NCBI GenBank assembly: GCA_025998755.1
Contig: AP024674.1
Span: 876,467 to 940,466, forward strand
Reading direction: 5' to 3'
DNA from: Armatimonadota bacterium
GTDB taxonomy: Bacteria > Armatimonadota > UBA5829 > DSUL01
DNA length: 64,000 nt
Part shown: positions 1 through 64,000 of the stretch, one piece after another
Position numbering within the stretch: the first letter of the stretch is position 1
How the letters are laid out: the number at the start of each line of letters is the position of its first letter
The notes under the pieces: generated by a model
What the model saw: only the letters and a program-made list of their open reading frames with translations
Database searches by the model: none
Told to the model about the DNA's origin: nothing
Position numbers and translations under genes: made by a program

Positions 1-1264
1 GATGCTGAAACGGGGCGAGATGCCCATCTATGAGCCGGGACTGGAAGAGATGGTGTCCCGAAACGTGGAGGATGGCCGCCTGTCGTTCACGACCGACATC
101 GTGGAAGCGGTGAAACGCTCCGAAGTGGTTTTCATAGCGGTGGGAACTCCCCCGAGAGAGGACGGCCAGGCGGATCTGTCCGGCGTGGAGGCCGTGGCGA
201 AAACCATCGCTAAGGGTCTGAACGGCTACAAGGTCATCGTGAACAAGAGCACGGTGCCGGTCGGGACGGGCGACCTGGTGCGGCGGATCATCGAGCAGCA
301 TCGCGAGAACGGCCAGGATTTCGATGTCGTCAGCAATCCTGAGTTCCTGCGGGAAGGCTCCGCCATCAATGACACGCTCTACCCGGACCGGGTGGTGATC
401 GGGGCCCCCACCCAGACAGTGGCGATGAAGATTCTGGAGCTGTATGCTCCGCTTGAACGCCCGATGATCATCACCGACGTGTATTCCGCGGAAATGATCA
501 AATACGCCTCCAATGCGTTCCTTGCCACAAAGATCTCATTCATCAACAGCATAGCAAACATCTGCGAGCGCGCCGGCGCGGACGTGGTCCAGGTGATGAA
601 GGGCATGGGCTATGACCGACGTATCGGACCGGACTTCCTCCAGGCCGGGCTGGGTTACGGCGGCAGTTGCTTCGGGAAGGATGCCAGCTGTCTGTATCAC
701 ACGGCGGCCAAGCTGGGGTATGATTTCAACCTGCTCGGCGCAGTGATGGAGGTCAACGAGAAGCAAGCCATTCGGTTCGTGGACAGGCTGGTGGACGTGC
801 TCGGCGGCGTGTCCGGCCGGACGATCGGCATTCTGGGACTGGCGTTCAAGCCGAACACGGACGACATGCGGGACGCCAAGAGCATCGAGGTCATCGGGCG
901 TCTGCTTTCGCTGGGAGCGTCGGTTAAGGCATACGATCCCATCGCAATGGAAAACTGCCGGGCCATCTTCCCGCAGATAACTTACTGCAAGAACGCCTAT
1001 GAAGTGGCGGAGGGCGCAGACGCCCTGATGCTGGTGACAGAGTGGAACGAGTTCAAGTTCCTTGCGCTGGAGAAGATCCGTGACCTGATGCGTCAGCCCG
1101 TATTTTTCGACGGCCGCAACCTCTATGATCCGGCCCGCATGGTGCGTTTGGGCTTCGACTATCATTGTATCGGCCGCTCGCCTCGCTTGTGGAAGAACGT
1201 GGGTGAGGCACAGAACGGACACGCTCAACTGCCGGCCGAAACGGCCGCCAGAGCGTGCGCCTGA
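1..1264 (+). CDS. ugd: UDP-glucose 6-dehydrogenase (N-terminus lies upstream of window)
   Basis: ORF open to window edge; motifs GTPPREDGQADLS, NKSTVPVGT, GGSCFGKD (catalytic Cys region), LAFKPNTDD typical of UDP-glucose/GDP-mannose dehydrogenase family. Confidence 0.85.
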   Translation, partial: MLKRGEMPIYEPGLEEMVSRNVEDGRLSFTTDIVEAVKRSEVVFIAVGTPPREDGQADLSGVEAVAKTIAKGLNGYKVIVNKSTVPVGTGDLVRRIIEQHRENGQDFDVVSNPEFLREGSAINDTLYPDRVVIGAPTQTVAMKILELYAPLERPMIITDVYSAEMIKYASNAFLATKISFINSIANICERAGADVVQVMKGMGYDRRIGPDFLQAGLGYGGSCFGKDASCLYHTAAKLGYDFNLLGAVMEVNEKQAIRFVDRLVDVLGGVSGRTIGILGLAFKPNTDDMRDAKSIEVIGRLLSLGASVKAYDPIAMENCRAIFPQITYCKNAYEVAEGADALMLVTEWNEFKFLALEKIRDLMRQPVFFDGRNLYDPARMVRLGFDYHCIGRSPRLWKNVGEAQNGHAQLPAETAARACA

Positions 1265-2196
1265 TGGTGATTTGGGAGCCAGAGAGAGCTGATATGCAAG
1301 TTCTGGGAGTAGTAGGCAATCCGCACTATGAAGCGGGGCTGTCCTATCTGGATCAGGGGCAGCTGGAAATGGCCATCATCGAGCTCGGCAAGGTGGCAAG
1401 CGGAGCCGCGGGGGCCACGCGCGGGCAGATGAAGCTGGCGCGTTTTCATCTGGGTCAGGCGCATCAGCAGCTTGCTGAGCGCCATATCCAAAGGCATCAG
1501 TGGACGGCCGCGGAGGAGCACCTGAGGGAGGCCCTGCAGATCAATCCGCATTATCCGGACTTGCACTATCAGCTGGCGCGAGTGCTGTGCTCCACGGACC
1601 GGCTTCCGGAGGCACTCAAAGCCGTGCGTCAGGCGCTCGCCCTTAATGCTCGCTACGCGCGTGCCATTGCGCTGGAGGCCCTTATACTTTATCGCCAGGG
1701 AGAGCGCGAGACCGCGCTGAGCCGGGCCCGGGAAAGCGTGGAGATTGAACCTGCCCTGGACTCCAATGCGCTGCGGGATGCCCAGGACCGGAATGCTGCG
1801 GGTGATTATGAGGGCGCCGCCGCCAGCCTGGCGGCGATGGCTGAAACATCCGTGGACGAACTCGCGGACCTGCTTCGCTCCGCCAGGGAGAAACTGAAGG
1901 CGGGAGCCATTGCAGAGGCTGAGAACTTTGCAAGAGAGGCGGTGCGTCTCAGCCCGGATTACCCCGACGTGCGGAATGTTATGGGACAGGTGCACCTTGC
2001 GAAGGGAGAGCATCTGCACGCGGTGAATGAGTTCAAGACGGCACTTCAGAAGAACCCCGTGTTCCTGGCCGCCGTCATCAACCTGGGCCGCGCGTGCAGA
2101 GCCATGGGCAATGAGGACGCCGCAAGGGATGCTTTCCGCAAGGCCCTGGTGATTGATCCGGACAACGAGGAGGTCCGCGAGCTCCTATCGCAGTAG
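1255..2196 (+). CDS. tetratricopeptide (TPR) repeat protein
   Basis: Repeated ~34-aa helical units (ALQINPHYPDLHYQLARV, AVRLSPDYPDVRNVMGQV, ALQKNPVFLAAVINLGRA); start ATG 1255 or ATG 1294 uncertain. Confidence 0.6.
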   Translation: MRLMVIWEPERADMQVLGVVGNPHYEAGLSYLDQGQLEMAIIELGKVASGAAGATRGQMKLARFHLGQAHQQLAERHIQRHQWTAAEEHLREALQINPHYPDLHYQLARVLCSTDRLPEALKAVRQALALNARYARAIALEALILYRQGERETALSRARESVEIEPALDSNALRDAQDRNAAGDYEGAAASLAAMAETSVDELADLLRSAREKLKAGAIAEAENFAREAVRLSPDYPDVRNVMGQVHLAKGEHLHAVNEFKTALQKNPVFLAAVINLGRACRAMGNEDAARDAFRKALVIDPDNEEVRELLSQ

Positions 2197-2273
2197 ACAG
2201 TTGCCAGGCTGAATACGGCGGGTTTTCGCAGGACGGGCGGGCGTTCGAAGTCGAGCGTGTTGACCCGTCCTGC

Positions 2274-3350
2274 TTGGCGCGTACGGGTTGGCTATGCACC
2301 CCTCACGGGCGTATTGAGACGCCTGCCTTCATGCCTGTGGCCACTCAGGGGACAGTGAAGGCCATGACGACGGAAGAGGTCTGGGACATTGGCTACCGGC
2401 TCATCCTGGCGAACACCTACCACCTTTACCTGCGTCCGGGAACGGAAGTCCTGCGTAAGGCCGGCGGGTTGCGTGGCCTGATGAAATGGCAAGGGGCGTT
2501 GCTGACGGACAGCGGAGGCTATCAGGTCTTTAGCCTGTCCGCCATCCGCAAGATCTCGGACGATGGTGTAATGATCCGCAGCTACATTGACGGCTCGCCT
2601 CACCATTTCACCCCGGAAAAGGTGCTGGACATACAGCGCGCCATCGGATCGGACATCGCCATGGTTCTGGACGTCTGCCCTCCTTATGGGGCCCCGCATG
2701 CCGAGGTTTCCAGGGCCGTGGACCTGACGGTTTCCTGGGCTGAGCGCTCTGCGGCGGCACGCGACGGGATTGCTCTGGTGTTTGGCATTGTACAGGGTGG
2801 ACCGTTCGAGGACCTTCGCCGGCGCTGTGCGGAAAAAATCTGCGATATCGGATTCGACGGCTATGCCATCGGTGGTGTGTCCGTGGGAGAACCGCCGCCG
2901 GAGGCTTACCGCATCGTGGAGTTGACGGCTCCTCTGTTGCCGGTGGACAAACCTCGTTATCTCATGGGCATGGGGACTCCACTGGATATCCTCAATGGCA
3001 TCGAGCGGGGGGTGGATCTCTTTGACTGCGTATTGCCGACCCGACTGGGCCGCAACGGCAGTGTGTATACATCCAGAGGACGGCTGAATCTGAAAAACGC
3101 TCGTTTTGCGGACGATCTGGGGCCAGTGGATCCGGATTGCTGTTGCCCCACGTGCAGCAAGTATTCCGCGGCTTACCTGCGTCATCTTTACAAGGCGGAA
3201 GAGATCCTTGCAGCCCGGCTCGCAACGATGCATAACCTTTGGCTTTACCACGATCTGGTCCGGCGAGCCCGCGAGGCCATCCGCCGGGGAGAGTTTCCGG
3301 CGTTCAAAGCTTCCGTCGAACAGGCGATGACAGCGGCGGATCAGGAGTGA
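2274..3350 (+). CDS. tgt: queuine tRNA-ribosyltransferase
   Basis: Motifs ETPAFMPVATQGTVKAMT, LILANTYHLYLRPG, DSGGYQVFSL and zinc site CCCPTCSKY; TTG 2274 is the first in-frame start, true N-terminus uncertain. Confidence 0.85.
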   Translation: MARTGWLCTPHGRIETPAFMPVATQGTVKAMTTEEVWDIGYRLILANTYHLYLRPGTEVLRKAGGLRGLMKWQGALLTDSGGYQVFSLSAIRKISDDGVMIRSYIDGSPHHFTPEKVLDIQRAIGSDIAMVLDVCPPYGAPHAEVSRAVDLTVSWAERSAAARDGIALVFGIVQGGPFEDLRRRCAEKICDIGFDGYAIGGVSVGEPPPEAYRIVELTAPLLPVDKPRYLMGMGTPLDILNGIERGVDLFDCVLPTRLGRNGSVYTSRGRLNLKNARFADDLGPVDPDCCCPTCSKYSAAYLRHLYKAEEILAARLATMHNLWLYHDLVRRAREAIRRGEFPAFKASVEQAMTAADQE

Positions 3351-3500
3351 GTGCCTGGTGAGCCGGTGTTTGGCGATCATGAGAGCGGGGCATCATAAAA
3401 ACGCGACGTTGTAGGAGACTGTGAGAGGAAAATCGCCCAACGAGGGAGCTGGGCGAGCGATACTGCTATCCGCCTTTGGGCTTCGGGGAGCCGCGGCAAT

Positions 3501-4220
3501 ATGGAAGTCGGTCAGAACGAAGGCATCTCCACAGGCCAGAAGCTGCGGAAGGCACGAGAGCAGAAGCAGCTTGCGCTTGAAGATATTGCACGACAGACCC
3601 GGATCCGCAAGGAGTTTCTTGAGGCGCTGGAAGAGGAGCGGCTGGACGCCTTTCCGGGCGCCGTGTATGCCCGGGCCTTCCTGCGGGAATACTCCGCCTT
3701 TCTGGGGCTGGACGGAGAGGATCTGGTGGCGTCCATGTTTCCTGAGAGCCAGCCCAAATCAGAAGGCTCCCCTGTTGCCTCTTCCTTTTCCCGCAAGAGC
3801 ACACCTGTGCCCCTGGTGGCGGTCGCGCTGTTAGCGGCTGCCGTGGTCGTCGGAGCGGTCTTGCTACGGCCGGCGCTCAATGTGGCGCCGTCTTCACCCC
3901 AAGTGGAGCCGGCACCGCAATCGCCGCCTGGAACTTGCGCTCCGTTGGATGTCGAAAGCAACGCCACAGTTAGCGGAGTCCGGCTGCGCATTCGCGCCGA
4001 GGCCCCATGCTGGATGCGCATCCAGTCTGGGGGACGGGTGCTCTATGAAGGCACTCTGCGCACCGGTGATTCGGTGCATTTCGCTTCACGCGAGGCCATC
4101 GTCCTGCTAGCCGGAAATGCGGGGGCTCTCCGTGTCCGGCACAACGAGGGAACTGAAGAGGTTCCGGGAAAATACGGTGAGGTCATCACGAGGGTCTTTG
4201 AACCGGCTAATGCCGATTGA
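3501..4220 (+). CDS. rodZ: RodZ-like cytoskeleton protein (HTH + TM + DUF4115-like domain)
   Basis: N-terminal XRE-type HTH (QKLRKAREQKQLALEDIARQTRI), one TM segment (PVPLVAVALLAAAVVVGAVLL), C-terminal beta-rich domain ending RVRHNEGTEEVPG. Confidence 0.6.
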   Translation: MEVGQNEGISTGQKLRKAREQKQLALEDIARQTRIRKEFLEALEEERLDAFPGAVYARAFLREYSAFLGLDGEDLVASMFPESQPKSEGSPVASSFSRKSTPVPLVAVALLAAAVVVGAVLLRPALNVAPSSPQVEPAPQSPPGTCAPLDVESNATVSGVRLRIRAEAPCWMRIQSGGRVLYEGTLRTGDSVHFASREAIVLLAGNAGALRVRHNEGTEEVPGKYGEVITRVFEPANAD

Positions 4221-4253
4221 CCTGCGAAACCGGGCATCTGAGAAACGGTCCAA

Positions 4254-5270
4254 ATGAGGGATATCTCGATGTGCTTAACCGTGAGAATTGTTCTGTCTGC
4301 CGTACTTTTGGCTCTTGTGGCGCCTTCCGCGCAAGGTCAGATTCTCGCCCACGATAGCGGCCAGATGGAGGAACTCGCCGATGTGGATACAGCAGGAATC
4401 TCCGTGCGCTTTCACTCCCCCTCAGAGGCCGACCTCACCGCATTCCAGTTTTACGGGTGTCGAGGAGGCGAGGGCGGCTCCCCTGCAGACTCGTTTTTCG
4501 TGAGATTAAAGGACGGTGAGGGAAACCTTCTCAGGGAGCTGGAGAAGCCTCTTTGGAATATCGGCGCAGGACGGGCGCTTTGGCAGACGGTTTCCATCAG
4601 CCCGCCCGTACGGGTGAACGGCGACTTCGAGATCCACGTTGCGGCTGATCCGCGCGCCGCAGCCTCCCTGCGGGTGGGACGCGACGGTCCAACTGACTCA
4701 GGACGCTGGATGGTTCGGGCTCATCTGCTGGATCCTTCGCGCGCTCCGGAACGTTCCGCCGCTAGGGGTCGCACGCGGCCGACCTCTGAGGGATCTACGG
4801 CCGCCCCGCGGGAGATCACGAAAGCTGCCGCGGAAAACCAGCCGCGGCGACTGATGGCCGCGCCTTCCCCTACCTCTCAGGGCGTTCTGGCCTATCGCGA
4901 CCAGCACCGGCGCTTGAGTTTTCCTCGCAAGCCGCCGCCGATCCCTCCCGGCTGCGGCAGGGTGGATATCCACTGGGATGCAGCGCCGGCGACGGTCGAG
5001 TTGAGCTATGTCGGAAAGCCGCCCCGGATACTGGAGGGGCTGGATGTCCGCCGTCTGGTTGTGGACTTTCCCGTCCCTGAACCGGGGCTTTTCGAAGTGA
5101 CCGTGAGGAAGGAGGGGTACCGCCCCGAATCACGGCGCTTCCTGGTATCGGCTGGCAGCAGGCACGAATGGCACATCCGGCTCCGAAGCGCCTCTGAGAC
5201 GGATGGTCGGGGAGAAAATCCGGGTCCGGAAGTTCCTCCTGTGGTGATTGAGGAGCTCGTCCAGCCCTGA
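4254..5270 (+). CDS. hypothetical secreted protein
   Basis: Signal peptide (IVLSAVLLALVAPSAQG); coding-like composition; antisense ORFs look non-coding; no family recognised. Confidence 0.5.
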   Translation: MRDISMCLTVRIVLSAVLLALVAPSAQGQILAHDSGQMEELADVDTAGISVRFHSPSEADLTAFQFYGCRGGEGGSPADSFFVRLKDGEGNLLRELEKPLWNIGAGRALWQTVSISPPVRVNGDFEIHVAADPRAAASLRVGRDGPTDSGRWMVRAHLLDPSRAPERSAARGRTRPTSEGSTAAPREITKAAAENQPRRLMAAPSPTSQGVLAYRDQHRRLSFPRKPPPIPPGCGRVDIHWDAAPATVELSYVGKPPRILEGLDVRRLVVDFPVPEPGLFEVTVRKEGYRPESRRFLVSAGSRHEWHIRLRSASETDGRGENPGPEVPPVVIEELVQP

Positions 5271-5276
5271 TGCGCT

Positions 5277-5957
5277 TCAACCGACCGGACGCCGGAAGAC
5301 GGCGCGGACGGGACTGCCATCGCTACCCGTGATTCTGAGCGGCAGGCAGATCAGCTCCCACCATCCCGGCTCGACATCCGTCAGGTCCAATCCCTCCACC
5401 GGAATAACGCCCGCCCGCAGCAGGGTTCTGTGCACCACCGGCTCGGGAGGCCGAAAGCGCTCCACGGAAAGGTAGTCAATACCCACCAGACGGATCTCCC
5501 GGCTCGCGATCCACTGCGCCGCGTCGGGGGAGAGGTGTGCGTAGTCGCGTGTGAACTGCCGCCGGTGCATCAAGTTTCGGGTGGTGTTAGCCGTGCGCAG
5601 GACCAGCCGCTCGCAGTTGTCGGGAACCTCTTCTAGGTTCGGCGGTTCAACAGGTCCCGTCACCGTCTCCAGGTTCAACACGTATGCCGGACCACACAGT
5701 ACCTCCAGTGGAAGCTGTTCTACTGCGGAACCTGCCGGGAGGAAGTGGCAAGGAGCATCGAGATGCGTGCCTGTGTGCACGGAAAGCGCAATCCGCGTGA
5801 TATTGCAGGAATCTCCTGCATCAAAGCTGGCGATGCGTTCGACCGAGACGGGGGGGTCTGTCTCCCAGACGGGGGTCAGGCCGCCGAGGGGAACCGTGGC
5901 GTCGACATAGCAAAAACTTCTATGGCTCTCCTTGTCCAAACTGTTAATATTTCTCAA
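5277..5957 (-). CDS. cyclase family protein (kynurenine formamidase-like)
   Basis: HxGTHxDxPxH motif (SVHTGTHLDAPCHF); overlaps the anti-sigma gene by 14 nt (same strand). Confidence 0.7.
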   Translation of the reverse strand: MRNINSLDKESHRSFCYVDATVPLGGLTPVWETDPPVSVERIASFDAGDSCNITRIALSVHTGTHLDAPCHFLPAGSAVEQLPLEVLCGPAYVLNLETVTGPVEPPNLEEVPDNCERLVLRTANTTRNLMHRRQFTRDYAHLSPDAAQWIASREIRLVGIDYLSVERFRPPEPVVHRTLLRAGVIPVEGLDLTDVEPGWWELICLPLRITGSDGSPVRAVFRRPVG

Positions 5958-6189
5958 GAAGGGCCCGGACTTTAGCCTTCAGTTCTTCCGGGCACTTTTC
6001 GCCGCGGCCTTCTTCCCGTACCCGCTGCCAAAGGAGCGCCTCGAACGCGAATCTGCTGCAACAGTGGCGGCAGAGATCCAGGTGGACCTCCACTTCCTCC
6101 AGCGACGCCGCTGGACCCTCCCTGTCCAGGTAATCGTAAAGGCGGCTGACGGCTTCAGCGCAGTTGATCTGCCTAACTCGATGCGACAT
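5944..6189 (-). CDS. anti-sigma factor (zf-HC2 type)
   Basis: 81-aa protein with HxxxCxxC motif (HLDLCRHCC); overlaps 3' end of the ECF sigma gene by 17 nt. Confidence 0.65.
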
Positions 6190-6748
6190 ATCCCATTTCG
6201 CGAGCTTGTTCGTAGAGAAACTTCTGTAGCAGCTTCCTACCGCGGTACAATCTGGACCGAACCGTGCCGATGGGAATGCCCAGGATGTCTGCTATCTCCT
6301 GGTAAGCCAGACCTTCGATGGCATTCAGGACCACCACCAGGCGGAACTCCTCCGGAAGACGGTCTATGGCCGCCATGATATCCTCGTGCAGGAACCTGTT
6401 GAGCACCTGCATCTCCGGATCGCTCGCCGATTCGCTTTGCCGTCGGACCTCGCTGAGGAAGTAGAAATCTTCTACATCCGGCAGGTCCACGCGTTCCGGT
6501 TCCTTTGACTTTTTGCGGTAGCCGTTGATGAAGGTGTTTGTCAATATCCGGAACAACCACGCCTTTATATTGGTTCCGGACTGGAACTGGTGGAAATTGC
6601 GGAACGCGAGCAAGACCGTCTCCTGGACCAGGTCTTCGGCGTCGGAGGAGTTTCGCGTCATCCTCAGCGCCGCGGAGTAGAGACTGTCGAGAAGTGGAAG
6701 GACCAGCTCTTCGAACTCTTTTTTGGCTGCTGTGTCGGATCCGGTCAT
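6173..6748 (-). CDS. RNA polymerase ECF-type sigma-70 factor
   Basis: Region 2 ([30 protein letters not shown]) and region 4 HTH ([21 protein letters not shown]); ORF-track start 6886 treated as N-terminal extension, ATG at 6748 chosen. Confidence 0.8.
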
Positions 6749-6976
6749 TGGGAACTGCTTCTGTCTTCGATAAGGCAGCCGGGCCATTTCCGCCCGGGGT
6801 GCGCCGGCGCCGTGCAGTATACTTCGTAAGTTCGCGCTCTGTCCAATGAACGGCGCGTCATCGTGCCGCAGGGAAGCCGACGCCAATCAATACGCGATTA
6901 CCCCGGGATACCGTTTCGGTAAACATTCCGGTGCCCAGGCCGAGAATCATCGCCGTGCGAATGGAGTGAATAGGAC

Positions 6977-7507
6977 TTGACAGACGACATGTTTCCTGTC
7001 TATTGCCGCTTTTGCCGGGCGCAGATTTCGGCTGGAGCCCGCACCTGCCCGCGCTGCGGGAAGCCCCAGGGACTGCAACCATCCTCGCCGCCCCCTGCCA
7101 CGGCGGAGCCGGCGCGCCCCGCGCCGGGTGCGGGACCTCCAGAATCAGCGGCAGCGCCAGCCGCAGCTGCTGCATGCCCTTACTGCAGGGTCTCCATTAC
7201 GCCTGGAGACTATTTTTGCCGTGCCTGCGGGAAAGCACTTGCCCCGGGATTGACTGATCCCGCCAAATCGGCGGCGGCAGCCGCCTATGGAACTGCCGGG
7301 CTCCTGAGCGTTCTGATGTGTTTTCCACCGGGCGGCATTATTCTTGGCATTTTGGCTGTGGCCAAGGGAGCTCGCGGCCTGGGACTGGCCAGTATTGTGG
7401 CAGGAGTCGGGATGATGGCGGTCGTGATTCTTCTCTACGCCGCGGCGCTTGGGCGTGTTCTGTCGGCCGTTCCGTCATTGGCGCCCTTTACGGATTTGAT
7501 GCCGTGA
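6977..7507 (+). CDS. zinc-ribbon domain membrane protein
   Basis: Two CxxC...CxxC zinc ribbons (CRFCRA...CPRCG; CPYCRV...CRACG), Pro/Ala-rich linker, two C-terminal TM helices; start TTG 6977 or ATG 6989. Confidence 0.5.
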   Translation: MTDDMFPVYCRFCRAQISAGARTCPRCGKPQGLQPSSPPPATAEPARPAPGAGPPESAAAPAAAAACPYCRVSITPGDYFCRACGKALAPGLTDPAKSAAAAAYGTAGLLSVLMCFPPGGIILGILAVAKGARGLGLASIVAGVGMMAVVILLYAAALGRVLSAVPSLAPFTDLMP

Positions 7508-7551
7508 TACAATCCGATGGGAACCGCGCGGGATATCCAGATGTCAGGTAT

Positions 7552-7937
7552 CATGCAGGTGTCGAGCGGCCGGCGGGCGCGCAAAGCCGTGGCGATGCGC
7601 GTCTGCAGGAAAGTCCGGGCACCGCAGGGCAGGGTGCCGGATAACGTCCGGAGTGCCGGCGCTGACCGGCATATGGAAAGTGCCACAGAAAAGAAAACTC
7701 CCAAGGCAACCGGTTGCTGCCGGATTGCCCGGAAAAGCTGAAACGGTGGTGTAAGAGACCACCAGATCCGCCGAGAGGTGGATGCTGGGTAAACCCCACC
7801 CGGTGCAAGGCAGAGGAGGGCCCGCATTCCGTTGCCCGCGGGGGCTCTCCGACAGACGCCGCTTGAGCTCCGGCGCAAGCCGGAGTCCAGACAGATGGCC
7901 GCATAAAACAGAACCCGGCTTACGGACACCTGCTGAG
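7552..7937 (+). ncRNA. rnpB: RNase P RNA, bacterial type A
   Basis: Conserved blocks GGAAAGTCCGGGC, CAGGGTGCCGGATAACGTCCGG, GGGTAAACCCCACCCGGTGCAAGG, ACAGAACCCGGCTTAC; P1 pairing gcaggtgtc (7555-7563) with gacacctgc (7925-7933); ends approximate (+/- 5 nt). Confidence 0.85.
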
Positions 7938-7980
7938 GGGGCCGCCCGGCTACACGACGGGGCGGCCCTTGAACTGTTTG
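7938..7980 (+). terminator. stem-loop immediately 3' of rnpB
   Basis: gggccgccc (7939-7947) / gggcggccc (7960-7968) 9-bp GC stem followed by ttgaactgtttg. Confidence 0.4.
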
Positions 7981-8000
7981 AGAAGGAGGTTGCGCTTCAG

Positions 8001-8597
8001 TTGGAAAATGCCAGGTTGAAGAGACAGATCGACTTCGTCCGTCAGATGGATCGCCTGAAAAATGTTTTTCGTCAGACCCTGCTGATGGACGGGACGCGCC
8101 ATGAAAACGATGCAGAGCACTCCTGGCATGTTTGTTTGATGGCAATACTTCTACACGAATATGCCGGTTCCGCGGACCTGGATGTTCTCCGGGTTGTCAA
8201 AATGCTCCTCGTGCACGATATCGTGGAGATAGAAGCGGGCGACACGTACTGCTACGATGAGGAAGCGCACCGCGACAAGGCCGCACGAGAAAACGCAGCC
8301 GCGGACCATCTGTTCGGGCTGCTCCCTGAAGATCAGGCCGCGCAGGTGCGCGCGCTGTGGGAGGAGTTCGAAGCGATGCAGACTCCTGAGGCGCGATTCG
8401 CGGCGGCGCTGGACCGTCTTCAGCCTCTGCTACATAACTATTACACGAAAGGGGAAGCCTGGCGCAGGCACGGAGTCCGCCGCAGCCAGGTTCTGAAGCG
8501 CAACGCTCACATCCGGGAGGGTGCCCCCAAACTCTGGGCGTTTGCGGAGGAGCTGATTGCAGAGTCGGTCCGGAAGGGTTATCTGGCAGATGGCTGA
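8001..8597 (+). CDS. HD-domain phosphohydrolase (YfbR-like 5'-deoxynucleotidase family)
   Basis: HD signature HENDAEHSWHV ... LLVHDIVEIEAGD; TTG 8001 preceded by aaggagg (7983-7989); ORF-track start 7782 would overlap rnpB. Confidence 0.65.
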   Translation: MENARLKRQIDFVRQMDRLKNVFRQTLLMDGTRHENDAEHSWHVCLMAILLHEYAGSADLDVLRVVKMLLVHDIVEIEAGDTYCYDEEAHRDKAARENAAADHLFGLLPEDQAAQVRALWEEFEAMQTPEARFAAALDRLQPLLHNYYTKGEAWRRHGVRRSQVLKRNAHIREGAPKLWAFAEELIAESVRKGYLADG

Positions 8598-8670
8598 GGC
8601 TCTTGTCAGAGGACTCGGGCTGCAATTTGGCTAATAGAGGTTTCTGCCGAAAGGCGAAACGGAGGCGTGA

Positions 8671-9690
8671 ATGGTTCGCACAAATGTTCTCATCGTGCTG
8701 GCGATGACCGCTGCGGTCGTCGCAGGGTGCGGGTCCCGAGAACCGGCGGGAGAAGGAGCCGGCAAACAGGGCGCCGGCAGCGAAAAATACACCATCGCTG
8801 TCATCCCGAAAGGCACCACGCATGAATTCTGGAAGTCCGTCCACGCCGGGGCCGTGAAAGCGTCTCGCGAGACGGGCGTTGAGGTCATCTGGAAGGGGCC
8901 GCTCAAGGAGGACGACCGGGAGGCGCAAATCGCAGTCGTCGAGAATTTCGTCACCCGCGGGGTATCGGGCATCGTTCTTGCTCCACTGGACGATACAGCC
9001 CTGCGTCCGGCTGTTTCGAACGCGGTCCGCTCAGATATCCCCGTCGTAATCATTGACTCCGACCTTCAGGGTGAGGAACATATCAGCTTCGTCGCCACCG
9101 ACAACTATAAAGGCGGTCAGTTGGCAGGCCAGGAGATGGCCCGGCTGCTGAACGGGAAAGGGCGCATCGTGGTGCTCCGCTATCAGGAGGGCTCCGCCAG
9201 CACCACAAATCGCGAGAAGGGTTTTCTGGATGAGATAGCGCGGCACCCGGGGATCCAGGTGGTCAGCGCCAACCAGTACGGCGGAGCCACCACGGAGTCG
9301 GCCTACCGGGCCAGCGAGAATCTGCTCGCCCCGCTGAAAAAGGGCGGGAAACTGGTCATTGACGGCATCTTCTGCCCCAACGAGTCCACCACGTTCGGAA
9401 TGCTGCGCGCGCTGCAGGACTCCAAGCTGGCCGGAACGGTGCGATTCGTCGGTTTCGACTCTTCGGAGAAGCTGGTCCAGGCACTCTCGTCGGGAGAGAT
9501 TGACGCTCTGGTTCTGCAGGATCCCTTCAAGATGGGTTATCTCGGCGTCAAAACTCTGGTGGACCACCTGAACGGCAAGGAAGTTCCCCGCCGGGTGGAC
9601 ACCGGGGTGACGCTGGTCACTCGCCAGAACATGCAGCAGCCTGAGATCCAGCAACTGCTGAAGCCCGATCTGGACCAGTGGCTGAAGTAG
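8671..9690 (+). CDS. sugar ABC transporter substrate-binding lipoprotein (ribose/monosaccharide type)
   Basis: Lipobox (LAMTAAVVAGCGS), periplasmic binding protein type-I features (YTIAVIPKGTTHEFW, GIVLAPLDD); ggagg RBS before ATG. Confidence 0.8.
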   Translation: MVRTNVLIVLAMTAAVVAGCGSREPAGEGAGKQGAGSEKYTIAVIPKGTTHEFWKSVHAGAVKASRETGVEVIWKGPLKEDDREAQIAVVENFVTRGVSGIVLAPLDDTALRPAVSNAVRSDIPVVIIDSDLQGEEHISFVATDNYKGGQLAGQEMARLLNGKGRIVVLRYQEGSASTTNREKGFLDEIARHPGIQVVSANQYGGATTESAYRASENLLAPLKKGGKLVIDGIFCPNESTTFGMLRALQDSKLAGTVRFVGFDSSEKLVQALSSGEIDALVLQDPFKMGYLGVKTLVDHLNGKEVPRRVDTGVTLVTRQNMQQPEIQQLLKPDLDQWLK

Positions 9691-9721
9691 TTCTTACCCC
9701 GTTCTTCGGAAAGGGTTCGCG

Positions 9722-10678
9722 GTGAAGGCCACCGGACTGGGGTGGCTGGGGCCCGTCGCCGGGTTGGCGGGTGTGTATCTGCTGTTCGCCCTGATCGGCC
9801 CGGAGTCGTTCCACTCAGCGCGCAACGTGGAGCAGATCCTCCGTCAAACCGCCATTGTCGGGGTGGCCGCGCTGGGGATGACGCTGGTAATCATCTCGGG
9901 TGGCATAGATCTCTCAGTGGGGTCTGTCATCGCGCTGACCACGGTGATCGTAGCGGCTCTGTTGGGGAAGGATGCTCCTCCAATCGCCGCGGCTGCCGTT
10001 GGTATTGTGGCGGCATCGCTCTGCGGTCTGCTTAACGGAGTGCTCATCGCCGGGCTGCGTGTGGTGCCATTCATTGTGACGCTGGGCACCCTGCTTGTAG
10101 TGCGCGGCGCAGCTAAAGGGCTGGCGGGCGAGCAGAAAATAGATGCCCCCCTCACCTGGCTGGCGGATCTGCTGGCTGCGCTACGGCCTGAGCAGAAGTG
10201 GATGCTGGTTCCTGCGGGCGTCTGGGTGATGCTGTTGCTCGCGCTGCTGGTCTCGCTGCTGCTCCGCCGTACCCGACTGGGCCGACATATCTTCGCCGTG
10301 GGCTCCAATGAGCTGGCTGCTCACCTCAGCGGCGTTCCGGTGGCAAGGGTGAAGGTGGCTGTCTATACCCTTGCCGCGGTATTCGCGGGAGCGGCTGGAG
10401 TATTGCAGTTTTCCCGCCTGACCGTGGGCGATCCCACGGTGGCGTCGGGGCTGGAGCTGGACGTCATCGCCGCGGTGGTCATAGGTGGAGGCAGCCTATC
10501 CGGTGGCGAAGGATCCGTCCTGGGCAGCATCGTGGGTGCCCTCATTATGACAGTAATCCGCAGCGGCTGCTCCCAGATGGGCCTGCCCAACTGGGTACAG
10601 GAGATCGTCACCGGCGGGATCATCGTCCTGGCCGTGGCGCTGGACCGCATGCGTCAGAGGCGGCTTGTACGAGCCTGA
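9722..10678 (+). CDS. sugar ABC transporter permease (RbsC-like)
   Basis: Multi-TM protein with RbsC-type N-terminus (FHSARNVEQILRQTAIVGVAALGMTLVIISGGIDLSVGSV); GTG start. Confidence 0.8.
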   Translation: MKATGLGWLGPVAGLAGVYLLFALIGPESFHSARNVEQILRQTAIVGVAALGMTLVIISGGIDLSVGSVIALTTVIVAALLGKDAPPIAAAAVGIVAASLCGLLNGVLIAGLRVVPFIVTLGTLLVVRGAAKGLAGEQKIDAPLTWLADLLAALRPEQKWMLVPAGVWVMLLLALLVSLLLRRTRLGRHIFAVGSNELAAHLSGVPVARVKVAVYTLAAVFAGAAGVLQFSRLTVGDPTVASGLELDVIAAVVIGGGSLSGGEGSVLGSIVGALIMTVIRSGCSQMGLPNWVQEIVTGGIIVLAVALDRMRQRRLVRA

Positions 10679-10684
10679 TTCGCT

Positions 10685-11962
10685 TTATCCGCTCTCGGCT
10701 GCTTCCTGCAAGGCTGCCAGGCGCTCCAGGCACTCAACCGTGGATCGTATTGTATGGTAATTGATCTTCCACTCGTGTCCCAGATAATCCCAGATAACAC
10801 GGTTGTCCGGCCCTAGGAGCGCATACCATTCTCCCACCCGGTGATTGATGACGTAGTCGAATACGAACCGGTGGACATTTCGGTAAGCTTCCCAGAAGCG
10901 CAAGTCCCCGAACCGCTGGACGCCGTCCAGCATAGCGATCAGCGTCTCCGCCTGTTGCCAGAACTCTTTGTTGCGTTCGCGCGCCGGGCCCGCGTGCGGA
11001 CCTTCGCACCAAACGCCGCCAAGCTGCCAGTCCAGACCAAACTCCAGACAGTGCTCGTACAGGCGGCGGACCTTCGGATAGTAATGTGCCTGGTCCGCTC
11101 CCAACACATCCACCGCCCACGTCGTCAGCCAGCCCAGCTCTACGTTGTGGCCGTAGGAGGTGTTGTCCAGAGGGCGACCTTCCGGATCGTCCACCTCGCG
11201 GTCCGAACCCCAGACATTCTTCAAGATGATGGCGCGCAGGGGATGGAAATTCGGTGTGAACTGGGGGATCCCCGTTCCGTGCTCCGGGTGAAGCATCCGC
11301 GAATAGATGAGCTCCAGCACCTCCAGGGCACGCCTGCGATGGATATGATGGCCGGAGGCGGCGAAAAGATTGGTGAACGCCTCCATCAGGTGCATATGAA
11401 CGTCCAGCGACTTACGGTCTCCCCCGTAAGCGCCCGGGGGCGTGTGGCGCCAGTCTTCCTCAAAGAACTCGTAGTAGCCCCCGTGCAGAACGTCCGCAGC
11501 GCGGTCCTGGAGCAGATCGAACGTCCGGCAAGCCCACTCCAGAGCCGCCGCGTCCCCAGTGGCCCGATAGAACTCGGCGAAAGCGTAAATGACGAAGCTG
11601 TGCCCGTAAACGATCTTCTTGCGATCGAGCGGCTTCCCGTCCCGCTCGGCAGTCCAGAACCAGCCGCCGTGTGTTTCATCCCAGAAGTGTCGGATGACGA
11701 ACTGCACTCCCTGACGGCCTCGCTCCAGAAACGCTCCTTCACCGTAGCCTTTCCTGTGAGCCAGGGAGTAGCTGAAGATCATCCTGGCCTGGCAGAGCAG
11801 GGTTTTGACGGTCTCACCGGTGGGATTGCCGTCGCGGTCGAAGTAGGTGAGGAACCCGCCGTATTCTTCGTCCACGCCATGCTTCAACCAGAAAGGAAGG
11901 AGCTCGTCCTCCAGGTGCGAGCGGACTTCCACAAGGTGCTGCCGGATCTCTTCTGCCGTCAT
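10685..11962 (-). CDS. N-acylglucosamine 2-epimerase (AGE) family protein
   Basis: AGE-family (alpha/alpha)6 motifs (LPFWLKHGVDEEYGGFLTYFDRDGNP, TLLCQARMIFSYSLAH, HNVELGWL). Confidence 0.8.
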   Translation of the reverse strand: MTAEEIRQHLVEVRSHLEDELLPFWLKHGVDEEYGGFLTYFDRDGNPTGETVKTLLCQARMIFSYSLAHRKGYGEGAFLERGRQGVQFVIRHFWDETHGGWFWTAERDGKPLDRKKIVYGHSFVIYAFAEFYRATGDAAALEWACRTFDLLQDRAADVLHGGYYEFFEEDWRHTPPGAYGGDRKSLDVHMHLMEAFTNLFAASGHHIHRRRALEVLELIYSRMLHPEHGTGIPQFTPNFHPLRAIILKNVWGSDREVDDPEGRPLDNTSYGHNVELGWLTTWAVDVLGADQAHYYPKVRRLYEHCLEFGLDWQLGGVWCEGPHAGPARERNKEFWQQAETLIAMLDGVQRFGDLRFWEAYRNVHRFVFDYVINHRVGEWYALLGPDNRVIWDYLGHEWKINYHTIRSTVECLERLAALQEAAESG

Positions 11963-12090
11963 TGCAGGTGGGCTCCAGAGGCGCGCCGATATGGTTGAAA
12001 GCTAGGGGCGGCCTCGACTATGATACACGGGCGCCTGCTGAAGGCGCCGTGCTTCTTCGACGCTCTTTCGCGGTGATTTTTCTCAGGCAT

Positions 12091-13993
12091 ATGACCCGTC
12101 ACGAATTGGAATCTCTTCTGCAGGATATCCGCCGTACGCGCATCGCTGTACTGGGTGATTACTGTCTGGACGTCTACTGGTTCATCAACATGTCCCGCAG
12201 CGAGCAGTCTGTCGAGACCGGATTGGACACGCTGCCCGTACAATGGCAAAGGTGCTCGCTGGGGGGAGCCGGAAACGTGGTGAACAACTTGGTAGACCTC
12301 GGATGCGGTCAGGTGGCAGCGTTCGGCGTGGTGGGGTCCGATCCCTGGGGTCACGAGATGTTGCGCCTCCTCCAGGAGAAAGGAGTGGACGTTGATGGTC
12401 TGCTCACGGAGTCTGAGAACTGGGCCACATTGACCTACATAAAACCGCATATCGCGGACACCGAGCAGCAGCGGATAGATTTTGGGAATTTTAACTCTCT
12501 GCCTTCTGAGCGGAGCACCGAGTTGCTCTCGAAGCTGGAGGCGCGCCTTGGGCAGTTCGATGTTGTCGTCGTGAACCAGCAGGTGCTGCAGGGGATTCAC
12601 ACGGACGAGTTCCGCCAAGGCCTTCGTAGCCTCATCCGCCGCCATCCGGAAACGGTTTTCATTGTGGATAGCAGGCACTGGAGCTCCGAATACCCGGAGA
12701 CCGTTTTGAAGGTTAATGATCGGGAAGCCTTGAGGCTATGCGGGCGGGAGACGCCGCCGGGCGCGCTTGTCGTGCGCGAAGAGGCGCTGGCGGCGGCATC
12801 GGAGTTGCACCAAAGGACAGGCAAGACCGTGTTCGTCACGCGGGGAGAACGTGGATGCGTGGTCTGCCACTCAGGCGGCACCGAGGAGATTCCGGGTATT
12901 CAGGTCCTTTCTCGGACGGATCCCGTAGGCGCCGGGTGACAGCTTCCTCGCAGGGGCGGCGGCGGCGCTGGCCGCGGGGCGTCCCCCGGGACAGGCGGCT
13001 TTGCTCGGGAACTTCGCGGCCTCTGTCACGGTGCGCAAGCTCCGGCAGACAGGCACCGCTTCGCCTGCAGAGATTCTGGAGGTGGGGTCAGACCCGGACT
13101 ATGTCTACTTCCCGGAGCTTGCCGAAGATATCCGCCGAGCGCGCTACCTTCCCGGGACAGAATTCGAAGTCGTGACGCAGATCCCGGAAGGATTCCGCCC
13201 GACTCACGCCATCTTTGACCATGACGGCACCATCTCCACCCTCCGGCAGGGGTGGGAGGGGATTATGGAGCCGATGATGGTGCGCGCGGTCCTCGGGCCG
13301 CGCTTCGAGGGCGCCGATGAGTCGCTATACCACCGTGTGCTGGACCGCGTGCGGGAGTTCATAGACAAGACCACGGGTGTGCAGACCATCACCCAGATGC
13401 AGATGCTCATTGACATTGTCCGGGAGTTCGGATGCGTACCGGAGGAGGAGATTCTGGACGCGGCCGGGTACAAGGCGATCTACAACGAGGATCTGATGAA
13501 GATGGTCCGCGGCCGGGTGGCCAAACTCCAACGGGGCGAGCTGTCGGTGGAAGACGTTACTGTCAAGAACGCGCCAGCCTTTCTGGAGCGGCTGCATGCT
13601 GCAGGAGTCAAGCTGTACCTCGCCAGCGGCACCGACCAGCGCGACGTGGAGGAAGAGGCGGCGGCGCTGGGCTATGCGCATCTGTTCGAAGGCCGCATCT
13701 ACGGCAGCGTGGGTGATCCCGGGGCGGAGGCCAAGCGCCTGGTGCTGGAACGCATAATGAGGGACATTGAGGGCGCTCCACGCGCCGGACTGGTCACTTT
13801 CGGCGACGGCCCGGTAGAGATCCGCGAGACACGTAAGCGCGGAGGGCTGGCTGTGGGGGTCGCAAGCGACGAGGTGCGCCGCTACGGAGCGAATCTCTCG
13901 AAGCGCCCCAGACTGATCCGGGCAGGGGCCGACGTGGTCATTCCCGACTTCTCGCAGATGAACCTTCTCCTGCAGCTGCTGGGGGCCGCCTGA
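12091..13993 (+). CDS. PfkB-family carbohydrate kinase fused to HAD-superfamily hydrolase domain (apparent +1 frameshift near 12934-12937)
   Basis: N-terminal ribokinase-like domain resembling HldE domain I (IAVLGDYCLDVYWF, SLGGAGNVVNNLVDLG); frame switches at ccgggtga so that DPVGAG continues as DSFLAGAAAALAAG...LGNFAASVTV (kinase C-terminal motifs); downstream HAD motifs FDHDGTIS, LYLASGT, FGDGPVE. ORF track splits this as 11962..12939 and 13001..13993. Confidence 0.55.
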
Positions 13994-13994
13994 G

Positions 13995-15105
13995 ATGCGC
14001 CCTGAGCCTCTCGACCGCAGCCGCGTGCGCTTCCGTCCTCTTGCCGAGCGTGCGAACAAGGTCCAGATCGAGCGCGATGCCGTTCCTCTGGACGCCGAGC
14101 CAGAGAATCTGTCAGAGCTGGCATGGAAAGTGGCGCGGGAGACTGCCTCGCGGATCCTCGCCGCGCGTGCAGAAGACCGGCCTGTCATGCTGGCGTTCGG
14201 TGCGCACAGCATCAAGAACGGGCTCGGCCCGCTCCTTGCGCACCTCATCCGGAAAGGGTGGGTCACCCACCTGGCCACCAACGGCGCGGCCATCATCCAC
14301 GACTGGGAGTTCGCTTATCAGGGCGCGTCCAGCGAGGACGTCCGCGGAGGTGTCGCCCGGGGTGAATTCGGGAACTGGCAGGAGACAGGCTTCTACATCA
14401 ACCTTGCCATCAACGCGGGAGCGTGGCAGGGCAGGGGTTACGGCGAGTCGGTCGGCGCCTTCATCAGCAACGAAGGGCTGGTGCTGCCTTCGGAAGACCA
14501 ACTGCAGCGGGAGGTTCGGGAACGCCTCTCCAGCGATCCGGCGCAAGCGGCGGCAGCAGCGGATTTGCTGTCCCTGGTACGCTTTTTCTCTCTGCCGCCA
14601 GGCCCGATGTCCGTAGCCGCATCCCTGGAAGCGCTTCAGTCTCCAGGCGGCGGCTTTCGAGCTTGGCTTGCCTCTCACGGGGCATCCCATGTTTGGTCAC
14701 GACATCATCTACAACCATCCCATGAACTGCGGCGCTTGCATCGGGCGGGCTGCGCAGCGGGATTTCCTGACATTTGCCGGCGCGGTAAGCCGGCTTGAGG
14801 GAGGGGTATATCTCTCAATAGGATCGGCGGTCATGTCGCCGATGGTTTTCGAGAAATCCTTCTCGATGGCTCAGAACCTGGCGCTTCAGCGGGGTGAGCC
14901 CATCCGCAATCATTTCATCACGGTAGTGGACCTCGCGGAAAGCCGCTGGGACTGGAGCAAAGGCGAGCCGCCGGAGAGCTCGCCGGATTACTACATTCGA
15001 TTCTGCAAGAGTTTCAGCCGGATGGGCGGAGAGCTTCGGTACGCCAGCGCTGACAATAGAGACTTCCTGCTGGCTCTCACCGCCTCGCTGGAGGGCCGGG
15101 CCTGA
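13995..15105 (+). CDS. deoxyhypusine synthase-like protein (apparent frameshift around 14600-14660)
   Basis: By-eye similarity to deoxyhypusine synthase: MLAFGAHSIKNGLGPLLAHLIRKGWVTHLATNGAAIIHD vs FLGYTSNLISSG...VDVLVTTAGGVEED; second frame carries LPLTGHPMFGHDIIYNH resembling PALTDGSLGDMIFFH. ORF track splits as 13995..14798 and 14668..15105. Confidence 0.45.
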
Positions 15106-15107
15106 CG

Positions 15108-16343
15108 GTGGGCTCACGAATGCATCAGGTTGTGAAGGGGGTAAAAGTCTGGGGGACTCCCGATCCCGAGGCTGTAGACCAGATGGTGCGATGCCGCAGT
15201 GTCGGCAGCGTGGCGGATGCGGCATTGATGGCGGACCATCACAAGGGGTATTCGCAGCCTATCGGTGGGGTTGTTGCGTATCTCGAGCACGTCAGTCCGT
15301 CAGGGGTTGGCTATGACATCGCCTGCGGCAACAAGGCCGTGCGCACTGACCTCAAGCTCCGGGACGTCCAGCCTCGCCTGCACAAGATCCTGGACCGCAT
15401 CCAGTCGGAGATCTCCTTTGGCATCGGACGCAAGAACCCGGACCCGGTAGATCACGAACTGTTCGAGTCCGATACGTGGCGGGAGGTTCCCGAGCTTTTG
15501 AGCCTGAAAAAGCTGGCCTATCAGCAGCTTGGGACGGTTGGCGCGGGTAACCACTTCGTGGATATCCTGGTGGAGCCGGAGACGGAGGACATCTGGGTGG
15601 CGGTGCATTTCGGCAGTCGCGGCTTCGGGCACAAGACCGCCACCGGATTCCTGAACCTGGCGAAGAACCGCCCTTTCGACGCCAAAGCCCCTGGCGAGCA
15701 TATGGACCAGCCTCCGACGATCATTCCTGCGCGCAGCCCGCTGGGAGAGGCTTACATTGCAGCAATGAAGCTTGCCGGACGGTATGCTTACGCTGGGCGG
15801 GATATCGTCACGGATCAGGTGCTTCGCATTCTGGAGGCCCGGAGCACCTTCGAAGTGCATAATCACCACAACTTTGCCTGGAGGGAGAAGATCCCCACCG
15901 GAGATCTGGCGGGTCAGGAAGCGTGGGTGGTGCGGAAGGGCGCGACACCTTGTTTCCCCGGCCAGCTTGGGTTTATCGGGGGTTCGATGGGCGATATCTC
16001 GGTCATTGTCCGGGGCAAGGAGTCGGCGGAATCGCGTGAGGCACTCTATTCGACGGTCCACGGCGCAGGGCGGGTCATGAGCCGTACCCAGGCGGCAGGA
16101 AAGATGAACTGGCGCACCAAACAGCGCACGGGCGGAAAGATCAGCCGTCGGGAGATGGAAGAGGCGGTCCGCCGATTCGGGGTGGAGCTTCGCGGAGCTG
16201 GAACGGACGAAGCCCCGATGGTTTACCGCAAGCTGGAAACCGTGCTGGACGCGCATCGGGACACGCTGGAGATCCTGCACGTGCTGCGGCCCATCGGCGT
16301 GGTGATGGCCGGCGAGGACGAATACGACCCCTACAAGGACTGA
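15108..16343 (+). CDS. rtcB: RNA ligase RtcB (3'-phosphate/5'-hydroxyl RNA-splicing ligase)
   Basis: RtcB motifs MADHHKGYSQPIGGV, GYDIACGN, GAGNHFVDIL, HFGSRGFGH; GTG 15108 (or ATG 15120) start 2 nt after upstream stop. Confidence 0.85.
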   Translation: MGSRMHQVVKGVKVWGTPDPEAVDQMVRCRSVGSVADAALMADHHKGYSQPIGGVVAYLEHVSPSGVGYDIACGNKAVRTDLKLRDVQPRLHKILDRIQSEISFGIGRKNPDPVDHELFESDTWREVPELLSLKKLAYQQLGTVGAGNHFVDILVEPETEDIWVAVHFGSRGFGHKTATGFLNLAKNRPFDAKAPGEHMDQPPTIIPARSPLGEAYIAAMKLAGRYAYAGRDIVTDQVLRILEARSTFEVHNHHNFAWREKIPTGDLAGQEAWVVRKGATPCFPGQLGFIGGSMGDISVIVRGKESAESREALYSTVHGAGRVMSRTQAAGKMNWRTKQRTGGKISRREMEEAVRRFGVELRGAGTDEAPMVYRKLETVLDAHRDTLEILHVLRPIGVVMAGEDEYDPYKD

Positions 16344-16532
16344 CTGCCGCCGTGCCCCCCTCCTCTGGTGTGGCGCGGCCGGGAACTCCGGGATAACCTG
16401 CTTCTGTTGCAAGAAACAGCGACGCCGGGCCGTCTCATGGGCGGCAAAGGCTAAGCTCTACCCGAACATTAGCCATTTTCAACCGCCCCCGAACTCAACG
16501 GGCCGGTATCGAGGAACTGGCGCAGGAAGACT

Positions 16533-17959
16533 ATGGACATCAAGGCTCTGGCTGAGAGCGAATACAAATACGGTTTCGTCACGGACATAGAGGCGGAGAC
16601 TCTACCGAAAGGGCTCAATGAGGACATCATCCGGCGCATCTCCGAGCTGAAGGGCGAGCCGGATTTTATGCTTCAGTGGCGCCTGAAGGCTTACCGGCAC
16701 TGGCTGACTATGGAAGAGCCGCGGTGGCCGAACGTGCGCATCTCGCCCATTGACTACAACGATATCATCTACTACTCCGCTCCGGTGCAGAAGAAGGCGC
16801 TGGATAGCCTGGACCAGGTGGATCCGCAGCTTCTGGAGACGTTCGAGAAGCTGGGCATCCCCCTATCAGAGCAGAAGCGTCTGGCTGGGGTGGCGGTGGA
16901 TGCAGTGTTCGACAGTGTCTCTGTAGCCACTACCTTCCAGGAGGAGCTGCTGAAGTACGGTATCATCTTCTGCCCCATTTCGGAGGCCATCAAGTGCCAC
17001 CCGGAGCTGGTGGAAAAGTATCTGGGAAGCGTAGTGCCGTACACGGATAACTTCTATGCGGCCCTGAACTCCGCCGTCTTCAGCGACGGATCGTTTTGCT
17101 ATATCCCGAAGGGCGTCCGCTGCCCGATGGAGCTTTCCACTTATTTCCGTATCAACACGGCCGGTTCGGGACAGTTCGAGCGGACACTGTTGATTGCGGA
17201 TGAAGGCAGCTACGTCAGCTATCTGGAAGGCTGCACAGCTCCTCGCCGCGACGAGAATCAGCTGCACGCCGCCGTGGTGGAGTTGATCGCCCTGAAGGAT
17301 GCGGAGATCAAGTATTCCACGGTGCAGAACTGGTACTCTGGCGATGCGGAGGGCCGGGGCGGCATCTATAACTTCGTGACCAAGCGGGGCAAATGCGCGG
17401 GTGAGAACTCCAAGATCTCTTGGACACAGGTGGAGACCGGCTCCGCCATCACCTGGAAGTATCCCAGCTGCATCCTTCAGGGGGATAACTCGGTCGGGGA
17501 ATTCTACTCGGTGGCGCTCACCACGAACCACCAGCAGGCCGACACCGGGACCAAGATGATCCACATCGGCCGCAACACCCGGAGCACCATTGTCTCGAAA
17601 GGCATCTCGGCCCGGTTCGGCCAGAACTCATACCGCGGGCTGGTGAAGGTGCTGCCGCGCGCCGAGAACGCCCGCAACTACACCCAGTGCGACTCGATGC
17701 TTATCGGGGATAAGTGCGGTGCGCATACGTTTCCTTACATCGAGGTGCAGAACAACACGGCCCGCGTGGAGCACGAGGCGTCCACGTCCAAGATCAGCGA
17801 GGAGCAGCTGTTCTACTGCCGCCAGCGAGGACTCTCGGCGGAGGACGCGGTCTCGATGGTCATCAACGGTTTCTGCAAGGAAGTCTTCCGCGAGCTGCCG
17901 ATGGAGTTCGCGGTTGAGGCTACCAAGCTGCTTCAGGTCAGTCTGGAAGGGAGTGTCGG

Positions 17960-17963
<4 letters not shown>
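16533..17963 (+). CDS. sufB: Fe-S cluster assembly protein SufB
   Basis: 476-aa SufB-type sequence ([27 protein letters not shown] ... [29 protein letters not shown]). Confidence 0.9.
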
Positions 17964-18772
<809 letters not shown>

Positions 18773-18814
18773 AGCTGTCAACCCGGGTGCTGTCAAGAAA
18801 GGTGTCATCCGACA

Positions 18815-20158
18815 TTGCCAGGAACTGATTCAAGCGTCAAGCAGGATCTGTCCCCTCATCTGGAATGGCTGGAGAGCTTCCATCGCTCGTCCGGCCCCGT
18901 GGCTCCAGTCATCGCGGAGTTGCGGGGAAAGGGGCGCCGCGCCCTTGCGGAGAAGGGCTTCCCCACACGCCGGAATGAGGACTGGAAATACACAGACGTT
19001 TCCGGTCTGGCGCGTCGTGTCTTCCTGCCCGTCGCGAGCGGTCTGGGAAGGAAGCTGACGGAAGGAGAGATTTTCCCCTTCCTTTATGAGTCGCCGGAGT
19101 GGCCGCGGCTCGTCTTTGTGGATGGCAGGTTCGATCGGGAGCTTTCTTCTCTGCCCGGCGTCGTGCCGGGGCTCGTTGTGGCCAGTCTGGCGGAGGGGCT
19201 TGCCGGAGGATGCGGTAGCTTCGAGCGGTGCCTCGGGCAGCTTGCGCGCCCGGAGTTCAGCGGATTCACCGCCCAGAACAGCGCGGCTCTTCGCGAAGGA
19301 GCCTTCATCCGCGTAGCAGCCGGGGCGAAGGTGGAGCCGCCGTTGCATCTGCTCTTCCTTGCCACCCAGGAGGGCGCCGGAAGTTACCTTCGCAACCTGA
19401 TCATCGTGGAAGAGGGTGCGGCGGTCACGTTCGTGGAGACCTATGCCTCTCTGGAGTGCGGCGACTATTTCACGAATACAGTTTCAGAGATCTTTGCCGG
19501 GCGCGATGCCGTCGTGGACTGCTACAGGCTTCAGATGGAGTCCCCATCCGCGTTCCACGTGTCGCACGTGGAGGCGCATCAGGAGGAGGGAAGCCGGGTC
19601 TCCTTCACGACCGTCAACACTGGGGGCTTGCTCGTCCGCAATGATCTGAATGTTCTCTTGGCGGGTGAGCGCTGCGAGGCGACTCTAAATGGCCTCACCC
19701 TGGTGGATGGCGACCGCCACGTGGACAACCATACCGCCATTGACCACGCCAGTCCCAACTGCGAAAGCCATGAGCTGTACAAGGCGGTGCTCGACGGGCG
19801 CTCGCGCTCTGTCTTCAATGGCAAGATCTTCGTGCGCCCGGGCGCTCAGAAGACAGACGCCAAGCAGACCAACAGGAGTCTGATGCTCTCGCCTCTCGCG
19901 ACGGTTAACACCAAGCCGCAGCTTGAGATCTTCGCGGATGACGTGAAATGCACACACGGAGCGACCGTAGGGCAGCTGCGGGACGAGGAGATCTTTTACC
20001 TCCGCAGCCGCGGGATGAGCGAAGATACCGCCCGTCAACTATTGACTTACGGCTTCGCTAACGACATTGTGGAGAAGATTCGCGTGGAGCCTGTCCGGGC
20101 CTTCCTGGATCGCGTCCAAATGGCCACGCTGCACACATCGTTTGTTTCAGAGGGCTGA
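18815..20158 (+). CDS. sufD: Fe-S cluster assembly protein SufD
   Basis: SufD-type sequence (TRRNEDWKYTDVSGL, FVRPGAQKTDAKQTNRSLMLS, GATVGQLRDEEIFYLRSRGM) between sufC and sufS; TTG start approximate. Confidence 0.85.
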   Translation: MPGTDSSVKQDLSPHLEWLESFHRSSGPVAPVIAELRGKGRRALAEKGFPTRRNEDWKYTDVSGLARRVFLPVASGLGRKLTEGEIFPFLYESPEWPRLVFVDGRFDRELSSLPGVVPGLVVASLAEGLAGGCGSFERCLGQLARPEFSGFTAQNSAALREGAFIRVAAGAKVEPPLHLLFLATQEGAGSYLRNLIIVEEGAAVTFVETYASLECGDYFTNTVSEIFAGRDAVVDCYRLQMESPSAFHVSHVEAHQEEGSRVSFTTVNTGGLLVRNDLNVLLAGERCEATLNGLTLVDGDRHVDNHTAIDHASPNCESHELYKAVLDGRSRSVFNGKIFVRPGAQKTDAKQTNRSLMLSPLATVNTKPQLEIFADDVKCTHGATVGQLRDEEIFYLRSRGMSEDTARQLLTYGFANDIVEKIRVEPVRAFLDRVQMATLHTSFVSEG

Positions 20159-20161
20159 GAG

Positions 20162-21424
20162 ATGCCGCCGTCCACCGTTCAACAGGGTCTGCAGTTCCCG
20201 GCCACAGGGTTCGACGTCTACCGCACACGTCAGGAGTTTCCCATCCTGAACCAGTTCGTGCGCGGCAAGCCGTTGATCTATCTGGACAATGCGGCCACCA
20301 CCCAGAAGCCGAACACGGTGCTCTGCGGCCTGAACCAGTTCTACGGCTGCTGCAACTCGAATATTCACCGGGGTGTGCACTTCCTCAGCGAACTGGCCAC
20401 CCGTCAGTACGAGGACGCCCGTCTGAACGCGCAGACGTTTCTGAACGCCCGCTCTCACCGGGAGATCATCTTCGTGCGCGGCGCAACCGAGGGGATAAAC
20501 CTGGTCGCCTACAGCTACGGCCGGGCGTTTCTGAAGGAGGGGGATGAGATCATCATCTCCGCCATGGAGCACCATGCGAACATCGTTCCCTGGCAGGTGG
20601 TGTGCGAGCAGACGGGAGCCAGGTTGCGCGTCGTTCCCATCAACGATGATGGCGAATTCCTGATGGAGGAGTATGAGAAGCTCCTCAGCGAACGCACGAA
20701 GATTGTCAGCGTCGTGCATATTTCAAATGCCCTGGGCACGGTGAATCCGGTGAAGGAGATCGTGCGCAAAGCGCATGAGGCGGGGGCCGTGGCGCTGGTG
20801 GACGGAGCGCAGTCGGTGGCGCACATTCCGGTGGACGTTCAGGACCTGGAGTGCGATTTCTTCGTTTTCTCGGGACACAAGCTGTTCGGACCCACAGGAA
20901 TTGGCATTCTCTACGGCCGGGAATCCCTGCTGGAGCGCATGCCGCCCTATCAGACCGGGGGAGATATGATTCTGTCGGTCACCTTCGAGAAAACGGTTTA
21001 CAATGATCTGCCCTACAAGTTTGAGGCCGGCACCCCCAACATCGGAGGAGCAATTGCCCTTTCTCCCGCTCTGGACTTCGTCCGCAGCGTGGACCTGCGC
21101 AAGGTCGCTCCGTACGAGGACGCCCTGCTCAAGTATGCCACGGAAAGACTCCTGGAGATTCCCGGTCTGCGGATCATTGGCAACGCGCGAGAGAAAGCGG
21201 CGGTCATCTCCTTCGTCATGGACTGCGCGCATCCGCACGATATCGGGACCATTCTGGACAGCGAGGGTATCGCCATCCGCACCGGCCACCACTGCGCTCA
21301 GCCCGTGATGCAGCGTTTCGGCGTTCCGGCGACAGCAAGGGCGTCTTTTGCGCTGTATAATACGCCCGAGGACGTTGACGCTCTGGTGAAGGGGCTGCAG
21401 AAAGTGGTCGAGGTATTCGGTTAA
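20162..21424 (+). CDS. sufS: cysteine desulfurase SufS (class V aminotransferase)
   Basis: Motifs IYLDNAATTQKP, SGHKLFGPTGIGILYG, RTGHHCAQP. Confidence 0.9.
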   Translation: MPPSTVQQGLQFPATGFDVYRTRQEFPILNQFVRGKPLIYLDNAATTQKPNTVLCGLNQFYGCCNSNIHRGVHFLSELATRQYEDARLNAQTFLNARSHREIIFVRGATEGINLVAYSYGRAFLKEGDEIIISAMEHHANIVPWQVVCEQTGARLRVVPINDDGEFLMEEYEKLLSERTKIVSVVHISNALGTVNPVKEIVRKAHEAGAVALVDGAQSVAHIPVDVQDLECDFFVFSGHKLFGPTGIGILYGRESLLERMPPYQTGGDMILSVTFEKTVYNDLPYKFEAGTPNIGGAIALSPALDFVRSVDLRKVAPYEDALLKYATERLLEIPGLRIIGNAREKAAVISFVMDCAHPHDIGTILDSEGIAIRTGHHCAQPVMQRFGVPATARASFALYNTPEDVDALVKGLQKVVEVFG

Positions 21425-21867
21425 TGGCGGATTTGCGGGAGCTGTACCAGGAGGTCATTCTCGACCACAACAAGAGTCCCCGGAACTTCGGAAAGCTGGA
21501 AAGTCCCACGCACCAGGCCGAGGGTTACAATCCCCTTTGCGGGGACCACTACTGGGTGTATCTCACCGTCACCGACGGCGTTATCTCGGACATCGCGTTC
21601 GAAGGTTCCGGCTGTGCAATCTCCAAGGCTGCCGCATCCCTGATGACCTCTCTTCTGAAAGGTAAGCCTGTCTCCGATGCGGAAAAGCTTTTCGAGCGCT
21701 ATCGCGCTATGGTTACCGGGCAGGGTGGGGGCGACCCTGCAGAAATGGGCAGGCTTGTGGTTTTCTCTGAGGTCAAGAACTATCCAACCCGCATCAAGTG
21801 CGCCGTTCTTCCCTGGCATACGCTGCACGCGGCTCTCTCGGGCGAACAGACGGCCAGCACGGAGTAG
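21424..21867 (+). CDS. sufU: SUF system Fe-S scaffold/sulfur acceptor SufU (NifU-like)
   Basis: Motifs NPLCGDHYWVYL, FEGSGCAISKAAAS, KCAVLPWHTLHAAL; start overlaps sufS stop (TAATG). Confidence 0.85.
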   Translation: MADLRELYQEVILDHNKSPRNFGKLESPTHQAEGYNPLCGDHYWVYLTVTDGVISDIAFEGSGCAISKAAASLMTSLLKGKPVSDAEKLFERYRAMVTGQGGGDPAEMGRLVVFSEVKNYPTRIKCAVLPWHTLHAALSGEQTASTE

Positions 21868-21876
21868 CAGACCCCT

Positions 21877-22989
21877 TCATTTCTTCAGCTCCTCTGCGGG
21901 GGGCTCTCGCTCCACATAGATTCTCAGTGCTAAGAGGCTCTGCTCAAGCATGCCTTTCTCGTCGTCGGAGATAAGCACCAGACTCCAGCTTCCATCGGCG
22001 AGTCTGGGGCCAAGCGCCATTCCTTCGAAGTTGTTCGGGGCTTCCAATCCAAATCTCTTTTGCCAGAGCAGCGTCTTACGCACAGCAGTAAACGCCCGCC
22101 CTTTTAAGCCATCCGTCATTTCACTCACATCGGAGGCCTCCTTCAGATCCAGAAGAAAAAGCCGGGAGGTAAACACTGGCACGTCGGCGATCAGGAGCCG
22201 CTGCACATCGAGCGCCCGTTCCAGAGCCAGCAGGCGGCCGGCAGGCAAACATGCGAGGGCCACCAATCCGCTTCGCTCCCGGCTGTGTCCTTTCGGCGGG
22301 CGCGCGCCTACGGGTTCCGTAGGGTAGGCATACTGTGCGGCGGGCTGCAGGTCCGGGCCGAACTGAAGCAGCCGCACGAGGCTCCCGGAGTCTACCATGG
22401 ACGGCTCACCGTCGGCCGGAAGTGCCTCTTCATTCGCTGTCCAAAAGTTCCGGCTATCGGGATCCCAGGCGAGCGCCTCAAACCCCAGGTTAGGGCGCCG
22501 GGTACGGAAGATGGGAGGAATCTCCAACTCGCGGACCATCTTGCCGCGCCGCGAAGGGCTGCCTTCCACGAGCTGGAACTGGCGGATTGTGGGGCCGGTC
22601 TCGTCTGCAATCCAGAGCGTGCCGTCGCGATTATCCCAGACAATGTCTTCGCAGTCCGCCCCGTGATCCAGCTCGATACGTTCGACCACGCGGGCTTCCT
22701 TTACCGCCCCGGTGCGCTCATCCAGCCGCACGTTCAACCGGAACACAGCCGGACGGGTGTCCGAGACGGCGTAAAATGTTTCCAGGCCATCGCCCTCGCT
22801 GGATGGCCCCCCCCAGGTCAAGCCACTCAGCTCGTGGGCTTCCAGTGCGCCTGAGTCAAGCAAAAACTTCCCCGCCGCCTCCACGCGAATCGGGGGTGGC
22901 TCCTGAGTGATGGCGGCCCGTGTGGCCGCTGTCATTGCGGGTGGCGGCGTTAGCGATAGCGTCAGGAGAATGGCAGTAAATGTGCGCAT
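21877..22989 (-). CDS. hypothetical secreted protein (possibly phytase-like/beta-propeller)
   Basis: Signal peptide (MRTFTAILLTLSLTPPPAMTAA); coding-like; family call tentative. Confidence 0.45.
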   Translation of the reverse strand: MRTFTAILLTLSLTPPPAMTAATRAAITQEPPPIRVEAAGKFLLDSGALEAHELSGLTWGGPSSEGDGLETFYAVSDTRPAVFRLNVRLDERTGAVKEARVVERIELDHGADCEDIVWDNRDGTLWIADETGPTIRQFQLVEGSPSRRGKMVRELEIPPIFRTRRPNLGFEALAWDPDSRNFWTANEEALPADGEPSMVDSGSLVRLLQFGPDLQPAAQYAYPTEPVGARPPKGHSRERSGLVALACLPAGRLLALERALDVQRLLIADVPVFTSRLFLLDLKEASDVSEMTDGLKGRAFTAVRKTLLWQKRFGLEAPNNFEGMALGPRLADGSWSLVLISDDEKGMLEQSLLALRIYVEREPPAEELKK

Positions 22990-23067
22990 TTTGACTGCTG
23001 AACGGAAGCGGGGCCCGGCATAGACGCTCCGAGCCCCGCTAAGGCCGGCCGGACCTGGCCCGCTTGT

Positions 23068-24399
23068 TCAAACGATCCAGGGCTTGCGCTGAGGGCGGGC
23101 CATCAAGGCGTTTGCTTCCGGGTCGTCAACGAACTCTTCTTTCTTCGGGTCCCAGCGAAGCTCACGCCCATGCAATCGCAGGCAGATGTTGGCCAGATGA
23201 CAGACCGTCACGGAGCGGTGCCCGATCTCAGCATCGCAAATGGGCTGCTTCCGGCTGCGGATACAGTCGAGGAAATTCTGCCCGTGATCGTCCGACACAT
23301 ACAGCCTTTCCGCATTGGCAGGGAGCGGATCGTTCGGAAGCCTCTCATCGCTCGCTCTGATCTGTCCCCGCGAAACGAATATGGAGCCCTCCTCGCCGAT
23401 GAAGTTGACTCCGTTTTCTCCCTGATTCGTGCAGCGCAGCGTCACCCCGTTGGCATACTTGAACTCCAGGTCGAACTCAGGAAACGTATTGAAGCAGCTC
23501 GGACCCAGAACCGCGGGATATTTCCCGGACCCGTGGACGGACACGGGGCCTGAACGGTCCATGCCCAACGCCCACTGAGCGATGTCGTTGTGATGCGCGC
23601 CCCAGTCGGTCAGCATGCCGCCGGAGTACTCCATCCACCACCTGAAGTCACGATGACACCGCTCCGGTATGTAGGGTGTCCAGCGCGCCGGCCCCAGCCA
23701 CATGTTCCAGTCCAGGTCGCTCGGCGCCCGCTGCACCTGAAAGGGGCCTCCGTTGGGTCCGGTGGGGAGGTGCGTTGAAACGAGTTTCAGTCTGCCCAGA
23801 CGCCCGTTCCGGACGAGCTCGCAGGCCAGGCGGAACTTTGCGTCCGAGCGCTGCTGGCTGCCGGTCTGGAACACCCTGCCCGTCTCACGCCAGACTTTGA
23901 CCAGCTTTTTGCCTTCATCAATGGTCAGCGTGAGGGGTTTCTCGCAGTATACATCCTTGCCTGCCTTCATGGCGGCGATGCAGATGTAGGCGTGCCAGTG
24001 ATCCGGGGTGCCGATGACCACAGCGTCAACATTGCGGTCCGCCAGCAGGTCGCGGAAGTCGCGGTATCCCTTGCAGTCCGGGCCGAACAGGTCGCAGGCC
24101 TCTTTCAGGTGGGTGGCGTCCACATCGCAGGCGGCCACTACTTTAACCCCTTCCTTGCTGGCCAGATTGCGGGTGACGTTTAGGCCCATGTGGTAGCCCT
24201 TCTTACTTCCTCCAGGACCGATCACCCCGATCTGGATCGTGTCGTTCCTGGCGATTCGGCGGGGACGCGCCGCAGCAGCCTCCGCACTGGCCGCGCGTGC
24301 TTCACGGGCGAACCAGGCCGGAAGCGATGCCAGCGTAAAACCGGCGGCGCTCTTTGCTAGGAAATCCCGGCGGGAAATCTCGTCGGATCCCCGACTCAT
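23068..24399 (-). CDS. Gfo/Idh/MocA family oxidoreductase with twin-arginine (Tat) signal
   Basis: Tat motif SRRDFLAKSAAGFTLASLPAWFA; Rossmann GxGxxG IGVIGPGG; ATG at 24399 preceded by ggagga; ORF-track start 24564 treated as extension. Confidence 0.75.
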   Translation of the reverse strand: MSRGSDEISRRDFLAKSAAGFTLASLPAWFAREARAASAEAAAARPRRIARNDTIQIGVIGPGGSKKGYHMGLNVTRNLASKEGVKVVAACDVDATHLKEACDLFGPDCKGYRDFRDLLADRNVDAVVIGTPDHWHAYICIAAMKAGKDVYCEKPLTLTIDEGKKLVKVWRETGRVFQTGSQQRSDAKFRLACELVRNGRLGRLKLVSTHLPTGPNGGPFQVQRAPSDLDWNMWLGPARWTPYIPERCHRDFRWWMEYSGGMLTDWGAHHNDIAQWALGMDRSGPVSVHGSGKYPAVLGPSCFNTFPEFDLEFKYANGVTLRCTNQGENGVNFIGEEGSIFVSRGQIRASDERLPNDPLPANAERLYVSDDHGQNFLDCIRSRKQPICDAEIGHRSVTVCHLANICLRLHGRELRWDPKKEEFVDDPEANALMARPQRKPWIV

Positions 24400-24581
24400 T
24401 TGGTTTTCCTCCGTCTTGAAGAAATATCTCCCTGAAGCCGACAGGCACCCGATTGGTGCCTTTGAGGGTGCATTATAGCTCCCCTGCTTGCAGTCCTCCC
24501 TCGTGGAGGCCACCTCGGAGAGGTGTCGGGTCATACGCCGATCACCATGACAGGCTCGCCGCAAGCCCGAAATTAGATATC

Positions 24582-26249
24582 TCAGGACAGTCCCACTACC
24601 TGACCGTCCACCAACTGCATGTTCTCTGCCGCCGGCCGCGGCGGTAGGCCGGGCATTGTCATGATGGTACCGGTGTAGATGACCACGAAACCGGCCCCGG
24701 CGGAAACCCTGGCATCCCGGACTGTGAGCCGGAAGCCCGAGGGGCGTCCCAAAAGGAGAGGATCGTCCGAAAGGGAATTTTGGGTCTTCGCCATGCAGAC
24801 CGGCAACCCGCCAAAGCCCAGGCGGGTTATCAGCGCCAGCTTCTTTTCCGCTTCCAGCGTAAACACCACCCGGTCCGCTCCGTAAACCTGCTTGGCGATT
24901 GTTTCGACCTTCTCCTCAATGGGACGGTCCAGATCGTACAGGAATCGGAAGTGGGGTGGCCGGTTTGAAATGGTCGCCAGCACGGCTCGGGCCAGGTCTT
25001 CGGCTCCTTCGCCTCCGCGCTTCCAGTGGTCCGCCAGCGCAACGCATATTCCACGCTCCCGGCAGCGGTCCACCAACAGCGAAAGCTCTTCTTCTGAATC
25101 GGATTTGAACCTGTTGACCGCAACGACAGGGGGCACGCCGTGAAGCTCCACGTTCTCGCAGTGCTTCCAAAGGTTATCCAGCCCCCGCTCCAGCGCCGCC
25201 GTATCCGGTTGCGCCAGCCGATCCTTGGCGGCTCCCCCGTGCATCTTCAGAGCGCGCACCGTCGCCACCACCACCGCACACGCGGGAGTCAGGCTGGCCG
25301 TGCGGCACTTGATGTTGAAGAATTTTTCCGCCCCCAGATCGCTCCCGAACCCGGCCTCCGTGATTACATAATCCGCCAGCTTCAGGGCCAGCCGAGTGGC
25401 GATGACGGAGCTGCATCCGTGCGCTATGTTGCCGAATGGACCCCCGTGGACGAACGCCGGAGTCCCTTCCAGTGTCTGAACCAGGTTGGGCTTGATGGCA
25501 TCCCTGAGCAGCACGGCCATCGCCCCCGAGGCTTTCAGCGCCTCTGCGGTGACCGGGTTTCCCTGCCGGTCCAGGGCGACAACGATCCTGGCAAGACGCT
25601 GTTTCAGGTCCTCAAGGTCCGTGGCCAGGCACAGCAGGGCCATCACCTCGCTTGCGGTCGTAATGTCGAAGCCCGTCTGCCGGGGGAGGCCATTCGCCCG
25701 CCCCCCCAGGCCGGTCACGATCTCCCGCAGCGAGCGGTCGTTCATATCTATGACCCGGCGCCACATCACCTCGTAAGGGTCTATGTTGAAGGCGTCACCC
25801 CGGTGGATATGGTTGTCCAGGAGTGCGGACAGCAGGTTATGCGCCGATGTGATGGCGTGGAAATCGCCGTTGAAGTGCAGGTTGATGTCCACCATCGGGA
25901 TGACCTGCGCGTAGCCGCCGCCGGTGGCACCTCCTTTCAGCCCGAAGCACGGCCCCAGGCTCGGTTCCCGGATGGCGATGCATGCGGAGTGGCCCAGACG
26001 GCGCAGGGCGTCGCCGAGGCCGATGGTCGTCGTGGTCTTGCCTTCGCCCGCCGGTGTGGGGGTAATACCCGTCACGAGGATGAGCCTGCCGTCTGGGCGG
26101 TCCGCGAAGCGATGGATAGCATCCATCGTCACTTTGGCCTTTACCGGCCCGTAAAGCTCGATGTCTGTCTCCGCAAGGCCCAGACGCCCCGCTACCGCTG
26201 TAATCGGCTCGGGAACGGCCTGCTGGGCTATTTCAACGTCAGTCAGCAT
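24582..26249 (-). CDS. fhs: formate--tetrahydrofolate ligase
   Basis: Motifs PTPAGEGKTTTTIGL, EPSLGPCFGLKGGATGGGY, NLHFNGDFHAIT. Confidence 0.9.
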   Translation of the reverse strand: MLTDVEIAQQAVPEPITAVAGRLGLAETDIELYGPVKAKVTMDAIHRFADRPDGRLILVTGITPTPAGEGKTTTTIGLGDALRRLGHSACIAIREPSLGPCFGLKGGATGGGYAQVIPMVDINLHFNGDFHAITSAHNLLSALLDNHIHRGDAFNIDPYEVMWRRVIDMNDRSLREIVTGLGGRANGLPRQTGFDITTASEVMALLCLATDLEDLKQRLARIVVALDRQGNPVTAEALKASGAMAVLLRDAIKPNLVQTLEGTPAFVHGGPFGNIAHGCSSVIATRLALKLADYVITEAGFGSDLGAEKFFNIKCRTASLTPACAVVVATVRALKMHGGAAKDRLAQPDTAALERGLDNLWKHCENVELHGVPPVVAVNRFKSDSEEELSLLVDRCRERGICVALADHWKRGGEGAEDLARAVLATISNRPPHFRFLYDLDRPIEEKVETIAKQVYGADRVVFTLEAEKKLALITRLGFGGLPVCMAKTQNSLSDDPLLLGRPSGFRLTVRDARVSAGAGFVVIYTGTIMTMPGLPPRPAAENMQLVDGQVVGLS

Positions 26250-27735
26250 TGTCTCTCCCTGTTGCGCGGTCCTTCACAGATGTTTCCTGCGCTTCGACGC
26301 GGCGTCCTGCCTTTCGGGCACGGCCTGTCTTTGTATCGGGCTTCGAGAAAAGCTGCTTCAGCCAGAGCGGGGTGATCAACGTGGTGACGACCACCATGAC
26401 CACAATGGCGGAATAGATGGATGAGGAGATGACAGGCTCTCCGCCCAGCACAAGCGCGGCGCCTATGCTTGCGAAGATAAGCCCCACCTCCCCGCGGGGA
26501 ATCATTCCTACGCTGACGATCAGCCGGTTTACCCCCTTCTGAACGACTGCCAGCCCGCAGACCATCTTTCCAACAATGGCGGCGGCAACCAGAGCAGCGG
26601 CAAGCCCCAGAACGGAAACGTCACCGAAGGATCTCAGGTCCACGTGGAGACCCATTACCACGAAGAAGACAGGTACAAAGATGGCTCCCAGGGGCTGGAT
26701 CACCTCTTCCAGCGGGCGCTCTCCCCGGACGCGGAAGCGTTCGAAGTGCCGGGGCTCCAGAATAAGTCCGGCCGCGAATGCACCGACGATCGGAGCGAGG
26801 CCCACCAGACCGGCAAGCCCTGCAAGAACGAAACAAATGGACACACTGACCGCCAACATGACTCCGGGAACGCGCATTCCCGACATGAGATTCATCAGAG
26901 GACGCGCCGCGATGCTGCCCACTGCCAGCGCTGCCGCCAGAAACAGCGTAGCTTTTCCAAGGATAATCGCCACTTGCCCTATGGAGATTCCGCCGTCTCC
27001 ACCCCGGTTGGCCGCTGCGATGACGCCGCTGACTACTGCAAGCACCACCAGCCCCAGGACATCGTCAATGACCGCCGCCCCGAGGATGATTCGAGCTTCC
27101 TTCGTCTGCGTCTTGTTCAGGTCTTTCAGGACTCTGGCGGTGATGCCGACGCTCGTGGCACAGAGGGTCGCTCCCAGGAAGACATGCGCCAGCGGCAGTT
27201 CCTCTGGTAGAAGAAGGACACCGACGAAATAGCCGAGGACCATCGGCGCGACAACGCCGGCGACTGCCGCCAAAAGGGAACTGAAACCCACCTCCAGCAG
27301 ATCGCGCATCTTGGACTCAAGCCCGACCTCGAAAAGCAGCAAAATGACGCCCACCTGCGCCGCGATGTTCAGCGGAACACTTGTCTTCAGAATGTCAAAG
27401 GCGTGCCATCCCAGCAAGGAGAGGTTTCCCAAAACGACGCCGACAGCAAGCTCACCGAGGACCGCAGGCTGACCTTTTCTCTCCACCAACTCGGCCCCGA
27501 TCTTGGCAGCCACCAGCACCACCGCCAATTCCAGAAGAAGGGGCAGGATCTCACGCTCGGCCTCCCGGGTGGCTTCTTCCTCAGTCAGTGTATGCCCGTG
27601 CAGGGTCTGACTGTGCTCTGCTCCCCGAGACGCGGGAGGAGACGGGGTGGGACCGGAAATCACGTCAGCCCGCCCTGCTGCGGCGACGGCAAGCGCAGCA
27701 GCCGCCACGAGTAAAAAACGTCGCACCTTGGACAA
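26239..27735 (-). CDS. cation:proton antiporter (sodium/hydrogen exchanger family)
   Basis: Multi-TM protein with exchanger-type N-terminal helix (LLLELAVVLVAAKIGAELVERKGQPAVLGELAVGVVLGN); stop overlaps fhs start by 11 nt. Confidence 0.75.
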   Translation of the reverse strand: MSKVRRFLLVAAAALAVAAAGRADVISGPTPSPPASRGAEHSQTLHGHTLTEEEATREAEREILPLLLELAVVLVAAKIGAELVERKGQPAVLGELAVGVVLGNLSLLGWHAFDILKTSVPLNIAAQVGVILLLFEVGLESKMRDLLEVGFSSLLAAVAGVVAPMVLGYFVGVLLLPEELPLAHVFLGATLCATSVGITARVLKDLNKTQTKEARIILGAAVIDDVLGLVVLAVVSGVIAAANRGGDGGISIGQVAIILGKATLFLAAALAVGSIAARPLMNLMSGMRVPGVMLAVSVSICFVLAGLAGLVGLAPIVGAFAAGLILEPRHFERFRVRGERPLEEVIQPLGAIFVPVFFVVMGLHVDLRSFGDVSVLGLAAALVAAAIVGKMVCGLAVVQKGVNRLIVSVGMIPRGEVGLIFASIGAALVLGGEPVISSSIYSAIVVMVVVTTLITPLWLKQLFSKPDTKTGRARKAGRRVEAQETSVKDRATGRDNAD

Positions 27736-27952
27736 ATCCTGCTATCCTATGGGTATCAGATTAAGCGCGGAGCCGGGACAGGGCCCGCTGCAAGGGACCG
27801 GACCAGGCAGTATCTTACTCGAATCTCCATCCCTTCCGCACACAGCACGGACGCACTCTGCGTGTGTTGCAGGCAGTGTCACTTGCGGGAACAATCTATC
27901 CGGTCGCCCACCAGTGCGCGCACATATTACAGAAGAAAACGAGGTGCGGAGT

Positions 27953-28867
27953 TTGGAGTACAGGATTCTGGGCAGAACAGGTCTTCGGGTATCGGTCATC
28001 GGGCTGGGAGCGCTCGAGGTGGGCCGGCCGTGGGGGATCCGTGGGGAGGGGGATACGGGGCAACCACCCTCTGAGAGGGAGGCGCTTCAGTTCCTGAACC
28101 ACGTGCTGGATAGCGGTATCAACTTCATCGATACGGCAGCTGCATACTGGGCCAGTGAGGAGCGGATCGGGAAGGCGCTTTCGTCCCGGCGGGATGAGTT
28201 CATCCTTGCCACGAAATGGGGAGAATGGTGCGATGAGAGTGGTTCCGTCTACGACTACTCGCCATCGGCGATGTGGAAATTCCTTGAAGAAAGCCTCCGT
28301 AAGCTCCGCACGGACGTAATTGATGTCTATCAGATTCACTCCGCGCCGCTGGAGGTGATTCAGCGGGGAGATGCCCTTGCCGAGATGCAGAAAGCCCGCG
28401 ATCAGGGCAAGGTGCGTTTTCTGGGGTGCTCTTGCGGCGAGCAAGAAGCGCTGGCCGCCATCGAGTGCGGAGGATTCGACACCATCCAGGTCAGTTACAG
28501 TCTGCTGGACCTTACCATGGAGGAGAGCGTCCTGCCGGCGGCTCTGACTTCTGGGGTTGGGGTGATCATCAAGGACGGTCTGGCGGCGGGGCGGTTGACT
28601 CAGAAGGTGCAGCGGTTGGGGGATGAACACACGGAGCTAAAGCACAGGGTGGAGGTCTTCCGGGATCTTGCAGGCGCGTGGGGTATGAGTCTGCCCGAGA
28701 TGGCCCTTCGTTTCGTCCGCGCGAATCCGGCTGTGTCCACCATCATCGTGGGCACGCGGTCCCGTATCCATCTTGCGGAAAACCTCCGGGCAGCGGAAGG
28801 CGCTCCCCTCTCGGAGGAACAGATGGCCACGCTGCGGCGTTACCTCAGCGCGCCGCACCAAGCCTGA
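27953..28867 (+). CDS. aldo/keto reductase
   Basis: Canonical N-terminus EYRILGRTGLRVSVIGLG and INFIDTAAAY motif; TTG 27953 chosen because ORF-track start 27647 overlaps the divergent antiporter gene. Confidence 0.8.
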   Translation: MEYRILGRTGLRVSVIGLGALEVGRPWGIRGEGDTGQPPSEREALQFLNHVLDSGINFIDTAAAYWASEERIGKALSSRRDEFILATKWGEWCDESGSVYDYSPSAMWKFLEESLRKLRTDVIDVYQIHSAPLEVIQRGDALAEMQKARDQGKVRFLGCSCGEQEALAAIECGGFDTIQVSYSLLDLTMEESVLPAALTSGVGVIIKDGLAAGRLTQKVQRLGDEHTELKHRVEVFRDLAGAWGMSLPEMALRFVRANPAVSTIIVGTRSRIHLAENLRAAEGAPLSEEQMATLRRYLSAPHQA

Positions 28868-28891
28868 ACCGGCTGCCCGCCGCTCGTTGCC

Positions 28892-29719
28892 ATGGATGGC
28901 TGGCGTCCGGGGATTTCCGTTGAAAACTGGAGCGTCTGGGTTTCTTCCTGCCGTCCGGCTCGAGTTGTCGGCGCTCTTGCTGCGTTGCTTGTCCTTCTTG
29001 TTCCGGCGCCCCTTGAAAGGGGCGTCCTCCCTCCCGGAGTAGTTGAATCGCGCGTGCTCCTGCGACGGGCACAACTGCTGGAAGCGCGCCCACGTCGCCG
29101 GGCTTATCACCCGCCGCACGTTGTCAAGGTCTGGATGGTGGAGCACCGCGGCAGGGTTTTCCGGTGCATCCAGCTCCCGCGATGCGAGCACTTGGAGGCC
29201 ATCCTCTCGCTGGACTGGAACGGCCAGACGCTGGAACAGGCCAAAAAACGGCACGGAGGCGTAGCCGCGTGCACCGACGGCTTCATTCACAGCCGCAACC
29301 TTACTCCGGCGGATTTCCTCCAGACGAACGGCCGCCGCCTTTCGCGCGCGCTCACGGGGCGTTGGATGCTTGTCATCCAGCAGAGCGGGGCGCTGGACAT
29401 TCACGGCAACTATTTCCTGGTGAAGGGCAAGGAGGGTGTCACGGCCGCAGCCCTGGGCCAGAGGCTGGTGCCTCTCGCGTATGACGGTTTCTCCAAAGCG
29501 TTCATGAACCGGGTTACCGACAGGATGGGCATAGGCATGACGAATCATCACATCTTCATCGCCGCCGGCCGTTCAGATATCTGGCGCTTCTCGAAGCTTT
29601 TCAGTGAAGTGCTTCACTGTAAGGTGGCCATCAACACGGACGGCGGTCACGTGGTGCGGGGACGGTCGTCCACACACATCGTGTTCAGGTGGAAGAGTCC
29701 ACAGCCGATAACCAGGTGA
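28892..29719 (+). CDS. hypothetical protein
   Basis: Coding-like ORF whose antisense ORF is Arg-rich junk; no confident family (NTDGGH motif loosely reminiscent of phosphodiester glycosidases). Confidence 0.35.
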   Translation: MDGWRPGISVENWSVWVSSCRPARVVGALAALLVLLVPAPLERGVLPPGVVESRVLLRRAQLLEARPRRRAYHPPHVVKVWMVEHRGRVFRCIQLPRCEHLEAILSLDWNGQTLEQAKKRHGGVAACTDGFIHSRNLTPADFLQTNGRRLSRALTGRWMLVIQQSGALDIHGNYFLVKGKEGVTAAALGQRLVPLAYDGFSKAFMNRVTDRMGIGMTNHHIFIAAGRSDIWRFSKLFSEVLHCKVAINTDGGHVVRGRSSTHIVFRWKSPQPITR

Positions 29720-30672
29720 GAGCGATTCACGAGGAGGAACCTGTGCTGTTCACACGTCACCCCGCCAATCCTGTCCTAGGGCCTTCAGATCTCTGGTGGG
29801 AATACAGAGCCACTTTCAACTGCGCCGCAGCCGAAAAAGACGGGCGCGTCTACCTGCTATATCGCGCGATCGGCGACGATCCCCTCTCGCGCCTGGGACT
29901 GGCCGTCTCGGAAGACGGCGTGCTTTTCGAGCGATATAATCTGCCGGTTTTCGAGGGCGATCCTGACAATCCCTGGGAAAGGCTGGGAGTAGAGGACCCG
30001 CGCGCAACGTTTCTAGACGGGACTTTCTACGTCACCTACGTCGCCGCCTCGGTGTATCCCGCCGGCCATCCGCGGCCGGCATTCAGTTTCGGAGCGCCCT
30101 GGCGAACACGGGTCTGTCTGGCCGCGACGGACGATCTCCAGAACTATCGCCGCTTGGGAGTCATTCTGCCCGATTCGGACAATAAAGACGTTGTGCTATT
30201 CCCGGAGAAGATCCGCGGGCGCTACTGCCTGATGCACCGGGAATACCCGGATATGTGGGTGGCATTTTCTGAAGACCTCATTCACTGGACGGACCATCGC
30301 CGCATTCTGTCTCCCCGGCCTGGTTACTGGGACTGCAATCGCATCGGGGCCGGAGCCCCGCCATTCAAGACGGAACTGGGGTGGGTGGAGATCTACCACG
30401 GCGTCGACGACGATCGCCGGTATATGGCGGGAATCGCGCTGCTTGATCTGGAAGATCCTTCCCGTGTCATCGGGCGATCAGCGGAGCCGCTCCTTGTGCC
30501 CTCAGAATGGTATGAGTGTGAGGGGCTGGTCCCGAATGTCTGCTTCCCGAGCGGTGTAATCGAGCGGGACGGGGTATTCTATGTCTACTACGGCGCCGCT
30601 GACAGATATGTGGCGCTGGCCACCGTCTCAAGAAAGGACCTGCTGGACTACCTGGCCCGCCTGAGAGAGTAA
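29689..30672 (+). CDS. glycoside hydrolase family 130 protein (putative beta-mannoside phosphorylase)
   Basis: GH130-type motifs ([52 protein letters not shown]). Confidence 0.7.
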
Positions 30673-30716
30673 GAAGCGGCCAGCGTGAAGGCACCGGCGG
30701 TCAGGAGGCGTCCGAT

Positions 30717-32792
30717 ATGTCCACCGGTGAGGCTGCCGGCACAAAGAAACCCAACCGCCTGGCGGGGGAGACAAGCCCTTATCTCTTGCAGCACGCGTTC
30801 AATCCCGTTGACTGGTATCCGTGGGGAGAGGAGGCGTTCCGCGCAGCACGTGAACGCGATGTTCCCATCTTCCTTTCCATCGGCTACAGCACCTGCCACT
30901 GGTGCCACGTGATGGAGCGGGAGAGCTTTGAGAACGAAGAGACTGCCCGGATCCTGAACGAACATTTCGTCAGCATCAAGGTGGACCGCGAGGAGCGGCC
31001 GGACATCGACGAAGTCTATATGCAGGCGGCGCAGCTCCTGACCGGTGCCGGCGGCTGGCCTCTGAGTGTCTTTCTGACCCCGGATCTGCGCCCCTTTTAC
31101 GCTGGTACCTATTTCCCCCCCATTGATGCCTACGGCCGGCCGGGATTTCCGCGATTGCTTCAGGCGATAGCTCAGGCCTACCGTGAGCGTAGAGAGGATG
31201 TCGAAGCTAGTTGCTCTGATCTGAGCCAGGCTATAGTCCAGTCTCTGACCGGGCTAGAGCGTCCCGGTGACGTTGGCCTCGGAACGGTGCGAGAGGCAGG
31301 CCGCGAGATCCTGTCCACGTTGGACCCAGTTTTCGGGGGCTTCGGGAGCGCCCCGAAGTTTCCACCATGCTTTGCGCTCCAGCTCCTGCTGCGAGAGTAT
31401 CACCGCTGCGGCGAAACTTCGTTCCTGGACGCAGTCTCGTTGACGTTGGACCGGATGACGCAGGGAGGCATTTTCGATCACATCGGCGGCGGATTCCATC
31501 GCTATTCCACCGATCGCCAGTGGTTGGTGCCGCACTTTGAGAAGATGCTTTACGACAACGCGCTCATCCCGCTCGTGCTATTGGAGGGGTGGCAGGTGAC
31601 AAAGCGCGAGCAGTGGGCGGAGGCCGCGGCGCGGACGCTAGACTTTGTGCTGCGCGAACTGACCGGTTCCCACGGCGGTTTCCTGAGCGCTCTGGATGCG
31701 GACAGTGAGGGCGAAGAGGGCAGGTTCTACGTATGGACACCCGAAGAGGTGAAATCTGCTCTCGGGGAACGCGATGGAGAGTTGTTTTGCCTTGCCTACG
31801 GCATAACGCCTGAGGGAAATTTCGAACACGGGCGCAGCATCCCCCACCTGCAGAAGGATCTGGAGACGCTTGCGAGTGAGCTTGGCCTGGACCCGGACGG
31901 ATTCAAGCGGGACATTGCGCGAATGCGAGAGATCCTTCTCAACATACGTTCGCGAAGAGTTCCTCCACACCTGGACGACAAGGTTAACGTTTCCTGGAAC
32001 GGGCTGATGATCCGCACCCTTGCATTCGCTGCGCGAGTATTGGACCGACCGGGTTATCTGGACGGGGCGCGCCGTGCGGCCTCGTTCATCCTCGATGAGG
32101 TTCTCACAGACGGCGGACTTGCTCACTCCTGGCGCGATGGCCGGGCCGCGTTGCCCGCTTTCCAGGAAGACTATGCTTGCCTGCTGTTGGGGCTTGTGGA
32201 ACTCTATCAGGCGGACTTCGATGTGCGCTGGCTAAACGAGGCTGAGCGCTTGGGCGATGAAATGATCTCTCTCTTCCTGGACCGGGAGGGTGGGGGGTTT
32301 TACTCATCGCGTAAGTCCCACGAAACCCCGCTGGTGCGAAGCAAAAGTCCAACCGATGGTGTGACGCCATCCGGCAACTCGGCGGCGGCTCTCGCGCTCG
32401 CACGGCTGGGGAGGCTGCTAGGTCGGCAGGATTTCCTGGAAATCGCCAATCAGACCGTTCAGACTTTCGGCCAAGCGGCAGCTCGCGCGCCCCGGGCATT
32501 CGAGCATCTGCTGATCGCTGTGGACTATCTGGAGACCCCCTCGCAGGAGATTGTGCTTGCAGGCGATCCGGATACCTCGGAGTGGGCGGATCTGCGCGCC
32601 GTTACGGGATCCCTGTTTCTGCCCTGGAGCGTGCTCGCCTTTGCCGCCGGAACAGAAGACGACCCCGCTCCTGCGCGCGGCAAAATGGCGTCGGATAGGC
32701 GCGCAACGGCTTATGTCTGCCGGGACTTTGCCTGCCGGGCCCCCGTGTGCACAGCCTCGGATCTGGAGGCAGCGCTGACCGCGAGGGATTAG
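30717..32792 (+). CDS. thioredoxin-domain protein (DUF255/YyaL family, AGE-like C-terminal domain)
   Basis: N-terminal [22 protein letters not shown]...[20 protein letters not shown] signature of DUF255 family. Confidence 0.8.
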
Positions 32793-32798
32793 CGTGGC

Positions 32799-33326
32799 TT
32801 AATTTCTGCCGGGCGGGGTCTGGCGCGGTGGAGAGGCGCCCGTCGGCCTCTCATTCCGCACTTCCACCCGCCCGTCCATCCGCAGGATCAGAACGACCCT
32901 CTGCTGCCCCGCAGGCGCGTGCATGTCGCAGCGGATGACCGCCGCTTCCGGGGGAGTGGCATCGGTGGGACGGAAGTAACGGTATCCGGCTGGTTTCTTT
33001 TCATTCTTGTCTGTGGGGCACCGCAGCACGCTGTCCGTCTTGAGGAAGTCCGGATAGAGCATCTCCAGCTTCTCTGGATAACTCCGGTGCCTGTTGTGAT
33101 ATCGCTGAAGCGCGGCTCCCAGCTCGATCAGATTCCGCCGACAGGTCTCCACTTCCATCCACGAGCGGTACAACCGCGAAAGCGACCCGTCCCGGGACGA
33201 AACTGCGAGAAACAGCAGAACTGCCAACACACATAGAAGCAGCGCCGCAAGGCAGCCGATGCAGGCCATGGACCGCCCGGCGGACCGAATGGGGGGAACG
33301 CCGGGTCTCTCTTCGCGACTGGACAA
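32799..33326 (-). CDS. hypothetical membrane-anchored protein
   Basis: Single N-terminal TM (MACIGCLAALLLCVLAVLLFLAV) followed by soluble domain; antisense ORF non-coding-like. Confidence 0.45.
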   Translation of the reverse strand: MSSREERPGVPPIRSAGRSMACIGCLAALLLCVLAVLLFLAVSSRDGSLSRLYRSWMEVETCRRNLIELGAALQRYHNRHRSYPEKLEMLYPDFLKTDSVLRCPTDKNEKKPAGYRYFRPTDATPPEAAVIRCDMHAPAGQQRVVLILRMDGRVEVRNERPTGASPPRQTPPGRN

Positions 33327-33472
33327 AAGCGACCTCCGTCAAGTTGCCTGGGTCAGGCAGACCCCGTGCATCATAATCGGATGAGCTTTGCAGGGTCAAG
33401 ACAGGGAAACGGCACAACATCAAGCAACATTGGGTTGGGTCGGGAGGTCGGGGCGGGTATAACCCTGTAGCG

Positions 33473-33502
33473 TTGCCGGAGAGAAACTAAATCGGCAATA
33501 AT
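33473..33502 (+). promoter_or_regulatory. candidate sigma70-type promoter for sbtA
   Basis: TTGCCG (33473-33478), 18-nt spacer, AATAAT (33497-33502), about 45 nt upstream of sbtA start. Confidence 0.25.
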
Positions 33503-33548
33503 TCTGCAGGCTGTCCGGCGCGATTCACATAACCGGAGCGGGATACTC

Positions 33549-34484
33549 TTGGACCCTGTCATCCTGTTTTTCATTCTCGGTCTGGCAGCCGGGGCTGCGA
33601 AGGCGGACCTTCGCCTGCCGCCGGCCATCTATGATTTCCTCAGCGCTTATCTTCTGCTGGCCATCGGGCTCAAGGGAGGAATCGAGCTGTCGACCCAGTC
33701 GCTCGGTCCACTCATCCCGAAAGTGATCGTGGTGATGTTTCTGGCCTCTCTTCTTCCTCTCCTGGCTTATCCGGTACTGCGCCTCTTGGGACGGCTGGGC
33801 CAGGCGGACGCGGCATCGGTCGCCGCGCATTACGGGTCCGTCAGCGTTGGCACGTATGCCGTCGCGGTGGCCTTTCTATCTGCGCGCAGCATGTCCCACG
33901 AGAGCTATATGCCCCTTTTTCTTGCCCTGATGGAGATGCCAGCCATTGTTGTCGGCATTCTTCTGGCCAGGGGGATCACACGGGAAGTGCGTTGGGGTCG
34001 CCTGTTGCATGAAGTGTTCCTTGGGAAAGCTGTTGTGCTGCTGAGTGGCGGGTTACTGATCGGATGGGCGGCAGGCCCTGATGGATTCTCGTCGCTGGAA
34101 GCGTTTTACGGTGGTCTTTTCCGCGGCCTGCTCAGTCTGTTTCTGCTGGAGATGGGACTGCTCTGCGCCGGCCAAATCGGGGCGCTCCGAGGGGTGGGGG
34201 CGTTCCTTGTGGCATTCGGCATCCTGACGCCGGTGGTGTTTGGCCTGCTGGGATGTGCGGCGGGCACGCTGTTGATGAACCTGTCCGCAGGCGGTGCTGC
34301 GCTGCTTGGTGTACTGGCCGCCAGCGCATCGTATATCGCGGTGCCTGCAGCGATGCGCATCTCCGTTCCCGAGGCCAATCCGGCCATCTCGCTGGCGGCA
34401 GCACTGGGAGTTACGTTTCCGTTCAATGTCACCCTAGGAATACCCCTCTACGTTCGAATGGCGCAGTGGATGGCACGGTTCTAG
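33549..34484 (+). CDS. sbtA: sodium-dependent bicarbonate transporter family permease (SbtA/DUF897)
   Basis: N-terminus DPVILFFILGLAAGAAKADLRLPPAIYDFLSAYLLLAIGLKGG matches SbtA family; ~10 TM; TTG start with ggagcggg RBS. Confidence 0.75.
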   Translation: MDPVILFFILGLAAGAAKADLRLPPAIYDFLSAYLLLAIGLKGGIELSTQSLGPLIPKVIVVMFLASLLPLLAYPVLRLLGRLGQADAASVAAHYGSVSVGTYAVAVAFLSARSMSHESYMPLFLALMEMPAIVVGILLARGITREVRWGRLLHEVFLGKAVVLLSGGLLIGWAAGPDGFSSLEAFYGGLFRGLLSLFLLEMGLLCAGQIGALRGVGAFLVAFGILTPVVFGLLGCAAGTLLMNLSAGGAALLGVLAASASYIAVPAAMRISVPEANPAISLAAALGVTFPFNVTLGIPLYVRMAQWMARF

Positions 34485-34496
34485 GAAGGATTATCA

Positions 34497-34799
34497 GTGA
34501 GCACATTCCAGGCCAAACTTGTCACAATCATCACCGAGGCTCTTTTGGAAGAGGAGCTGACGCAGCGCCTTGTGGAGCTTGGGGCCACAGGCTACACCAT
34601 CTCGGATACGCGAGGGAGGGGGCATCGGGGCATCCGAGACGCCGGTTGGGAGCACGGCGCAAATATCCGCGTGGAGGTTCTCTGCGAGGAAGAGGTGGCC
34701 CGGCGCATCGCGGCGTTCCTTGTTGAGAACTATTACAGAGACTATGCAATGGTCGTTTTCATAGACACTGTGGAGGTTCTCCGTGAAAACCGTTTCTGA
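34497..34799 (+). CDS. sbtB: PII-like signalling protein SbtB
   Basis: 100-aa PII fold signature ([39 protein letters not shown]); GTG start 12 nt after sbtA stop. Confidence 0.75.
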
Positions 34800-35319
34800 A
34801 CAGGCCGCCACTGAATCCTCCGGCGTCCAGCCCCTCGTGGGCGTGATCATGGGCTCCAAATCGGACTGGGAGACTATGCGCCACGCATCAGAGACTCTGG
34901 AGCGGCTAGGGGTGCCGCACGAGGTCCGCGTGGTGTCCGCCCACAGAACGCCCGATGAGATGCGCCGCTATGCTACTGAGGCAAAGGCAAGAGGACTTCA
35001 GGTCATCATCGCCGGCGCGGGCGGGGCGGCCCATCTGCCGGGAATGACGGCTGCGTTCACCACGCTGCCCGTGCTGGGCGTCCCCGTTCAGACCAGCGCA
35101 CTGAACGGCATGGACTCGCTGCTTTCCATCGTCCAGATGCCCGGCGGCATCCCCGTTGGAACACTGGCGATCGGCAGGGCAGGGGCGGTGAATGCCGCTC
35201 TCCTGGCGGCGGCCATTCTGGCGCTTACACGCCGCGAGCTTCAAAGCAGGCTGGAAGAGCTGCGCGAACAGACAGCCCGCGAGGTGCTATCGTGTCCGGA
35301 TCCTCGCCTCCCCGGGTGA
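34783..35319 (+). CDS. purE: 5-(carboxyamino)imidazole ribonucleotide mutase
   Basis: Motifs [38 protein letters not shown]; GTG start overlaps sbtB 3' end by 17 nt. Confidence 0.9.
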
Positions 35320-36401
35320 GAACGGTCGGTATTCTTGGCGGGGGGCAGTTGGCCAGGATGTTGGCTCTGGCCGGCATTCCTCTGGGGCTGCGCTTCGTGT
35401 TCGCTTCTCCTCAGCCCGGAGAGTGCGCCTTCGAACTGGGCCGAGCCGTCGTAGCGGACTGGCGCAGCTTGGAGTCGGAACCAGGTGTTCTGGAGGAGGC
35501 AGATGTCGTCACTTGGGAATTCGAGAATATCTCGCTGCGCGCGTTGAGGCGGCTGCAGAAAATTCTGCCGGTGTTTCCCTCCCCGGAGATTCTGGCCGTC
35601 AAGCAAGATAGACTGCGGGAAAAGGAGGTATTCCGAAGCCTTGGCATTCCCACGGCGGATTTCGTGCCTGTAGATACTATTGAGGATGCGAGCCGAGCTT
35701 TTGAGATCCTCGGCAACCCGCTGGTGCTGAAGACGCGATCTCACGGGTATGACGGCAAGGGCCAGGTGGTGGCAAAGGATTTCGTGGATCTCGAACAAGC
35801 GGTCTCGCGCGGTGGGCATCTTCTGGCGGAGCAATTCGTGCAGTTCGATCGCGAACTCTCAGTGGTGGGCGTGAGAACGACCGATGGATGCCACAGCTTC
35901 TATCCCGTGACGGAAAACATCCACAGAGAAGGGATCCTCAGGGTATCGCGCTGCCGGCCAGACGATCCGAAATGGGGCGAGGCAACGGAATATACCCGGC
36001 GTTTGATGGATTACTTTGGCTACACAGGAGTGCTGGCGATCGAGTTTTTTGAGAAGGACGGCGGGCTGTTGGCGAACGAGTTTTCTCCCCGCGTTCATAA
36101 CACCGGCCACTGGACCATTGAAGGTGCGGAGACAAGTCAGTTCGAGAATCACTTGCGGGCTGTGGTGGGGTGGGAGCCGGGCAGCACCGCTCCCGTTGCC
36201 AGTGCCGCGATGGTGAACTGCATTGGACACCTGCCGGCCCCGGAAGATGTTGCCCGGATTCCCGGTGCGCACCTCCATATTTACGGAAAGGCGATCCGGC
36301 CGCGCCGGAAGGTGGGGCACGTAACCGTTCGAGCGGAGTCCCAGGCGGTGTTGGAGGAACGCCTGCAAGCAGTCGGCCGCCTGCTCAATGAGGCGATATA
36401 G
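35292..36401 (+). CDS. purK: N5-carboxyaminoimidazole ribonucleotide synthase
   Basis: ATP-grasp enzyme with [15 protein letters not shown]-terminus; overlaps purE by 28 nt. Confidence 0.85.
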
Positions 36402-36435
36402 GAAGCCGGAATAGCCGCTGCTACCTTCAAGGATA

Positions 36436-36466
36436 GAGGCCCGGGCGTTATCCGTCCCCGGGCCTC
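36436..36466. terminator. GC-rich hairpin between purK and tRNA-Ala (possible bidirectional terminator)
   Basis: gaggcccggg (36436-36445) pairs with cccgggcctc (36457-36466), 11-nt loop. Confidence 0.3.
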
Positions 36467-36473
36467 ATCCAAA

Positions 36474-36549
36474 TGGTGGAGCTGAGCGGATTCGAACCGC
36501 CGACCTCTTCCGTGCGAAGGAAGCGCTCTCCCAACTGAGCCACAGCCCC
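36474..36549 (-). tRNA. tRNA-Ala (anticodon CGC)
   Basis: Reverse complement GGGGCTGTGGCTCAGTTGGGAGAGCGCTTCCTTCGCACGGAAGAGGTCGGCGGTTCGAATCCGCTCAGCTCCACCA folds as cloverleaf: G3:U70 Ala identity pair, anticodon loop TTCGCAC, T-loop TTCGAAT, encoded CCA. Confidence 0.9.
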
Positions 36550-36728
36550 GTTCGCGCTGCCGGCCTCCCGCCCGGACACGCCAATTGCCGAGAACGACGT
36601 GTCCCGTTCAGCGGGGCTACGGGCAATGGCTGACAGCCGGCATTTCACCGAAACACCGCTTCAGCCTTCTTTACGCAGACTATTATAGCACACAGTCATC
36701 AGCCCGCCAGCGGGGGCTTTCCTGGAGC

Positions 36729-38171
36729 CTACTCACCTTGGCCGAGAGTGAACCCGGGCTCTCCATCATAAGAATACAGGTTTTCCGTTTTGATGATATC
36801 AAGCCCGGCATCCGTCAGGCATCCCAGAAGCTCCAGACATTTTCGGTAGCTTTCGGCCGACTGGTGGAAGCGGAACCGGCATCTCCAGTGGTCAGTGCAG
36901 AAAGTCTCGGGCAGACCCTCAGGATACACCTTCACACCTCGGTTGGTGATCAGCGACAGCTCGGTTCCGGGTGGGGCGGCGGCAAGCAGCTTGCTCGCAA
37001 GGGTCTCCGCATTCCGGCCCGCTTCATTCCAGAACAGGAAGACATCTATCCCCACCAGTTCCCGCACTGCGGCGGACGGATGGGAAAGCGAGACAGCCAC
37101 CGGCGTATTGCGATACTGGACAGGGGTAAGCTTTCTCGGTTCCTTTCCCAGTCTTGCAATCACTGCGTCGGCGAACGCTGCGGTTCCAACTTCATCCGCA
37201 CTCAGGCCCACTCTGTAGATATCCGGGGTGTGGATACCATCCTCAATCGTACAGAGCCAGGCGTTTTTAACGGTCTGGGCGGTTTCGCCCAGGCCCAGAT
37301 GAACCAGCATCTGGGTTGCGGCGATCAACAGCCCCGATGGATTGGCTACACCCCGGCCTGCAATATCCGGAGCGGAGCCGTGCACCGCCTCGAACATGGC
37401 CGCCTGCTCTCCGATGTTGGCTGACGCGGCAAGTCCGATGGAGCCTGTCAGTTGAGCCGCGATGTCTGAAAGGATATCCCCATACAGGTTGAGCGTCACG
37501 ATGACATCAAATGTCTCGGGGCTTGCCGCCAGCCGGGCAGAGCCGATGTCAATGATCATGTGATCGCTTTCGATGTCCGGGTACTCCGTGGAGATCTCGT
37601 CGAACACCCGATGAAACAGGCCGTCCGTGAGCTTCATGATGTTGTCTTTCGTCATACAGGTGACACGGCGGCGGCCAAAGGCGCGGGCATATTCGAAAGC
37701 GAAGCGGACGATCTTTTCGCATCCGGGCCGCGATACCAGCTTCAGAACCTGGGTGACCTCGGGGGTCTGTCGGTGCTCGATCCCGGCGTACAGGTCCTCT
37801 TCATTCTCCCGGATAATAACTAGGTTCATCCCCGGGTGAGGGGATGCAATGAAGGGGCTATACGCCTTGCACGGCCTGACGTTAGCGAACAGATTCAGGG
37901 TCTTGCGGATCGTGACATTGACGCTCTTGAAGCCCTTTCCCTGAGGCGTTGTCACAGGGCCTTTCAGCAGACACCCGGCGGCTCGGATCTTGTCCCAGGC
38001 ATCGGGGGATACGCCCGAAGTGATGCCGCGGCGATAGACGCTCTCGCCGAGCTCCAGAAAATCGTAATCCAGAGGAGCATCGGCCGCGTCCAGAATCCGC
38101 AGCACGGCTTCCGTGATCTCCGGGCCGATGCCATCACCGGGCGCCACCACACACCTTTTCCTGTCGCTCAT
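36729..38171 (-). CDS. isocitrate dehydrogenase (isocitrate/isopropylmalate dehydrogenase family, with ~130-aa C-terminal extension)
   Basis: Motifs VVAPGDGIGPEI, NLFANVRP, CMTKDNIMKLTDGLF, NLYGDILSDIAAQLTGSIGLAASANIG. Confidence 0.7.
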   Translation of the reverse strand: MSDRKRCVVAPGDGIGPEITEAVLRILDAADAPLDYDFLELGESVYRRGITSGVSPDAWDKIRAAGCLLKGPVTTPQGKGFKSVNVTIRKTLNLFANVRPCKAYSPFIASPHPGMNLVIIRENEEDLYAGIEHRQTPEVTQVLKLVSRPGCEKIVRFAFEYARAFGRRRVTCMTKDNIMKLTDGLFHRVFDEISTEYPDIESDHMIIDIGSARLAASPETFDVIVTLNLYGDILSDIAAQLTGSIGLAASANIGEQAAMFEAVHGSAPDIAGRGVANPSGLLIAATQMLVHLGLGETAQTVKNAWLCTIEDGIHTPDIYRVGLSADEVGTAAFADAVIARLGKEPRKLTPVQYRNTPVAVSLSHPSAAVRELVGIDVFLFWNEAGRNAETLASKLLAAAPPGTELSLITNRGVKVYPEGLPETFCTDHWRCRFRFHQSAESYRKCLELLGCLTDAGLDIIKTENLYSYDGEPGFTLGQGE

Positions 38172-38308
38172 GACGATACTCTTCCTTTTATCTTGATAGT
38201 TAGAATTCCTGAAAAGCTTAGGCCCTCATCAGGCCGGCGTCGACAGCAGTAAACGCTTTCCTGCCGCTCCTTTGTTCCGAGAGACGGCACAGAGCAAGCC
38301 GGAGGACT

Positions 38309-39769
38309 TCATCCGAGGAACCGTCTGCGCAGAGCAGCCTGCAAAAGAAGATCGGCGACCTTGGCAGTCTGACCGGCTTCAAGCGACTCGCAGATCCTGC
38401 GCGTCAGCAGCACGTGCTCCTCGTCGGGCTCCCATTTCAGCCCGGCGTGCACGACTGCAGCCTGCAGATCCTGCGTCAGGAACGGGCTTTCCGGATCGGT
38501 GTAACGCAGCGCATCCGTCAGCTTCGCGCGGAACGAGGGATAGACGGAATCGAGGAACTCCAGATCCCGATCGCTTAACGACTCAAGTCCGAGGAGCTCC
38601 GGAGGGCAACCCAGGGAATACAGTGCGCAGGTGAAGGAGATGGCCCGCGGCAAGCTCACTCCGTCCAGTTCCCGCGCATATCCGAACAGTCCTATGTGGA
38701 GCTTGCGTGCCCGCCGTGGCGGAACGAATCTTGCTACCGCGTTAATGGACGGAGCAAGCTGGACGACCCGGCGGCGGTAAGCGCTGCTGTACGCCTGGAT
38801 GAGTGCCTGGGCGCGTCCCGGATCCACGGGAACGGGGGCTCCAATGGTTCTGTCTTTCAGAAAGGCGCAGGCTTGGCTTACCTCGGACACAGGATAATCG
38901 AACTTGAATGCTGACTGAATGGTGAAGGTCACCACGCTGGGATACTCCGCGCTGACGCGCTCCACCGTGCGCGGGCTAAGGCCGCCCCGGAACGGCGCTG
39001 AACCCATGCCTATGATAGGGCACAGGGGAATTCCTCTCTTCTGGCCAGTTTCATACAGTTGCTGCAGGGCCACCTTGTTGGCGAGCGCTGCGGCGGCCAG
39101 ACCGTAGTTCATCGCGGTGTCGGATCGCGCAAGGAACACCCGCTGATACTCCACATCCTTCCCGTCCAGATATTCCGTCAGGATTTCGCCGGCCCTGAGC
39201 ATTGTGGGAATGTCCTCAAACAGCGGGATGACATTGATTCGCGCCGGCCCAAAGTCACCGATCCACTGCGCCACCGTGATGTCCCCTTCTCGCACCGGCC
39301 TAAGCTGCCGCGCAATGATGAAGTCTTCGTAGTATTTGAAGACTCGGTTCAGGCAGCCAGCGGAGGTGGTCATAGGGAGGATCACCTCGAAGATCGGCGG
39401 TGGGGCGTCATCCCCGTAAAAGGCCCGGGCGGCGTCGAAAGACCGCGGAATGCTTTCCAGCGTCTCCAGGAGAATCTTGGCCTCGGCGCGCTCAACGGAC
39501 GGGTTCGGCACGCGAACAGTGAGCCGTAGATCCCGCCCCAGCACGTTCTGCCGGAAGAACTCCGGATAGAACGTGAGAAGTTTTTTCACCACGTGCGGGT
39601 CAATCTCTTTTCCCTCGACGTCCCACATCTGCTCATCGCAACCCAGATGCGAGTAGCAGTAGAACGCCTCGCGGATCTCGTCTTCTCCTGCCAGGACGGG
39701 GGAGGATGCGAAGAAGGGAACAGAAGCGTTATCGGGGTGTTGCGTGCTCATGCACCGCGAAACATTCAT
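38309..39769 (-). CDS. phosphoenolpyruvate carboxylase, archaeal type (PepcA-like)
   Basis: Hallmark N-terminus MSTQHPDN; ~500 aa; ATG 39769 preceded by ggag; ORF-track start 39832 treated as extension. Confidence 0.75.
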   Translation of the reverse strand: MNVSRCMSTQHPDNASVPFFASSPVLAGEDEIREAFYCYSHLGCDEQMWDVEGKEIDPHVVKKLLTFYPEFFRQNVLGRDLRLTVRVPNPSVERAEAKILLETLESIPRSFDAARAFYGDDAPPPIFEVILPMTTSAGCLNRVFKYYEDFIIARQLRPVREGDITVAQWIGDFGPARINVIPLFEDIPTMLRAGEILTEYLDGKDVEYQRVFLARSDTAMNYGLAAAALANKVALQQLYETGQKRGIPLCPIIGMGSAPFRGGLSPRTVERVSAEYPSVVTFTIQSAFKFDYPVSEVSQACAFLKDRTIGAPVPVDPGRAQALIQAYSSAYRRRVVQLAPSINAVARFVPPRRARKLHIGLFGYARELDGVSLPRAISFTCALYSLGCPPELLGLESLSDRDLEFLDSVYPSFRAKLTDALRYTDPESPFLTQDLQAAVVHAGLKWEPDEEHVLLTRRICESLEAGQTAKVADLLLQAALRRRFLG

Positions 39770-40062
39770 CGTGAACAATCTCCAGAAGGGGCGTGCGTAT
39801 TTGTGGCACCAGCGCAGTTCAGGGACGGTCAATCACGGCAGTATACCCCGAAAGAAAGCGTCCTGGTGTCCAGCGGAGAACCTGTCACCGGCGAAGCAGT
39901 GCACACCGGGGCAGGTTGTTGCGGCGTATGACGTGATTGAAATCCGCCCTTGCGAGCAGTGGAGGAGGAAGGCGGCTGGGCAGTGGAGGGCCCAAATTTG
40001 TGCTGGGGGACGAGCGAGGTAAGCTGATAGCCAAACTTTTTGAAATCCCTACGGAAAAAGTC

Positions 40063-40091
40063 TTGCGAGGCAGCAAAAGATATGTTACTCT
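40063..40091 (+). promoter_or_regulatory. candidate sigma70-type promoter of the glycan locus
   Basis: TTGCGA (40063-40068), 17-nt spacer, TACTCT (40086-40091), directly upstream of the palindromic operator. Confidence 0.3.
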
Positions 40092-40093
40092 GA

Positions 40094-40115
40094 GGTGTGG
40101 GAGCGCTCCCACACC
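40094..40115 (+). promoter_or_regulatory. perfect 22-bp palindrome, LacI-family operator candidate
   Basis: ggtgtgggagc|gctcccacacc; core GTGGGAGCGCTCCCAC resembles the symmetric lac operator TGTGAGCGCTCACA; half-site tgtgggagc repeated at 40117-40125; 30 nt upstream of the first gene of the locus. Confidence 0.45.
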
Positions 40116-40144
40116 CTTGTGGGAGCAGAGAAGGAGAGGGCCGT

Positions 40145-42958
40145 ATGCTCCGTGCTACGGCCCCGGAAGCGATGTGGCGTATTCTGCTGGTCGCCATAGT
40201 GGCAGCAGCGCCGTGCGGACCTCTAGCCGCCGCACTGCTGGCGAATGCCGGGTTCGAGGCCGGAGACGGAGCCACGCCTCCAGATCCCCTTTACTGGACA
40301 GAGTACGGTCCGGACCTGACCGGCGAACGCTCTTCTGTCTTCAAGCGCTTGGGAGGATGGGCGGCAAAGCGTTGGACGGGCGGCGACCATCAGGAGTACG
40401 GATATTATCAGGACTTCCCGGCGATCCCGGGCAGAGAGTATCGTCTTGCCGCCTGGCTTCACAGCCCGCCCTCGGACGCGCTGTCTGGCTCCAGCTATGC
40501 GTGTCTGAAACTCGAGTTCCTGTCACCAGGCGGCGCGATGCTGCTCCAACGGGAGAGCCTCCGTCTCACCTCATCCAACGCTGGGTTCGAGGAGTATCTG
40601 GTCACAGCGGTGGCACCTCCGGGGGCCACAAAAGGTCGGGTGGTCTACGCTGTAGGCGCGGGTGCCGCACCGCACGGCGGTGCGGCCTACTGCGACGACG
40701 TCACGCTCGAAGATCTGGGACCGCTGCCCACATCCGACGACGCGTTGCTGGAAGAGCTCCAGAAAAGGGCCTTCCGTTTCTTCTGGGACGAGGCAGGGCC
40801 GCTGGGGCTCATTAAAGACCGGGCAGGCAACTTCCGGCAAGACCGATACCAGCACTCCAGCATCGCATCCGTGGGATTTGGGCTGGCGGCGATCTGCGTG
40901 GCCGAGGGGCGGGGCTGGGTGTCACGGGAGCAGGCTCGTCAGCGCATCGCGCTGACGCTGGATACCCTGGCTACGAAGGTTCCCAGGCAGCACGGATTCT
41001 TGCCCCATTTCCTGGATGCACGAACCGGGCAGCCATCCCCGGGAACGGAATACTCCGCCATTGATACGGCAATCCTGCTCTACGGAGCGCTGTTTGCCGG
41101 GTCCTGGTTCGAGGATCGATACGGAGACGCTTCCATTCGGGAGGCGGCTGAGGCTCTGTACCACGCAGTCCAATGGCCTGTTCTGCATTCGGGCAGCACC
41201 GTTTACAGCGAATACTGGATGATGGATCTGCTGGCCATCGGCTCGCCAACATATCCGCTCCCGCCCTCCGTGTGGAACGCGTTCAGCCGCAACTTCCAGG
41301 ACAATCTGGCCACGCGCCCGGCCGACCGGTCATATCCCAGGTTTTTCTACCCGGTGCTGTTTGTGCACCAGTATCCGCAGCTTTTCCTGGATATGCGGTT
41401 CCGGCGCGACGTCCATACTGTGGACTTGACCTATTTCGAGAGCACCCGGAACCACACTTTTTCGAACAGGCAGTACTGCATTGATCACTCCGTGTCCGCC
41501 GGGTTTGCGCATCCCCGCTTCCAGACCTACTCGGAGCATTGTTGGGGACTGACCGCCGGGGATGGCCCGGACGGATACCGGGACTATGGCGAGGCGCTTC
41601 CCTGGCTGCCGGAGCCGCAGAGCACCTGGCTTCTGGACGGGACCGTCCTGCCGCACGCCGCCGGTGGGTCTGTGGCCTTCGCTCCAGAGGTCTGTATCCC
41701 TGCGCTGCGCCGGATGGCGCAGACATATGGACACCGCATCTGGGGGCGTTACGGTTTTTCGGATGCCTTCAACGTGGACCGGAACTGGTGGGCGGAAGAT
41801 GTCATCGGTATAGACCTGGGCGCCATATTCCTGAGCATCGAGAACTATCGCAGTGGCGGCATCTGGCGGTGGACGATGCGAATCCCAGCCATCCGCCGCG
41901 CGCTGGCGCGGACGGGGTTCGTCGACGAGCGGCAGGCCGCGGTGGAGGATTTCGACTCCGCACCTCTTGGGGTCTGGGGATCCGGTTGCGAGAGCGATTG
42001 GGGAACGGGACACCTGTCATATGAGGAAATCGGGAGCACAGGCCAACTGCCAGGCGGCCGCGTTGCACGAATAACGGCGAGTGTGGCTGGAGGCGGAGCT
42101 GGAATCTGTCTTGGGTCGCTGGATTTGACCTACGCTGACGTCTTGAGCTTCTTCATCCGCGGGCAACGGGGTGGGGAGCGCATCACTCTGGTGCTGCGCG
42201 ATTGCGATGGACGGGAATCTGCCGTTGCGCTGACGGAGGAGCACCTATGGCAGCGCAGCATAGGCACGGACTGGCAGACTGTTTCTGTGCCGCTCAGCGC
42301 TTTCGACGGCATCCGCAGACCGTGCGCAGAGCGGCTGGCATTCCTGCTGCAGGAACCGGGGTCGGTCTGGGTTGACGGAGTGGCGTTCACCGGTGCGCAT
42401 CCAGATGCTCCGGCCGTGCCACTCCCCAGTCCCGGTTATGTGCGCAACCTTCCTCCCGGAGTATCTGTCACTCTCGAAAACCTTGTCGTAACGGACGACT
42501 TCGGAGCGTTTTTCTACGCCGCTCGGCCGGATCGCGCATCAGGAATACGCATTCAGCCGGGCGGCGGCTTCACGCCGGGGGAGCGCATTTCAGTCCGTGG
42601 AACCGTGGGGAGTGCAGATGAGGAGCCGGCGGTCTTCGCGACAGCGGTCTCCCGGCAGGGCAGGGTGTTGCCCCTTGAGCCGGTCGGGATGAAGTTGGCT
42701 GGTATAGGCAATAACCGCCCCGATCCCCTGGGACTGCGGGTTCGCTCCTGGGGTCAGGTGTCCGGTCTCGAACAGGATGGATTCCGTCTCCGGGACGGTT
42801 CCGGACGGGAGCTGGCGGTCGTCGCGCCCTCTCTTCCGAAGCCGGCTCCCGGAGCATTTGTCATTGTCACAGGTGTCGCGGGGCGCCGGGTTGCAGCGCA
42901 GGGTCCCCAACCGGTGCTGCGAATCCGGTCTCCGTGGGACATTGAGGTAGTGCAGTAG
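40145..42958 (+). CDS. secreted multi-domain glycoside hydrolase: N-terminal carbohydrate-binding module + (alpha/alpha)6 GH144/DUF3131-like catalytic domain (putative endo-beta-1,2-glucanase)
   Basis: Signal peptide (WRILLVAIVAAAPCGPLAAALLA); CBM4/9-like segment (NAGFEAGDG...YCDDVTLE); catalytic-domain motifs HGFLPHFLD and YGFSDAFNVDRNWWAEDVIGIDLGAIFLSIENYRSGG; ATG 40145 preceded by aaggagagg. Confidence 0.65.
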   Translation: MLRATAPEAMWRILLVAIVAAAPCGPLAAALLANAGFEAGDGATPPDPLYWTEYGPDLTGERSSVFKRLGGWAAKRWTGGDHQEYGYYQDFPAIPGREYRLAAWLHSPPSDALSGSSYACLKLEFLSPGGAMLLQRESLRLTSSNAGFEEYLVTAVAPPGATKGRVVYAVGAGAAPHGGAAYCDDVTLEDLGPLPTSDDALLEELQKRAFRFFWDEAGPLGLIKDRAGNFRQDRYQHSSIASVGFGLAAICVAEGRGWVSREQARQRIALTLDTLATKVPRQHGFLPHFLDARTGQPSPGTEYSAIDTAILLYGALFAGSWFEDRYGDASIREAAEALYHAVQWPVLHSGSTVYSEYWMMDLLAIGSPTYPLPPSVWNAFSRNFQDNLATRPADRSYPRFFYPVLFVHQYPQLFLDMRFRRDVHTVDLTYFESTRNHTFSNRQYCIDHSVSAGFAHPRFQTYSEHCWGLTAGDGPDGYRDYGEALPWLPEPQSTWLLDGTVLPHAAGGSVAFAPEVCIPALRRMAQTYGHRIWGRYGFSDAFNVDRNWWAEDVIGIDLGAIFLSIENYRSGGIWRWTMRIPAIRRALARTGFVDERQAAVEDFDSAPLGVWGSGCESDWGTGHLSYEEIGSTGQLPGGRVARITASVAGGGAGICLGSLDLTYADVLSFFIRGQRGGERITLVLRDCDGRESAVALTEEHLWQRSIGTDWQTVSVPLSAFDGIRRPCAERLAFLLQEPGSVWVDGVAFTGAHPDAPAVPLPSPGYVRNLPPGVSVTLENLVVTDDFGAFFYAARPDRASGIRIQPGGGFTPGERISVRGTVGSADEEPAVFATAVSRQGRVLPLEPVGMKLAGIGNNRPDPLGLRVRSWGQVSGLEQDGFRLRDGSGRELAVVAPSLPKPAPGAFVIVTGVAGRRVAAQGPQPVLRIRSPWDIEVVQ

Positions 42959-43014
42959 GCTTGGTGTGCTACGGCGCTCGTGCGTGCGCACCTTGCAGAA
43001 AGGAGAGGATGCTG

Positions 43015-44695
43015 ATGAGGAGCTGCAAAGGGCTTATCTGGATGACGCTGCTGGCGCTGGCAGTCTCCCTGCCTGCGGCGGCTGAGAATCTGTTGCTGAA
43101 CCCCAGCTTCGAAGTGGATCCGGTGGAAGACGGGCTGGCGGCCGGCTGGGCGAAGTATCGCTCTGGCGATGGCATTGATGGCTGGCTGAAGCCGTGGTCC
43201 GGCCCGGAGAACGACTGGGTGGCTGTCATTGGCCAATGGCAGCCCGGGCAGTGGGCGTTCTGGGGACAGAGTGCGCCCTGCGTTCCCGGCCGGATCGTCA
43301 CCTTCCGGGCCTGGAGCGGCGGCTTCCCCGGGTTCAACGGCTCCACGAAGGTGAAGCTGGAGTTCTACTATCCGAACCAGGAAGGGGGCACGATGGCCAT
43401 CTCCACGCCGGAGAGCTCATCCATCACGGGACCGCACGGGTGGCGTTTGCAGGAGGTGTCCGTGGTGGTCCCTCCACAGGCCATCCGGGTGCGCGCGATG
43501 CTCTGGGTGGACGGAGCTCCATCAGCACCGGCCAGCGGAAGCGCCAAGTTCGATGACGCCTGGCTGGAGACAGACGGGATCCCGCCGCGAGTGACTCCCG
43601 GCGAGGTCAACGGGCTCCCGGACAACACTCTGGTATGGCTGAAGTGGCCGGTTGTGGTGAAGGACAACGGAAGCGACGAAACCCGCACCGACTGCTACGT
43701 GACGGGATACGGCCGCGAGGGTACCTGCAGGGTGGTATCGTCGAATCCCATTCTCAGCAACGGGGGTACCGGTTGCGGTCCGACCGGGTGTTATGCTCCA
43801 CGTGCTTGGCACCGTTCAAACGGTGAACGGCGAAAAACGCGTGAACGCCATAGACATCGTTCCCACCAACTGGGACGGGCCGTGGCCCAGGCAGATCGGC
43901 ATGACATCCAAGTCCATGGCACTCCCACCGAACCCGTCCGGGCAGATTGTCCGGCTCGTCGGAAACGTCAGCAGCACGACTCCCGACAAGAGCTTTGTCT
44001 ATGTGGATGACGGGGCGAACGTGCCGGGCGAGGCTGGGTACACCGGTGTCAGGGTTCCCTATCCGGGCAGTCCAGATGACTATCCGGCCATCGGAGACAC
44101 AGTCGCAGCTACCGGTGTGCTTTGGCTGGAGCCAGGAGCTGGCGGACAGCGTTATCCCGTTCTGTATACCCGCCGCGCCACGGATTTCAGCATCATCAAC
44201 ATTGGCAGCGGGGGCATCGGGCGCAACCTCCTGCTGAATCCCGGCTTCGAAGAAGGTCCTGCGAACTGGGAGCGATCACCTCAGAGCGTGGCCCCGGAGC
44301 GCTGGGCGGCCCGTTCCGGAAGCTGGGGCATGGCGTTCTACGCGTGGGATACCTACGAGCAGGTCTTTGTCGGCCAGAGGGTGCGCAACATCGTGCCCGG
44401 AGCCTCTTACTCCTTCAGCGCCTACATCCTGAAGGAGGTCAACCACGTGGGCAACGTGGTTATGGAGGTTCACTGGTTCGATGCGGACGGTAACGAGATT
44501 CTCCCTGCGGTAGAAGTCCCTGCCGCCGCGGGCACCACTTGGCAGCAGTTCACTGTACCGGTTGTCGCCCCGGCCGGGGCCGCCGAGGGGAGTTTCGTAA
44601 TCCGGAACGTGGATCACGAACCTGCTCCGCCGCCCGGGCAGCTTCAGGCAGTGATGATTGACGACGTGGTGGTGAAGATGACCGCCACGCCCTGA
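43015..44695 (+). CDS. secreted protein with two CBM4/9-like carbohydrate-binding modules (apparent frameshift at G5 run 43762-43766)
   Basis: Signal peptide (LIWMTLLALAVSLPAAA); NLLLNPSFEVDPVEDG and NLLLNPGFEEGPANWE module starts; reading frame changes near cgggggtacc. ORF track shows 42961..44010 and 43793..44695. Confidence 0.5.
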
Positions 44696-44863
44696 TCAGT
44701 GTTGGAAAAGCTTCGGGAAGCGCGCCGTGGTCAGCTACAACGTTCGCGGCGCGCCTCCCGGGAAGATCGGCGAGTTATTCGCCGGAACAGCAGAAGCAGA
44801 CCTTCCGGAGCGTTGCAGCGCTCAGGGAGCTGCAAGTCTCAACGAGACAAGGAGGAAAGACAG

Positions 44864-45628
44864 ATGGGTAAGTGGTTCTGGCTCTGCTCGCTGGCACTGG
44901 TCCTTGGTGTCAGTTGCGCGGCGAACGCTTACGGGCCGGTCAGCTCCATTGATTCGGCCAAGGTCTATCAGTACGTGTGGCAGGACGATCCGGACTCCAC
45001 TCTGACGGTGGTGAACAACTATCCGTCCTATATCAGCTTCCGCGATGAGAACCTGGACGGCGACGGTCAGGGCGGGGAGTATGCCAACCGGCACGTCTGG
45101 AGGTTCTCCGCGGACGGTGGGTCAACTCCTTTCGAGTTCGGCAACACCACCTATTTCGAGTACTTCGTGGACGTGAAGGTGCAGGGCGACCCCACGACGG
45201 GGAAGCATCACGAAGCGGGCATCTTCTTCGACTATCGAGGCTGGGACGGCGTTCTGATGGTGAAGACCAACGGAGAGATCGCCGCCTTCGGCTATGTCCT
45301 TCCGTTTTATGCCTTCTTGGATCCGTACACCCCCGGCGACTGGATCCGTATCGGGGTGAAGTATTTCCAGGATCCCGGAGACGGCAAGAACAAGATCCGG
45401 TATTACGCGGGCTCCGCGCAGAGCCCCGCTCTGGCATTCGGAAACCTGGAGGGGGGCATCATTGACGGAACGACCATCGGGGGCTACGGACAGTTCCAGA
45501 TCGCTCCCGGGGTCCAGTCCAACTTCGGCATGGCGGAGTGGGGCAACATTCACATTGTGCCGGAACCGGCGTCGCTTCTGGTGCTGGCCGCCGGCGTGGC
45601 AGGCATGGCCCTGCGCCGCAGGCGCTAG
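44864..45628 (+). CDS. PEP-CTERM sorting domain protein (exosortase substrate)
   Basis: Signal peptide (WFWLCSLALVLGVSCAANA) and C-terminal VPEPASLLVLAAGVAGMALRRRR (PEP motif, TM helix, Arg cluster); aaggagg RBS. Confidence 0.7.
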   Translation: MGKWFWLCSLALVLGVSCAANAYGPVSSIDSAKVYQYVWQDDPDSTLTVVNNYPSYISFRDENLDGDGQGGEYANRHVWRFSADGGSTPFEFGNTTYFEYFVDVKVQGDPTTGKHHEAGIFFDYRGWDGVLMVKTNGEIAAFGYVLPFYAFLDPYTPGDWIRIGVKYFQDPGDGKNKIRYYAGSAQSPALAFGNLEGGIIDGTTIGGYGQFQIAPGVQSNFGMAEWGNIHIVPEPASLLVLAAGVAGMALRRRR

Positions 45629-45793
45629 TGCTCCGGCAGGGGGGACGGCCGGTCCCGTCCGACCGTCCCTCCTGAACGCCCGGCGCCGTTCAGGAATGCC
45701 GCCACTGCTCCACGACCGCCCCTGCGAAGCTGAGACGCCTCTGGCAACCGTCCGGGATGAGGACGGTTGCAGATCACAGGCGGAGGCTCAACA

Positions 45794-46483
45794 ATGAACC
45801 GCAAGGCATTCACGCTTATTGAACTGCTGGTGGTGATCGCCATCATCGCGATCCTGGCTGCCATCCTGTTCCCGGTTTTCACCCGGGCCCGAGAGAGCAG
45901 CAAAAGGTCGGCCTGTCTGTCCAACTGCAAGCAGCTCGCTTCTGCAATGCAGATGTACATTGATGACTGGAAAGGCCGCTTCCCGTCGTTCACGTATAGT
46001 GAGCAGTGGAAGCAGCTGGAGCCGCAGAATATCGTCTCCTACACAAAGAGCGAAGATGTCTTTCACTGCCCTGGCGCTACGGATATCAATAGCGCCCGGG
46101 TTCCGCCGCGAAACGCCAGCGAAAACTGGAAGAACTACTTCGGCCGGAATATGGGCAGCCCGGCTCAGTGGAAGTGGACGGACTACAAGATGATGGACAA
46201 CGGGTATCTGCCAGGAATGAGCGCCTCTGAAGTGCGCTCGCCCGTGTGGCTGGTGGTCTGTATTGACAACACGGACTGGTGGCCGCGGCATCCACGAGGC
46301 ACGGCTGCGAAAAATTACAACGATGGAGGGAGCAATCTGGCGTTCCTGGACGGACACGCGGCGTATTTTCCGAAGGAACGCTACAACGACGGCAACAAGC
46401 GATCCGGTCCCGATGTGGACGACGCAGGAGCCACTCCTTTCTGGAACTGGGGGCTTCCCCGGGATTACTGGATTCCGGAATGA
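45794..46483 (+). CDS. prepilin-type N-terminal cleavage/methylation domain protein (DUF1559-like)
   Basis: N-terminus [29 protein letters not shown]; C-terminal [15 protein letters not shown] (H-X9-DG-like); ggagg RBS. Confidence 0.8.
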
Positions 46484-47772
46484 TCCCTGTGCTGTTGGCA
46501 TTGATGCTCGCGGGAACCGCCGCGGCGGGAGGCGAGCTGCGAGATGACCGCAGCTACCTGATCCAGGTTGCTCGCGAGACGTGGCGCTACTTTGAAGAGT
46601 GCCGCGACCCGGTATCCGGCCTGGTCTGGGATCACTGCGGGGAGACTGGCGCTGAAGGTCGGGGAGAGTATACCAGCCCCACGAATATCGCCCTAGACCT
46701 CACCTCGACGCTTGCGGCGATGGACCTCGGCATCATCACGCGGCAGCAGGCACAGGAGCGCATCGAAACGATTGTCGGCACACTTCAAAAGCTGGATCGG
46801 TACCGGGGGTTTTTCTTCAATTTTTATGAAACTGCCACGCTGAAGCCGACAGTACGCTTCCTTTCTTTTGTGGACAACGGCTGGCTGACCCTGGCGCTTC
46901 TGGCCGTCCGGCAGGAGTTTCCGGGAGATATGGGGGAGCGGGCCACCGCCATATTGAACAGCCAGGACTATGCATTCTTTTATGACCGGAAGGCCGGTTT
47001 GATGTATCACGGGTTCCATACGGATCGCAGGGGGATCCGCTACGGCCACTATGCTATCTTTTGCTCCGAACCCCGGGCGGCATCGCTTCTGGCCATCTCT
47101 CGCGGCGATGTGCCGGTGGAGCACTGGTTCCGGATGGAGAGAGCGCGTCCGGCCGAGGGGAAGGATTACAGGAAAGGAGAGATGCGCCGTTACTGCGGCG
47201 TCGACGTCCAGGAGAGCTACTTCGTCTACCGCGGTGTGCCCGTTGTGCCCAGCTGGGGCGGAAGCATGTTCGAGTTTTTGATGCCATCCCTGTTCATTGA
47301 CGAGTCCAGGTATGCGCGCACCAGTCTGGCCGAAAACAATCGCCGCGCCGTAGATGCGCAGATTGCGTTTGCCGCGGAGAGGGGAATGCCTGCCTGGGGA
47401 CTGTCGCCGTGCGCCAATCCGGCTGGCGGATATGGAGAGTACGGCGCTGCACCCATCGGGGTACAGGGGTATGCAGAGGGCGTAGTGACCCCGCACGCCT
47501 CGTTTCTGGCACTGGAGATCCGCCCTGCAGAGTCGCTGGCCAACATCCGGAAAATGGAACAGCTGTATGCCATCCGTGGTCACTACGGGTTCCGGGACTC
47601 TGTGGACACGTCTTCCGGCCGGGTAGCCAGTGTGTATCTGGCGCTTGACCAGGGCATGATCCTCACCGCCATCGGCAACTATCTGACGGGCGGCTCGATC
47701 CGCCGGCGCGTTATGCGGGATCCATCCATGAAGAAGGCTACCAGGATTCTTGCAATGGAGCGCTTTTTCTGA
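46480..47772 (+). CDS. secreted GH144/DUF3131-like (alpha/alpha)6 glycoside hydrolase, second copy
   Basis: Signal peptide ([18 protein letters not shown]); motifs SFVDNGWL and YGFRDSVD...[21 protein letters not shown] paralogous to the 40145..42958 catalytic domain; start overlaps upstream stop (ATGA). Confidence 0.65.
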
Positions 47773-47791
47773 AGGAAATGGGGCAAGGAAA

Positions 47792-48853
47792 GTGGCTGCT
47801 TCCAGAACACCACCGAACATCTTCGACGTGGCCCGTCGGGCGGGGGTTTCCAAGTCCACGGTTTCGCGCGTTCTGAACGGGTCGGATCGCGTGAGCGAAG
47901 CCTCCCGACAGGCGGTTCTCCGGGCAATGGAAGACCTCGGCTTTCGGCCGAACAGCGCCGCCAGGCGTCTTGCAGGCTCGGCGGACCGGCGCATTGGTCT
48001 GTTGCTGCCTTTTTTCGGAAGCATGTTCTCATCCTTTTACGTGTATGAGATCATCCGTGGGGTGGGTCAGGTGGTTTCGGAACGCGATACGGAACTGCTG
48101 CTCCATTTTCAGCACGAAGACCGCAATGGACATAACCTCCGGCGGCGTTTGACAGCCAATGGTGCGCTTGGCGGATGGGTCATCGCAGATGAAATGGTGG
48201 ACGACGGGCTACTGGAAGAGGTTCGCGAGGCTGGAATCCCCTTTGTGTTGCTGAACAGAGAGTCCTCCGTTCCGTGGTCTTCCTGGGCCACAGTGGATAA
48301 CCGGGGCGCCGCAGAGGCAGTTGTGGAATATCTCGTTTCTCTCGGACACACGTTTATCGCCACGCTGACTGGTCCGCTTCACCAGCCTCCCGCCCGGGAG
48401 CGCCTGGAAGGCTTCCAAGCGGCGATGGCTGCGCGGGGTCTTGAGGTTCCGGATGGTTGGGTGGCCCGCTGCGACTTTCAGCGGCAGCTGGCAGCGGAAG
48501 AGACAGTCAGAATGCTTCGAGAACGTCCCCGTCCGACGGCTATCTTTGCGGCGTCGGACCTGATGGCCGCCGGCGCATATGAGGCTGCCTCGTCGCTTGG
48601 GTTGCGGATCCCGGAGGATCTCTCGGTGGTGGGCTTCGACGACGACTTCATTGCGGCTCAGTTGATTCCCCGCCTGACTACGGTCCGCCAGCCCCTCCAG
48701 GATGCGGCGCGGGCGGCCACATCCTGGTTGCTGGATCATCTGGAAGAAAGAAACGGACAACCGCTACGTGTGAGATTGCCGGCTTTTCTGGTGGAACGCG
48801 ACTCCTGTGCGCCGCCCTCCCGGGCGGACAACAGCAAGGGGAGCAGACCATGA
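47792..48853 (+). CDS. LacI-family transcriptional regulator
   Basis: N-terminal HTH NIFDVARRAGVSKSTVSRVLNG plus periplasmic-binding-like sugar-binding domain; GTG 47792 chosen, TTG 47750 possible. Confidence 0.8.
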   Translation: MAASRTPPNIFDVARRAGVSKSTVSRVLNGSDRVSEASRQAVLRAMEDLGFRPNSAARRLAGSADRRIGLLLPFFGSMFSSFYVYEIIRGVGQVVSERDTELLLHFQHEDRNGHNLRRRLTANGALGGWVIADEMVDDGLLEEVREAGIPFVLLNRESSVPWSSWATVDNRGAAEAVVEYLVSLGHTFIATLTGPLHQPPARERLEGFQAAMAARGLEVPDGWVARCDFQRQLAAEETVRMLRERPRPTAIFAASDLMAAGAYEAASSLGLRIPEDLSVVGFDDDFIAAQLIPRLTTVRQPLQDAARAATSWLLDHLEERNGQPLRVRLPAFLVERDSCAPPSRADNSKGSRP

Positions 48854-51243
48854 ACGCCGCGGTCGCGGGGAGGTTGAGTGCAGCCGGGCGGACCCGCTTC
48901 GGTCATTTCTCGGAAGACGGCAGGGAATTCGTCATCCGCCGGCCAGACACTCCGCGGCCCTGGGTGAACGTTCTGTGCAACGACGATCCGGGATACGGGT
49001 GCATTTGGAGCCAGGCGGGAGGTGGTTATAGCTGGCTGGTCAACGCGGAGTTGAACCGGATCACCTTCTGGCAGCAGGACCTGATCCGGGATGACCGTGG
49101 GCGTTTTATCTATCTGCAGGATGCCCGGACCGGCGAGCTCTGGTCGGCCGGGTACCAGCCTGTCCGGCGGAAGCCCGAAGCCTTCGAATGCCGCCATGGG
49201 GCGGGCTACTCCGTCCTTAGCTCCCAGAACTCGGGCGTTCTCAGCCGGTTGACGGTCTTTGTGCCGCCGGCAGCGCCGCTGGAGGTCTGGCTGCTGGAGG
49301 TTGCAAACTTCTCGGGAGCCCCGCGCGATATCCTGGTTACCAGCTATCTGGAATGGTGCCTGGGCACAGCGCACGACACTCACCGGGAGTTCCATCGCAT
49401 CTTCATAGAAACGGAGTTCATCCGAGAACGCAGCGCCATCTTGGCGCGCAAGCGTCTGTGGGCCATCCCAAACGCCCTGGGCCAGGGATGGAACCGCAAC
49501 TGGGAGGGAACGGCATTTCACGCTTGCTCCCTACCCGTCGCCGCGTTCGAGTGCGACCGGGAGGTGTTTGTCGGGAGATACGGTTCTCTGGAATCGCCTG
49601 CCGCTTTGACTAACGGGCGGATGGCGGGGACCAGCGGACGATGGGGGGATCCCATCGCATCCCTTCAGGCCCCCCTCCGCTTGGGACCGGGTGAGTCGGC
49701 GGAGTTGGTCTTCGTTCTGGGCGCAGCCAATAGCGACGCAGTTGCGTTGTCTCTGGCGGAGCAGTACTGCAACGTCAAGCGTGCGGCCGAGGCGCTCCGC
49801 GAAACTCAGCTATGGTGGAGAAACCGTCTGGATGGCTACTCGGCCGAGACCCCGGACCCGGGACTGAATGCTCTGCTTAATACTTGGCTCCGCTATCAGG
49901 CCATGGCGGGGCGCCTCTGGGGGCGCAGCGGATACTATCAACCGGGCGGGGCATACGGCTTCCGTGATCAGCTACAAGACAGCCTGGTCTTCCTGCCGAC
50001 AGAGCCGGATCGGACCCGCCGTCAGATCCTGCTGCACGCGGCACACCAGTTCTCTGCCGGGCACGTGTTCCACTGGTGGCAGCCGATCGCCGAGTCCGGC
50101 GCGCACAGCAGGTTTTCAGACGATCTCCTCTGGCTACCGTTTGCGGTGCTGGCCTATATCCGGGAGACCGGCGACACGGCCATCCTGAATTTTCAAGCGC
50201 CTTTTGTGGACGGCCCTTCGGATACCATCCGGAACCACTGCGAGCGCGCGCTCGATCTGGCCCTGTCCCGAAGGAGTCCCCGTGGCCTGCCGCTCATGGG
50301 CGAGGGGGACTGGAACGATGGCCTTTCGGCGGTCGGCTGGGAGGGTAAAGGCGAATCGGTATGGGTGGGACATTTTCTGTGCTATCTCCTTCCGCGCTGG
50401 GCGGAGCTGGCCAGGACCGTGGGTGACGGCGAGCGCGCGGCACAGTACCTGCAGGCGGCCCAAGACCTGCAGGCTGCCATCAACAGGTGGGCCTGGGACG
50501 GCCAGTGGTATTTCCGGGCGACCTGCGACGATGGGACGGTGATCGGCGGCAGTGCGTGCAATGAAGGCCAGATATTCCTGAACGCTCAAACATGGTCGAT
50601 CATCGCCGGGGTCTGCCCTCCCGAGCGCCGTAGGCAACTTATGCGGACGGTCCGGGACCGGCTCTATACGGCAGCCGGGCCGGTGCTGCTCCGTCCGGCA
50701 TACACCGTGCCGGATGAACGGATTGGATACCTCACCCGTTACGCTCCCGGGGTGCGGGAGAACGGGGGTGTGTATCTCCACGCGGCAACGTGGGCGATCT
50801 GGGCCGAGTGCCTGCTCGGCCGCGCAGAGCAAGCCTGGAGACTTGTTCAGAGCATCTCTCCTTGCATTCGTGCACTGGACGCTGAACTGTACCGCGCCGA
50901 GCCATACGTAACGCCCGGGAACATCGATGGCCCGGACTCGCCGCACTTCGGGCGCGGGGGGTGGACGTGGTACACCGGATCGGCCGCCTGGCTGTTCCGG
51001 GTGGTTGCGGAGTGGTTGCTGGGAGTCCGTCCCGCCAGGGAAGGACTGCGAGTTGCCCCCTGCATCCCTGAGGACTGGGACGGTTTTCGGGTGTACCGTC
51101 GCTTCCGTGGAGCGGGCTACCAGATCGCTGTTTCCAGAAATGGTGAGGGGGGGAAGCTTATGGTGGACGGCCGCCCTGTTGCAGGGGACATTGTGCCAGC
51201 ATTCCACGACGGGAAAGACCATCAGGTCGAACTCCTGTTGTAG
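48850..51243 (+). CDS. glycoside hydrolase family 94 phosphorylase (cellobiose/oligoglucan phosphorylase type)
   Basis: N-terminus FGHFSEDGREFVIRRPDTPRPWVNVLCND typical of GH94; 797 aa; start overlaps LacI stop. Confidence 0.8.
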   Translation: MNAAVAGRLSAAGRTRFGHFSEDGREFVIRRPDTPRPWVNVLCNDDPGYGCIWSQAGGGYSWLVNAELNRITFWQQDLIRDDRGRFIYLQDARTGELWSAGYQPVRRKPEAFECRHGAGYSVLSSQNSGVLSRLTVFVPPAAPLEVWLLEVANFSGAPRDILVTSYLEWCLGTAHDTHREFHRIFIETEFIRERSAILARKRLWAIPNALGQGWNRNWEGTAFHACSLPVAAFECDREVFVGRYGSLESPAALTNGRMAGTSGRWGDPIASLQAPLRLGPGESAELVFVLGAANSDAVALSLAEQYCNVKRAAEALRETQLWWRNRLDGYSAETPDPGLNALLNTWLRYQAMAGRLWGRSGYYQPGGAYGFRDQLQDSLVFLPTEPDRTRRQILLHAAHQFSAGHVFHWWQPIAESGAHSRFSDDLLWLPFAVLAYIRETGDTAILNFQAPFVDGPSDTIRNHCERALDLALSRRSPRGLPLMGEGDWNDGLSAVGWEGKGESVWVGHFLCYLLPRWAELARTVGDGERAAQYLQAAQDLQAAINRWAWDGQWYFRATCDDGTVIGGSACNEGQIFLNAQTWSIIAGVCPPERRRQLMRTVRDRLYTAAGPVLLRPAYTVPDERIGYLTRYAPGVRENGGVYLHAATWAIWAECLLGRAEQAWRLVQSISPCIRALDAELYRAEPYVTPGNIDGPDSPHFGRGGWTWYTGSAAWLFRVVAEWLLGVRPAREGLRVAPCIPEDWDGFRVYRRFRGAGYQIAVSRNGEGGKLMVDGRPVAGDIVPAFHDGKDHQVELLL

Positions 51244-51288
51244 CTACAGCGCGCCCCTGATGCGGAGTTGAGAAACGTGTCGGTTCTA

Positions 51289-51318
51289 TTGACGGGGCTT
51301 CCGCCTTCGCCCTATAAT
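51289..51318 (+). promoter_or_regulatory. near-consensus sigma70 promoter
   Basis: TTGACG (51289-51294), 18-nt spacer, TATAAT (51313-51318); about 55 nt upstream of the 51377 start with gggaggagaagggg RBS. Confidence 0.45.
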
Positions 51319-51376
51319 CTCGCCGCCGGCTGCGGCCCAAAGGCTGCGATTGAGACCGGGAGGAGAAGGGGCTGAA

Positions 51377-52075
51377 ATGAACCTTAAGACTGCGAAGCGC
51401 GCAGGGCTGAGCCTGGCGCTGCTCATCCTCGTATGCGAAGCTGCTGTGGCATACAGCATCGTGAACGTGCCCACTGCCAACCAGGCGGCTTTGCGGGAAG
51501 TTAACCTTGCCTACTACAGCATGTCTGTGGACAGGCTGCCGGTCACGCACAAGGACATCATCATTATCTACTCCACGGTAGCGCCGAACCTCGAGGTGGA
51601 GTACTTCCACATCAATATCAACAAGGGGGCTCCCTCGCAGAATCTGGTGAACGCCAGCTACAGGTTGGTGAGCGAAACGGCGCAGATCCCGGACGTAGTG
51701 GTGGGCGCCAAGAATATCTTCGAGGACGACCACTCGCCCAATCCCGATGAGCAGAAGCGCTCCTATTACATCGCCACCGCAAAGACCCTGAACCCGCCGA
51801 AGCCGGGAGCCGCCTGGCAGCCCGTGGTGCGTCTGCACGTGAACTACGGCACCCGGGAGCACAGGGGACTGTTCGGTGGTGTCCAGATCGCGGTCACGCC
51901 GCAGCTGGGGATCGCGGCAATGAAGTTCTCCAGCTCACCCTATGTGGACACCTTTTTCGGCAACTCGATGGAATATGCCGTCGTTTACTCGCTCGGGAAA
52001 GGGCGTCCCACGCTGAAGGCGGGCACTCTGGGCCGCCACGAATGGGTGGGACTGGATTACAGCATCTTCTTCTGA
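51377..52075 (+). CDS. hypothetical exported protein, possible outer-membrane beta-barrel
   Basis: Signal peptide (LSLALLILVCEAAVA), alternating beta-strand-like pattern, C-terminal aromatic residues (YSIFF). Confidence 0.5.
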   Translation: MNLKTAKRAGLSLALLILVCEAAVAYSIVNVPTANQAALREVNLAYYSMSVDRLPVTHKDIIIIYSTVAPNLEVEYFHININKGAPSQNLVNASYRLVSETAQIPDVVVGAKNIFEDDHSPNPDEQKRSYYIATAKTLNPPKPGAAWQPVVRLHVNYGTREHRGLFGGVQIAVTPQLGIAAMKFSSSPYVDTFFGNSMEYAVVYSLGKGRPTLKAGTLGRHEWVGLDYSIFF

Positions 52076-52172
52076 AGTAGCTGTCTCTTGCACCCTGGCT
52101 CCGCGAAACAGCCACCTTGCCTTCCGGGAGGCTTGCGCGGATCCATTTGTTCCCGGGAAAGGATCTTCTGGA

Positions 52173-53735
52173 GTGAGTTGTCCGGACTTGCGCATTGCGG
52201 CGGCTTTGCTGATCGCCGCAGCAGTTCCCGTGGTTCTCCCGCTACCAGTGACGGCTGACGTGAGGACCGCGGCGCTGTTCTCCGACGGGGCCGTGCTTCA
52301 GAGGCAGCGGCCCGTTCCGGTGTGGGGATGGGGCGACGAGGGTGAGAATGTTACCGTCCACTTCAACGGACAGCAAAAATCAACAACCGTCCGGGGAGGC
52401 AGGTGGATGGTTCGGCTGGATCCGATGGAGGCGGGAGGTCCGTTTACCCTTACGATTCGCGGCCGCAACACCGTGGAAGTGCGGGATGTGCTGGTGGGCG
52501 AGGTCTGGGTGTGCAGCGGGCAGTCGAACATGCAGTGGCCCATGAAGCTGTCTGACATGCCGGAGCCGGATACCATCCAGAAGTCCGCAGACCCGCAAAT
52601 GCGCCTGTTTACCGTGCCTCGGCGCGCAGCGGACACGCCGCAGTCCGATGTGCAGTCGCGTTGGGAACCTTGCGATCCCTCCACGGTGCCAGATTTCTCT
52701 GCCGTTGGCTATTTCTTCGGACGAATGTTGAGAAAAGAGCTTGGTGTGCCGGTTGGCCTTATAAGTACTAACTACGGGGGCACCCCTGCCCAGGCGTGGA
52801 CAAGTTGTCCGGTGCTTCGGTTCGATCCGCTTCTCCGCAACCTGCTGGAACGCCAAGAGAAGGCTGTCGCCGAATATCCTGCCAGGCTGGCCGAGTGGCG
52901 CAGGGTGATGGATGCGCATCGGCAGGAGGTGGAGAAGGCCCGACAGGAGGGCCGCGAGCCCCCGCGTCCGCCCGCTCAGCCGCAGAATCCGGCAGAGTCT
53001 CCGCAGAGGCCCTGTGGTCTTTACAACGCGATGATCGCACCCCTCATCCCCTATGCCATCCGGGGCGTCATTTGGTATCAGGGCGAATCCAACGCGGGAG
53101 AAGCGTGGCTGTACCGCAGGCTGTTTCCGGCGATGATCCGCAACTGGCGCGCCAACTGGGGACAGGGAGACTTTCCGTTCCTGTTCGTGCAACTTGCTCC
53201 CTATACCAAGATCAAGCCGGAGCCCGGCGACAGTAAATGGGCGGAGCTCCGGGAGGCCCAGCTTCTGACCGCTCTAAACGTGCCGAACACGGCGATGGCG
53301 GTCATCACGGATCTTGGTGACGAGGACGATATTCATCCTAAGCGCAAGGCGCCCGTCGGAGAGCGACTGGCCCTCGCCGCGCTTGCGAAGGCTTACGGGC
53401 GGAACGTGGAGTATTCCGGGCCCGTATACCGGACAATGCAGACCGAAGGAAGCCGCGTGCGGCTAAGTTTCGACCACGCGGAGGGGGGCCTAGTGGTCCA
53501 CGGTGACCGCCTGACCGGGTTTACCATCGCCGGAGCGGACGGTCGCTTTGTGAATGCGCAAGCGCGTGTGGAAGGCAACCAGGTCATCGTGTGGAGCCCA
53601 CAGGTCCCCAGACCGGCCGCCGTGCGCTTCGGGTGGGCGGATTATCCTGTTGTGAATCTCTACAACAGGGCCGGTCTTCCCGCCTCACCGTTCCGGACGG
53701 ATGACTTCTTGATGGTGACTGGGCCGCGCAGCTAG
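52173..53735 (+). CDS. sialate O-acetylesterase-like carbohydrate esterase (SASA domain)
   Basis: Signal peptide; motifs LFSDGAVLQRQRPVPVWGWG, WVCSGQSNMQWPM, VIWYQGESNAGEAW. Confidence 0.75.
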   Translation: MSCPDLRIAAALLIAAAVPVVLPLPVTADVRTAALFSDGAVLQRQRPVPVWGWGDEGENVTVHFNGQQKSTTVRGGRWMVRLDPMEAGGPFTLTIRGRNTVEVRDVLVGEVWVCSGQSNMQWPMKLSDMPEPDTIQKSADPQMRLFTVPRRAADTPQSDVQSRWEPCDPSTVPDFSAVGYFFGRMLRKELGVPVGLISTNYGGTPAQAWTSCPVLRFDPLLRNLLERQEKAVAEYPARLAEWRRVMDAHRQEVEKARQEGREPPRPPAQPQNPAESPQRPCGLYNAMIAPLIPYAIRGVIWYQGESNAGEAWLYRRLFPAMIRNWRANWGQGDFPFLFVQLAPYTKIKPEPGDSKWAELREAQLLTALNVPNTAMAVITDLGDEDDIHPKRKAPVGERLALAALAKAYGRNVEYSGPVYRTMQTEGSRVRLSFDHAEGGLVVHGDRLTGFTIAGADGRFVNAQARVEGNQVIVWSPQVPRPAAVRFGWADYPVVNLYNRAGLPASPFRTDDFLMVTGPRS

Positions 53736-53799
53736 GCCGGCATCTGTGCGGCCGCCGGACACACAGTCTGGCGGCCGCTCCGTCTTTCCGCCGGTGTCC

Positions 53800-54501
53800 T
53801 CACGGAAGATGACGGGTGGTGGGGCAGCGCCGCCACGCGTCCAGCCTCCTGAAGCCCTCGGCATAATCCACTCCGCAAGCCAGACCCCGGAAGCGTCCCT
53901 GCACGCGGATCATATCCAGGATGTCAATCCCGTCGTGGTCCTTCAGCCACCGGACCTGACTCTGATGGCAGTTCATCATAGCGAGCTTATCTTCGATGAC
54001 TTCCGTGATGTCCACGTATTCCGTCGGAATGAACGCCGCGCCGGCCAGGCTGTCCATATAGTAAAGGGGCGGGATCCCGTCCGTCCGCTCGTGAGCGGTC
54101 TCCACGTGGGGCAGGGAGGCCATGAATGAGCTCACGAAAACCAGTTCCGAAACGATCCGGTGATCCAGATGATAGTCGTCGGGGTTGTGCGTGATGACCA
54201 CATCGGGACGCGCCTGTCGCATCATATCAATGAACATCATCCGGGTCGCGTGGTCGTGGTAAATGAACTCGTCGTGGATATCCAGCCAGATTAGCTCTGC
54301 CCCGCAGACTCTGGCGGATGCTTCGGCTTCCTTTTTGCGTATCTCTTTCAACTCCGGTGGGGGAATGACCATGTGACCCTGCTCGCCGTTAGTGGCGACG
54401 CAGATGACCACCTGGTGTCCCTCCCGGGCGTAGCGCAGCAACGTTCCGGCGCACAGGATCTCGATATCATCGGGGTGGGCGCCCACAGCCAGTATTCTCA
54501 A
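53800..54501 (-). CDS. PIG-L/LmbE family N-acetylglucosaminyl deacetylase
   Basis: N-terminus MRILAVGAHPDDIEILCAGT and HNPDDYHLDH zinc-site motif. Confidence 0.8.
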   Translation of the reverse strand: MRILAVGAHPDDIEILCAGTLLRYAREGHQVVICVATNGEQGHMVIPPPELKEIRKKEAEASARVCGAELIWLDIHDEFIYHDHATRMMFIDMMRQARPDVVITHNPDDYHLDHRIVSELVFVSSFMASLPHVETAHERTDGIPPLYYMDSLAGAAFIPTEYVDITEVIEDKLAMMNCHQSQVRWLKDHDGIDILDMIRVQGRFRGLACGVDYAEGFRRLDAWRRCPTTRHLP

Positions 54502-54578
54502 CGTCGTGCATCCTCCTTCTTGTGTCTCTCGTGCCAGCCCGCAATGCCAGCCAATAGCTCAGGCCGGCACGGGAAAAC

Positions 54579-55559
54579 CTAGTCGTAGATACCCTCGCGT
54601 CGCCACACGTCCAGAATGAGCTCATAGCGAGACAGGCGCATTCCAGTGTAGATGCAGTTGCTGGTGGAGAAAATGTAGCCGTAGCCGGGCATTCCGTGGC
54701 GCAGGGCGTAACGGGCGGACTCGACACAGTCTTCGTCCGTTCCTGTGTCCAGCAGTCCGCAGTTCACGTTGCCAATCAGGCACAACCGTTGACCGTAAAG
54801 CCGCTTCACCTCCGCGATGTCCACTCCCGCCTGGGGATCAAGGGAATGCAGCGCGTGAGGACCGGCTTCCACGAGTTGATCAATGATGGGCATGATATTC
54901 CCGTCGGTGTGCTTTATGGTGTAGAACCCCATCTCCCTATAGCCCATGATGATCTGCTTCAGATACGGCGCCACAAACTCCGCGAACTGATCCGGACTGA
55001 GGAAGGGACCCGAATTCAGGCAGTAGTCCGAACAGAGGGCGAAGCCGTCCAAGCAGCCGTGTTCCCGCAGAACACGTGCTCGCTCCAGTGCCGCGTCCAC
55101 CATTCTCGAAGCCTCGTCCTTGATGCCTGCAGGATCGTCCGCAATCCGGTAGCTGAATTCCACCATCCGATCCCCCGGCGGTATGCCGTAGGTAGCGTCG
55201 CCATGGAGCATCAGGAAATACTTTAGACCGGACCGTTGACGGATGACATCCAGGAGCCGCCGCGTTTCATCAAGGTCGCCAGGGTTCGGGTGCACGAAGA
55301 TCGCATCGTGCTGAAAGCGCTCAGCAGTGGCGATGAAGACGTCGGCCATATCCTGTCGATGTAGCTGGCGCTCCTTCTCCTGCATCTGATCCCACTGCCC
55401 GTAAGCCCGGTGCAGGGGATGCACCTTCCCGAACGCTTCCATGGTGAGGAAAAAGACCAGCTCGAAATGCGGCACGCGCCCCTTGAGAGGCCTGCGCTCT
55501 AGCGCGGCAATGAAACGTTCACGCGGCATAAAGTCCTGGCCGACCGTTGTGTCCTGCAA
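54579..55559 (-). CDS. uroporphyrinogen decarboxylase (URO-D)-like family protein
   Basis: URO-D-like TIM-barrel sequence features across 326 aa; sits inside a sugar-type operon, so not assigned to heme synthesis. Confidence 0.6.
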   Translation of the reverse strand: MQDTTVGQDFMPRERFIAALERRPLKGRVPHFELVFFLTMEAFGKVHPLHRAYGQWDQMQEKERQLHRQDMADVFIATAERFQHDAIFVHPNPGDLDETRRLLDVIRQRSGLKYFLMLHGDATYGIPPGDRMVEFSYRIADDPAGIKDEASRMVDAALERARVLREHGCLDGFALCSDYCLNSGPFLSPDQFAEFVAPYLKQIIMGYREMGFYTIKHTDGNIMPIIDQLVEAGPHALHSLDPQAGVDIAEVKRLYGQRLCLIGNVNCGLLDTGTDEDCVESARYALRHGMPGYGYIFSTSNCIYTGMRLSRYELILDVWRREGIYD

Positions 55560-55586
55560 TTGATCTCCTTGGTTGCGACAAACCGC

Positions 55587-56324
55587 CTAGAGATAATGGA
55601 TCCTGTCGCGGTACTGCTCCAGCAGACGCGCGTTGTATTCGTCGCCTCCGTCCAGATTGGCGCTCCTGAAGACTGGCGGCTCAATGCCCCTCGCAAGGCA
55701 GATCTCCACCACCTCGACTGTGAGCGCATTCACCAGGGCGATCCCAGTGAGCGAAGAGAGGGGACCAATCCGCTGAGGGCATCCGGGAACCTCCACGGCC
55801 GCGTCTCCGACAGGCGCTCCGTTGTCCAGGACAACGTCACACAGGTCCGGCAGCTTGAGTCCCGAGGAGTCGCGACTTGATACCGCCGACGAATATGCAA
55901 CCGAGGTCACTCCGATGACCTTAATCTGCTGCTCGCGGGCTGCGCGCGCCATATCCACAACCACCGGGTTCCGGCCGGATGTGGAGGCGATGATCAGGAC
56001 ATCTCCGGCCGACGCAGGCGATGAGAGGAGCAGCTCCCGCCCGAGTCCCGGAATCCTTTCGAATCGCGAGGTGGCCGTCACGGGTCGGACGGAAAGGTTC
56101 ATTCCGTGAGGATAGATAGGGTTGACCAGCATCAATCCGCCGGTCCGATACACCATCTCTTCCGCAATCATGAACGAGTGGCTGGCCCCGAATGCGAACA
56201 GGCTGTTTCCCTGGGCAATAGCATCAGCAATGATGCAGGCAGCCTTGTGAAGATTGTCTTTCTGCCCTGTCCGAATCTTCTGCAAAGCTCCGGCGGCCGC
56301 GTCAAAATAGCTCTCCATCGGCAT
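55587..56324 (-). CDS. SIS-domain sugar-phosphate isomerase-like protein
   Basis: SIS fold features (NSLFAFGASHS, DVLIIASTSGRNPVVVDMARAAREQQIKVIGVTS). Confidence 0.65.
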   Translation of the reverse strand: MPMESYFDAAAGALQKIRTGQKDNLHKAACIIADAIAQGNSLFAFGASHSFMIAEEMVYRTGGLMLVNPIYPHGMNLSVRPVTATSRFERIPGLGRELLLSSPASAGDVLIIASTSGRNPVVVDMARAAREQQIKVIGVTSVAYSSAVSSRDSSGLKLPDLCDVVLDNGAPVGDAAVEVPGCPQRIGPLSSLTGIALVNALTVEVVEICLARGIEPPVFRSANLDGGDEYNARLLEQYRDRIHYL

Positions 56325-56328
56325 AAGG

Positions 56329-57066
56329 TCAGTAGCCCCTCTCGTTGTAGCGCTGAAGGCACTGCTCGTAATGGGCCGGACCCTCAGGACGGTTCACGCT
56401 TACGAAGACCGTGGGCGGGTCGCCCTCTGCCGCCATCTTCTCCATCACCGTCCCCCAGAGCATCCAGCCCAGGACGGTCATCGCCACGCCGGAGAGAGGA
56501 ATGGCTTTGACCTCCAGTCCCGGAACGTCCACGCAGGCATCCCCGTAAGGAACGCCGATATCCAGCACAATATCCGCAGCATCGCCCAGCTTCTTGCCGG
56601 ACGGATGCTGGGACTCTACGCGCGACGAATACTCCTTTGAGACCAGGGCAATAACGCTGACACCCTTCTTCTGGCACGCCAGCGCCATCTCCACGGCCTG
56701 ACGGCTCCTGCCAGATACCGAGGACAGCAACATCACGTCGCCTGCCTTCAAAGGGCTCTGTGAGACCGCAAAGCGGACGCGAGCCAGATCGGAGTCAGGG
56801 TCAGAAGAACGTTGCTGTCGGATGCAGTCGGGCAGCGGGGCCTGGAGGCTTATCGCAAAGGAGAACCGCTGGACCGCCGCCAACCCGCCTGCTCGATTGA
56901 TGAAATCTCCTTCCGTCCCGTGCCCGATGTTATGGCAGAATACGGCGCCGCCGGAACGGAGCGCCTGGACCACCAGATCCGCGGCGCGGTTTACCTGCTC
57001 CATCTGGGTGGATCCAAGGAAATCCAGAAGCTCCCGCACCCGATCCAGATACATCAGAGCCACCAT
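56329..57066 (-). CDS. SIS-domain sugar-phosphate isomerase-like protein (paralog)
   Basis: Paralogous to 55587..56324 (GAVFCHNIGHG, DVMLLSSVSGRSRQAVEMALACQKKGVSVIALVS); ATG 57066 preceded by aggggga. Confidence 0.65.
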   Translation of the reverse strand: MVALMYLDRVRELLDFLGSTQMEQVNRAADLVVQALRSGGAVFCHNIGHGTEGDFINRAGGLAAVQRFSFAISLQAPLPDCIRQQRSSDPDSDLARVRFAVSQSPLKAGDVMLLSSVSGRSRQAVEMALACQKKGVSVIALVSKEYSSRVESQHPSGKKLGDAADIVLDIGVPYGDACVDVPGLEVKAIPLSGVAMTVLGWMLWGTVMEKMAAEGDPPTVFVSVNRPEGPAHYEQCLQRYNERGY

Positions 57067-57070
57067 AGCG

Positions 57071-58084
57071 TCATCCCCCTTGTGCCGCGGGCAGCGCTTC
57101 ACGAAAGAGCTCGCCAGCGGTATTGAGCAACCTGGCTCGCCGTGCGGGATAGTCTTCTACAGAGATCTCCCTGAGAATGACCAGCGCAGCCCCGATCACG
57201 GGTGGCTGTCTGACCTGCACGACCTCCAGAGCCGGAGCTTGCTCCGCGAGAACCGCCTTCACATGCTCAGCGTAAAGACGCGAGTTCGCCCCCACACCGC
57301 CCGACAGAGCCACCGTGCACGGCGTGGCGATCAGGCCGACGCTTTCGGCGGCGTCCCGGATGGTCTGGGCGAGATCGGCGGCTGCCGACTGGAGGATCCT
57401 CAGAGCGATGGAATCTCCCTTTTCGGCTTCCTGGTCCACGATGCGCGCCAGGGCCGCGATCTCCGCCCGGTCTCTGCGTTCCAGCGAATAATCCACAAGC
57501 CTCCACCCGGACTCCTCCGGCGATTCCCCGGTGCAGGCCCGGTAGACCGGCTCGGCCAGCGACGTGCGGCGCCTCTCCGACCACCCGGAGCAGGCTGCGG
57601 CCCTCATGGCCTCACGCCCGATCTGATAACCTCCCCCGTGGTCGCCCAGCTCCGGTCCAAGACCGTCCAGTAACACATCTCTCCCCTCAGGCGAACGCGC
57701 ATAGACCAACGCTCCAGTCCCCGCGATGGCCACGATTCCCCATTGCATTCCAGCCAACTCCATAGGGCAATCCTGCTCGCGGACCGCGTGCCACATCGTT
57801 TGAAAGGAGCCTTGCAACGGCTCGATGGGCGGGCCGAGATCGGGGGAAACGTTGTGGTGCAGGAACGCCGGCCTTGAATCCGCCAGGGCCTGTTTGACCG
57901 CACGCTCAAGACTGCGACGGCTACGTCCGGATCCGCTCACCCCCCGGCCACCTTCCGGGTCCTCTATTCCGCTTCGTCCCACAGCGATGGCCGTTCCGTC
58001 CAGCTGGCACAGCAGCGCATCACACTTGCTGCCTCCTCTATCCACTGCGAGGACAAACGTACCGATTTCAGGATGTGCCTTCAT
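57071..58084 (-). CDS. BadF/BadG/BcrA/BcrD-type ATPase (N-acetylglucosamine kinase-like)
   Basis: N-terminal phosphate-1 motif VLAVDRGGSKCDALL and ASKHA-fold features (VAIAGTG, TVALSGGVG). Confidence 0.75.
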   Translation of the reverse strand: MKAHPEIGTFVLAVDRGGSKCDALLCQLDGTAIAVGRSGIEDPEGGRGVSGSGRSRRSLERAVKQALADSRPAFLHHNVSPDLGPPIEPLQGSFQTMWHAVREQDCPMELAGMQWGIVAIAGTGALVYARSPEGRDVLLDGLGPELGDHGGGYQIGREAMRAAACSGWSERRRTSLAEPVYRACTGESPEESGWRLVDYSLERRDRAEIAALARIVDQEAEKGDSIALRILQSAAADLAQTIRDAAESVGLIATPCTVALSGGVGANSRLYAEHVKAVLAEQAPALEVVQVRQPPVIGAALVILREISVEDYPARRARLLNTAGELFREALPAAQGG

Positions 58085-58326
58085 GGACGCCTTTTCCCGC
58101 TGAGCCTAAAACTCGTTGACCGGACCGCCCCAGAGTTCGTCCCGGCGGCACTGCTCCTCCTGCTGCAGTTTGGCGTATCTGCCAGGCCCATTGTCAGGCA
58201 AGAACGCGCAAAACCTGAAAACTCCCGGCTTTTTGCCGTTACTTGGGAGGTAGCAGTGTGTTACAACACCTGTAAACCGAGTCCAGAACCAGCGAGAGGA
58301 ATGGGAAACCCTTGCCTTCTGCCAGA

Positions 58327-59106
58327 ATGATGTTTGAGATGACCGTCCGCGATGTGGAGGAAGGTCTGCGGCAGACGCAGACCATCATTGTCCCGGTCGG
58401 CATCCTGGAACAGCACGGCTACCACTTGCCCCTGAGTGTGGATATTCACAACGCTGTGGAACTTGCGCGGCGCGCATCCGAACGGACCGGCTGCTTCGTG
58501 GCCCCTCCCGTCCACTATAACTTTTCCGGGGGAAGCCTCCCCGGTACGATCAACATCAGCCCGCCGGTGTTCTCGCTGATGCTGATGGACATCCTGCAAA
58601 GCCTTGTGATGCAGGGGTTCCGCAGGATCCTTCTGCTTCTCGGGCACGCTGGCTCGGAAAGTCAGGCAGCGGCCCGAGACGCGGCCCATCATTTGCAGCG
58701 GCTGCGGCCACCGGTGCCGGGGCTGGTGATCTGCGTTGTTCCCTTCACGGAGCTATCTCCCACCATCCAGCAGGCGATGAACGATGGCGATTATCACGCG
58801 GGATTCTATGAGACATCCCTGATGCTCTACTGGAAGCCCGAGATGGTCCGCTTGGATCTGGCGGCGATGGATGAGCCGTCGGTAGCGGAGATGATGCGCC
58901 GGGATCCGGACGCTTATGCCATAGCAGAGAAACGGACGGCCAGCCCATTCGAAGTACCGCGGGTGTTTCAGGATCCGCGGATTAGGGTGGGGGTGATGGG
59001 GGACTACACCGGAGCCAGCGCCGAGGTGGGAGAAAAGATCGCGGGAGAATGCGTGGATGCGCTTGAATCCATCATCCGCCTGATGGAGGAGGGAGGGGTG
59101 GCATGA
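58327..59106 (+). CDS. creatininase-family amidohydrolase
   Basis: Motifs IIVPVGILEQHGYHLPLSVD and LLLLGHAGSES; ATG 58327 chosen (TTG 58312 possible). Confidence 0.75.
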   Translation: MMFEMTVRDVEEGLRQTQTIIVPVGILEQHGYHLPLSVDIHNAVELARRASERTGCFVAPPVHYNFSGGSLPGTINISPPVFSLMLMDILQSLVMQGFRRILLLLGHAGSESQAAARDAAHHLQRLRPPVPGLVICVVPFTELSPTIQQAMNDGDYHAGFYETSLMLYWKPEMVRLDLAAMDEPSVAEMMRRDPDAYAIAEKRTASPFEVPRVFQDPRIRVGVMGDYTGASAEVGEKIAGECVDALESIIRLMEEGGVA

Positions 59107-60149
59107 TCCGTTGGGGGATTATCGGGTGTGGAGGCATAGCGCGAAGGCGTGTGCTGCCTGCCAGGACGGACATGCGATCCACCCGCTTCGTCGCGGTAAT
59201 GGACGCAGATCCGGATGTGACCCGGGATGTCGCGGAGGAGACCGGTACGCGCGCCTGTTTCAGCTTGGAAGAGATCCTCGATGACCCAGAAATTCAGGCG
59301 GTCTACATCGCTACGCCGGTCCATCTTCACCATCCTCAGGCTCTATTGGCCGCCGTCAAAGGCAAGCACGTCCTGCTCGAGAAGCCTCTTGCGCTGAATG
59401 TGGAACAGGGTCGGGAAGTCGTGGAAACCTTCGAGCGCAAAGGCCTTCTGCTGATGGAAGGCTATATGATGAAGTTCCACTCTCTCAACGGACGGGCAGC
59501 AGAAATGGTTGCCCGCGGAGATCTGGGAAAACCCGTCTTCCTGCGCGCGCAGCTGACCTGCTGGTACCCTGAGATTCCGGGCGCCTGGAGGCAGGATCCC
59601 TCACTTGGCGGCGGAGGGGCACTGATGGACATGGCCACGCACCTTTTCGACCTGCTGGAGGAGATCTCTGGCTCCTCCATTGTGGAGGTGACAGCGCTAG
59701 TCGCCACTCAAACGTTCTCGTACCCCGTGGAGGATAGTTCCGTGACGCTGCTTGGTTTCCAGAATGGAGCCTTCGGGGTTGTGGAGGCTTTTTACAACAT
59801 TCCGGATGTGGCGGCTCAAGGGCGGTTAGAGGTCTACGGAACGCAAGGTTCGATCCTGGCAGAGGGAACGATCGGGCAGGATCCGGGGGGCTCAATGCAT
59901 GCTTTCCTGAGTCCGTCGGAAAAGGGGTACGACGCTCTTCAGCAACGCGCGCCGTCTGACCTGCGGCGGCAAGTCATCATCGCACCTCCCGTAAATATGT
60001 ACGCTGCCGAGTTCGATTACTTTTCCGAATGTATCGCCGACGGTCGCCCTCCAGCCAAAAGCTCCGGCAGGCAGGGGCTGCATATTCTGGAGGTGGCTCG
60101 CGCAGCGTATGAGAGCGCGCGCACGGGACGGGCTGTCTGTCTCAGTTGA
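59103..60149 (+). CDS. Gfo/Idh/MocA family oxidoreductase
   Basis: N-terminus MIRWGIIGCGGIARRRVLPA and EKPLALNVEQ motif; ATG overlaps upstream stop (ATGA). Confidence 0.8.
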   Translation: MIRWGIIGCGGIARRRVLPARTDMRSTRFVAVMDADPDVTRDVAEETGTRACFSLEEILDDPEIQAVYIATPVHLHHPQALLAAVKGKHVLLEKPLALNVEQGREVVETFERKGLLLMEGYMMKFHSLNGRAAEMVARGDLGKPVFLRAQLTCWYPEIPGAWRQDPSLGGGGALMDMATHLFDLLEEISGSSIVEVTALVATQTFSYPVEDSSVTLLGFQNGAFGVVEAFYNIPDVAAQGRLEVYGTQGSILAEGTIGQDPGGSMHAFLSPSEKGYDALQQRAPSDLRRQVIIAPPVNMYAAEFDYFSECIADGRPPAKSSGRQGLHILEVARAAYESARTGRAVCLS

Positions 60150-60165
60150 ACACAAAAGGAAGAAG

Positions 60166-60205
60166 CACACAAAAAACCGGCCGCACCGTCTAGATGCGGC
60201 CGGTT
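60166..60205 (-). terminator. rho-independent terminator (for the minus-strand Spy-like gene; possibly bidirectional)
   Basis: Hairpin ccggccgca (60177-60185) / tgcggccgg (60195-60203) with 9-nt loop; on the minus strand it is followed by TTTTTTGTGTG (plus 60166-60176). Confidence 0.55.
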
Positions 60206-60226
60206 CTCATAAGTTCTGATGCCGAG

Positions 60227-60967
60227 TTACGGGCTGGTCGGGCGAGACCATCCCTGCCACGCTCGTGCGCGCTGCTCGAACTGCCTACGCTGCTCCGGGG
60301 TGAACACGCTCATCACCTGCTCATGCGTCTGAGTTCGGATCTCCTGCACGCGGAGGGCCCTCTCCTGAGCCGTCAGGTTCGGATCAGCCATCACGGCAGC
60401 CACCTGCCGGGCGCCGTCCTGCCGGATCTGCCGGATCCGCTCCTGCTGCTCTGCTGTGAGCTGCACCCCGGGAACCAGGCCGGACATCCCATAACCGGCT
60501 CCCAACCAGGCAGCGCCCGGCCCGATGCCCCGGCCTGCTCCGCGGCCCATTCCAGCACCCCGTCCGAGGCCGGCACCGCAAGGACCGCGGCCTAGACCAA
60601 CACCGGGAGCTGCGCCCGGCCAGCGGCTCTGGAATTGCTGGCGCTGCTCAGGTGTCAGGACGTTCATCACCCGCTCATGACCCTCCTGACGCACCTTCGC
60701 AATCTCGGCGGCGATCTGCTCGGGCGTCAAGGAGCTGTCCCAGCGGATCTGCTGCACCCGCTGCATCGTCTCGGAGCGGATCTGGGCCACCTGCCGCTCC
60801 TGTTCCGGCGTCAGCTGCACACCGGGAACCAAACCGATGGCAGCTGCCCCCCGGCCGCCACCGCGCCCGGCGCCGCCGCGCCACCCCTGTGCATCGGCCT
60901 GAAGGGCCAATGACGCAACCATCGCGGCTGCCGCAAATACCATAAGAATGGTCGCAATTCTCGTCAT
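60227..60967 (-). CDS. periplasmic Spy/CpxP-like LTXXQ-motif protein (tandem duplicated)
   Basis: Signal peptide (ILMVFAAAAMVASLALQA); LTPEQ/LTAEQ motifs in two repeated modules separated by Gly/Arg-rich linker; ATG 60967 preceded by ggagga. Confidence 0.65.
   Translation of the reverse strand: MTRIATILMVFAAAAMVASLALQADAQGWRGGAGRGGGRGAAAIGLVPGVQLTPEQERQVAQIRSETMQRVQQIRWDSSLTPEQIAAEIAKVRQEGHERVMNVLTPEQRQQFQSRWPGAAPGVGLGRGPCGAGLGRGAGMGRGAGRGIGPGAAWLGAGYGMSGLVPGVQLTAEQQERIRQIRQDGARQVAAVMADPNLTAQERALRVQEIRTQTHEQVMSVFTPEQRRQFEQRARAWQGWSRPTSP
60287..60833. repeat. intragenic tandem duplication (~190 bp units, ~355 bp period) within the Spy-like gene
   Basis: Units ~60287-60480 and ~60641-60833 align visibly (ctgctc...gttcatcacc.gctcatg ... 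ctgcac.ccgggaacca). Confidence 0.5.
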
Positions 60968-61087
60968 CTCCGGTATCCTCCGCCTTTCGCTTACCGAACC
61001 ATCATGTGTCATCAGGTTTAGATGACTCACCTAAGCTGTGTCTTCACGGGATAAGACGACAGCCGCCTCGGTTTCATTCAATGTTTT

Positions 61088-62296
61088 TCAGGGGTCTACG
61101 TCTTGGAGCACTTCCGGCGGCAAAAGGTCCGTGGTGAGCAACCGAGCTTCGGGGTCGGCCAGCACGCACGCTCTCTCGATCACATTTTCCAGCTCCCGCA
61201 CATTGCCAGGCCACCGGTAGGCCGTCAGGGCATCCAGGAACTCCTGAGAAGCCCCCTCGATCTTGCGTCCTTCTTCAGGTGCGTATTTGCGGATAAAGTG
61301 GTCCACAAGCAGGGGAATGTCTTCCGTGCGCTCGCGGAGAGGAGGAAGGTCTATCTGGACTACCTTGAGCCGGAAGTAGAGGTCCTCGCGGAACTCTCCC
61401 TTCTCCACCAGCTTCGCCAGGTCCTGGTTCGTGGCTGTGATCAACCTGACATCCACGCGGATGGTCTTGTTGCCCCCCACGCGCTCGAACTCACGCTCCT
61501 GAAGCACCCGCAGCAGCTTGCGCTGCACCTCCATCGGAATGTCACCGATCTCGTCTAGGAAAAGCGTCCCTTTGTGCGCCAGCTCAAAGCGTCCAATCTT
61601 CTGGGACAGCGCACCGGTGAAGGCACCTTTCTCGTGACCGAAAAGCTCGCTCTCCAGCAGGTTCTCGGACAGAGCGATGCACGCAACCGCCACAAAGTTC
61701 TCCGACGCGCGAGGGCTGTTGAAGTGAAGAGCCCGGGCGATCAGCTCCTTACCGGTTCCACTCTCCCCGCGGATGAGGACGGAAGCCCGGGACTGGGCCA
61801 CCCGTTCCACCAGGTCGAACACCTCCCGCATCTTTGGGGACTGTCCCACGATGTTGTCAAAACGGTAAGACTGCTTCAGTTTTTCACGGACGCCCGTGTC
61901 CGGAGACTCCAGTTCCCGGCGCTCGATGGCCTTTCGCACCAGAACCTTCAAGTCGTCTATGTCGAAAGGCTTGGTGACGTAGTCGAAGGCGCCCAGGCGC
62001 ATCGCATCCACAGCCGTGCGGATGGTCCCGTGAGCGGTAATCATCACAACGGAGACACGGGGGTTGGTCTCCCGGACAACCTCCAGAAGCTCCACACCGT
62101 TGATGTCCGGCATGATCAGGTCGCTGATCAGAACATCCGTGTCCCGGTTGGCCTTCAACAGCTCCAGCGCCTTTCTGCCGTTCTCGGCCGTGAATACCTG
62201 ATAGCCCTCCCGCTGGAACGTGGCTTCCAGCACGCGACGGATGTTCGGCTCGTCGTCCGCGATCAGAATGGTTCCGGCTTTGGCGTTCTCCGGCAA
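61088..62296 (-). CDS. sigma54-dependent response regulator (receiver + AAA+ domain, no C-terminal HTH)
   Basis: Receiver [15 protein letters not shown]...[12 protein letters not shown]; AAA+ motifs [30 protein letters not shown]; only ~33 aa follow GNVRELEN; TTG 62296 chosen because the ORF-track N-terminus overlaps the kinase gene. Confidence 0.7.
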
Positions 62297-62391
62297 GTGT
62301 TTTCCCCCAAGGTCAGACTCGCCGCCGATGTGCGGCGTGGTTATCCTCCGGCCAACATTATCGGCAAAGCGTGCCCCTGCTGCGCAGCGTC

Positions 62392-63990
62392 TCACGCCCG
62401 TTCCATCAGATCGGGCGGCGCAGGCTCGTGCTGCTGAAGCAAAGACGGCGCTGGTCCCCTGACAGGAAGGTGTATCCGGAAGAGCGATCCTTCTCCCTCG
62501 GCAGACTCTACGGCGATATGCCCTCCGTGGTTCTGGATGATCTTCTGGACCACTGGCAGGCCGAGCCCGGTGCCTTTCACTTTTGTCGTGAAGAACGGTG
62601 TGAAAATCCGCTCCAGGCGGTCCGACGGGATTCCGCAGCCCGTGTCGCGCACCCACAGCTCCACGCTCTCCGGCCAATCGGCCGAAGGACGCGCCCCGAG
62701 TTCCAGTGTGCCACCGTCCGGCATCGCCTGGATGGCGTTCAGGATCAGGTTCAGAAGCACCTGCTCTAGCTGCTTGACATCCGCCAGGAAGAGGGGTGTT
62801 CCTTCCTGGACGGCTACGGCGCAATCAATGCCTGCCTGTTCCAGTTGCGCGGCCACGCGCGAGCGCCCTCGCTCAAGGAGCTCAAGCGCCCTGACCTCCG
62901 ACACTTCCAGCTTCAAGGGACGAGCGAAGTCCAGGAACTCGCTTGCGATCCGGTTGAGCCCATCCACCTCCTCGATGATGATGTTGAGGAACTCCCGGTC
63001 GGCGGGGTCGGTAAGCTCGGAGTTGAGGAACTGCGCCGCTCCTTTAATGGATGAAAGTGGGTTGCGCAGCTCGTGCGCAATGCTTGCCGCAAGCTGACCG
63101 ATGGCGGCCAGCTCTCCCATGCGGCGTACCTCTTCCTGCATCCGCACTTGCCGGGTCATGTCCTCGAACACGATAACGAGTCCCAGCGGCTCGCCATCCG
63201 TATTTCTGAGCTGCGAAGAACTTAGTGAAATGTGAAGCTGCGATTCCGGCCCGCTCTTCAGGGTGAGGACGATGCCCCGCTCTGGTGGCGCGCCGTCCAG
63301 AACGCGCGCTAGGGACGCCTCCAGAGTGGCCAGGTCCGAAGGAGCTATCTCGAAGCGCTCCAGCACCTCGGTGAACGTGACTCCCAAAGTAGCGGAAGTT
63401 TCGATTCCCAGGATCTCCTCCGCCGCACGGTTCCAACTCACAACCCGACCCGAGCTGTCCAGCGTCACCACTCCTGCCGGCACGCTGGACAGGATGTTAT
63501 CGGTGTAGGTGGTCAGTGCAGTCAAAGCTTCCAGGCCGCGGTAGATGGATGCGGCCTGCGACGCAATGACTGAGAGCACCCGCAGATGGTCTTCCGTATA
63601 GACGTTGGGCGAGCGGCTGTGGACACTGAGGACCCCCACGACTTCGTCTTGCACCATCAGGGGAATGGCCATGACGGACCGCAGCAGCGGGTCGCGCGCC
63701 ACCTCCGCGAATCGCGCATCCTTCTGGATGTCCGGCAGGACCACTGCTTTGCGCTCGTGCACCGCCCAGCGCGCCAGACGGTAACCCCCTGAGCTGTCCC
63801 CGGCCTGTCCCGTGCGCATCTGCAGAGCGCCGGACTCCGGATCCACCGTCCAGATGAAGCACTCGTCGCATTCCACCAGATCCCGCACGATGGCCACGAT
63901 GCTAGCAAGCGCTTCGTCAAGGTTGGCGGCGGTGCTGATTCGCTGGGAAAGCTCATACAACGCGGAGAGCTCCAGCACCTTCTCGCGCAT
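62392..63990 (-). CDS. cytoplasmic sensor histidine kinase (GAF-PAS-HisKA-HATPase)
   Basis: H-box [18 protein letters not shown] boxes [14 protein letters not shown] and [17 protein letters not shown]; no TM segments seen; start within 10 nt of window end. Confidence 0.8.
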
Positions 63991-64000
63991 GCGGCGTTCA

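Follow-up and report, generated by a model that had tools for sequence, protein, structure and literature searches.

A PEP-CTERM protein with a predicted jelly-roll body, encoded in a putative β-1,2-glucan utilisation locus of an Armatimonadota bacterium, as a candidate surface glycan-binding protein

In our study of a 64,000-nucleotide stretch of an Armatimonadota genome (hereafter the window), we examined the gene of a 254-aa PEP-CTERM protein (44864..45628, + strand) and conclude that its product probably belongs functionally to a β-1,2-glucan system. With moderate confidence, we propose that this protein is a non-catalytic, surface-displayed β-1,2-glucan-binding protein, a reading in which we infer all three elements, namely the surface location, the ligand (from the neighbouring genes only) and the lack of catalysis. 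The PEP-CTERM tag by itself is ordinary, but the body of the protein is not: on the basis of profile searches and of a predicted model, it is a phylogenetically broad jelly-roll family for which there is no existing profile or description.

The coding sequence is complete, stop codon included. Its ATG lies at 44864 and its stop codon at 45626-45628, a Shine-Dalgarno-like AGGAGG can be read directly from the sequence 8 nt 5' of the ATG (44850..44855, +), and homologues of the same length share the start methionine. The closest homologue, P0001, is 93% identical and likewise has 254 aa. A longer GTG-started frame from 44699 in the mechanical list of open reading frames was discarded, because its Arg-rich extension is absent from the homologues. 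The product begins with a Sec-type signal peptide (residues 1-22, MGKWFWLCSLALVLGVSCAANA; 44864..44929, +), which we assigned by hydropathy and inspection rather than with a trained predictor and which ends in an AXA cleavage site, A20-N21-A22. It is followed by the conserved body (residues ~25-231; 44936..45556, +), predicted to be a concanavalin-A-like jelly roll and falling in no existing profile, and by the PEP-CTERM sorting signal (residues 232-254; 45557..45625, +). The two strongest hydropathy peaks coincide with these ends, one at residues 4-21 in the signal peptide and the other at residues 235-250 in the helix of the tail. N-terminal hydrophobic leaders are present throughout the homologue family; a lipoprotein reading of Cys18 was set aside because the homologues keep the AXA site but not the cysteine.

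The tail of the protein, HIVPEPASLLVLAAGVAGMALRRRR, whose last 23 residues are VPEPASLLVLAAGVAGMALRRRR, has the layout VPEP-ASLLVLAAGVAGMAL-RRRR, that is, a Pro-Glu-Pro motif, a transmembrane helix and a basic cluster. It exceeds the curated cut-offs of both profiles that describe this signal, PF07589 (26.5 bits against 20.7, over residues 232-253 of 254) and TIGR02595 (22.1 bits against 16). Since 75 of the 94 homologues gathered from other genomes keep a PEP-CTERM tail, the tail is not a chance match, and by its tail profiles, tail layout and leader the sequence is that of a bona fide PEP-CTERM protein. These results bear out the preliminary description of this DNA, which had placed the reading frame at 44864-45628 and had described a signal peptide, a C-terminal PEP-CTERM tag and a composition rich in Gly, Tyr and Asp; the body contains 14.4% Gly, 8.2% Asp, 7.2% Tyr and also 7.2% Phe.

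PEP-CTERM proteins and the EpsH exosortase co-occur in genomes, and these proteins are as a rule diverse, without known function and linked to the biology of exopolysaccharides and biofilms (Haft et al. 2006, PMC1569441). From this published co-occurrence, the exosortase that the preliminary description had called for would be expected elsewhere in the genome. The 254-aa protein resembles exosortase substrates in its signal peptide and its C-terminal VPEP, helix and Arg cluster, and resembles most PEP-CTERM proteins in having a body without homology to characterised proteins; it differs from the named NCBIfam PEP-CTERM subfamilies, none of which matches that body. Pfam scans of the ~55 open reading frames of the window gave no match to an exosortase model, a regular-expression search of all six-frame reading frames of the window found no second PEP-CTERM-like tail, and a literature search pairing exosortase with Armatimonadota returned nothing relevant. 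The general association of PEP-CTERM proteins with exopolysaccharides and biofilms (PMC1569441) would suit a generic matrix or floc structural protein of the PepA type, placed in a carbohydrate locus incidentally, as would the weak NCBIfam matches to PepA and other PEP-CTERM families and the intergenic gaps of 168 bp and 165 bp on the two sides of the gene. We consider this explanation very improbable: every NCBIfam match is confined to the tail, covering only the last ~25-45 residues at scores far below cut-off, and the family gene stays linked to GH144, GH94 and pilin-like genes in at least five phyla and with different types of anchor, in addition to a direct fusion to a GH144 domain. We detected neither an intrinsic terminator nor a sigma-70 promoter pattern flanking the gene. 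PEP-CTERM genes are typically single-gene operons according to Haft et al. (PMC1569441), whereas this gene sits in a conserved glycan-utilisation gene set.

The preliminary description had also placed the protein in a carbohydrate-active locus, and the identity of the neighbours agrees with this, since the gene is flanked by GH144-like, GH189-like and GH94 genes together with a LacI-family regulator. All the neighbours listed here, from the GH144-like gene through the GH94 gene, lie on the same strand (+) as the gene of the 254-aa protein. The first (40097..42958) encodes a putatively secreted 953-aa homologue of GH144 endo-β-1,2-glucanases, with a signal-peptide-like N-terminus, an N-terminal CBM-like module with a weak CBM30-like match, a PF10091 match of 192 bits and PDB matches to 4gl3, 8xul (XcSGL) and 5gzh (CpSGL). 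Next to it, two overlapping reading frames (42961..44695), separated by a +1 frameshift, correspond to one secreted protein, in which weak CBM_4_9 and NTTRR-F1 matches mark two CBM4_9-like modules. Downstream of the 254-aa protein there is a pilin-like gene (45794..46483), whose product combines a prepilin N-terminal methylation motif (PF07963, 34 bits; TIGR02532) with a DUF1559-like region (22.4 bits against PF07596, just under the cut-off of 23.3). The start of the following gene overlaps the stop of the pilin-like gene by 4 nt; this gene encodes a secreted 430-aa GH189-like protein (46480..47772) with PF10091 and DUF3131 matches, and its best PDB matches are 8wy1 (TiCGS-Tg, GH189) and the middle (cyclase/transglycosylase) domain of cyclic β-1,2-glucan synthase (8rf0/8rf9). 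The set continues with the LacI-family regulator (47750..48853; LacI and Peripla_BP_3 domains) and a cytoplasmic GH94 phosphorylase of 797 aa without a signal peptide (48850..51243; PF17167, PF06165). Among PDB sequences, this phosphorylase scores highest with the GH94 domain of cyclic β-1,2-glucan synthase (539 bits, compared with 475 bits for cellobiose phosphorylase), and only 35 bits were obtained against the characterised sophoro-oligosaccharide phosphorylase (SOGP) 5h3z.

In the study that defined the new SGL groups, all six SGL-clan enzymes assayed for substrate specificity were specific for β-1,2-glucan (PMC12102758), and in cyclic β-1,2-glucan synthase both the GH94 domain and the middle domain work on β-1,2-glucan chains (PMC11842490). 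In the window, two PF10091 genes, a GH94 gene and a LacI-family gene are clustered, and their homology to SGL-clan enzymes and synthase domains means that the locus is best read as a putative β-1,2-glucan utilisation locus. It resembles the SGL (GH144)/phosphorylase clusters described by the Nakajima group (PMC12102758, PMC11842490) in bringing together GH144-type, GH189-like and GH94 genes and a sugar-responsive regulator. It departs from the characterised SOGP type in that its GH94 protein of ~800 aa is nearest to the synthase GH94 domain, and from known β-1,2-glucan clusters in having neither an ABC binding protein nor a SusC/D pair; the conserved partners here are instead the jelly-roll protein, the pilin-like protein and the multi-CBM protein. 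Text searches of the β-1,2-glucan papers PMC12102758 and PMC11842490 gave no passage on a jelly-roll or binding protein of this kind. Literature searches gave no report pairing β-1,2-glucan with PEP-CTERM, and a search for β-1,2-glucan-specific CBMs gave only CBM92, which prefers β-1,6-glucan.

To describe the linkage in other genomes, we scanned one genome per GTDB species, obtained 225 relatives and searched the flanks of the best 80 of them (species-representative genomes, one locus each) with the window proteins. In near relatives (L001-L003, L013 and L014, 67-96% identical), the entire gene order is kept. For the refined counts, hits on the GH144 catalytic region of the 953-aa protein were told apart from those on its N-terminal CBM-like module. 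On this basis, 44 of the best 80 loci have a GH144-type catalytic gene no more than 3 kb from the family gene and 55 have one within 10 kb, and a GH94 gene lies within these distances in 16 and 34; the multi-CBM-like protein of ~600 aa is encoded within 3 kb in 20 loci, a number that does not change at 10 kb. Before this refinement, and thus with some CBM-only matches included, the nearest PF10091-type gene was within 500 bp in 26 loci, at 0.5-3 kb in 29 and at 3-10 kb in 6. With X standing for the family gene, the gene orders seen most often are 'X, pilin, CBM-protein' and 'LacI(-) GH144 X GH94 pilin', and spot checks of Phycisphaerales and Verrucomicrobiota loci identified the neighbours of the family gene as GH144-type. 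The third gene of the arrangement 'X, pilin, third gene' was tried as SGL-like and rejected, as its similarity to the 953-aa protein is confined to the N-terminal CBM-like module; it has no PDB match. The fact that gene order and orientation differ between lineages argues for selection on the linkage and not for the shared ancestry of one operon. Two observations count against the binder reading at this level: the window lacks an exosortase, and neither a GH144 nor a GH94 gene is present in the examined flanks of 16 of the 80 loci. Several of these flanks are short, and nine of the 16 loci have flanks that are not (L016, L017, L020, L026, L039, L044, L046, L056 and L085).

In 52 of the 80 loci, the family gene has a pilin-like gene within 3 kb (in 55, within 10 kb), usually immediately downstream and on the same strand. 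This linkage does not reflect background abundance, as only ~11 other pilin-like matches occur elsewhere in the 20-kb flanks, and within the 64-kb window the pilin-like gene at 45794..46483 is the only one with a match to the N-methyl motif. All of this lends some weight to the idea that the 254-aa protein is an adaptor for the pilin-like protein: it would serve a glycan-reeling fibre, pilus or pseudopilus-like, as tip adhesin or docking partner, and would not act as a free-standing surface lectin. A role of pilin-like proteins in polysaccharide uptake has been put forward for Planctomycetota as the fishing-rod hypothesis (PMC12078418). We regard the adaptor role as improbable, because that model is unproven and the physical interaction hypothetical, because many loci pair the family gene with GH144 and have no pilin-like gene, and because the PEP-CTERM, T9SS and dockerin anchors of the family imply independent routes of attachment.

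A word-indexed search for members of the family returned 54 clusters, all unnamed or annotated as 'hypothetical protein'. In a HMMER search of 1.84 billion representatives, 475 clusters reached E<=1e-3 and 200 of them E<=1e-30, the clusters being defined at 50% identity. Most members have 240-280 aa. Among the best 80 loci, the phyla represented are Planctomycetota (mostly Phycisphaerae), Verrucomicrobiota, Armatimonadota, Eisenbacteria, Krumholzibacteriota and Acidobacteriota, and the closest relative in a named genome belongs to an Armatimonadota MAG, at 96% identity. In addition to the prevailing PEP-CTERM signal, the C-terminal anchors include a TSP3-like, Cys-rich tail in Verrucomicrobiota and, in other members, T9SS, dockerin, weak IPTL-CTERM-like and short TWGxIKxxY[RK] tails. 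The anchor thus varies with lineage while the body stays constant, which argues for an extracellular, displayed module.

One multi-domain member, P0112 (753 aa), carries the family domain at its N-terminus, followed by a PF10091 (GH144) domain and a dockerin. Such an order of domain, enzyme and dockerin is the usual layout of a CBM joined to an enzyme, and as judged from its domain matches P0112 is a Rosetta-stone fusion with an enzyme family that is otherwise encoded next door. As in CBM families, the domain is thereby coupled to a carbohydrate-active catalytic domain, both through this fusion and through the GH144-type genes lying within 3 kb in the 44 loci mentioned above. No catalytic domain other than PF10091 is fused to the family domain among the multi-domain members; the remaining fusions involve Ig-like, CHRD, HYR, FlgD-Ig, T9SS tail or dockerin modules, or a 3070-aa adhesin-like protein. 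Members from Eisenbacteria contain two tandem copies of the domain with a T9SS sorting domain at the end, and tandem duplication is common for binding modules.

Special attention was given to the body itself, in which the preliminary description had seen no recognisable enzyme motif. Our searches agree: residues ~25-231 have no match in Pfam at E<=1 and none in NCBIfam, and the family profile has no match among 177,635 PDB sequences at E<=10. The preliminary description had also proposed a structure prediction, and the AlphaFold2 model that we obtained (pLDDT 86) is a concanavalin-A-like jelly roll, that is, a predicted β-sandwich of the lectin or CBM type. The known folds closest to this model, at no more than 17% identity in each case, are those of PL7 lyases, CBM66, lectins and GH16; Foldseek concurs on these neighbours and adds the receptor-binding domains of clostridial toxins. 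The body has a signature of its own, made up of FANRHxW, KEAG, the aromatic-rich E(I/V)xAFGxxLPFYxF and GGYxQ. The polar positions that hardly vary among 94 unique copies of the domain are D41, N75, H77 (86%), S82, E117, E138, S187 and Q210, and R37 and N40, conserved elsewhere in the family, are Y and Q in the clade of the window.

The main rival of the binder reading is that this jelly roll is a new catalytic module, namely a glycoside hydrolase or a transglycosylase whose cleft resembles that of GH16/GH12, or else an enzyme removing or modifying substituents of β-1,2-glucan; the module would be displayed at the surface and complement GH144. The top fold matches are indeed enzymes, and the near-invariant set D41, N75, H77, E117 and E138, which includes two Glu and one Asp and therefore counts against the binder reading, supplies D, E and H residues that could be catalytic; by their conservation, D41, E117 and E138 in particular could have this function instead of binding ligand or Ca2+. 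Even so, we judge a catalytic role unlikely. No enzyme family is matched in the Pfam and PDB searches at the thresholds given above, and the loci already contain an endo-glucanase. Membership in PL7 or GH16 was rejected on sequence: neither gives a profile match, and reading of the body found neither the PL7 motifs R[STN]EL, Q[IV]H and YFKAGxYxQ nor the GH16 motif ExDxxE. The body shares with PL7 a predicted β-jelly-roll fold, but it is only 7-14% identical to 8jsd, 5zqi, 1vav and 2cws, has no Pfam alginate-lyase match, and occurs in a genomic context of neutral β-glucan and not of uronic-acid polymers. A lyase mechanism requires uronic acid, and neutral β-1,2-glucan has none, which argues against the lyase form of this rival. 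The tandem duplication and the fusions to Ig-like, adhesin and anchor modules also resemble those of a binding module.

The surface binder that we prefer has its closest counterparts in CBM66 and lectin-type proteins, which it resembles in predicted fold and in manner of deployment. It is nevertheless at most 17% identical to CBM66 (4b1m) and to legume and ERGIC-53/Emp47 lectins, has no profile match to them and is a larger domain than CBM66; its ligand is presumed to be β-1,2-glucan. Unlike the surface glycan-binding proteins of PULs, the family members are mostly stand-alone and PEP-CTERM-anchored, and are neither lipoproteins nor enzyme appendages. The preliminary description had suggested a cell-surface glycan-binding or scaffold component, and the glycan-binding part of this suggestion fits the predicted jelly roll, the GH144 linkage and the GH144 fusion; binding itself is something that we infer, with the catalytic role weighed above as the chief competitor.

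Under the binder reading, the 254-aa protein would be exported by the Sec pathway, and an exosortase would recognise its PEP-CTERM signal, so that the protein stays at the cell surface or within the layer of exopolysaccharide, by analogy with the model of PMC1569441. The jelly-roll family, with its body of ~205 residues, would then belong to the core of β-1,2-glucan utilisation loci and have no catalytic role there. At the surface, the protein would bind β-1,2-glucan chains, so that the polymer remains in the vicinity of the secreted endo-β-1,2-glucanase of GH144 type and of the CBM-rich and pilin-like proteins; the sophoro-oligosaccharides released would be imported, and in the cytoplasm the GH94 phosphorylase, controlled by the LacI-family regulator, would cleave them. 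More tentatively, the body could represent a new carbohydrate-binding family specific for β-1,2-glucan that, together with the pilin-like and multi-CBM proteins, forms an unrecognised surface apparatus for capture and uptake, replacing SusC/D or ABC binding-protein systems in Planctomycetota, Verrucomicrobiota, Armatimonadota and Eisenbacteria; we see this broader scheme as possible and hold it with less confidence than the binding function.

β-1,2-glucans are bacterial polymers of symbiosis, virulence and osmoregulation, and the enzymes active on them (GH144, GH162, GH186, GH189 and newer SGL groups) have been catalogued only recently. To our knowledge, the capture of β-1,2-glucan by environmental bacteria outside Bacteroidota and Firmicutes has not been described, and we know of very few exosortase substrates with a known role. 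The family recurs beside GH144 and GH94 genes in at least five phyla, with one fusion to GH144, which makes it a concrete candidate for the surface-binding component that is missing. If the binder reading is true, it would provide a new CBM-type family and a possible probe for β-1,2-glucan, and it would assign a function to one PEP-CTERM protein family.

Two further features of the window were also considered. A sigma-54 response regulator and a histidine kinase are encoded at 61088-63990, and an identity as PrsR and PrsK was rejected: their best scores are AtoC/AtoS-like, and the regulator reaches 403.6 bits against the PrsR profile, below the cut-off of 502.6. Sites resembling TGGCAC-N5-TTGC occur in the window no more often than after shuffling of the sequence. 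The gene of the 254-aa protein has no such site upstream and is linked to neither a sigma-54 PEP-CTERM box nor a PrsK/PrsR pair. The frameshift in the CBM4_9-like gene maps to a run of five G at 43762-43766, where alignment to the homologues of L001 and L013 indicates one extra G; deletion of one G from this run yields an open reading frame of 559 aa that is 88% identical to the L001 homologue.

The family gene (44864-45628, plus strand) has as its most constant neighbour a prepilin-type, DUF1559-like gene, which we identified within 3 kb or less of the family gene in 52 of the 80 species-representative genomes, mostly immediately 3' of it. The corresponding gene at 45794-46483 is the only one of its type across the 64-kb window, and similar genes are found among loci L028-L092, where L-numbers denote the loci of family homologues in other genomes. 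Together with a third gene, these two form a recurring trio. This third gene, which follows the pilin-like gene, encodes a secreted protein of approximately 600-650 aa that contains two to three repeats of the N-terminal module of the window's 953-aa GH144-like protein (40097-42958) and has no sequence match in the PDB; it was identified in L011/L012, L028, L029, L031, L034-L037, L040, L048, L050, L051, L058, L064, L067, L068, L076, and L091.

In the window, the pilin-like gene ends 4 nt inside the start of the GH189-like gene. The latter (46480-47772) is a free-standing homologue of the GH189-like middle domain of cyclic β-1,2-glucan synthase, and the GH94 gene (48850-51243, ~800 aa) is a free-standing homologue of the GH94 domain of the same enzyme. 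The GH94 protein scores higher against the synthase domain (539 bits) than against cellobiose phosphorylase (475 bits) and is dissimilar to known SOGP (35 bits); it may be a β-1,2-oligoglucan phosphorylase of a type not yet characterised. The gene set around these two enzymes is LacI-controlled and catabolic-looking.

The gene upstream of the target (42961-44695) is present as two overlapping ORFs, split by a single additional G in the homopolymeric G5 run at 43762-43766. When one G is removed from this run, a 559-aa ORF is obtained that shares 88% identity over its full length with the homologue in the related contig L001. Homopolymer errors are typical of long reads, and the split reflects either a sequencing error or a recent pseudogene.

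Among the family homologues, those of Eisenbacteria and Krumholzibacteriota (L053, L069, L081, L087, and L089) carry, in place of PEP-CTERM, a short conserved C-terminal tail, 'P..TWG.IK..Y[RK]', possibly a tag for sorting or processing that has so far gone unrecognised. In addition, the MAG records of L022, L024, L057, and L061 are labelled Bifidobacterium, Bifidobacteriaceae or Cyanobacteria, yet they contain PVC-type loci, composed of a PEP-CTERM jelly-roll gene, GH144 and a pilin-like gene; their bins or labels are probably incorrect.

Encoded on the minus strand at 61088-63990 are a response regulator of the sigma-54-dependent type and a histidine kinase of the GAF-PAS type. We considered this pair as the possible PrsR/PrsK of a PEP-CTERM system and rejected it, given that the best scores are AtoC/AtoS-like and the PrsR score falls below the cut-off. 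A sigma-70 consensus match (11/12, 51289-51318) lies 5' of the gene for a 241-aa secreted protein (within 51289-52075) that has no family match; this protein is kept in L001, where an extra 698-aa gene is located between GH94 and the 241-aa gene. Far upstream of the locus, at 8671-12939 and 29689-30672, we observed more carbohydrate genes, encoding a sugar ABC binding protein and permease, a GlcNAc-2-epimerase-like protein, a PfkB kinase, and a GH130 phosphorylase-like protein.

Follow-up and report, generated by a model that had tools for sequence, protein, structure and literature searches.

A pilin-like gene translationally coupled to a β-1,2-glucanase-clan enzyme gene in a candidate LacI-controlled cluster of an Armatimonadota bacterium

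Introduction

Type IV pilins and the major pseudopilins of type II secretion (PilA and GspG/EpsG) combine a class III signal peptide, with F at +1 and E at +5, with a long hydrophobic N-terminal helix and a small α/β head. Pilin-type proteins have also been linked to sugars and polysaccharides. In the archaeal bindosome, sugar-related proteins with a role in nutrient uptake reach the envelope by the prepilin pathway (PMC4371748). Among Gram-positive fibre degraders, xylan induces the Caldicellulosiruptor pilin CbPilA, which binds both xylan and cellulose (bioRxiv 10.1101/614800), and pilin-like proteins (CbpC) of Ruminococcus albus are implicated in adherence (PMC4300822). The H-X9-DG proteins (DUF1559, PF07596) of Planctomycetota and their relatives share the same N terminus and occur in many copies, with 74 in Rhodopirellula baltica (PMC2754498) and 68 in Planctopirus limnophila, where they form the largest paralogue group and two are essential (PMC10632474). 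The literature that mentions DUF1559 assigns it no function, and a literature search on H-X9-DG returned nothing.

Known β-1,2-glucan systems pair an enzyme of the PF10091 (SGL) clan, in which all active characterized enzymes are specific for β-1,2-glucan (PMC12102758), with a GH94 phosphorylase. In cyclic glucan synthase, GH189-like and GH94-like modules are fused. Polysaccharide utilization loci of Bacteroidota are substrate-specific, regulator-controlled clusters in which enzymes are encoded together with non-catalytic, envelope-anchored glycan-binding proteins of the SusD/E/F type.

Here we analyse a window of 64,000 nucleotides (the whole stretch of DNA studied, from contig AP024674.1 of an uncultured hot-spring Armatimonadota bacterium) that holds a cluster resembling each of these systems in part. 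Its pilin-like protein has the signal peptide, long helix and small α/β head of PilA and GspG/EpsG, but its gene is an orphan in a catabolic operon rather than a neighbour of assembly genes, and the protein has a divergent head, Ala at position −1 where Gly is canonical, and two cysteines that are invariant across its family, one of them within the long helix. By homology it belongs with the DUF1559 proteins; compared with those of planctomycetes (about 300–380 aa), however, it is only 229 aa long, carries an orthogroup-specific tail, has lost the His of H-X9-DG and scores below both curated cut-offs, and, in a further difference, its gene belongs to a locus with a predictable substrate. The archaeal bindosome is built from substrate-binding proteins of full size that acquired a pilin signal, whereas this bacterial protein is pilin-sized and predicted to be pilin-folded. 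CbPilA and CbpC are major pilins of pil loci; the gene described here is instead embedded and translationally coupled in an enzyme operon. The cluster includes the PF10091-clan and GH94 enzymes of known β-1,2-glucan systems, but the publications consulted on those systems do not mention a pilin-like component, and profile searches of the window and the orthologous clusters found no transporter or transporter binding protein in this one. In contrast to cyclic glucan synthase, the GH189-like and GH94-like proteins are separate, one exported and one cytoplasmic, with no synthase domain. As in Bacteroidota loci, enzymes are mixed with candidate non-catalytic, envelope-anchored binding proteins under a regulator, but there is no SusC/SusD pair and anchoring would use a prepilin helix and PEP-CTERM rather than lipidation.

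A conserved gene cluster with a predicted β-1,2-glucan substrate

The cluster runs along one strand, from a candidate operator through seven genes:

40096-40113, no strand assigned: candidate LacI-type operator at the cluster head, a perfect 18-bp palindrome TGTGGGAGCGCTCCCACA, predicted from sequence
40145-42958, + strand: large secreted enzyme of about 937 aa with a GH144-type β-1,2-glucanase domain and CBM-like flanks, from matches to PDB sequences
43015-44695, + strand: homologue of a conserved protein of 559 aa made up of two CBM-like halves (LLLNPSFE and LLLNPGFE), apparently frameshifted near 43748-43761
44861-45628, + strand: PEP-CTERM (exosortase-sorted) surface protein, 255 aa (PF07589 26.5 bits, cut-off 20.7; TIGR02595 22 bits, cut-off 16)
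45794-46483, + strand: pilin-like gene, 229 aa, with a class III (prepilin) signal peptide, long N-terminal helix, divergent aromatic-rich head and degenerate H-X9-DG end
46480-47772, + strand: gene for a 430-aa enzyme of the β-1,2-glucanase clan (PF10091 'Glycoamylase' 83 bits, plus DUF3131)
47792-48853, + strand: LacI-family transcriptional regulator (PF00356, PF13377 and PF00532; gene call in L117)
48850-51243, + strand: cytoplasmic GH94 glycoside phosphorylase, 797 aa (PF17167 382 bits; PF06165 260 bits)

Every orthologous locus long enough to show the cluster retains it (L001–L008 and L019), with differing flanks and a variable PEP-CTERM gene that is present in most clusters and missing from L005. 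The GH144 catalytic domain of the large enzyme occupies residues ~212–610 of a 953-aa ORF and matches, over its full length, the PDB sequences 4gl3 (6e-49), 8xul (XcSGL, 6e-48) and 5gzh (CpSGL, 1e-35); orthologues of the enzyme carry PF10091 and a weak CBM30 match. The 559-aa protein is unbroken in L001, L002, L005 and L008, with weak matches to CBM_4_9 and NTTRR-F1, and tblastn of the intact L001 protein against the window placed residues 1–249 in one frame and 245–559 in another. For the GH94 phosphorylase, cellobiose phosphorylases are the next-ranked matches (3e-141). Because the cluster contains two SGL-clan enzymes, we predict β-1,2-glucan as its substrate, and the cluster probably serves the digestion of this polymer. 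It would represent a β-1,2-glucan utilization locus of a poorly known phylum, with GH189-like and GH94-like modules, elsewhere fused in cyclic glucan synthase, occurring as catabolic proteins in their own right.

The palindrome at the cluster head has no second copy in the window at up to three mismatches. Its core, TGGGAGCGCTCCCA, was found in 8 of 117 fetched loci, all eight being orthologous clusters (the other 109 lack it), and always lies 60–240 nt upstream of the large GH144 gene; every orthologous cluster keeps the palindrome ahead of its first gene. The ATG at 40145 of that gene is preceded by a GGAGAGGG motif, and the alternative GTG at 40097 falls inside the operator. At the other end of the cluster, the LacI gene starts 19 nt past the stop of the 430-aa enzyme gene and its own stop overlaps the GH94 start by 4 nt. 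A LacI-family gene combined with a conserved central-CG palindrome near the promoter is the pattern expected of a LacI-regulated catabolic operon, and the cluster appears from its sequence to be one.

The pilin-like and enzyme genes share a conserved junction

Two features mark the immediate setting of the pilin-like gene and its partner:

45782-45786, + strand: GGAGG Shine-Dalgarno sequence of the pilin-like gene, conserved in close orthologues as GGCGGAGGC
46480-46483, + strand: ATGA stop/start overlap (translational coupling), in which the pilin TGA (46481-46483) overlaps the enzyme ATG (46480-46482)

A sequence-only reading of this DNA had pointed to the ATGA overlap as a sign of co-expression, and the overlap was confirmed and recurs in orthologues. 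The 4-nt junction is ATGA or GTGA in the window, L001, L002/L019, L008, L016 and L017, the same overlap follows from the coordinates of L095–L098, and in all four metagenome orthologues the pilin end falls on the enzyme start. As the overlap recurs across orthologous loci, with L005 alone deviating through a spacer of 2–5 nt, it is not a chance arrangement. Inspection revealed no clear Shine-Dalgarno-like motif before the ATG of the 430-aa enzyme. In all orthologous loci found, the pairing of pilin and enzyme genes and their order are kept at 52–98% pilin identity. Since pairing, order and junction persist while the neighbouring flanks change, the comparison supports a real functional link between the two genes. 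The pilin-like gene could in principle be a passenger with no role in glucan use, brought into the operon by an accident of genome compaction, and paralogues do occur in many unrelated contexts. This account is very improbable given that the pairing and junction are kept to 52% identity despite changing flanks and that the orthogroup is distinguished by invariant residues of its own and by a conserved C-terminal tail unique to it.

The 430-aa enzyme begins with a short hydrophobic signal-like segment and is 100% identical to an Armatimonadota MAG protein. Its earlier description as GH144-like holds for the clan, through PF10091, but not for the family: among solved structures the GH189 domain 8wy1 is closest (E 1.7e-44, 155 bits), and the GH144 founders (5gzh/5gzk) are more distant, with E 6e-13 and 51 bits for 5gzh (CpSGL). 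The GH189-specific insertion is also absent, as residues 146–159 bridge positions 138–315 of the 8wy1 chain and ~175 residues (chain residues ~139–314) are missing. This gap would point to GH193 (Group 2), a neighbouring family. The more distant homologues from other phyla, whose identity does not exceed 46%, measure 650–750 aa and lack an adjoining pilin gene. Those examined carry an N-terminal extension of ~250 aa that opens with a lipobox or signal peptide. In homologue P0148 this extension matches CBM30 at 34.4 bits, above the cut-off, and is also CBM_11-like; the match in P0166 is weak, and the CBM assignment is above threshold in only one of the four homologues tested.

A divergent DUF1559 relative with a predicted pilin-type fold

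The N terminus of the pilin-like protein had been read as prepilin-type, and profile scores bear this out. The ORF translation begins with MNRKA followed by the cleavage site (KA/FTLIELLVV, the slash marking cleavage), and both PF07963 (N_methyl; 34.1 bits, cut-off 21.2) and TIGR02532 (31.5 bits, cut-off 16.3) are passed. The protein thereby shows the motif of the pilin/pseudopilin superfamily, G or A before the cleavage site and F-x-x-x-E after it, with a hydrophobic stretch. The DUF1559 label and the H-X9-DG-like C terminus assigned at the same time survive in weaker form. PF07596 scores 22.4 bits, under its cut-off of 23.3, and covers only residues 31–69 against a 268-position profile, yet relatives sharing 35–44% identity with the protein do carry PF07596; it is therefore a divergent DUF1559 relative by homology and not a scored member. 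TIGR04294 (H-X9-DG) gives 14.6 bits against a cut-off of 19, compared with 23.8 bits for the control P0016: DG-H is retained, but the His is replaced by Asn (by Leu in orthologues P0003, P0005 and P0006).

AlphaFold2 predicts a helix at residues 8–58 followed by an α/β head (pLDDT 81, pTM 0.79), and the model has the lollipop shape of a ~50-residue helix packed on an antiparallel sheet. The periplasmic-binding-protein fold suggested by the Pfam name SBP_bac_10 was ruled out for this protein on the pilin-like model. The head comprises ~170 aa with 5.6% Trp, and eight aromatic residues (W112, F116, W152, W162, Y197, F216, W217 and W219) are invariant in the orthogroup and unconserved in the wider family. 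Matches to PDB sequences are confined to the N-terminal helix, a Foldseek search of the model against the PDB gave no significant match, the head resembles no known carbohydrate-binding module, and an exact-sequence look-up returned no record. Between the window and L001, the gene shows 90 synonymous and 12 non-synonymous codon differences, and codon position 3 holds 97 of the 111 base differences; by this pattern the pilin-like gene is real and under purifying selection.

The N-terminal region also resembles the GspG profile TIGR01710 (E 9e-9, although its 35 bits fall well short of the 88.85 cut-off). The sequence-only reading had suggested that a pilus or type II secretion-like apparatus may be linked to export or surface display of the enzyme. 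In a specific form of this idea, the protein would serve a type II secretion-like system as its dedicated pseudopilin and push the co-encoded enzyme or enzymes across the outer membrane. The GspG resemblance, the export of several cluster proteins that must cross the envelope, and co-translation with an exported enzyme all fit this proposal, which we nevertheless consider distinctly unlikely. A scan of 30 window genes revealed neither type IV pilus nor type II secretion machinery, no gsp genes and no prepilin peptidase, and the 430-aa enzyme has its own signal-like N terminus. Type II secretion pseudopilins known so far are encoded with their machinery, not singly in each substrate operon, and the occurrence of a single paralogue at each sugar-regulated locus is easier to reconcile with substrate specificity than with the role of a piston.

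LacI regulators are enriched beside DUF1559-like paralogues

DUF1559-type pilin-like proteins number in the thousands among Armatimonadota sequences, and their genes are scattered, mostly as singletons, with a second copy at a few loci. A LacI-family gene lies directly upstream on the same strand at 9 of 36 Armatimonadota pilin loci and directly downstream at one more, compared with 0 of 442 other positions; after related loci are collapsed, the adjacency holds in 6 of 29 independent clusters (Fisher p 7e-6). Carbohydrate-active enzymes often adjoin these genes, but not clearly above local background. Pfam annotation of 63 immediate neighbours and 51 genes at least 6 kb away, called with a crude ORF and GC3 heuristic, showed no clear excess of glycoside hydrolases, and only LacI-type regulators stood out. 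The sequence-only reading had taken DUF1559 genes scattered without enrichment near enzymes as the result that would speak against its proposal; the genes are indeed scattered and an enzyme excess is not clear, and what is strongly enriched beside them is LacI-type sugar regulators. Some paralogues adjoin efflux or defence-like genes. The main text of the Fervidibacter paper does not discuss prepilins, and literature on Armatimonadota prepilins or glycan-linked pilin paralogues offered analogies only.

Linkage to LacI regulators would also suit a periplasmic solute-binding protein, as which Pfam labels PF07596 (SBP_bac_10; PMC2754498), passing sophoro-oligosaccharides to an inner-membrane transporter encoded elsewhere. 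The cluster encodes a cytoplasmic GH94 enzyme, but neither a transporter nor a solute-binding protein was found in it, which fits such a role. The small size of the head, a predicted fold that is pilin-type rather than that of a periplasmic binding protein, and the absence of a transporter nearby make this reading quite improbable.

The paralogues raise a further alternative. Across 119 family members, residues 6–25 do not vary and the heads share only ~35% identity, an invariance inflated by the word-based search; a near-invariant 22-residue N-terminal helix across the family, even if partly a product of search bias, suggests that the proteins assemble into filaments and are not simple anchors. 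Most paralogues are orphans, with one gene per locus and tight linkage to LacI regulators. A bacterial counterpart of the bindosome might operate in Armatimonadota and perhaps also in Planctomycetota and their relatives. In it, dozens of LacI-controlled, sugar-inducible paralogues with one near-identical helix and different glycan-specific heads would be polymerized by one shared machine resembling that of type IV pili, and the resulting modular fibre would capture polysaccharides or dock the matching enzymes. The protein studied here would be one of these subunits, and the fibre would capture β-1,2-glucan and carry it to the envelope. The bindosome (PMC4371748) and CbPilA (10.1101/614800) offer precedents, but assembly machinery was not found among the scanned window genes, and a fibre alone leaves the stop/start coupling to one particular enzyme unexplained. 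We regard this scenario as rather unlikely; if true, the locus would be a β-1,2-glucan-specific module and would provide the first assigned function for the DUF1559 family.

A candidate non-catalytic partner in glucan utilization

We tentatively favour a reading in which the pilin-like gene belongs integrally to a LacI-controlled β-1,2-glucan cluster, regulated with it and translated together with the enzyme gene, and in which its product, exported by the prepilin route, is a non-catalytic partner that either binds the glycan or serves as a dock for the enzyme. In the mechanism we propose, prepilin peptidase would cleave the protein, placing its N-terminal helix in the inner membrane or a short pseudopilus, and the head with its many aromatic residues would lie in the periplasm or on the cell surface. 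As partner of the co-translated 430-aa enzyme, it would hold β-1,2-glucan or sophoro-oligosaccharides or dock the enzyme, acting in trans where the enzymes of other phyla appear to do likewise in cis, through a lipid anchor or signal peptide and a CBM11/30-like module. The large GH144 enzyme, the CBM-like protein and the PEP-CTERM surface protein would capture and cut glucan outside the cell, the 430-aa enzyme would trim it in the envelope, the cytoplasmic GH94 would phosphorolyse the resulting oligosaccharides, and LacI would leave its operator when oligosaccharide is present.

Surface display or docking of the enzyme by the pilin-like protein is plausible. Several observations weigh against a partner role: the 559-aa protein and the PEP-CTERM protein are already binding candidates in the cluster, the head is unlike known carbohydrate-binding modules, paralogues are not clearly enriched beside enzymes, residue −1 is Ala, and the scanned window genes include no machinery. 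A pilin orthogroup locked in an operon with a predictable substrate and a candidate LacI operator nevertheless offers a concrete test for a very large family.

Local signals upstream of the pilin-like gene

Two inverted repeats lie between the PEP-CTERM and pilin-like genes:

45637-45674, + strand: GC-rich hairpin (inverted repeat) right after the PEP-CTERM stop, with no U-tract
45744-45770, + strand: inverted repeat GCAACCGTCC-N7-GGACGGTTGC with perfect 10-bp arms, ahead of the ribosome-binding site of the pilin-like gene

Scans for sigma-70 promoters and intrinsic terminators across the cluster gave counts at or below shuffle expectation and were uninformative. The 27-bp repeat at 45744-45770 occurs once in the window and never in shuffled sequence, and it is partly conserved in L096 and L001 as GCAGCCG...CGGCTGC. 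In the hairpin at 45637-45674, compensatory changes in L016 and L001 preserve the stem.

Conserved coupling of a pilin-like gene to a β-1,2-glucanase-clan enzyme

The pilin-like gene of the window runs directly into the next open reading frame (ORF), which encodes a 430-amino-acid (aa) enzyme (46480–47772, forward strand).

45782–45786, forward strand: Shine–Dalgarno motif GGAGG of the pilin-like gene
45794–46483, forward strand: pilin-like gene, 229 aa, N terminus MNRKA, prepilin cleavage/methylation motif

The stop/start overlap ATGA at 46480–46483 described in the sequence-only reading is present: the pilin TGA (46481–46483) overlaps the ATG of the 430-aa ORF (46480–46482), and no clear Shine–Dalgarno-like motif was seen before this ATG. 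The junction reads ATGA or GTGA in the window and in the orthologous loci L001, L002/L019, L008, L016 and L017, and coordinates indicate the same 4-nt overlap in L095–L098; the exception is L005, in which a 2–5-nt spacer separates the two genes. The pair belongs to a one-strand cluster with the order large GH144-domain enzyme (about 920 aa), 559-aa protein, PEP-CTERM protein, pilin-like protein, 430-aa enzyme, LacI regulator and GH94 protein. The same cluster occurs in each orthologous locus long enough to show all of it, with the PEP-CTERM protein missing from L005, and flanking genes vary between lineages, indicating that the cluster travels as a unit. In the window, the LacI gene follows the enzyme gene after 19 nt and ends in a 4-nt overlap with the GH94 start (48850–48853). 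This is a second translational coupling in the cluster, so the operon also produces the regulator that presumably controls it. The feature is real and conserved. Purifying selection acts on the pilin-like gene, with 90 synonymous and 12 non-synonymous codon differences from its L001 orthologue, and it is very improbable that it is a passenger gene.

The gene for the 559-aa protein (43015–44695) is split in the window into two overlapping frames, with a shift near 43748–43761, which points to a genuine pseudogene or to a fault in sequencing or assembly; this double carbohydrate-binding module (CBM)-like protein is intact in L001, L002, L005 and L008, and the most similar contig, L016, has masked sequence where the frameshift lies. 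Further downstream lie a 241-aa protein with a signal-like N terminus and no Pfam match (51350–52075) and, after it, a SASA-type carbohydrate esterase (52173–53735), both of which adjoin the cluster in the closest relatives only (L001 and L117).

A divergent relative of the DUF1559 and H-X9-DG proteins

Profile searches bear out the claimed prepilin N terminus of the pilin-like protein, with scores over the cut-offs for PF07963 (34.1 versus 21.2 bits) and TIGR02532 (31.5 versus 16.3 bits). The DUF1559 label holds less well, as PF07596 falls just short of its cut-off (22.4 versus 23.3 bits) and matches residues 31–69 only, and the proposed H-X9-DG-like C terminus fails its test (TIGR04294, 14.6 versus 19 bits): Asn or Leu takes the place of the His throughout the orthogroup of close orthologues, and DG-H is retained. 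These two failed tests make the protein a divergent relative of both families. Residue −1 is Ala (Gly in 86 and Ala in 33 of 119 family members), C41 and C92 are invariant across the family, and Trp makes up 5.6% of the head. Eight invariant aromatic residues, absent from the wider family, and a conserved 14-residue C-terminal tail are unique to the orthogroup. A fairly confident AlphaFold2 model (pLDDT 81, pTM 0.79) places a helix at residues 8–58 before a small α/β head; Foldseek found no match for it in the PDB, and a PDB sequence search matched the N-terminal helix alone. The periplasmic binding protein fold was rejected despite the Pfam name, as the predicted fold differs. The protein passes the motif and fold tests of the type IV pilin superfamily and would work likewise.

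Close orthologues share 95, 81, 68, 67, 64 and 52% identity, below which there is a sharp fall to at most 38%, where thousands of Armatimonadota DUF1559-type proteins follow. Among species-representative genomes, the orthologue occurs on four contigs only, the remaining matches being paralogues or true pilins. The 430-aa enzyme has a counterpart of 100% identity in the Armatimonadota MAG KatS3mg024, on a contig of 3.29 Mb. Locus L018 (JAKORQ010000261.1, 1119 bp), assigned to a Planctomycetota bin, has a pilin gene that shares 98% identity with that of the window and is probably a mis-binned Armatimonadota fragment.

A candidate operator upstream of the cluster

The window has 61.5% G+C, and inverted repeats at the cluster are as follows.

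40096–40113: perfect 18-bp palindrome TGTGGGAGCGCTCCCACA, preceded by a promoter-like stretch and followed by the first gene's ribosome-binding site and ATG (40145)
45637–45674, forward strand: GC-rich hairpin, maintained in L016 and L001 through compensatory changes
45744–45770, forward strand: perfect 10-bp inverted repeat, also hairpin-forming

The 18-bp palindrome resembles the symmetric lac operator. Its core is present in 8 of 117 fetched loci, all of them orthologous clusters in which it always sits shortly ahead of the large GH144 gene, and is absent from the other 109. It is the likely operator, to which the LacI repressor encoded in the cluster would bind, and its position implies that the GTG at 40097 is a spurious start and the ATG at 40145 the real one. 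The 165-nt spacer ahead of the pilin gene holds the hairpin and inverted repeat, neither of which resembles the operator, and contains neither a U-tract nor an operator copy. Scans of the cluster for consensus promoters and terminators were uninformative.

DUF1559-like genes of Armatimonadota are linked to sugar-responsive regulation

DUF1559 is without an assigned function in the searchable literature (PMC10632474, PMC2754498), and the locus offers a direct way to test what this very large, unexplained family does. In the 36 Armatimonadota loci compared, the DUF1559-like gene is usually alone. Its immediate upstream neighbour is a co-directional LacI-family gene in 9 of these loci, and its immediate downstream neighbour is one in 1; the 442 other neighbouring positions include none. 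After related loci were collapsed, 6 of 29 clusters retained the link (Fisher p = 7e-6). The upstream, co-directional regulators are of LacI or GntR type (L023, L034, L042, L062, L071, L073, L075, L077 and L083, at about 8600–10010), and that of L056 is downstream (11089–12117). In agreement, Pfam scanning detected Peripla_BP_3 in 10 of 63 immediate neighbours, and the families listed for 51 control genes at least 6 kb away include none of LacI type. Among 17 loci of Planctomycetota and other phyla, none showed LacI adjacency. Some paralogues precede CBM_4_9, α-galactosidase-like, GH94 or DUF4838 proteins and others RND efflux or TIR/AAA_35 genes. Enzyme genes are common among control genes too, and the enrichment beside secreted enzymes on which the sequence-only reading depended was therefore not demonstrated; the link is instead to sugar-responsive regulation. 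In L058 (9953–13711, Fimbriimonadaceae MAG), a DUF1559-like gene is followed by one small ORF and a GH94 phosphorylase (494 bits). In L062 (12022–16774), genes with AAA_35 + WD40 and TIR_2 + AAA_35 domains downstream of the LacI–pilin pair look like an anti-phage defence module.

A possible anchored partner for β-1,2-glucan breakdown

The large enzyme aligns with GH144 structures over residues 212–610 (E = 1e-35 to 6e-49), and the 430-aa enzyme, with a short hydrophobic, signal-like start, belongs to the same β-1,2-glucanase clan (PF10091 'Glycoamylase', 83 bits). The earlier 'GH144-like' label is right as to clan, but GH144 is not the closest solved relative (5gzh, E = 6e-13), the GH189 domain 8wy1 matching better (E = 1.7e-44); the enzyme lacks a GH189-specific insertion of about 175 residues (comparison with PMC12102758) and is probably close to GH193, a neighbouring family. 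All active characterized clan members are specific for β-1,2-glucan (PMC12102758). Together with the GH94 protein, which has no signal peptide, the two clan enzymes suggest, from family knowledge, that a catabolic β-1,2-glucan locus is the best reading. No transporter genes are encoded in the cluster, and it is improbable that the pilin-like protein is a solute-binding protein feeding a distant transporter.

In Omnitrophota, Gammaproteobacteria and others, homologues of the 430-aa enzyme (at most 46% identity) are 650–750 aa long, and none of those in L099–L114 has a pilin gene beside it. The roughly 250 extra N-terminal residues of homologues P0129, P0148, P0166 and P0184 open with a lipobox or signal peptide; this region scores as CBM30 in P0148 (34.4 bits, over the cut-off; also CBM_11-like), with a match that is weak in P0166 and undetected in the two others. 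Enzymes with their own anchor and binding module thus lack a pilin, whereas the bare catalytic domain has a pilin-like protein, with a membrane helix and an aromatic-rich head, made just before it. It is chiefly this complementarity that suggests a partner acting in trans.

A prepilin-type protein, a co-translated β-1,2-glucanase-clan enzyme and a conserved LacI-type cluster are observed, and we tentatively favour the following arrangement. Once cleaved, the pilin-like protein would be held by its N-terminal helix, either in the membrane or in a short pseudopilus, and its head would bind glucan or dock the enzyme. The large GH144 enzyme, CBM-like and PEP-CTERM proteins would work at the surface, and GH94 would complete breakdown in the cytoplasm. 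In function, the closest parallels are the Sulfolobus bindosome (PMC4371748) and polysaccharide-binding pilins such as CbPilA (10.1101/614800). It is unlikely that the protein is a true subunit of the fibre of a modular, bindosome-like pilus. The secretion pseudopilin originally proposed for this prepilin-type protein is rather improbable, and a scan of 30 window genes found none for a type IV pilus or for type II secretion. Our literature search returned no description of pilin-like genes within glycan operons of Armatimonadota; the pilin-like protein would be a non-catalytic accessory protein of a glycan utilization locus, here of pilin type. Elsewhere, the window encodes a sugar ABC-type binding protein (8671–9690; Peripla_BP_4, 229 bits) and a suf iron–sulfur cluster assembly operon (16533–21867).

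Follow-up and report, generated by a model that had tools for sequence, protein, structure and literature searches.

A hot-spring Armatimonadota bacterium carries five co-directional open reading frames on the minus strand at positions 53800-58084 of the window (the whole 64-kb stretch of DNA that was analysed). Their coordinates agree with the five-gene group described in the first-pass annotation, and all five of its family assignments proved correct, with Pfam matches above the cut-offs. The genes and the features around them are as follows.

58085..58311, no strand: divergent intergenic region between the BadF gene and a creatininase-family gene, the only non-coding region of any size ahead of the operon

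57071..58084, minus strand: BadF/BcrA-type ASKHA sugar kinase, 337 aa, first gene of the operon

56329..57102, minus strand: SIS_B, a divergent paralog of the UPF0309/NagS family, 257 aa (longest ORF)

55587..56324, minus strand: SIS_A, NagS-like with a complete set of catalytic residues, 245 aa

54579..55559, minus strand: URO-D-fold protein of an uncharacterised H-x-D...N subfamily, 326 aa

54527..54574, minus strand: inverted repeat in the gap that separates the URO-D-like gene from PIG-L, 13-nt arms, 85% complementary, 22-nt spacer, no T-run after it

53800..54501, minus strand: PIG-L/LmbE zinc de-N-acetylase, 233 aa, last gene of the operon

53748..53778, no strand: GC-rich hairpin in the gap between PIG-L and a convergent SASA-esterase gene, 13-nt arms, 92% complementary, 5-nt loop

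The longest ORF of SIS_B overlaps BadF by 32 nt, but translation probably begins at the ATG at 57066, which leaves a gap of about 4 nt. SIS_B and SIS_A are separated by 4 nt, SIS_A and the URO-D-like gene by 27 nt, with an AAGGAG Shine-Dalgarno sequence ahead of a TTG start (an ATG at 55526 is a second possible start), and the URO-D-like and PIG-L genes by 77 nt, with AAGGAGG ahead of another TTG start. The promoter or promoters of the operon are presumed to lie within 58085-58311, where a simple scan found no sigma-70 consensus and a weak 15-nt inverted repeat occurs once (58199-58245). A consensus scan of positions 53500-58500 found no promoter-like sites and two terminator-like sites, inside SIS_B (56884-56868) and inside PIG-L (54160-54147), which is below the shuffle expectation of 3.6. 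The transcript likely ends at the hairpin at 53748-53778, downstream of PIG-L. No riboswitch (cobalamin riboswitches included) or other RNA element was found within or ahead of the operon.

Five related contigs, independent of one another (L006, L007, L090, L091 and L092), have the identical five-gene order, and complete genes there encode proteins with identities to those of the window from 72-73% (SIS_B and BadF) up to 96% (PIG-L); on L091, BadF is represented by only a 68-aa fragment with 62% identity. The arrangement is real and maintained, but solely inside the clade of the window, to which linkage of creatininase and GFO genes to the kinase and SIS genes is also restricted. Two PF10091 (GH144-type) genes located upstream point to use of beta-1,2-glucan. 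A link to chitobiose through a neighbouring GH94 gene was considered and rejected: its best matches are the GH94 domain of NdvB and cellobiose phosphorylases, and its sequence resembles beta-glucan and cellobiose phosphorylases more than chitobiose phosphorylase.

The kinase matches PF01869 (BcrAD_BadFG) at 59.3 bits (cut-off 31.5) and scores 59.2 bits with the NagK_SO3507 equivalog model, for which the cut-off is 370. Its top solved relative is MurK (8zo3, 6.8e-19), the MurNAc/GlcNAc kinase to which, judged by sequence, it is closest. The two SIS proteins match the SIS_2 family of Pfam at 71.9 and 140.2 bits (cut-off 27); they are paralogs with 32% identity, which bears out the duplication claimed earlier. 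Both exceed the 135-bit cut-off of NF002805 (UPF0309/PRK02947 SIS_2), SIS_A with 293.9 and SIS_B with 175.1 bits, and both match the structure 9eol (SIS_A at 2e-61, SIS_B at 1.4e-22). This is the structure of NagS (SCO4393), a GlcNAc-6-phosphate dehydratase of Streptomyces described in 2025, whose product is 6P-chromogen I (PMC12680351). NagS is a homodimer with a composite active site, to which R64 and N228 are contributed by the other monomer, and mutagenesis identified H53, R64, S91, E94, D179 and N228 as important (PMC12680351). Its gene is solitary beside dmdR1, orthologues with at least 58.7% identity have been reported in Streptomycetaceae only, and homologues with 26-36% identity were inactive on GlcNAc-6-P (PMC12680351).

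Over an alignment of 244 aa, SIS_A and S. coelicolor NagS share 45% identity, and SIS_A conserves H53, S54, R64, S91, E94, S119, S121, D179 and N228 (NagS numbering). All nine residues are present in 25 of the 31 SIS_A-type orthologues tabulated; the other six have another residue in place of S54 or S91, and all 31 have E94. Activity of SIS_A on GlcNAc-6-P is nonetheless not assured, because the NagS homologues with 26-36% identity lack it. SIS_B retains H53, R64, S119, S121, D179 and N228 and has aspartate at both positions 91 and 94, which vary in all of its orthologues; S91 and E94 are missing in every lineage examined. SIS_B is a consistently divergent partner of SIS_A. These residue patterns and the adjacency of the genes suggest that the two proteins probably form an asymmetric heterodimer, in which the complete catalytic set of NagS would come from SIS_A, and the arginine and asparagine that act in trans from SIS_B. 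On their sequences, both belong to the NagS/MurQ-related UPF0309 clade, with dehydratase or etherase chemistry, and not to the GlcN-6-P isomerases.

The PIG-L protein matches PF02585 at 106.7 bits (gathering cut-off 28.2) and contains the AHPDD zinc motif and HxDH, as 'GAHPDDIE' and 'HLDH' in the translation. Its best solved relatives are diacetylchitobiose deacetylase (8bgn, 3.4e-19) and BshB1 (6p2t, 1e-17). The BshB1 model TIGR04001 is its best NCBIfam match, yet at 127.8 bits it falls short of the equivalog cut-off of 182.5. No bshA or bshC gene was identified among the scanned ORFs of the window (30717-63990). The first-pass annotation had read the operon as one of amino-sugar catabolism with an SIS isomerase: N-acetyl-hexosamine chemistry agrees with the best solved relatives (MurK, diacetylchitobiose deacetylase or BshB1, and NagS), but the SIS proteins are of the UPF0309/NagS clade instead of the isomerase/deaminase type.

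The URO-D-like protein matches PF01208 at 68.3 bits (cut-off 23.9) over residues 182-317 only, its C-terminal half. Its AF2 model has a pLDDT of 95.3, and the best fold matches of the model are MtaA (4ay7, TM 0.73) and HemE (TM about 0.72), at 13-17% identity; profile E-values are 2.9e-16 and 2.4e-11 for MtaA/MtbA and CdmB (PDB 4ay7 and 9rui). Profile- and structure-based annotation, which had been proposed as a check, assigns a URO-D fold with confidence, MtaA being nearest, and shows H-x-D...N in place of the zinc triad of MtaA. In the active-site geometry inferred from alignment and secondary structure, the MtaA zinc ligands H-x-C...C correspond to H217-T-D219 and N301, which are invariant or nearly so in the subfamily. 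The chemistry may differ from that of MtaA, since the thiolate-activating zinc ligands are absent. An H-x-D-G motif is common to this protein and to URO-D paralogs in corrinoid clusters. The score with the MtaA/CmuA model TIGR01463 is 44.4 bits (subfamily cut-off 235.4).

In human UROD, the catalytic and substrate residues are an N-terminal Arg-rich motif, Asp86, Tyr164 and His339. The N-terminal 80 residues of the window protein do not align to HemE and the substrate-binding Arg motif is missing; the C-terminal catalytic His of HemE aligns to N301, and 'LFTKGG' has become 'KHTDGN'. HemE orthology was rejected on this lack of residue conservation, on 13-15% identity to HemE structures and on a score of 18.5 bits with the hemE model TIGR01464 (equivalog cut-off 302.95). 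By sequence, the protein is neither HemE nor an MtaA orthologue. The first-pass annotation had named a separate promoter and clear heme-pathway orthology as evidence that would count against its reading, and neither was found: the consensus scan ahead of the URO-D-like gene was empty, and the hemE score was 18.5 bits against 303.

Other lineages have the BadF-SIS_B-SIS_A triad, with BadF as its conserved first member, at 12 or more loci (including L088, L096-L098, L100, L102-L104, L106 and L120), one of which (L102) is flanked by an ABC transporter and a GlmD-like deaminase. SIS_A genes are solitary in four cases (L086, L107, L108 and L111), which counts against the heterodimer. A BshC gene lies near an SIS pair in L089. 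SIS_A is followed by URO-D-like and PIG-L genes only in L006, L007 and L090-L092, and no URO-D-like gene was found at SIS_A loci outside the window clade. PIG-L orthologues with 61-74% identity stand alone, in differing surroundings, and in one related MAG the PIG-L and URO-D orthologues (74-75% identity) are on separate contigs.

The URO-D-like subfamily is 70-77% identical across many phyla; its relatives were confirmed at 580 or more genomic stretches, and it comprises more than 7,000 protein clusters. The gene is solitary in most genomes. Among 78 loci from other lineages, none has SIS or BadF neighbours within the stored flanks, and two have a PIG-L homologue about 8.5 kb away. No dominant operon partner of the family emerged, as 127 immediate neighbours belong to 156 Pfam families, each found in at most five. 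The sole recurring context is corrinoid methyltransferase machinery, at 9-15 of the 78 loci (L010, L014, L026, L033, L042, L050, L071, L078 and L080), and it is missing from about 80% of family loci; recurrent partners are MtaC-like corrinoid proteins, the RACo activator, DUF1638, homocysteine S-methyltransferase and further URO-D paralogs, and seven of the 78 have a corrinoid (B12-binding) protein in the unit. A corrinoid protein, RACo, DUF1638, DUF362, homocysteine methyltransferase or an extra URO-D paralog was not found in the 64-kb window, and a literature search for sugar clusters with URO-D-like proteins gave no relevant paper.

Taken together, the operon is best interpreted, on balance, as a lineage-specific mosaic that joins three modules, each independently conserved elsewhere. 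The first, consisting of the BadF kinase, SIS_B and SIS_A, would be a widely distributed unit that processes a sugar of the N-acetyl-hexosamine type, in which the MurK-like kinase may form the sugar 6-phosphate and the SIS heterodimer may then open the ring and eliminate at C3 in the manner of NagS/MurQ, by dehydration or by removal of a 3-O substituent. The second, the PIG-L zinc deacetylase, would remove the N-acetyl group. The third, the URO-D-fold protein, was recruited in this Armatimonadota clade only. The join is limited to the bacterium's own lineage, so the URO-D-like gene does not count as a conserved step in the breakdown of amino sugars, and the synteny survey thus disagrees with the place in such a pathway that the first-pass annotation had suggested for it. 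Methyl transfer is its most likely chemistry, because its recurrent partners elsewhere are corrinoid-type proteins; here, speculatively, an O-methyl group might be removed from a sugar. The lack of corrinoid-type partners in the window, and the roughly 80% of family loci without a methyl-transfer context, count against this. Action on a modified sugar such as an O-methyl sugar is possible, and the comparative evidence is not behind it. The tight spacing and the lack of promoter and terminator consensus between the genes could mean that the URO-D-like and PIG-L proteins act in the same pathway in this lineage.

A rather unlikely alternative is that the modules are functionally unrelated, the URO-D-like gene and a BshB-like PIG-L gene of the bacillithiol pathway being housekeeping-type genes that are merely co-transcribed with the sugar module. 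The solitary occurrence of both genes in other genomes is consistent with this, as are the rank of the BshB1 model as the top NCBIfam match of PIG-L (127.8 bits), the naming of close PIG-L homologues as GlcNAc-malate deacetylase by several sources, and the BshC gene of L089. PIG-L, however, does not reach the BshB1 cut-off (182.5) and has chitobiose deacetylase as its best solved match, and a deacetylase suits the N-acetyl-sugar logic of the triad, which in L102 has a GlmD-like deaminase at the equivalent position.

It is unlikely that the URO-D-fold protein is a dedicated pathway enzyme acting on a phosphorylated or dehydrated N-acetyl-hexosamine, for example by decarboxylation, isomerisation or hydrolysis, which would make it the first carbohydrate-active enzyme with a URO-D fold. 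The 27-nt gap after SIS_A with its Shine-Dalgarno sequence and no intervening promoter or terminator consensus, and the retention of gene order in relatives with a kinase of only about 73% identity, argue for such a role, and the conserved E33, D178, H217, D219, D241 and N301 at the mouth of the barrel fit a hard-metal or sugar site better than a thiolate-zinc site. The survey argues against it: SIS or BadF neighbours occur in none of the 78 loci, SIS_A loci beyond the clade lack the gene, and 70-77% identity across phyla without the operon implies a function independent of the operon. It would be a long shot to regard the H-x-D...N subfamily as a new sugar-directed class, comprising corrinoid-dependent or cofactor-independent demethylases or modifiers of O-methylated or otherwise decorated sugars in glycan-degrading Armatimonadota, PVC phyla and Chloroflexota, and acting here with a heterodimeric NagS-type dehydratase and PIG-L in an N-acetyl-hexosamine route that bypasses NagA and NagB. 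That the gene is the organism's uroporphyrinogen decarboxylase, located here by chance, is scarcely credible, since against the shared fold (TM about 0.72) stand the low hemE score and identity, the confinement of the Pfam match to the C-terminal half, and the loss of the catalytic His and the Arg motif.

A striking operon context that is confined to one clade illustrates the limits of guilt-by-association, and a very large subfamily without a known function gains a first handle in its H-x-D...N site and its links to corrinoid proteins, RACo and homocysteine methyltransferase. With HemE it has the (beta/alpha)8 URO-D fold in common, but not orthology or the catalytic and substrate residues. 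Its nearest relatives in sequence and fold are MtaA/MtbA, which are methylcobamide:CoM methyltransferases, and CdmB, an MT-I enzyme with the URO-D fold (4ay7 and 9rui); it differs from them in having H-x-D...N for H-x-C...C, in falling short of the TIGR01463 cut-off, in the absence of a corrinoid partner from the window and in the solitary state of most family members. The PIG-L protein shares its fold and zinc motifs with Dac of the archaeal chitin pathway and with BshB1; unlike the Dac pathway, the operon has no exo-glucosaminidase and no GlmD, a GlmD-like protein being present only in L102. MurK/MurQ recycling of MurNAc likewise has a BadF-type kinase, followed by an SIS enzyme of the clade adjoining MurQ in the NagS paper, with 6-phosphorylation first and elimination at C3 next; in contrast to it, the operon has two SIS subunits, which match MurQ models only marginally (20 bits, cut-off 168), and no MurNAc transporter or other peptidoglycan-recycling genes nearby. 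NagS and SIS_A belong to the same UPF0309/PRK02947 SIS_2 fold family, but the full-length identity of 45% is below the 58.7% orthologue level, and the neighbours of SIS_A are the kinase, SIS_B and the URO-D-like gene, with no dmdR1-type iron regulator. SIS_A retains all of the mutagenesis-supported residues and the phosphate serines of NagS; unlike NagS, it is encoded next to a kinase and a degenerate paralog, and this pairing is seen in Armatimonadota, Verrucomicrobiota and others. The complete catalytic set of NagS in such distant phyla suggests that its reaction may be an ordinary catabolic step there, run as a heterodimer.

The operon comprises five genes transcribed in the order kinase, SIS_B, SIS_A, URO-D-like protein and PIG-L deacetylase, each delimited as an ORF and assigned to a Pfam/NCBIfam family. 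The first-pass annotation had described five co-directional minus-strand genes separated by short gaps, and both this arrangement and all of its family names were confirmed (by the ORFs, and by Pfam and NCBIfam, respectively).

57071-58084, minus strand: BadF-type kinase
56329-57102, minus strand: SIS_B, one of two paralogous SIS-domain proteins
55587-56324, minus strand: SIS_A, the other paralog
54579-55559, minus strand: URO-D-like protein
54527-54574: inverted repeat (13-nt arms, 85% complementary, 22-nt spacer) between the URO-D-like and PIG-L genes
53800-54501, minus strand: PIG-L deacetylase
53748-53778: GC hairpin of 13 bp, closing the operon unit 3' of the PIG-L gene

From the kinase gene to the PIG-L gene, successive genes are separated by about 4, 4, 27 and 77 nt, and Shine-Dalgarno sequences precede both the URO-D-like and the PIG-L genes. 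A consensus scan of the operon region detected no sigma-70-like promoter; two terminator-like matches, a count below chance expectation, are both located within coding sequence (SIS_B and PIG-L). The inverted repeat in the 77-nt gap could be an element of mRNA processing or stability. No riboswitch is present at the operon. The five-gene order is kept on five related contigs, and where genes are complete their products are about 72% (SIS_B), 73% (kinase) and up to 96% (PIG-L) identical.

The first three genes form a recognizable amino-sugar triad. The best solved relative of the kinase is the MurNAc/GlcNAc kinase MurK (8zo3, 6.8e-19), and SIS_A and SIS_B both pass the cut-off of NF002805 (UPF0309/PRK02947), with SCO4393 (NagS) as the best solved relative of each. 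NagS is a GlcNAc-6-P dehydratase described in 2025 and reported as limited to Streptomycetaceae (PMC12680351). SIS_A is 45% identical to NagS and keeps all of the residues found important by mutagenesis as well as the phosphate-binding serines; SIS_B, 32% identical to SIS_A, retains H53, R64, S119, S121, D179 and N228 of NagS and lacks S91 and E94. All other loci with both paralogs have the same residue pattern. Because the active site of NagS is composite, with R64 and N228 contributed by the second monomer (PMC12680351), SIS_A and SIS_B may pair as an A/B heterodimer whose two sites differ: one would be complete, its SIS_A core supplemented by Arg and Asn that SIS_B donates, and the other altered. 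The amino-sugar logic proposed from sequence is sound, except that the SIS chemistry is predicted to be of the NagS/MurQ type and not that of an isomerase.

Outside the window's clade, the triad occurs at 12 or more loci, one of them in a Verrucomicrobiae MAG. In one of these SIS_A-retrieved loci (L102, 2252-9756), where all genes are co-directional, a NagK-like BadF kinase and two SIS_2 genes stand between those for an ABC sugar transporter and for a two-SIS deaminase resembling GlmD, which provides independent support for an amino-sugar role. This conserved triad of a kinase and a putatively heteromeric NagS-like pair, beyond the Streptomycetaceae, is a by-product of the analysis worth pursuing. 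Among other loci with the SIS pair, a pyruvate formate-lyase-like glycyl-radical enzyme gene is directly upstream of the triad in L096 (3812-6205) and L100 (3856-6213) and three genes further upstream in L095 (1027-3363). The bacillithiol synthesis gene bshC is two genes upstream of the SIS pair in L089 (2405-7753), where the pair is interrupted by an ORF of 368 aa without a family match.

The surroundings of the operon in the window were also examined.

40097-42958, 46279-47772, 47750-48853 and 48850-51243, plus strand: two PF10091 'Glycoamylase' (GH144-type) genes, a LacI regulator and a GH94 gene, together
58312-59106, plus strand: creatininase-family amidohydrolase with weak similarity to IolN and creatininase, divergent from the operon
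59103-60149, plus strand: GFO/IDH/MocA oxidoreductase with weak similarity to IolG, overlapping the creatininase-family gene

Among solved structures, the best match of the GH94 protein is to NdvB, a cyclic beta-1,2-glucan synthase, at its GH94 domain, followed by cellobiose phosphorylases and then chitobiose phosphorylases, and so the first group looks like a utilisation unit for beta-1,2-glucan or sophoro-oligosaccharides, not chitobiose. The creatininase-family and GFO/IDH/MocA proteins both score under NCBIfam cut-offs, and the linkage of their genes to the triad is confined to the window clade. The plus-strand neighbours add no amino-sugar evidence. An ORF of 241 aa (51350-52075, plus strand) has no Pfam or NCBIfam match and is 85-95% identical in related contigs, beside a SASA-family esterase. 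Elsewhere in the window are an archaeal-type phosphoenolpyruvate carboxylase (38309-39832, minus strand; PF14010, 601 bits) adjoining isocitrate dehydrogenase, a bacterial class A RNase P RNA (7555-7937, plus strand; 225 bits) and one tRNA gene (36477-36549, minus strand).

The URO-D-like protein is not HemE (18.5 bits against a cut-off of 303), nor does it reach the cut-off of the MtaA family (44 bits against 235). The gene is truly non-heme and uncharacterised, and the scanned region shows no promoter-like site in front of it. A confident AlphaFold2 model (pLDDT 95.3), built on a 31-sequence alignment, matches MtaA (4ay7, TM 0.73) and HemE structures (about 0.72) at just 13-17% identity, and a profile search ranked MtaA first (2.9e-16), followed by CdmB, the chloromethane MT-I enzyme. 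In the profile alignment, the zinc ligands H-x-C...C of MtaA correspond to H217-x-D219...N301; these three residues and E33, D178 and D241 are invariant or nearly so in the subfamily.

This subfamily combines a very large membership with unusual conservation: more than 7,000 clusters were matched at 90% clustering, 160 clusters score below 1e-30 at 50% clustering, and at least 580 relatives were confirmed by genome scan. The 80 loci retained from these, mostly 70-77% identical to the URO-D-like protein (67-68% at the low end), belong to Armatimonadota, Verrucomicrobiota, Lentisphaerota, Kiritimatiellota, Planctomycetota, Chloroflexota, Calditrichota, Sumerlaeota and candidate phyla. The ultra-conserved H-x-D...N subfamily is a second by-product worth pursuing.

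A tblastn search of the 80 loci with every protein of the window placed SIS, BadF and PIG-L genes beside the URO-D-like gene in just two loci, both from close relatives (L006 and L007), and among SIS_A-retrieved loci, URO-D and PIG-L genes followed the triad only in three of the window clade (L090-L092). The PIG-L protein has its zinc motifs and, among solved structures, comes closest to the diacetylchitobiose deacetylase of archaea and to BshB1, scoring under the BshB1 model cut-off; its orthologues (61-74% identity) are solitary, in varied contexts, and one related MAG has the URO-D-like and PIG-L orthologues on separate contigs. Thus, the operon is a mosaic: its three modules are conserved independently of one another, and the place of the URO-D-like gene in it is specific to one clade. 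The operon was correctly observed, and its first interpretation stands in part.

Immediate neighbours of subfamily members are heterogeneous (156 Pfam families among 127 neighbours). The recurrence of corrinoid partners is the sole functional signal and points to methyl transfer: MtaC-like corrinoid proteins are nearby at seven loci (several within 35 bp), DUF1638 at three (translationally coupled), the corrinoid activator RACo at three, a homocysteine S-methyltransferase domain at three and further URO-D paralogs at about 12. None of these five kinds of partner is encoded within the 64-kb window. The context elsewhere suggests corrinoid-linked methyl transfer, and it is possible that the URO-D-like protein acts on a modified sugar, such as an O-methylated one. 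In a Verrucomicrobiota MAG (L033, 9235-16261), six URO-D paralogs stand in a row after a corrinoid protein, the first of them belonging to the subfamily; an H-x-D-G motif is common to most URO-D paralogs of the corrinoid clusters, these included. An Anaerolineaceae MAG (L014, 3396-11011) encodes, in order, a URO-D paralog, a corrinoid protein, another URO-D paralog, RACo, a homocysteine S-methyltransferase domain, DUF1638 and the subfamily member, a complete corrinoid methyl-transfer system that resembles a split, pterin-free methionine-synthase-like system.

Follow-up and report, generated by a model that had tools for sequence, protein, structure and literature searches.

A predicted periplasmic protein of the LTXXQ (Spy/CpxP) superfamily with two tandem modules, encoded in an Armatimonadota genome

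The genes considered in this study lie in the last few kilobases of the window, by which I mean the whole 64-kb stretch of Armatimonadota DNA that was analysed. A gene for a secreted protein with tandem LTXXQ modules is the last of three co-oriented genes, in the order kinase, regulator, LTXXQ, and it converges with a gene for a GFO/IDH/MocA oxidoreductase that ends at 60149. The features are given here from upstream to downstream with respect to the LTXXQ gene, residue numbers being those of its product.

62392 to beyond the end of the window, minus strand: kinase gene, with GAF, PAS, HisKA and HATPase domains and no in-frame stop before base 64000
61088 to ~62290, minus strand: sigma-54-type regulator gene, with receiver (REC), sigma-54 AAA+ and lid
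61042..61081, minus strand: promoter-like box TGAATG-N16-CGTCTTATC-N2-GTGAAG, in the 120 nt between the regulator gene and the LTXXQ gene
60978-60982, minus strand: Shine-Dalgarno sequence GGAGG, 10 nt ahead of the ATG at 60967
60227..60967, minus strand: gene for the tandem LTXXQ secreted protein, complete (246 aa + TAA, stop-free frame)
60890..60967, minus strand: predicted Sec-type signal peptide MTRIATILMVFAAAAMVASLALQADA, residues 1-26, with A-D-A before the predicted cleavage site
60836..60889, minus strand: N-terminal Gly/Arg-rich arm, predicted to be disordered, residues 27-44, 44% Gly, net charge +3
60617..60835, minus strand: module 1, residues 45-117, predicted helices 54-75, 82-103 and 106-115, pLDDT 90-95
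60482..60616, minus strand: Gly/Arg-rich linker, residues 118-162, 42% Gly, net charge +4, one Cys, two Met, pLDDT below 50
60263..60481, minus strand: module 2, residues 163-235, predicted helices 172-194, 200-221 and 224-241
60160..60210, minus strand: intrinsic terminator, a 16-bp GC-rich hairpin (60172-60208) followed by UUUUUUG

The 246-aa protein is identical to a database entry from an Armatimonadota MAG, hypothetical protein KatS3mg024_0777. Both GGAGG and the ATG are invariant in an alignment of the spacer from this locus and three related loci, and a longer reading of the gene, from a GTG at 61030, was rejected because homologues give it no support. Residues 1-26 are the only strongly hydrophobic stretch in the protein. 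Read directly, the signal peptide contains neither a lipobox nor a twin-arginine motif, and from these residues and the A-x-A site the protein is predicted to be exported to the periplasm. The mature protein would be extremely basic, with a pI of ~11.5, a net charge of +10 and 27 Arg against 1 Lys. The content of the remaining residues that might matter to the discussion below is small (1 Cys, 2 His and 6 Met).

The protein is laid out as signal, arm, module 1, arm or linker, module 2 and a short tail. Each module carries three LTXXQ-type helix caps, not two. Those of module 1 all read LTPEQ (residues 52, 80 and 104), and those of module 2 are LTAEQ at 170, LTAQE at 198 and FTPEQ at 222. Across 333 family modules nothing is better conserved than these three positions: L is present at the motif positions in 91-98% of modules, and Q occurs in 98-99% at either outer position and in 47% at the middle position. 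AlphaFold was run twice, with 8 and with 108 aligned sequences, and gave the same picture both times. The helices of the modules were predicted with pLDDT values of 90-97 and have the helical-hairpin fold of Spy and CpxP, residues ~20-44 and 123-162 had values below 50 and are presumably disordered, and the placement of the two modules relative to each other was not confident (pTM 0.36 with 8 sequences, 0.44 with 108). The low-complexity, Gly/Arg-rich linker described in the initial annotation of this DNA is readily recognized. It carries the protein's only Cys, and its length differs among close relatives. The two arms together hold 1 Cys, 2 Met and no His, and much of the excess positive charge is located in them.

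That the protein is a member of the LTXXQ (Spy/CpxP/ZraP) superfamily follows from comparisons of both sequence and predicted structure. The Pfam LTXXQ model (PF07813) matches it with 32.7 bits against a cut-off of 24.3 (E 1.3e-7) and also matches 106 of 108 two-module relatives. The second-best model, Metal_resist (PF13801, the ZraP/CnrX family), gives a borderline 26.2 bits, under its cut-off of 29.2, and matches 69 of the same 108 relatives. The NCBIfam equivalog for Spy (NF007769) scores 34.2 bits against a cut-off of 174, and the models for CpxP, NF007687 (cell-envelope stress modulator CpxP) and NF009391 (CpxP family protein), score 10.8 against 160 and 20.8 against 148. Scores so far below the cut-offs mark a superfamily member rather than an orthologue of Spy or CpxP. 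When a profile of eight homologues was compared with all PDB sequences, the top matches were four Spy sequences (E 1.6e-4 to 3.5e-3). A Foldseek search of the PDB gave no significant match (all E >0.1), and ranked the LTXXQ protein STV (5ihf) with a probability of 0.99, with CnrX and NccX also listed. With the second model, Foldseek gave values of 8.6 for Spy (71 residues, 2.1 A), 8.4 for STV, 8.0 for Spy again, 7.8 for CpxP and 7.1 for CnrX, so that family members take four of the top five places. One module spans ~70 residues of the 96 that are ordered in a Spy protomer, and it is to a protomer, therefore, that a module corresponds. The Spy/CpxP-like identity first proposed for the protein is supported by the PF07813 score, the rank of Spy in the PDB profile search and the signal peptide.

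The likeness to Spy of E. coli (PDB 3o39, 3oeo), the best PDB sequence match, extends to the LTXXQ helix caps and a shared C-terminal LTPEQ(R/K)xQF, and both proteins are exported and basic, with disordered termini. [quoted passage not shown] The LTXXQ protein STV (Salmonella VirG-like) is also single-module, lacks Gly/Arg arms and is poorly defined in function. Spy in E. coli is under Bae and Cpx control (PMC6737893), but a control system of that type is absent from this locus.

In order to assess the proposed internal tandem duplication, the gene was compared with itself. Among 470 offsets, 354 nt is the clear maximum, with 43.4% identity as against 28.9 +/- 2.5% (z ~5.8), and two blocks of DNA recur at exactly this spacing, 60275-60325 with 60629-60679 (76%) and 60423-60482 with 60777-60836 (72%). 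The two halves of the mature protein are 46% identical over 91 positions (E=4e-23), and the identity of module 1 to module 2 is 45%. The duplication in this gene is therefore real. The ~64-aa units to which it had been assigned, at ~60287-60480 and ~60641-60833, fall inside modules 2 and 1, respectively, but the true repeat unit is larger, 118 aa. It takes in the Gly/Arg-rich leader (GAGRG...G-L-V-P-G-V) that precedes each helical module, so the N-terminus bears such an arm too, one that matches the last part of the linker. Likewise, the repeats align at the DNA level within the two blocks, but over whole modules the ungapped nucleotide identity is just 56%, with 49% at third codon positions, as compared to 33% expected from composition (a gapped MAFFT alignment gives 74%, which overstates the similarity of the DNA). 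Identities this low indicate that the duplication is old, and what DNA similarity survives is for the most part due to constraint on the protein.

A first search for homologues with the full protein returned 11 hits, candidates probably having been swamped by Gly-rich words, and profiles of the module and of the two-module unit were then used. The 73-position module profile, run against 1.84 billion cluster representatives, found 5729 proteins at E<=1e-3 and 757 at E<=1e-10. The 150 best-scoring matches, together with the remaining hits of the first search, make up a set of 158 proteins, in which two modules were found in 114, three in 28, one in 8 and four to seven in a few, in a ranking that favors multi-module proteins, since scores are additive. 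Two modules were also found in 106 of 120 proteins in a further set of best profile matches. The two-module profile recovered no fewer than 2230 clusters (90% identity) at E<=1e-10. Terriglobales, Blastocatellia and Chitinophagaceae are among their sources, and JGI already gives many of them the name "Spy/CpxP family protein refolding chaperone" or "protein CpxP". By these counts the tandem design is not special to this locus and is very common, notably in environmental bacteria. Two-module LTXXQ proteins from Acidobacteriota, Bacteroidota and Armatimonadota, all uncharacterised, have the architecture of the protein considered here, with a signal peptide, two or more modules and a low-complexity linker. 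The clade to which the present protein belongs has unusually long linkers (44-56 aa, as compared to a median of ~24), rich in Gly/Arg rather than Met/Pro. Linkers in the family are usually of low complexity and often rich in Gly/Met/Pro (GAGPG, MGPGM), and a Cys directly after module 1 is frequent. Single-module secreted relatives of 90-133 aa are numerous, many of them named as Spy/CpxP family chaperones, and their existence makes the module an autonomous unit. Two relatives (P0006 and P0014) carry or seem to carry a C-terminal cytochrome c domain, which fits a periplasmic location. Literature searches found no experimental study of tandem or two-module LTXXQ proteins. The protein is of a known kind, then, in a tandem variant that is widespread but unstudied.

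The survey of relatives bears on one possible account of the protein, that it is a structural or polyanion-binding component of the envelope, whose RG-rich arms bind LPS, peptidoglycan, polyphosphate or nucleic acid and whose modules are mere spacers. Its extreme basicity and large disordered parts would suit such a role. However, what the family conserves is the helical module, not the arms, which vary widely in length and composition (Met/Pro-rich, Lys-rich or very short), and I consider this account very unlikely.

The age of the duplication may be judged by comparing modules between proteins. In the five closest proteins, modules 1 and 2 form separate orthologous groups, 75-90% identical at the same position as against ~45% between positions, and the duplication is therefore older than that clade. 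Elsewhere the two modules of one protein may be 73% (P0006), 88% (P0144), 90% (P0025) or 95% (P0007) identical, implying recurrent duplication or homogenisation. Among 202 two-module proteins, pairing the modules by position (first with first, second with second) was better in 8318 protein pairs and cross pairing in 7273. A single ancient duplication for the whole family was rejected on these numbers, there being no family-wide positional orthology, and the lack of it likely reflects recurrent duplication, gene conversion or simply saturation. The two modules of a protein are closest to each other in 16 of the 202, a count biased by the clustering of the library at 50% identity. To judge from these comparisons, two modules per chain is a state to which the family repeatedly comes or in which it is held.

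Transcription of the gene ends at the strong intrinsic terminator that it has in common with the convergent oxidoreductase gene. The hairpin folds with -33.7 kcal/mol (z -4.1), in keeping with the convergent layout and strong terminator noted initially. Scans of 59900-61400 for sigma-70 promoters and simple terminators found no sites, the terminator being seen by folding only, and an Rfam scan of the gene and its flanks gave just sub-threshold chance matches on the hairpin. The initial annotation had seen no sigma-54 promoter in the 120 nt upstream of the gene, and that observation holds: the region 60968-61087 has no TGG-N9-TGC element, a scan of the window and of the homologous loci having found none upstream of the gene, its only GG-N10-GC overlaps the ribosome-binding site, and no -24/-12 element is conserved in the spacer alignment of the four loci.

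The same alignment is the basis for the promoter-like box listed above. Its flanks are invariant, the spacer within it is variable and the surrounding sequence has diverged. The core, GAAT-N17-CGTCT, occurs once in the window. Five loci from close relatives have it, and the distant homologues in loci L006-L008 lack it in their upstream regions. The kinase operon of relatives is preceded by a canonical extended -10 sigma-70 promoter, TGATATAAT, and no sigma-54 element was found upstream of it. The housekeeping promoter of the lineage is evidently conventional, and the box upstream of the LTXXQ gene is of another type. TGAATG-N16-CGTCTTATC fits neither sigma-70 nor sigma-54 promoters, and its layout, GAAT..CGTC with a spacing like that of ECF promoters, resembles an ECF-type -35/-10 arrangement and suggests an alternative sigma factor or one of the ECF class. 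The gene is probably transcribed from this candidate box of its own. Read-through from the upstream kinase and regulator genes possibly contributes as well, since the scan found no terminator after the regulator gene.

The initial annotation placed the gene beside a sigma-54 two-component system, as indeed it is, and proposed that the protein might be an envelope- or metal-stress output of that system. The proposal fares less well than the placement. Full-length homologues of the kinase (1173-1183 aa) have several GAF domains, and in three of them no convincing transmembrane segment was found, one of the three having a single borderline window (1.61 vs a threshold of 1.6). The kinase is accordingly predicted to be cytoplasmic, in which case it could neither sense the periplasm nor be contacted by a periplasmic protein in the way that ZraS and CpxA are. 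The regulator lacks an HTH DNA-binding domain, as do its homologues of 399-402 aa. Four relatives (63-82% identity) have the order kinase-regulator-LTXXQ at their loci, but the same four also keep the unrelated, convergent genes of sugar metabolism, and the conserved order is therefore plain synteny. Adjacency to the kinase and regulator is absent in seven more distant homologous loci. Of three homologues at ~40% identity, one adjoins a PPDK-like gene and MsrB, another a URO-D-like gene and polyprenyl synthase, and the third a GH3 glycosidase. Four further loci of two-module proteins present a mixed picture: one gene (L010) is divergent from those for an OmpR-type regulator and a HAMP kinase, which is the cpxP-cpxRA layout, another (L011) has a CHASE3 hybrid kinase nearby, and the remaining two have no regulator. 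Some two-component system thus recurs beside members of the superfamily, with its type varying, and nothing in these neighborhoods ties the tandem gene to sigma-54. Without a -24/-12 element, a DNA-binding domain in the regulator or a membrane-bound kinase, and with adjacency confined to close relatives, the proposal that the gene is an output of the sigma-54 system is not supported.

These results weigh on the possibility that the protein resembles ZraP, the E. coli metallochaperone that acts as feedback repressor for ZraSR and that has Gly-rich segments with Cys and Met and a tail rich in Gly, Met, Cys and His. The protein would in that case be a metal-stress protein, binding Zn or Cu through Cys, Met and His of Gly-rich segments and repressing the adjacent sigma-54 system. 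PF13801 is, after all, its second-best Pfam match and recurs in most of the two-module relatives examined (69 of 108), Met, Cys and Gly abound in the linkers of the closer relatives (MGPGM, GPCG), with a recurring Cys just after module 1, and both genes adjoin that of a sigma-54-type regulator. The tandem gene, though, lies downstream of the regulator on the same strand rather than divergent from it, and the protein differs from ZraP and CnrX in its tandem architecture and in falling under the PF13801 cut-off. It also lacks what such a circuit would need: a sigma-54 promoter, a regulator with a DNA-binding domain and a kinase within reach of a periplasmic protein, for the multi-GAF/PAS kinase here would be cytoplasmic. 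Its own arms offer just one Cys and two Met, with no His, and adjacency to the system is lost in more distant homologues. A conserved His in the module was considered as a metal ligand and rejected as a family feature, as it is present in only 36% of family modules. I find a role like that of ZraP unlikely.

The ECF-like layout of the upstream box and the cpxP-like position of at least one two-module relative, divergent from an OmpR-type regulator and a HAMP kinase, raise the alternative that the protein is a signalling adaptor like CpxP, one that titrates misfolded envelope proteins or reports them to a membrane sensor encoded elsewhere, for example an ECF anti-sigma factor. PF13801 proteins are conserved neighbors of several ECF sigma groups (PMC7826278), and an ECF sigma gene lies within the window, at 6173-6886. 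That gene, however, does not have the same box in its upstream region, the -35 part of the box reads GAAT and not the usual AAC, and no partner sensor adjoins the tandem gene at this locus. CpxP itself (PDB 3itf) is single-module and acts on the periplasmic domain of the membrane kinase CpxA, while the kinase next to the tandem gene has no convincing membrane segment. An adaptor role therefore seems improbable as the primary one, with the proviso that in the LTXXQ family a role in signalling does not preclude one as a chaperone.

There remains the reading that I favor, which begins with the behavior of the single-module proteins. CpxP, too, works as a homodimer with a positively charged cradle. 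In the case of Spy, four-helix protomers pair antiparallel in a stable homodimer to form a cradle, whose concave face is positively charged; clients are captured first by electrostatic and then by hydrophobic interactions, and the termini are disordered (PMC8144458, PMC4791398). Each three-helix module of 73 aa is structurally equivalent to one protomer of Spy or CpxP, and the tandem duplication would put both halves of a dimer into one chain, making a pseudo-dimer or at least a bivalent binder. The disordered Gly/Arg-rich arms would extend the reach of the protein and contribute positive charge, by which its clients, unfolded or anionic envelope proteins, would be quickly captured through electrostatic attraction. 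Transcription would proceed from the gene's own box, possibly with read-through from the kinase and regulator genes, up to the intrinsic terminator. Since a module corresponds to a protomer and can stand alone, and since two per chain are preferred, a pseudo-dimeric or bivalent holdase is the most economical reading. I infer with some confidence, well short of certainty, that the protein acts as an ATP-independent holdase or folding chaperone of the periplasm, perhaps as a single-chain pseudo-dimer, expressed from its own promoter-like box. It is a more tentative suggestion, and one I would rate as somewhat doubtful, that tandem LTXXQ proteins at large are single-chain Spy cradles that have arisen or been re-homogenised many times, with arms (flexible, charged or metal-binding) that tune the capture of clients.

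The practical consequences are modest. The entry KatS3mg024_0777, now a "hypothetical protein", can be given a more specific annotation, that of a periplasmic protein of the Spy/CpxP family with tandem modules, and the suggested wiring of its gene to the neighboring sigma-54 system should not be propagated. The broader interest lies in the comparison with Spy, the best-understood ATP-independent chaperone, current models of which center on the dimeric cradle and on its flexibility. If the wider suggestion about tandem LTXXQ proteins is true, then Armatimonadota, Acidobacteriota and Bacteroidota possess a widespread class of covalent-dimer periplasmic holdases, and what is understood of envelope proteostasis would be extended to phyla such as Armatimonadota and Acidobacteriota. 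A family in which the two halves are fused and the disordered arms vary would provide a ready-made series of variants for testing models of Spy, in effect an experiment done by nature on the need for Spy to dimerise and on the tuning of chaperone action by disorder.

Immediately upstream of the gene for the two-module LTXXQ protein lie a co-oriented regulator and kinase. These, the elements of the intervening spacer, and two further loci considered below are as follows.

62392-64000, (-) strand: histidine kinase, extending past the window end (no in-frame stop before base 64000)
61088-62290, (-) strand: NtrC-type response regulator (REC, Sigma54_activat and AAA_lid_14 domains)
61042-61081, (-) strand: box TGAATG-N16-CGTCTTATC-N2-GTGAAG, invariant across four loci
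about 61007-61028, (-) strand: small hairpin GTCATC-taaacct-GATGAC, in the presumed 5' leader
54579-60149: syntenic block encoding a URO-D-like protein, two SIS-domain proteins, a BadF/BcrAD-type ATPase, a creatininase-family protein and a GFO/IDH/MocA oxidoreductase
6173-6886, (-) strand: gene for an ECF-type sigma factor, identified with tblastn

The domain content of the regulator includes no HTH DNA-binding domain, the protein stopping directly past the lid, and its homologues (399-402 amino acids) likewise lack one. Activators without a DNA-binding domain are known in FlgR and CtcC, which the regulator resembles. No rpoN was found within the 64-kb window, nor was any sigma-54 element found in the region upstream of the kinase gene in the relatives (loci L001, L003 and L004), where the relatives retain TGATATAAT, a canonical promoter of the extended -10 type (about 960-1000 in L001, with equivalents in L003 and L004). 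The kinase relatives are proteins of 1173-1183 amino acids with multiple GAF domains and a PAS domain. Since they show no convincing transmembrane segment (a single borderline window in one of the three), the kinase is predicted to be a large cytoplasmic sensor.

The box that precedes the LTXXQ gene stands in a spacer that has otherwise diverged among the four loci compared, and it occurs only once in the 64-kb window. It is a candidate either for an alternative-sigma promoter or for a regulator site. The ECF-type sigma factor encoded elsewhere in the window matches E. coli RpoE with an E-value of 1e-23 and B. subtilis SigW with one of 1e-25; the box is absent upstream of its gene. The hairpin is retained only in the closest relative (L001).

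The block of sugar/amino-sugar-type genes beside the LTXXQ gene is conserved in relatives and appears to be functionally unrelated to it. Other neighborhoods were seen at more distant loci. The gene for P0121, a further two-module protein, is divergent from those for an OmpR-type regulator and a HAMP histidine kinase (L010, 997-4696), which is the layout of cpxP-cpxRA. A gene for the methionine sulfoxide reductase MsrB (SelR) is convergent with that of the distant homologue P0008 (L006, 3427-3858). The activity of E. coli Spy reportedly depends on repair of oxidized methionine (PMC12503329), and the adjacency may be coincidence.

The two-module relatives themselves vary. In P0007, P0025 and P0144 the two modules of the same protein are 88-95% identical, far exceeding their identity to any other protein, which suggests that the duplication is recent or that gene conversion has acted. 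P0006 (L007, 1028-1990) and also P0014 carry, or apparently carry, a C-terminal cytochrome c domain (PF13442/PF00034), together with methionine-rich linkers (MGPGMM) that contain cysteine. For some members of the LTXXQ family, the fusion and the linker composition hint at a connection with redox or copper.
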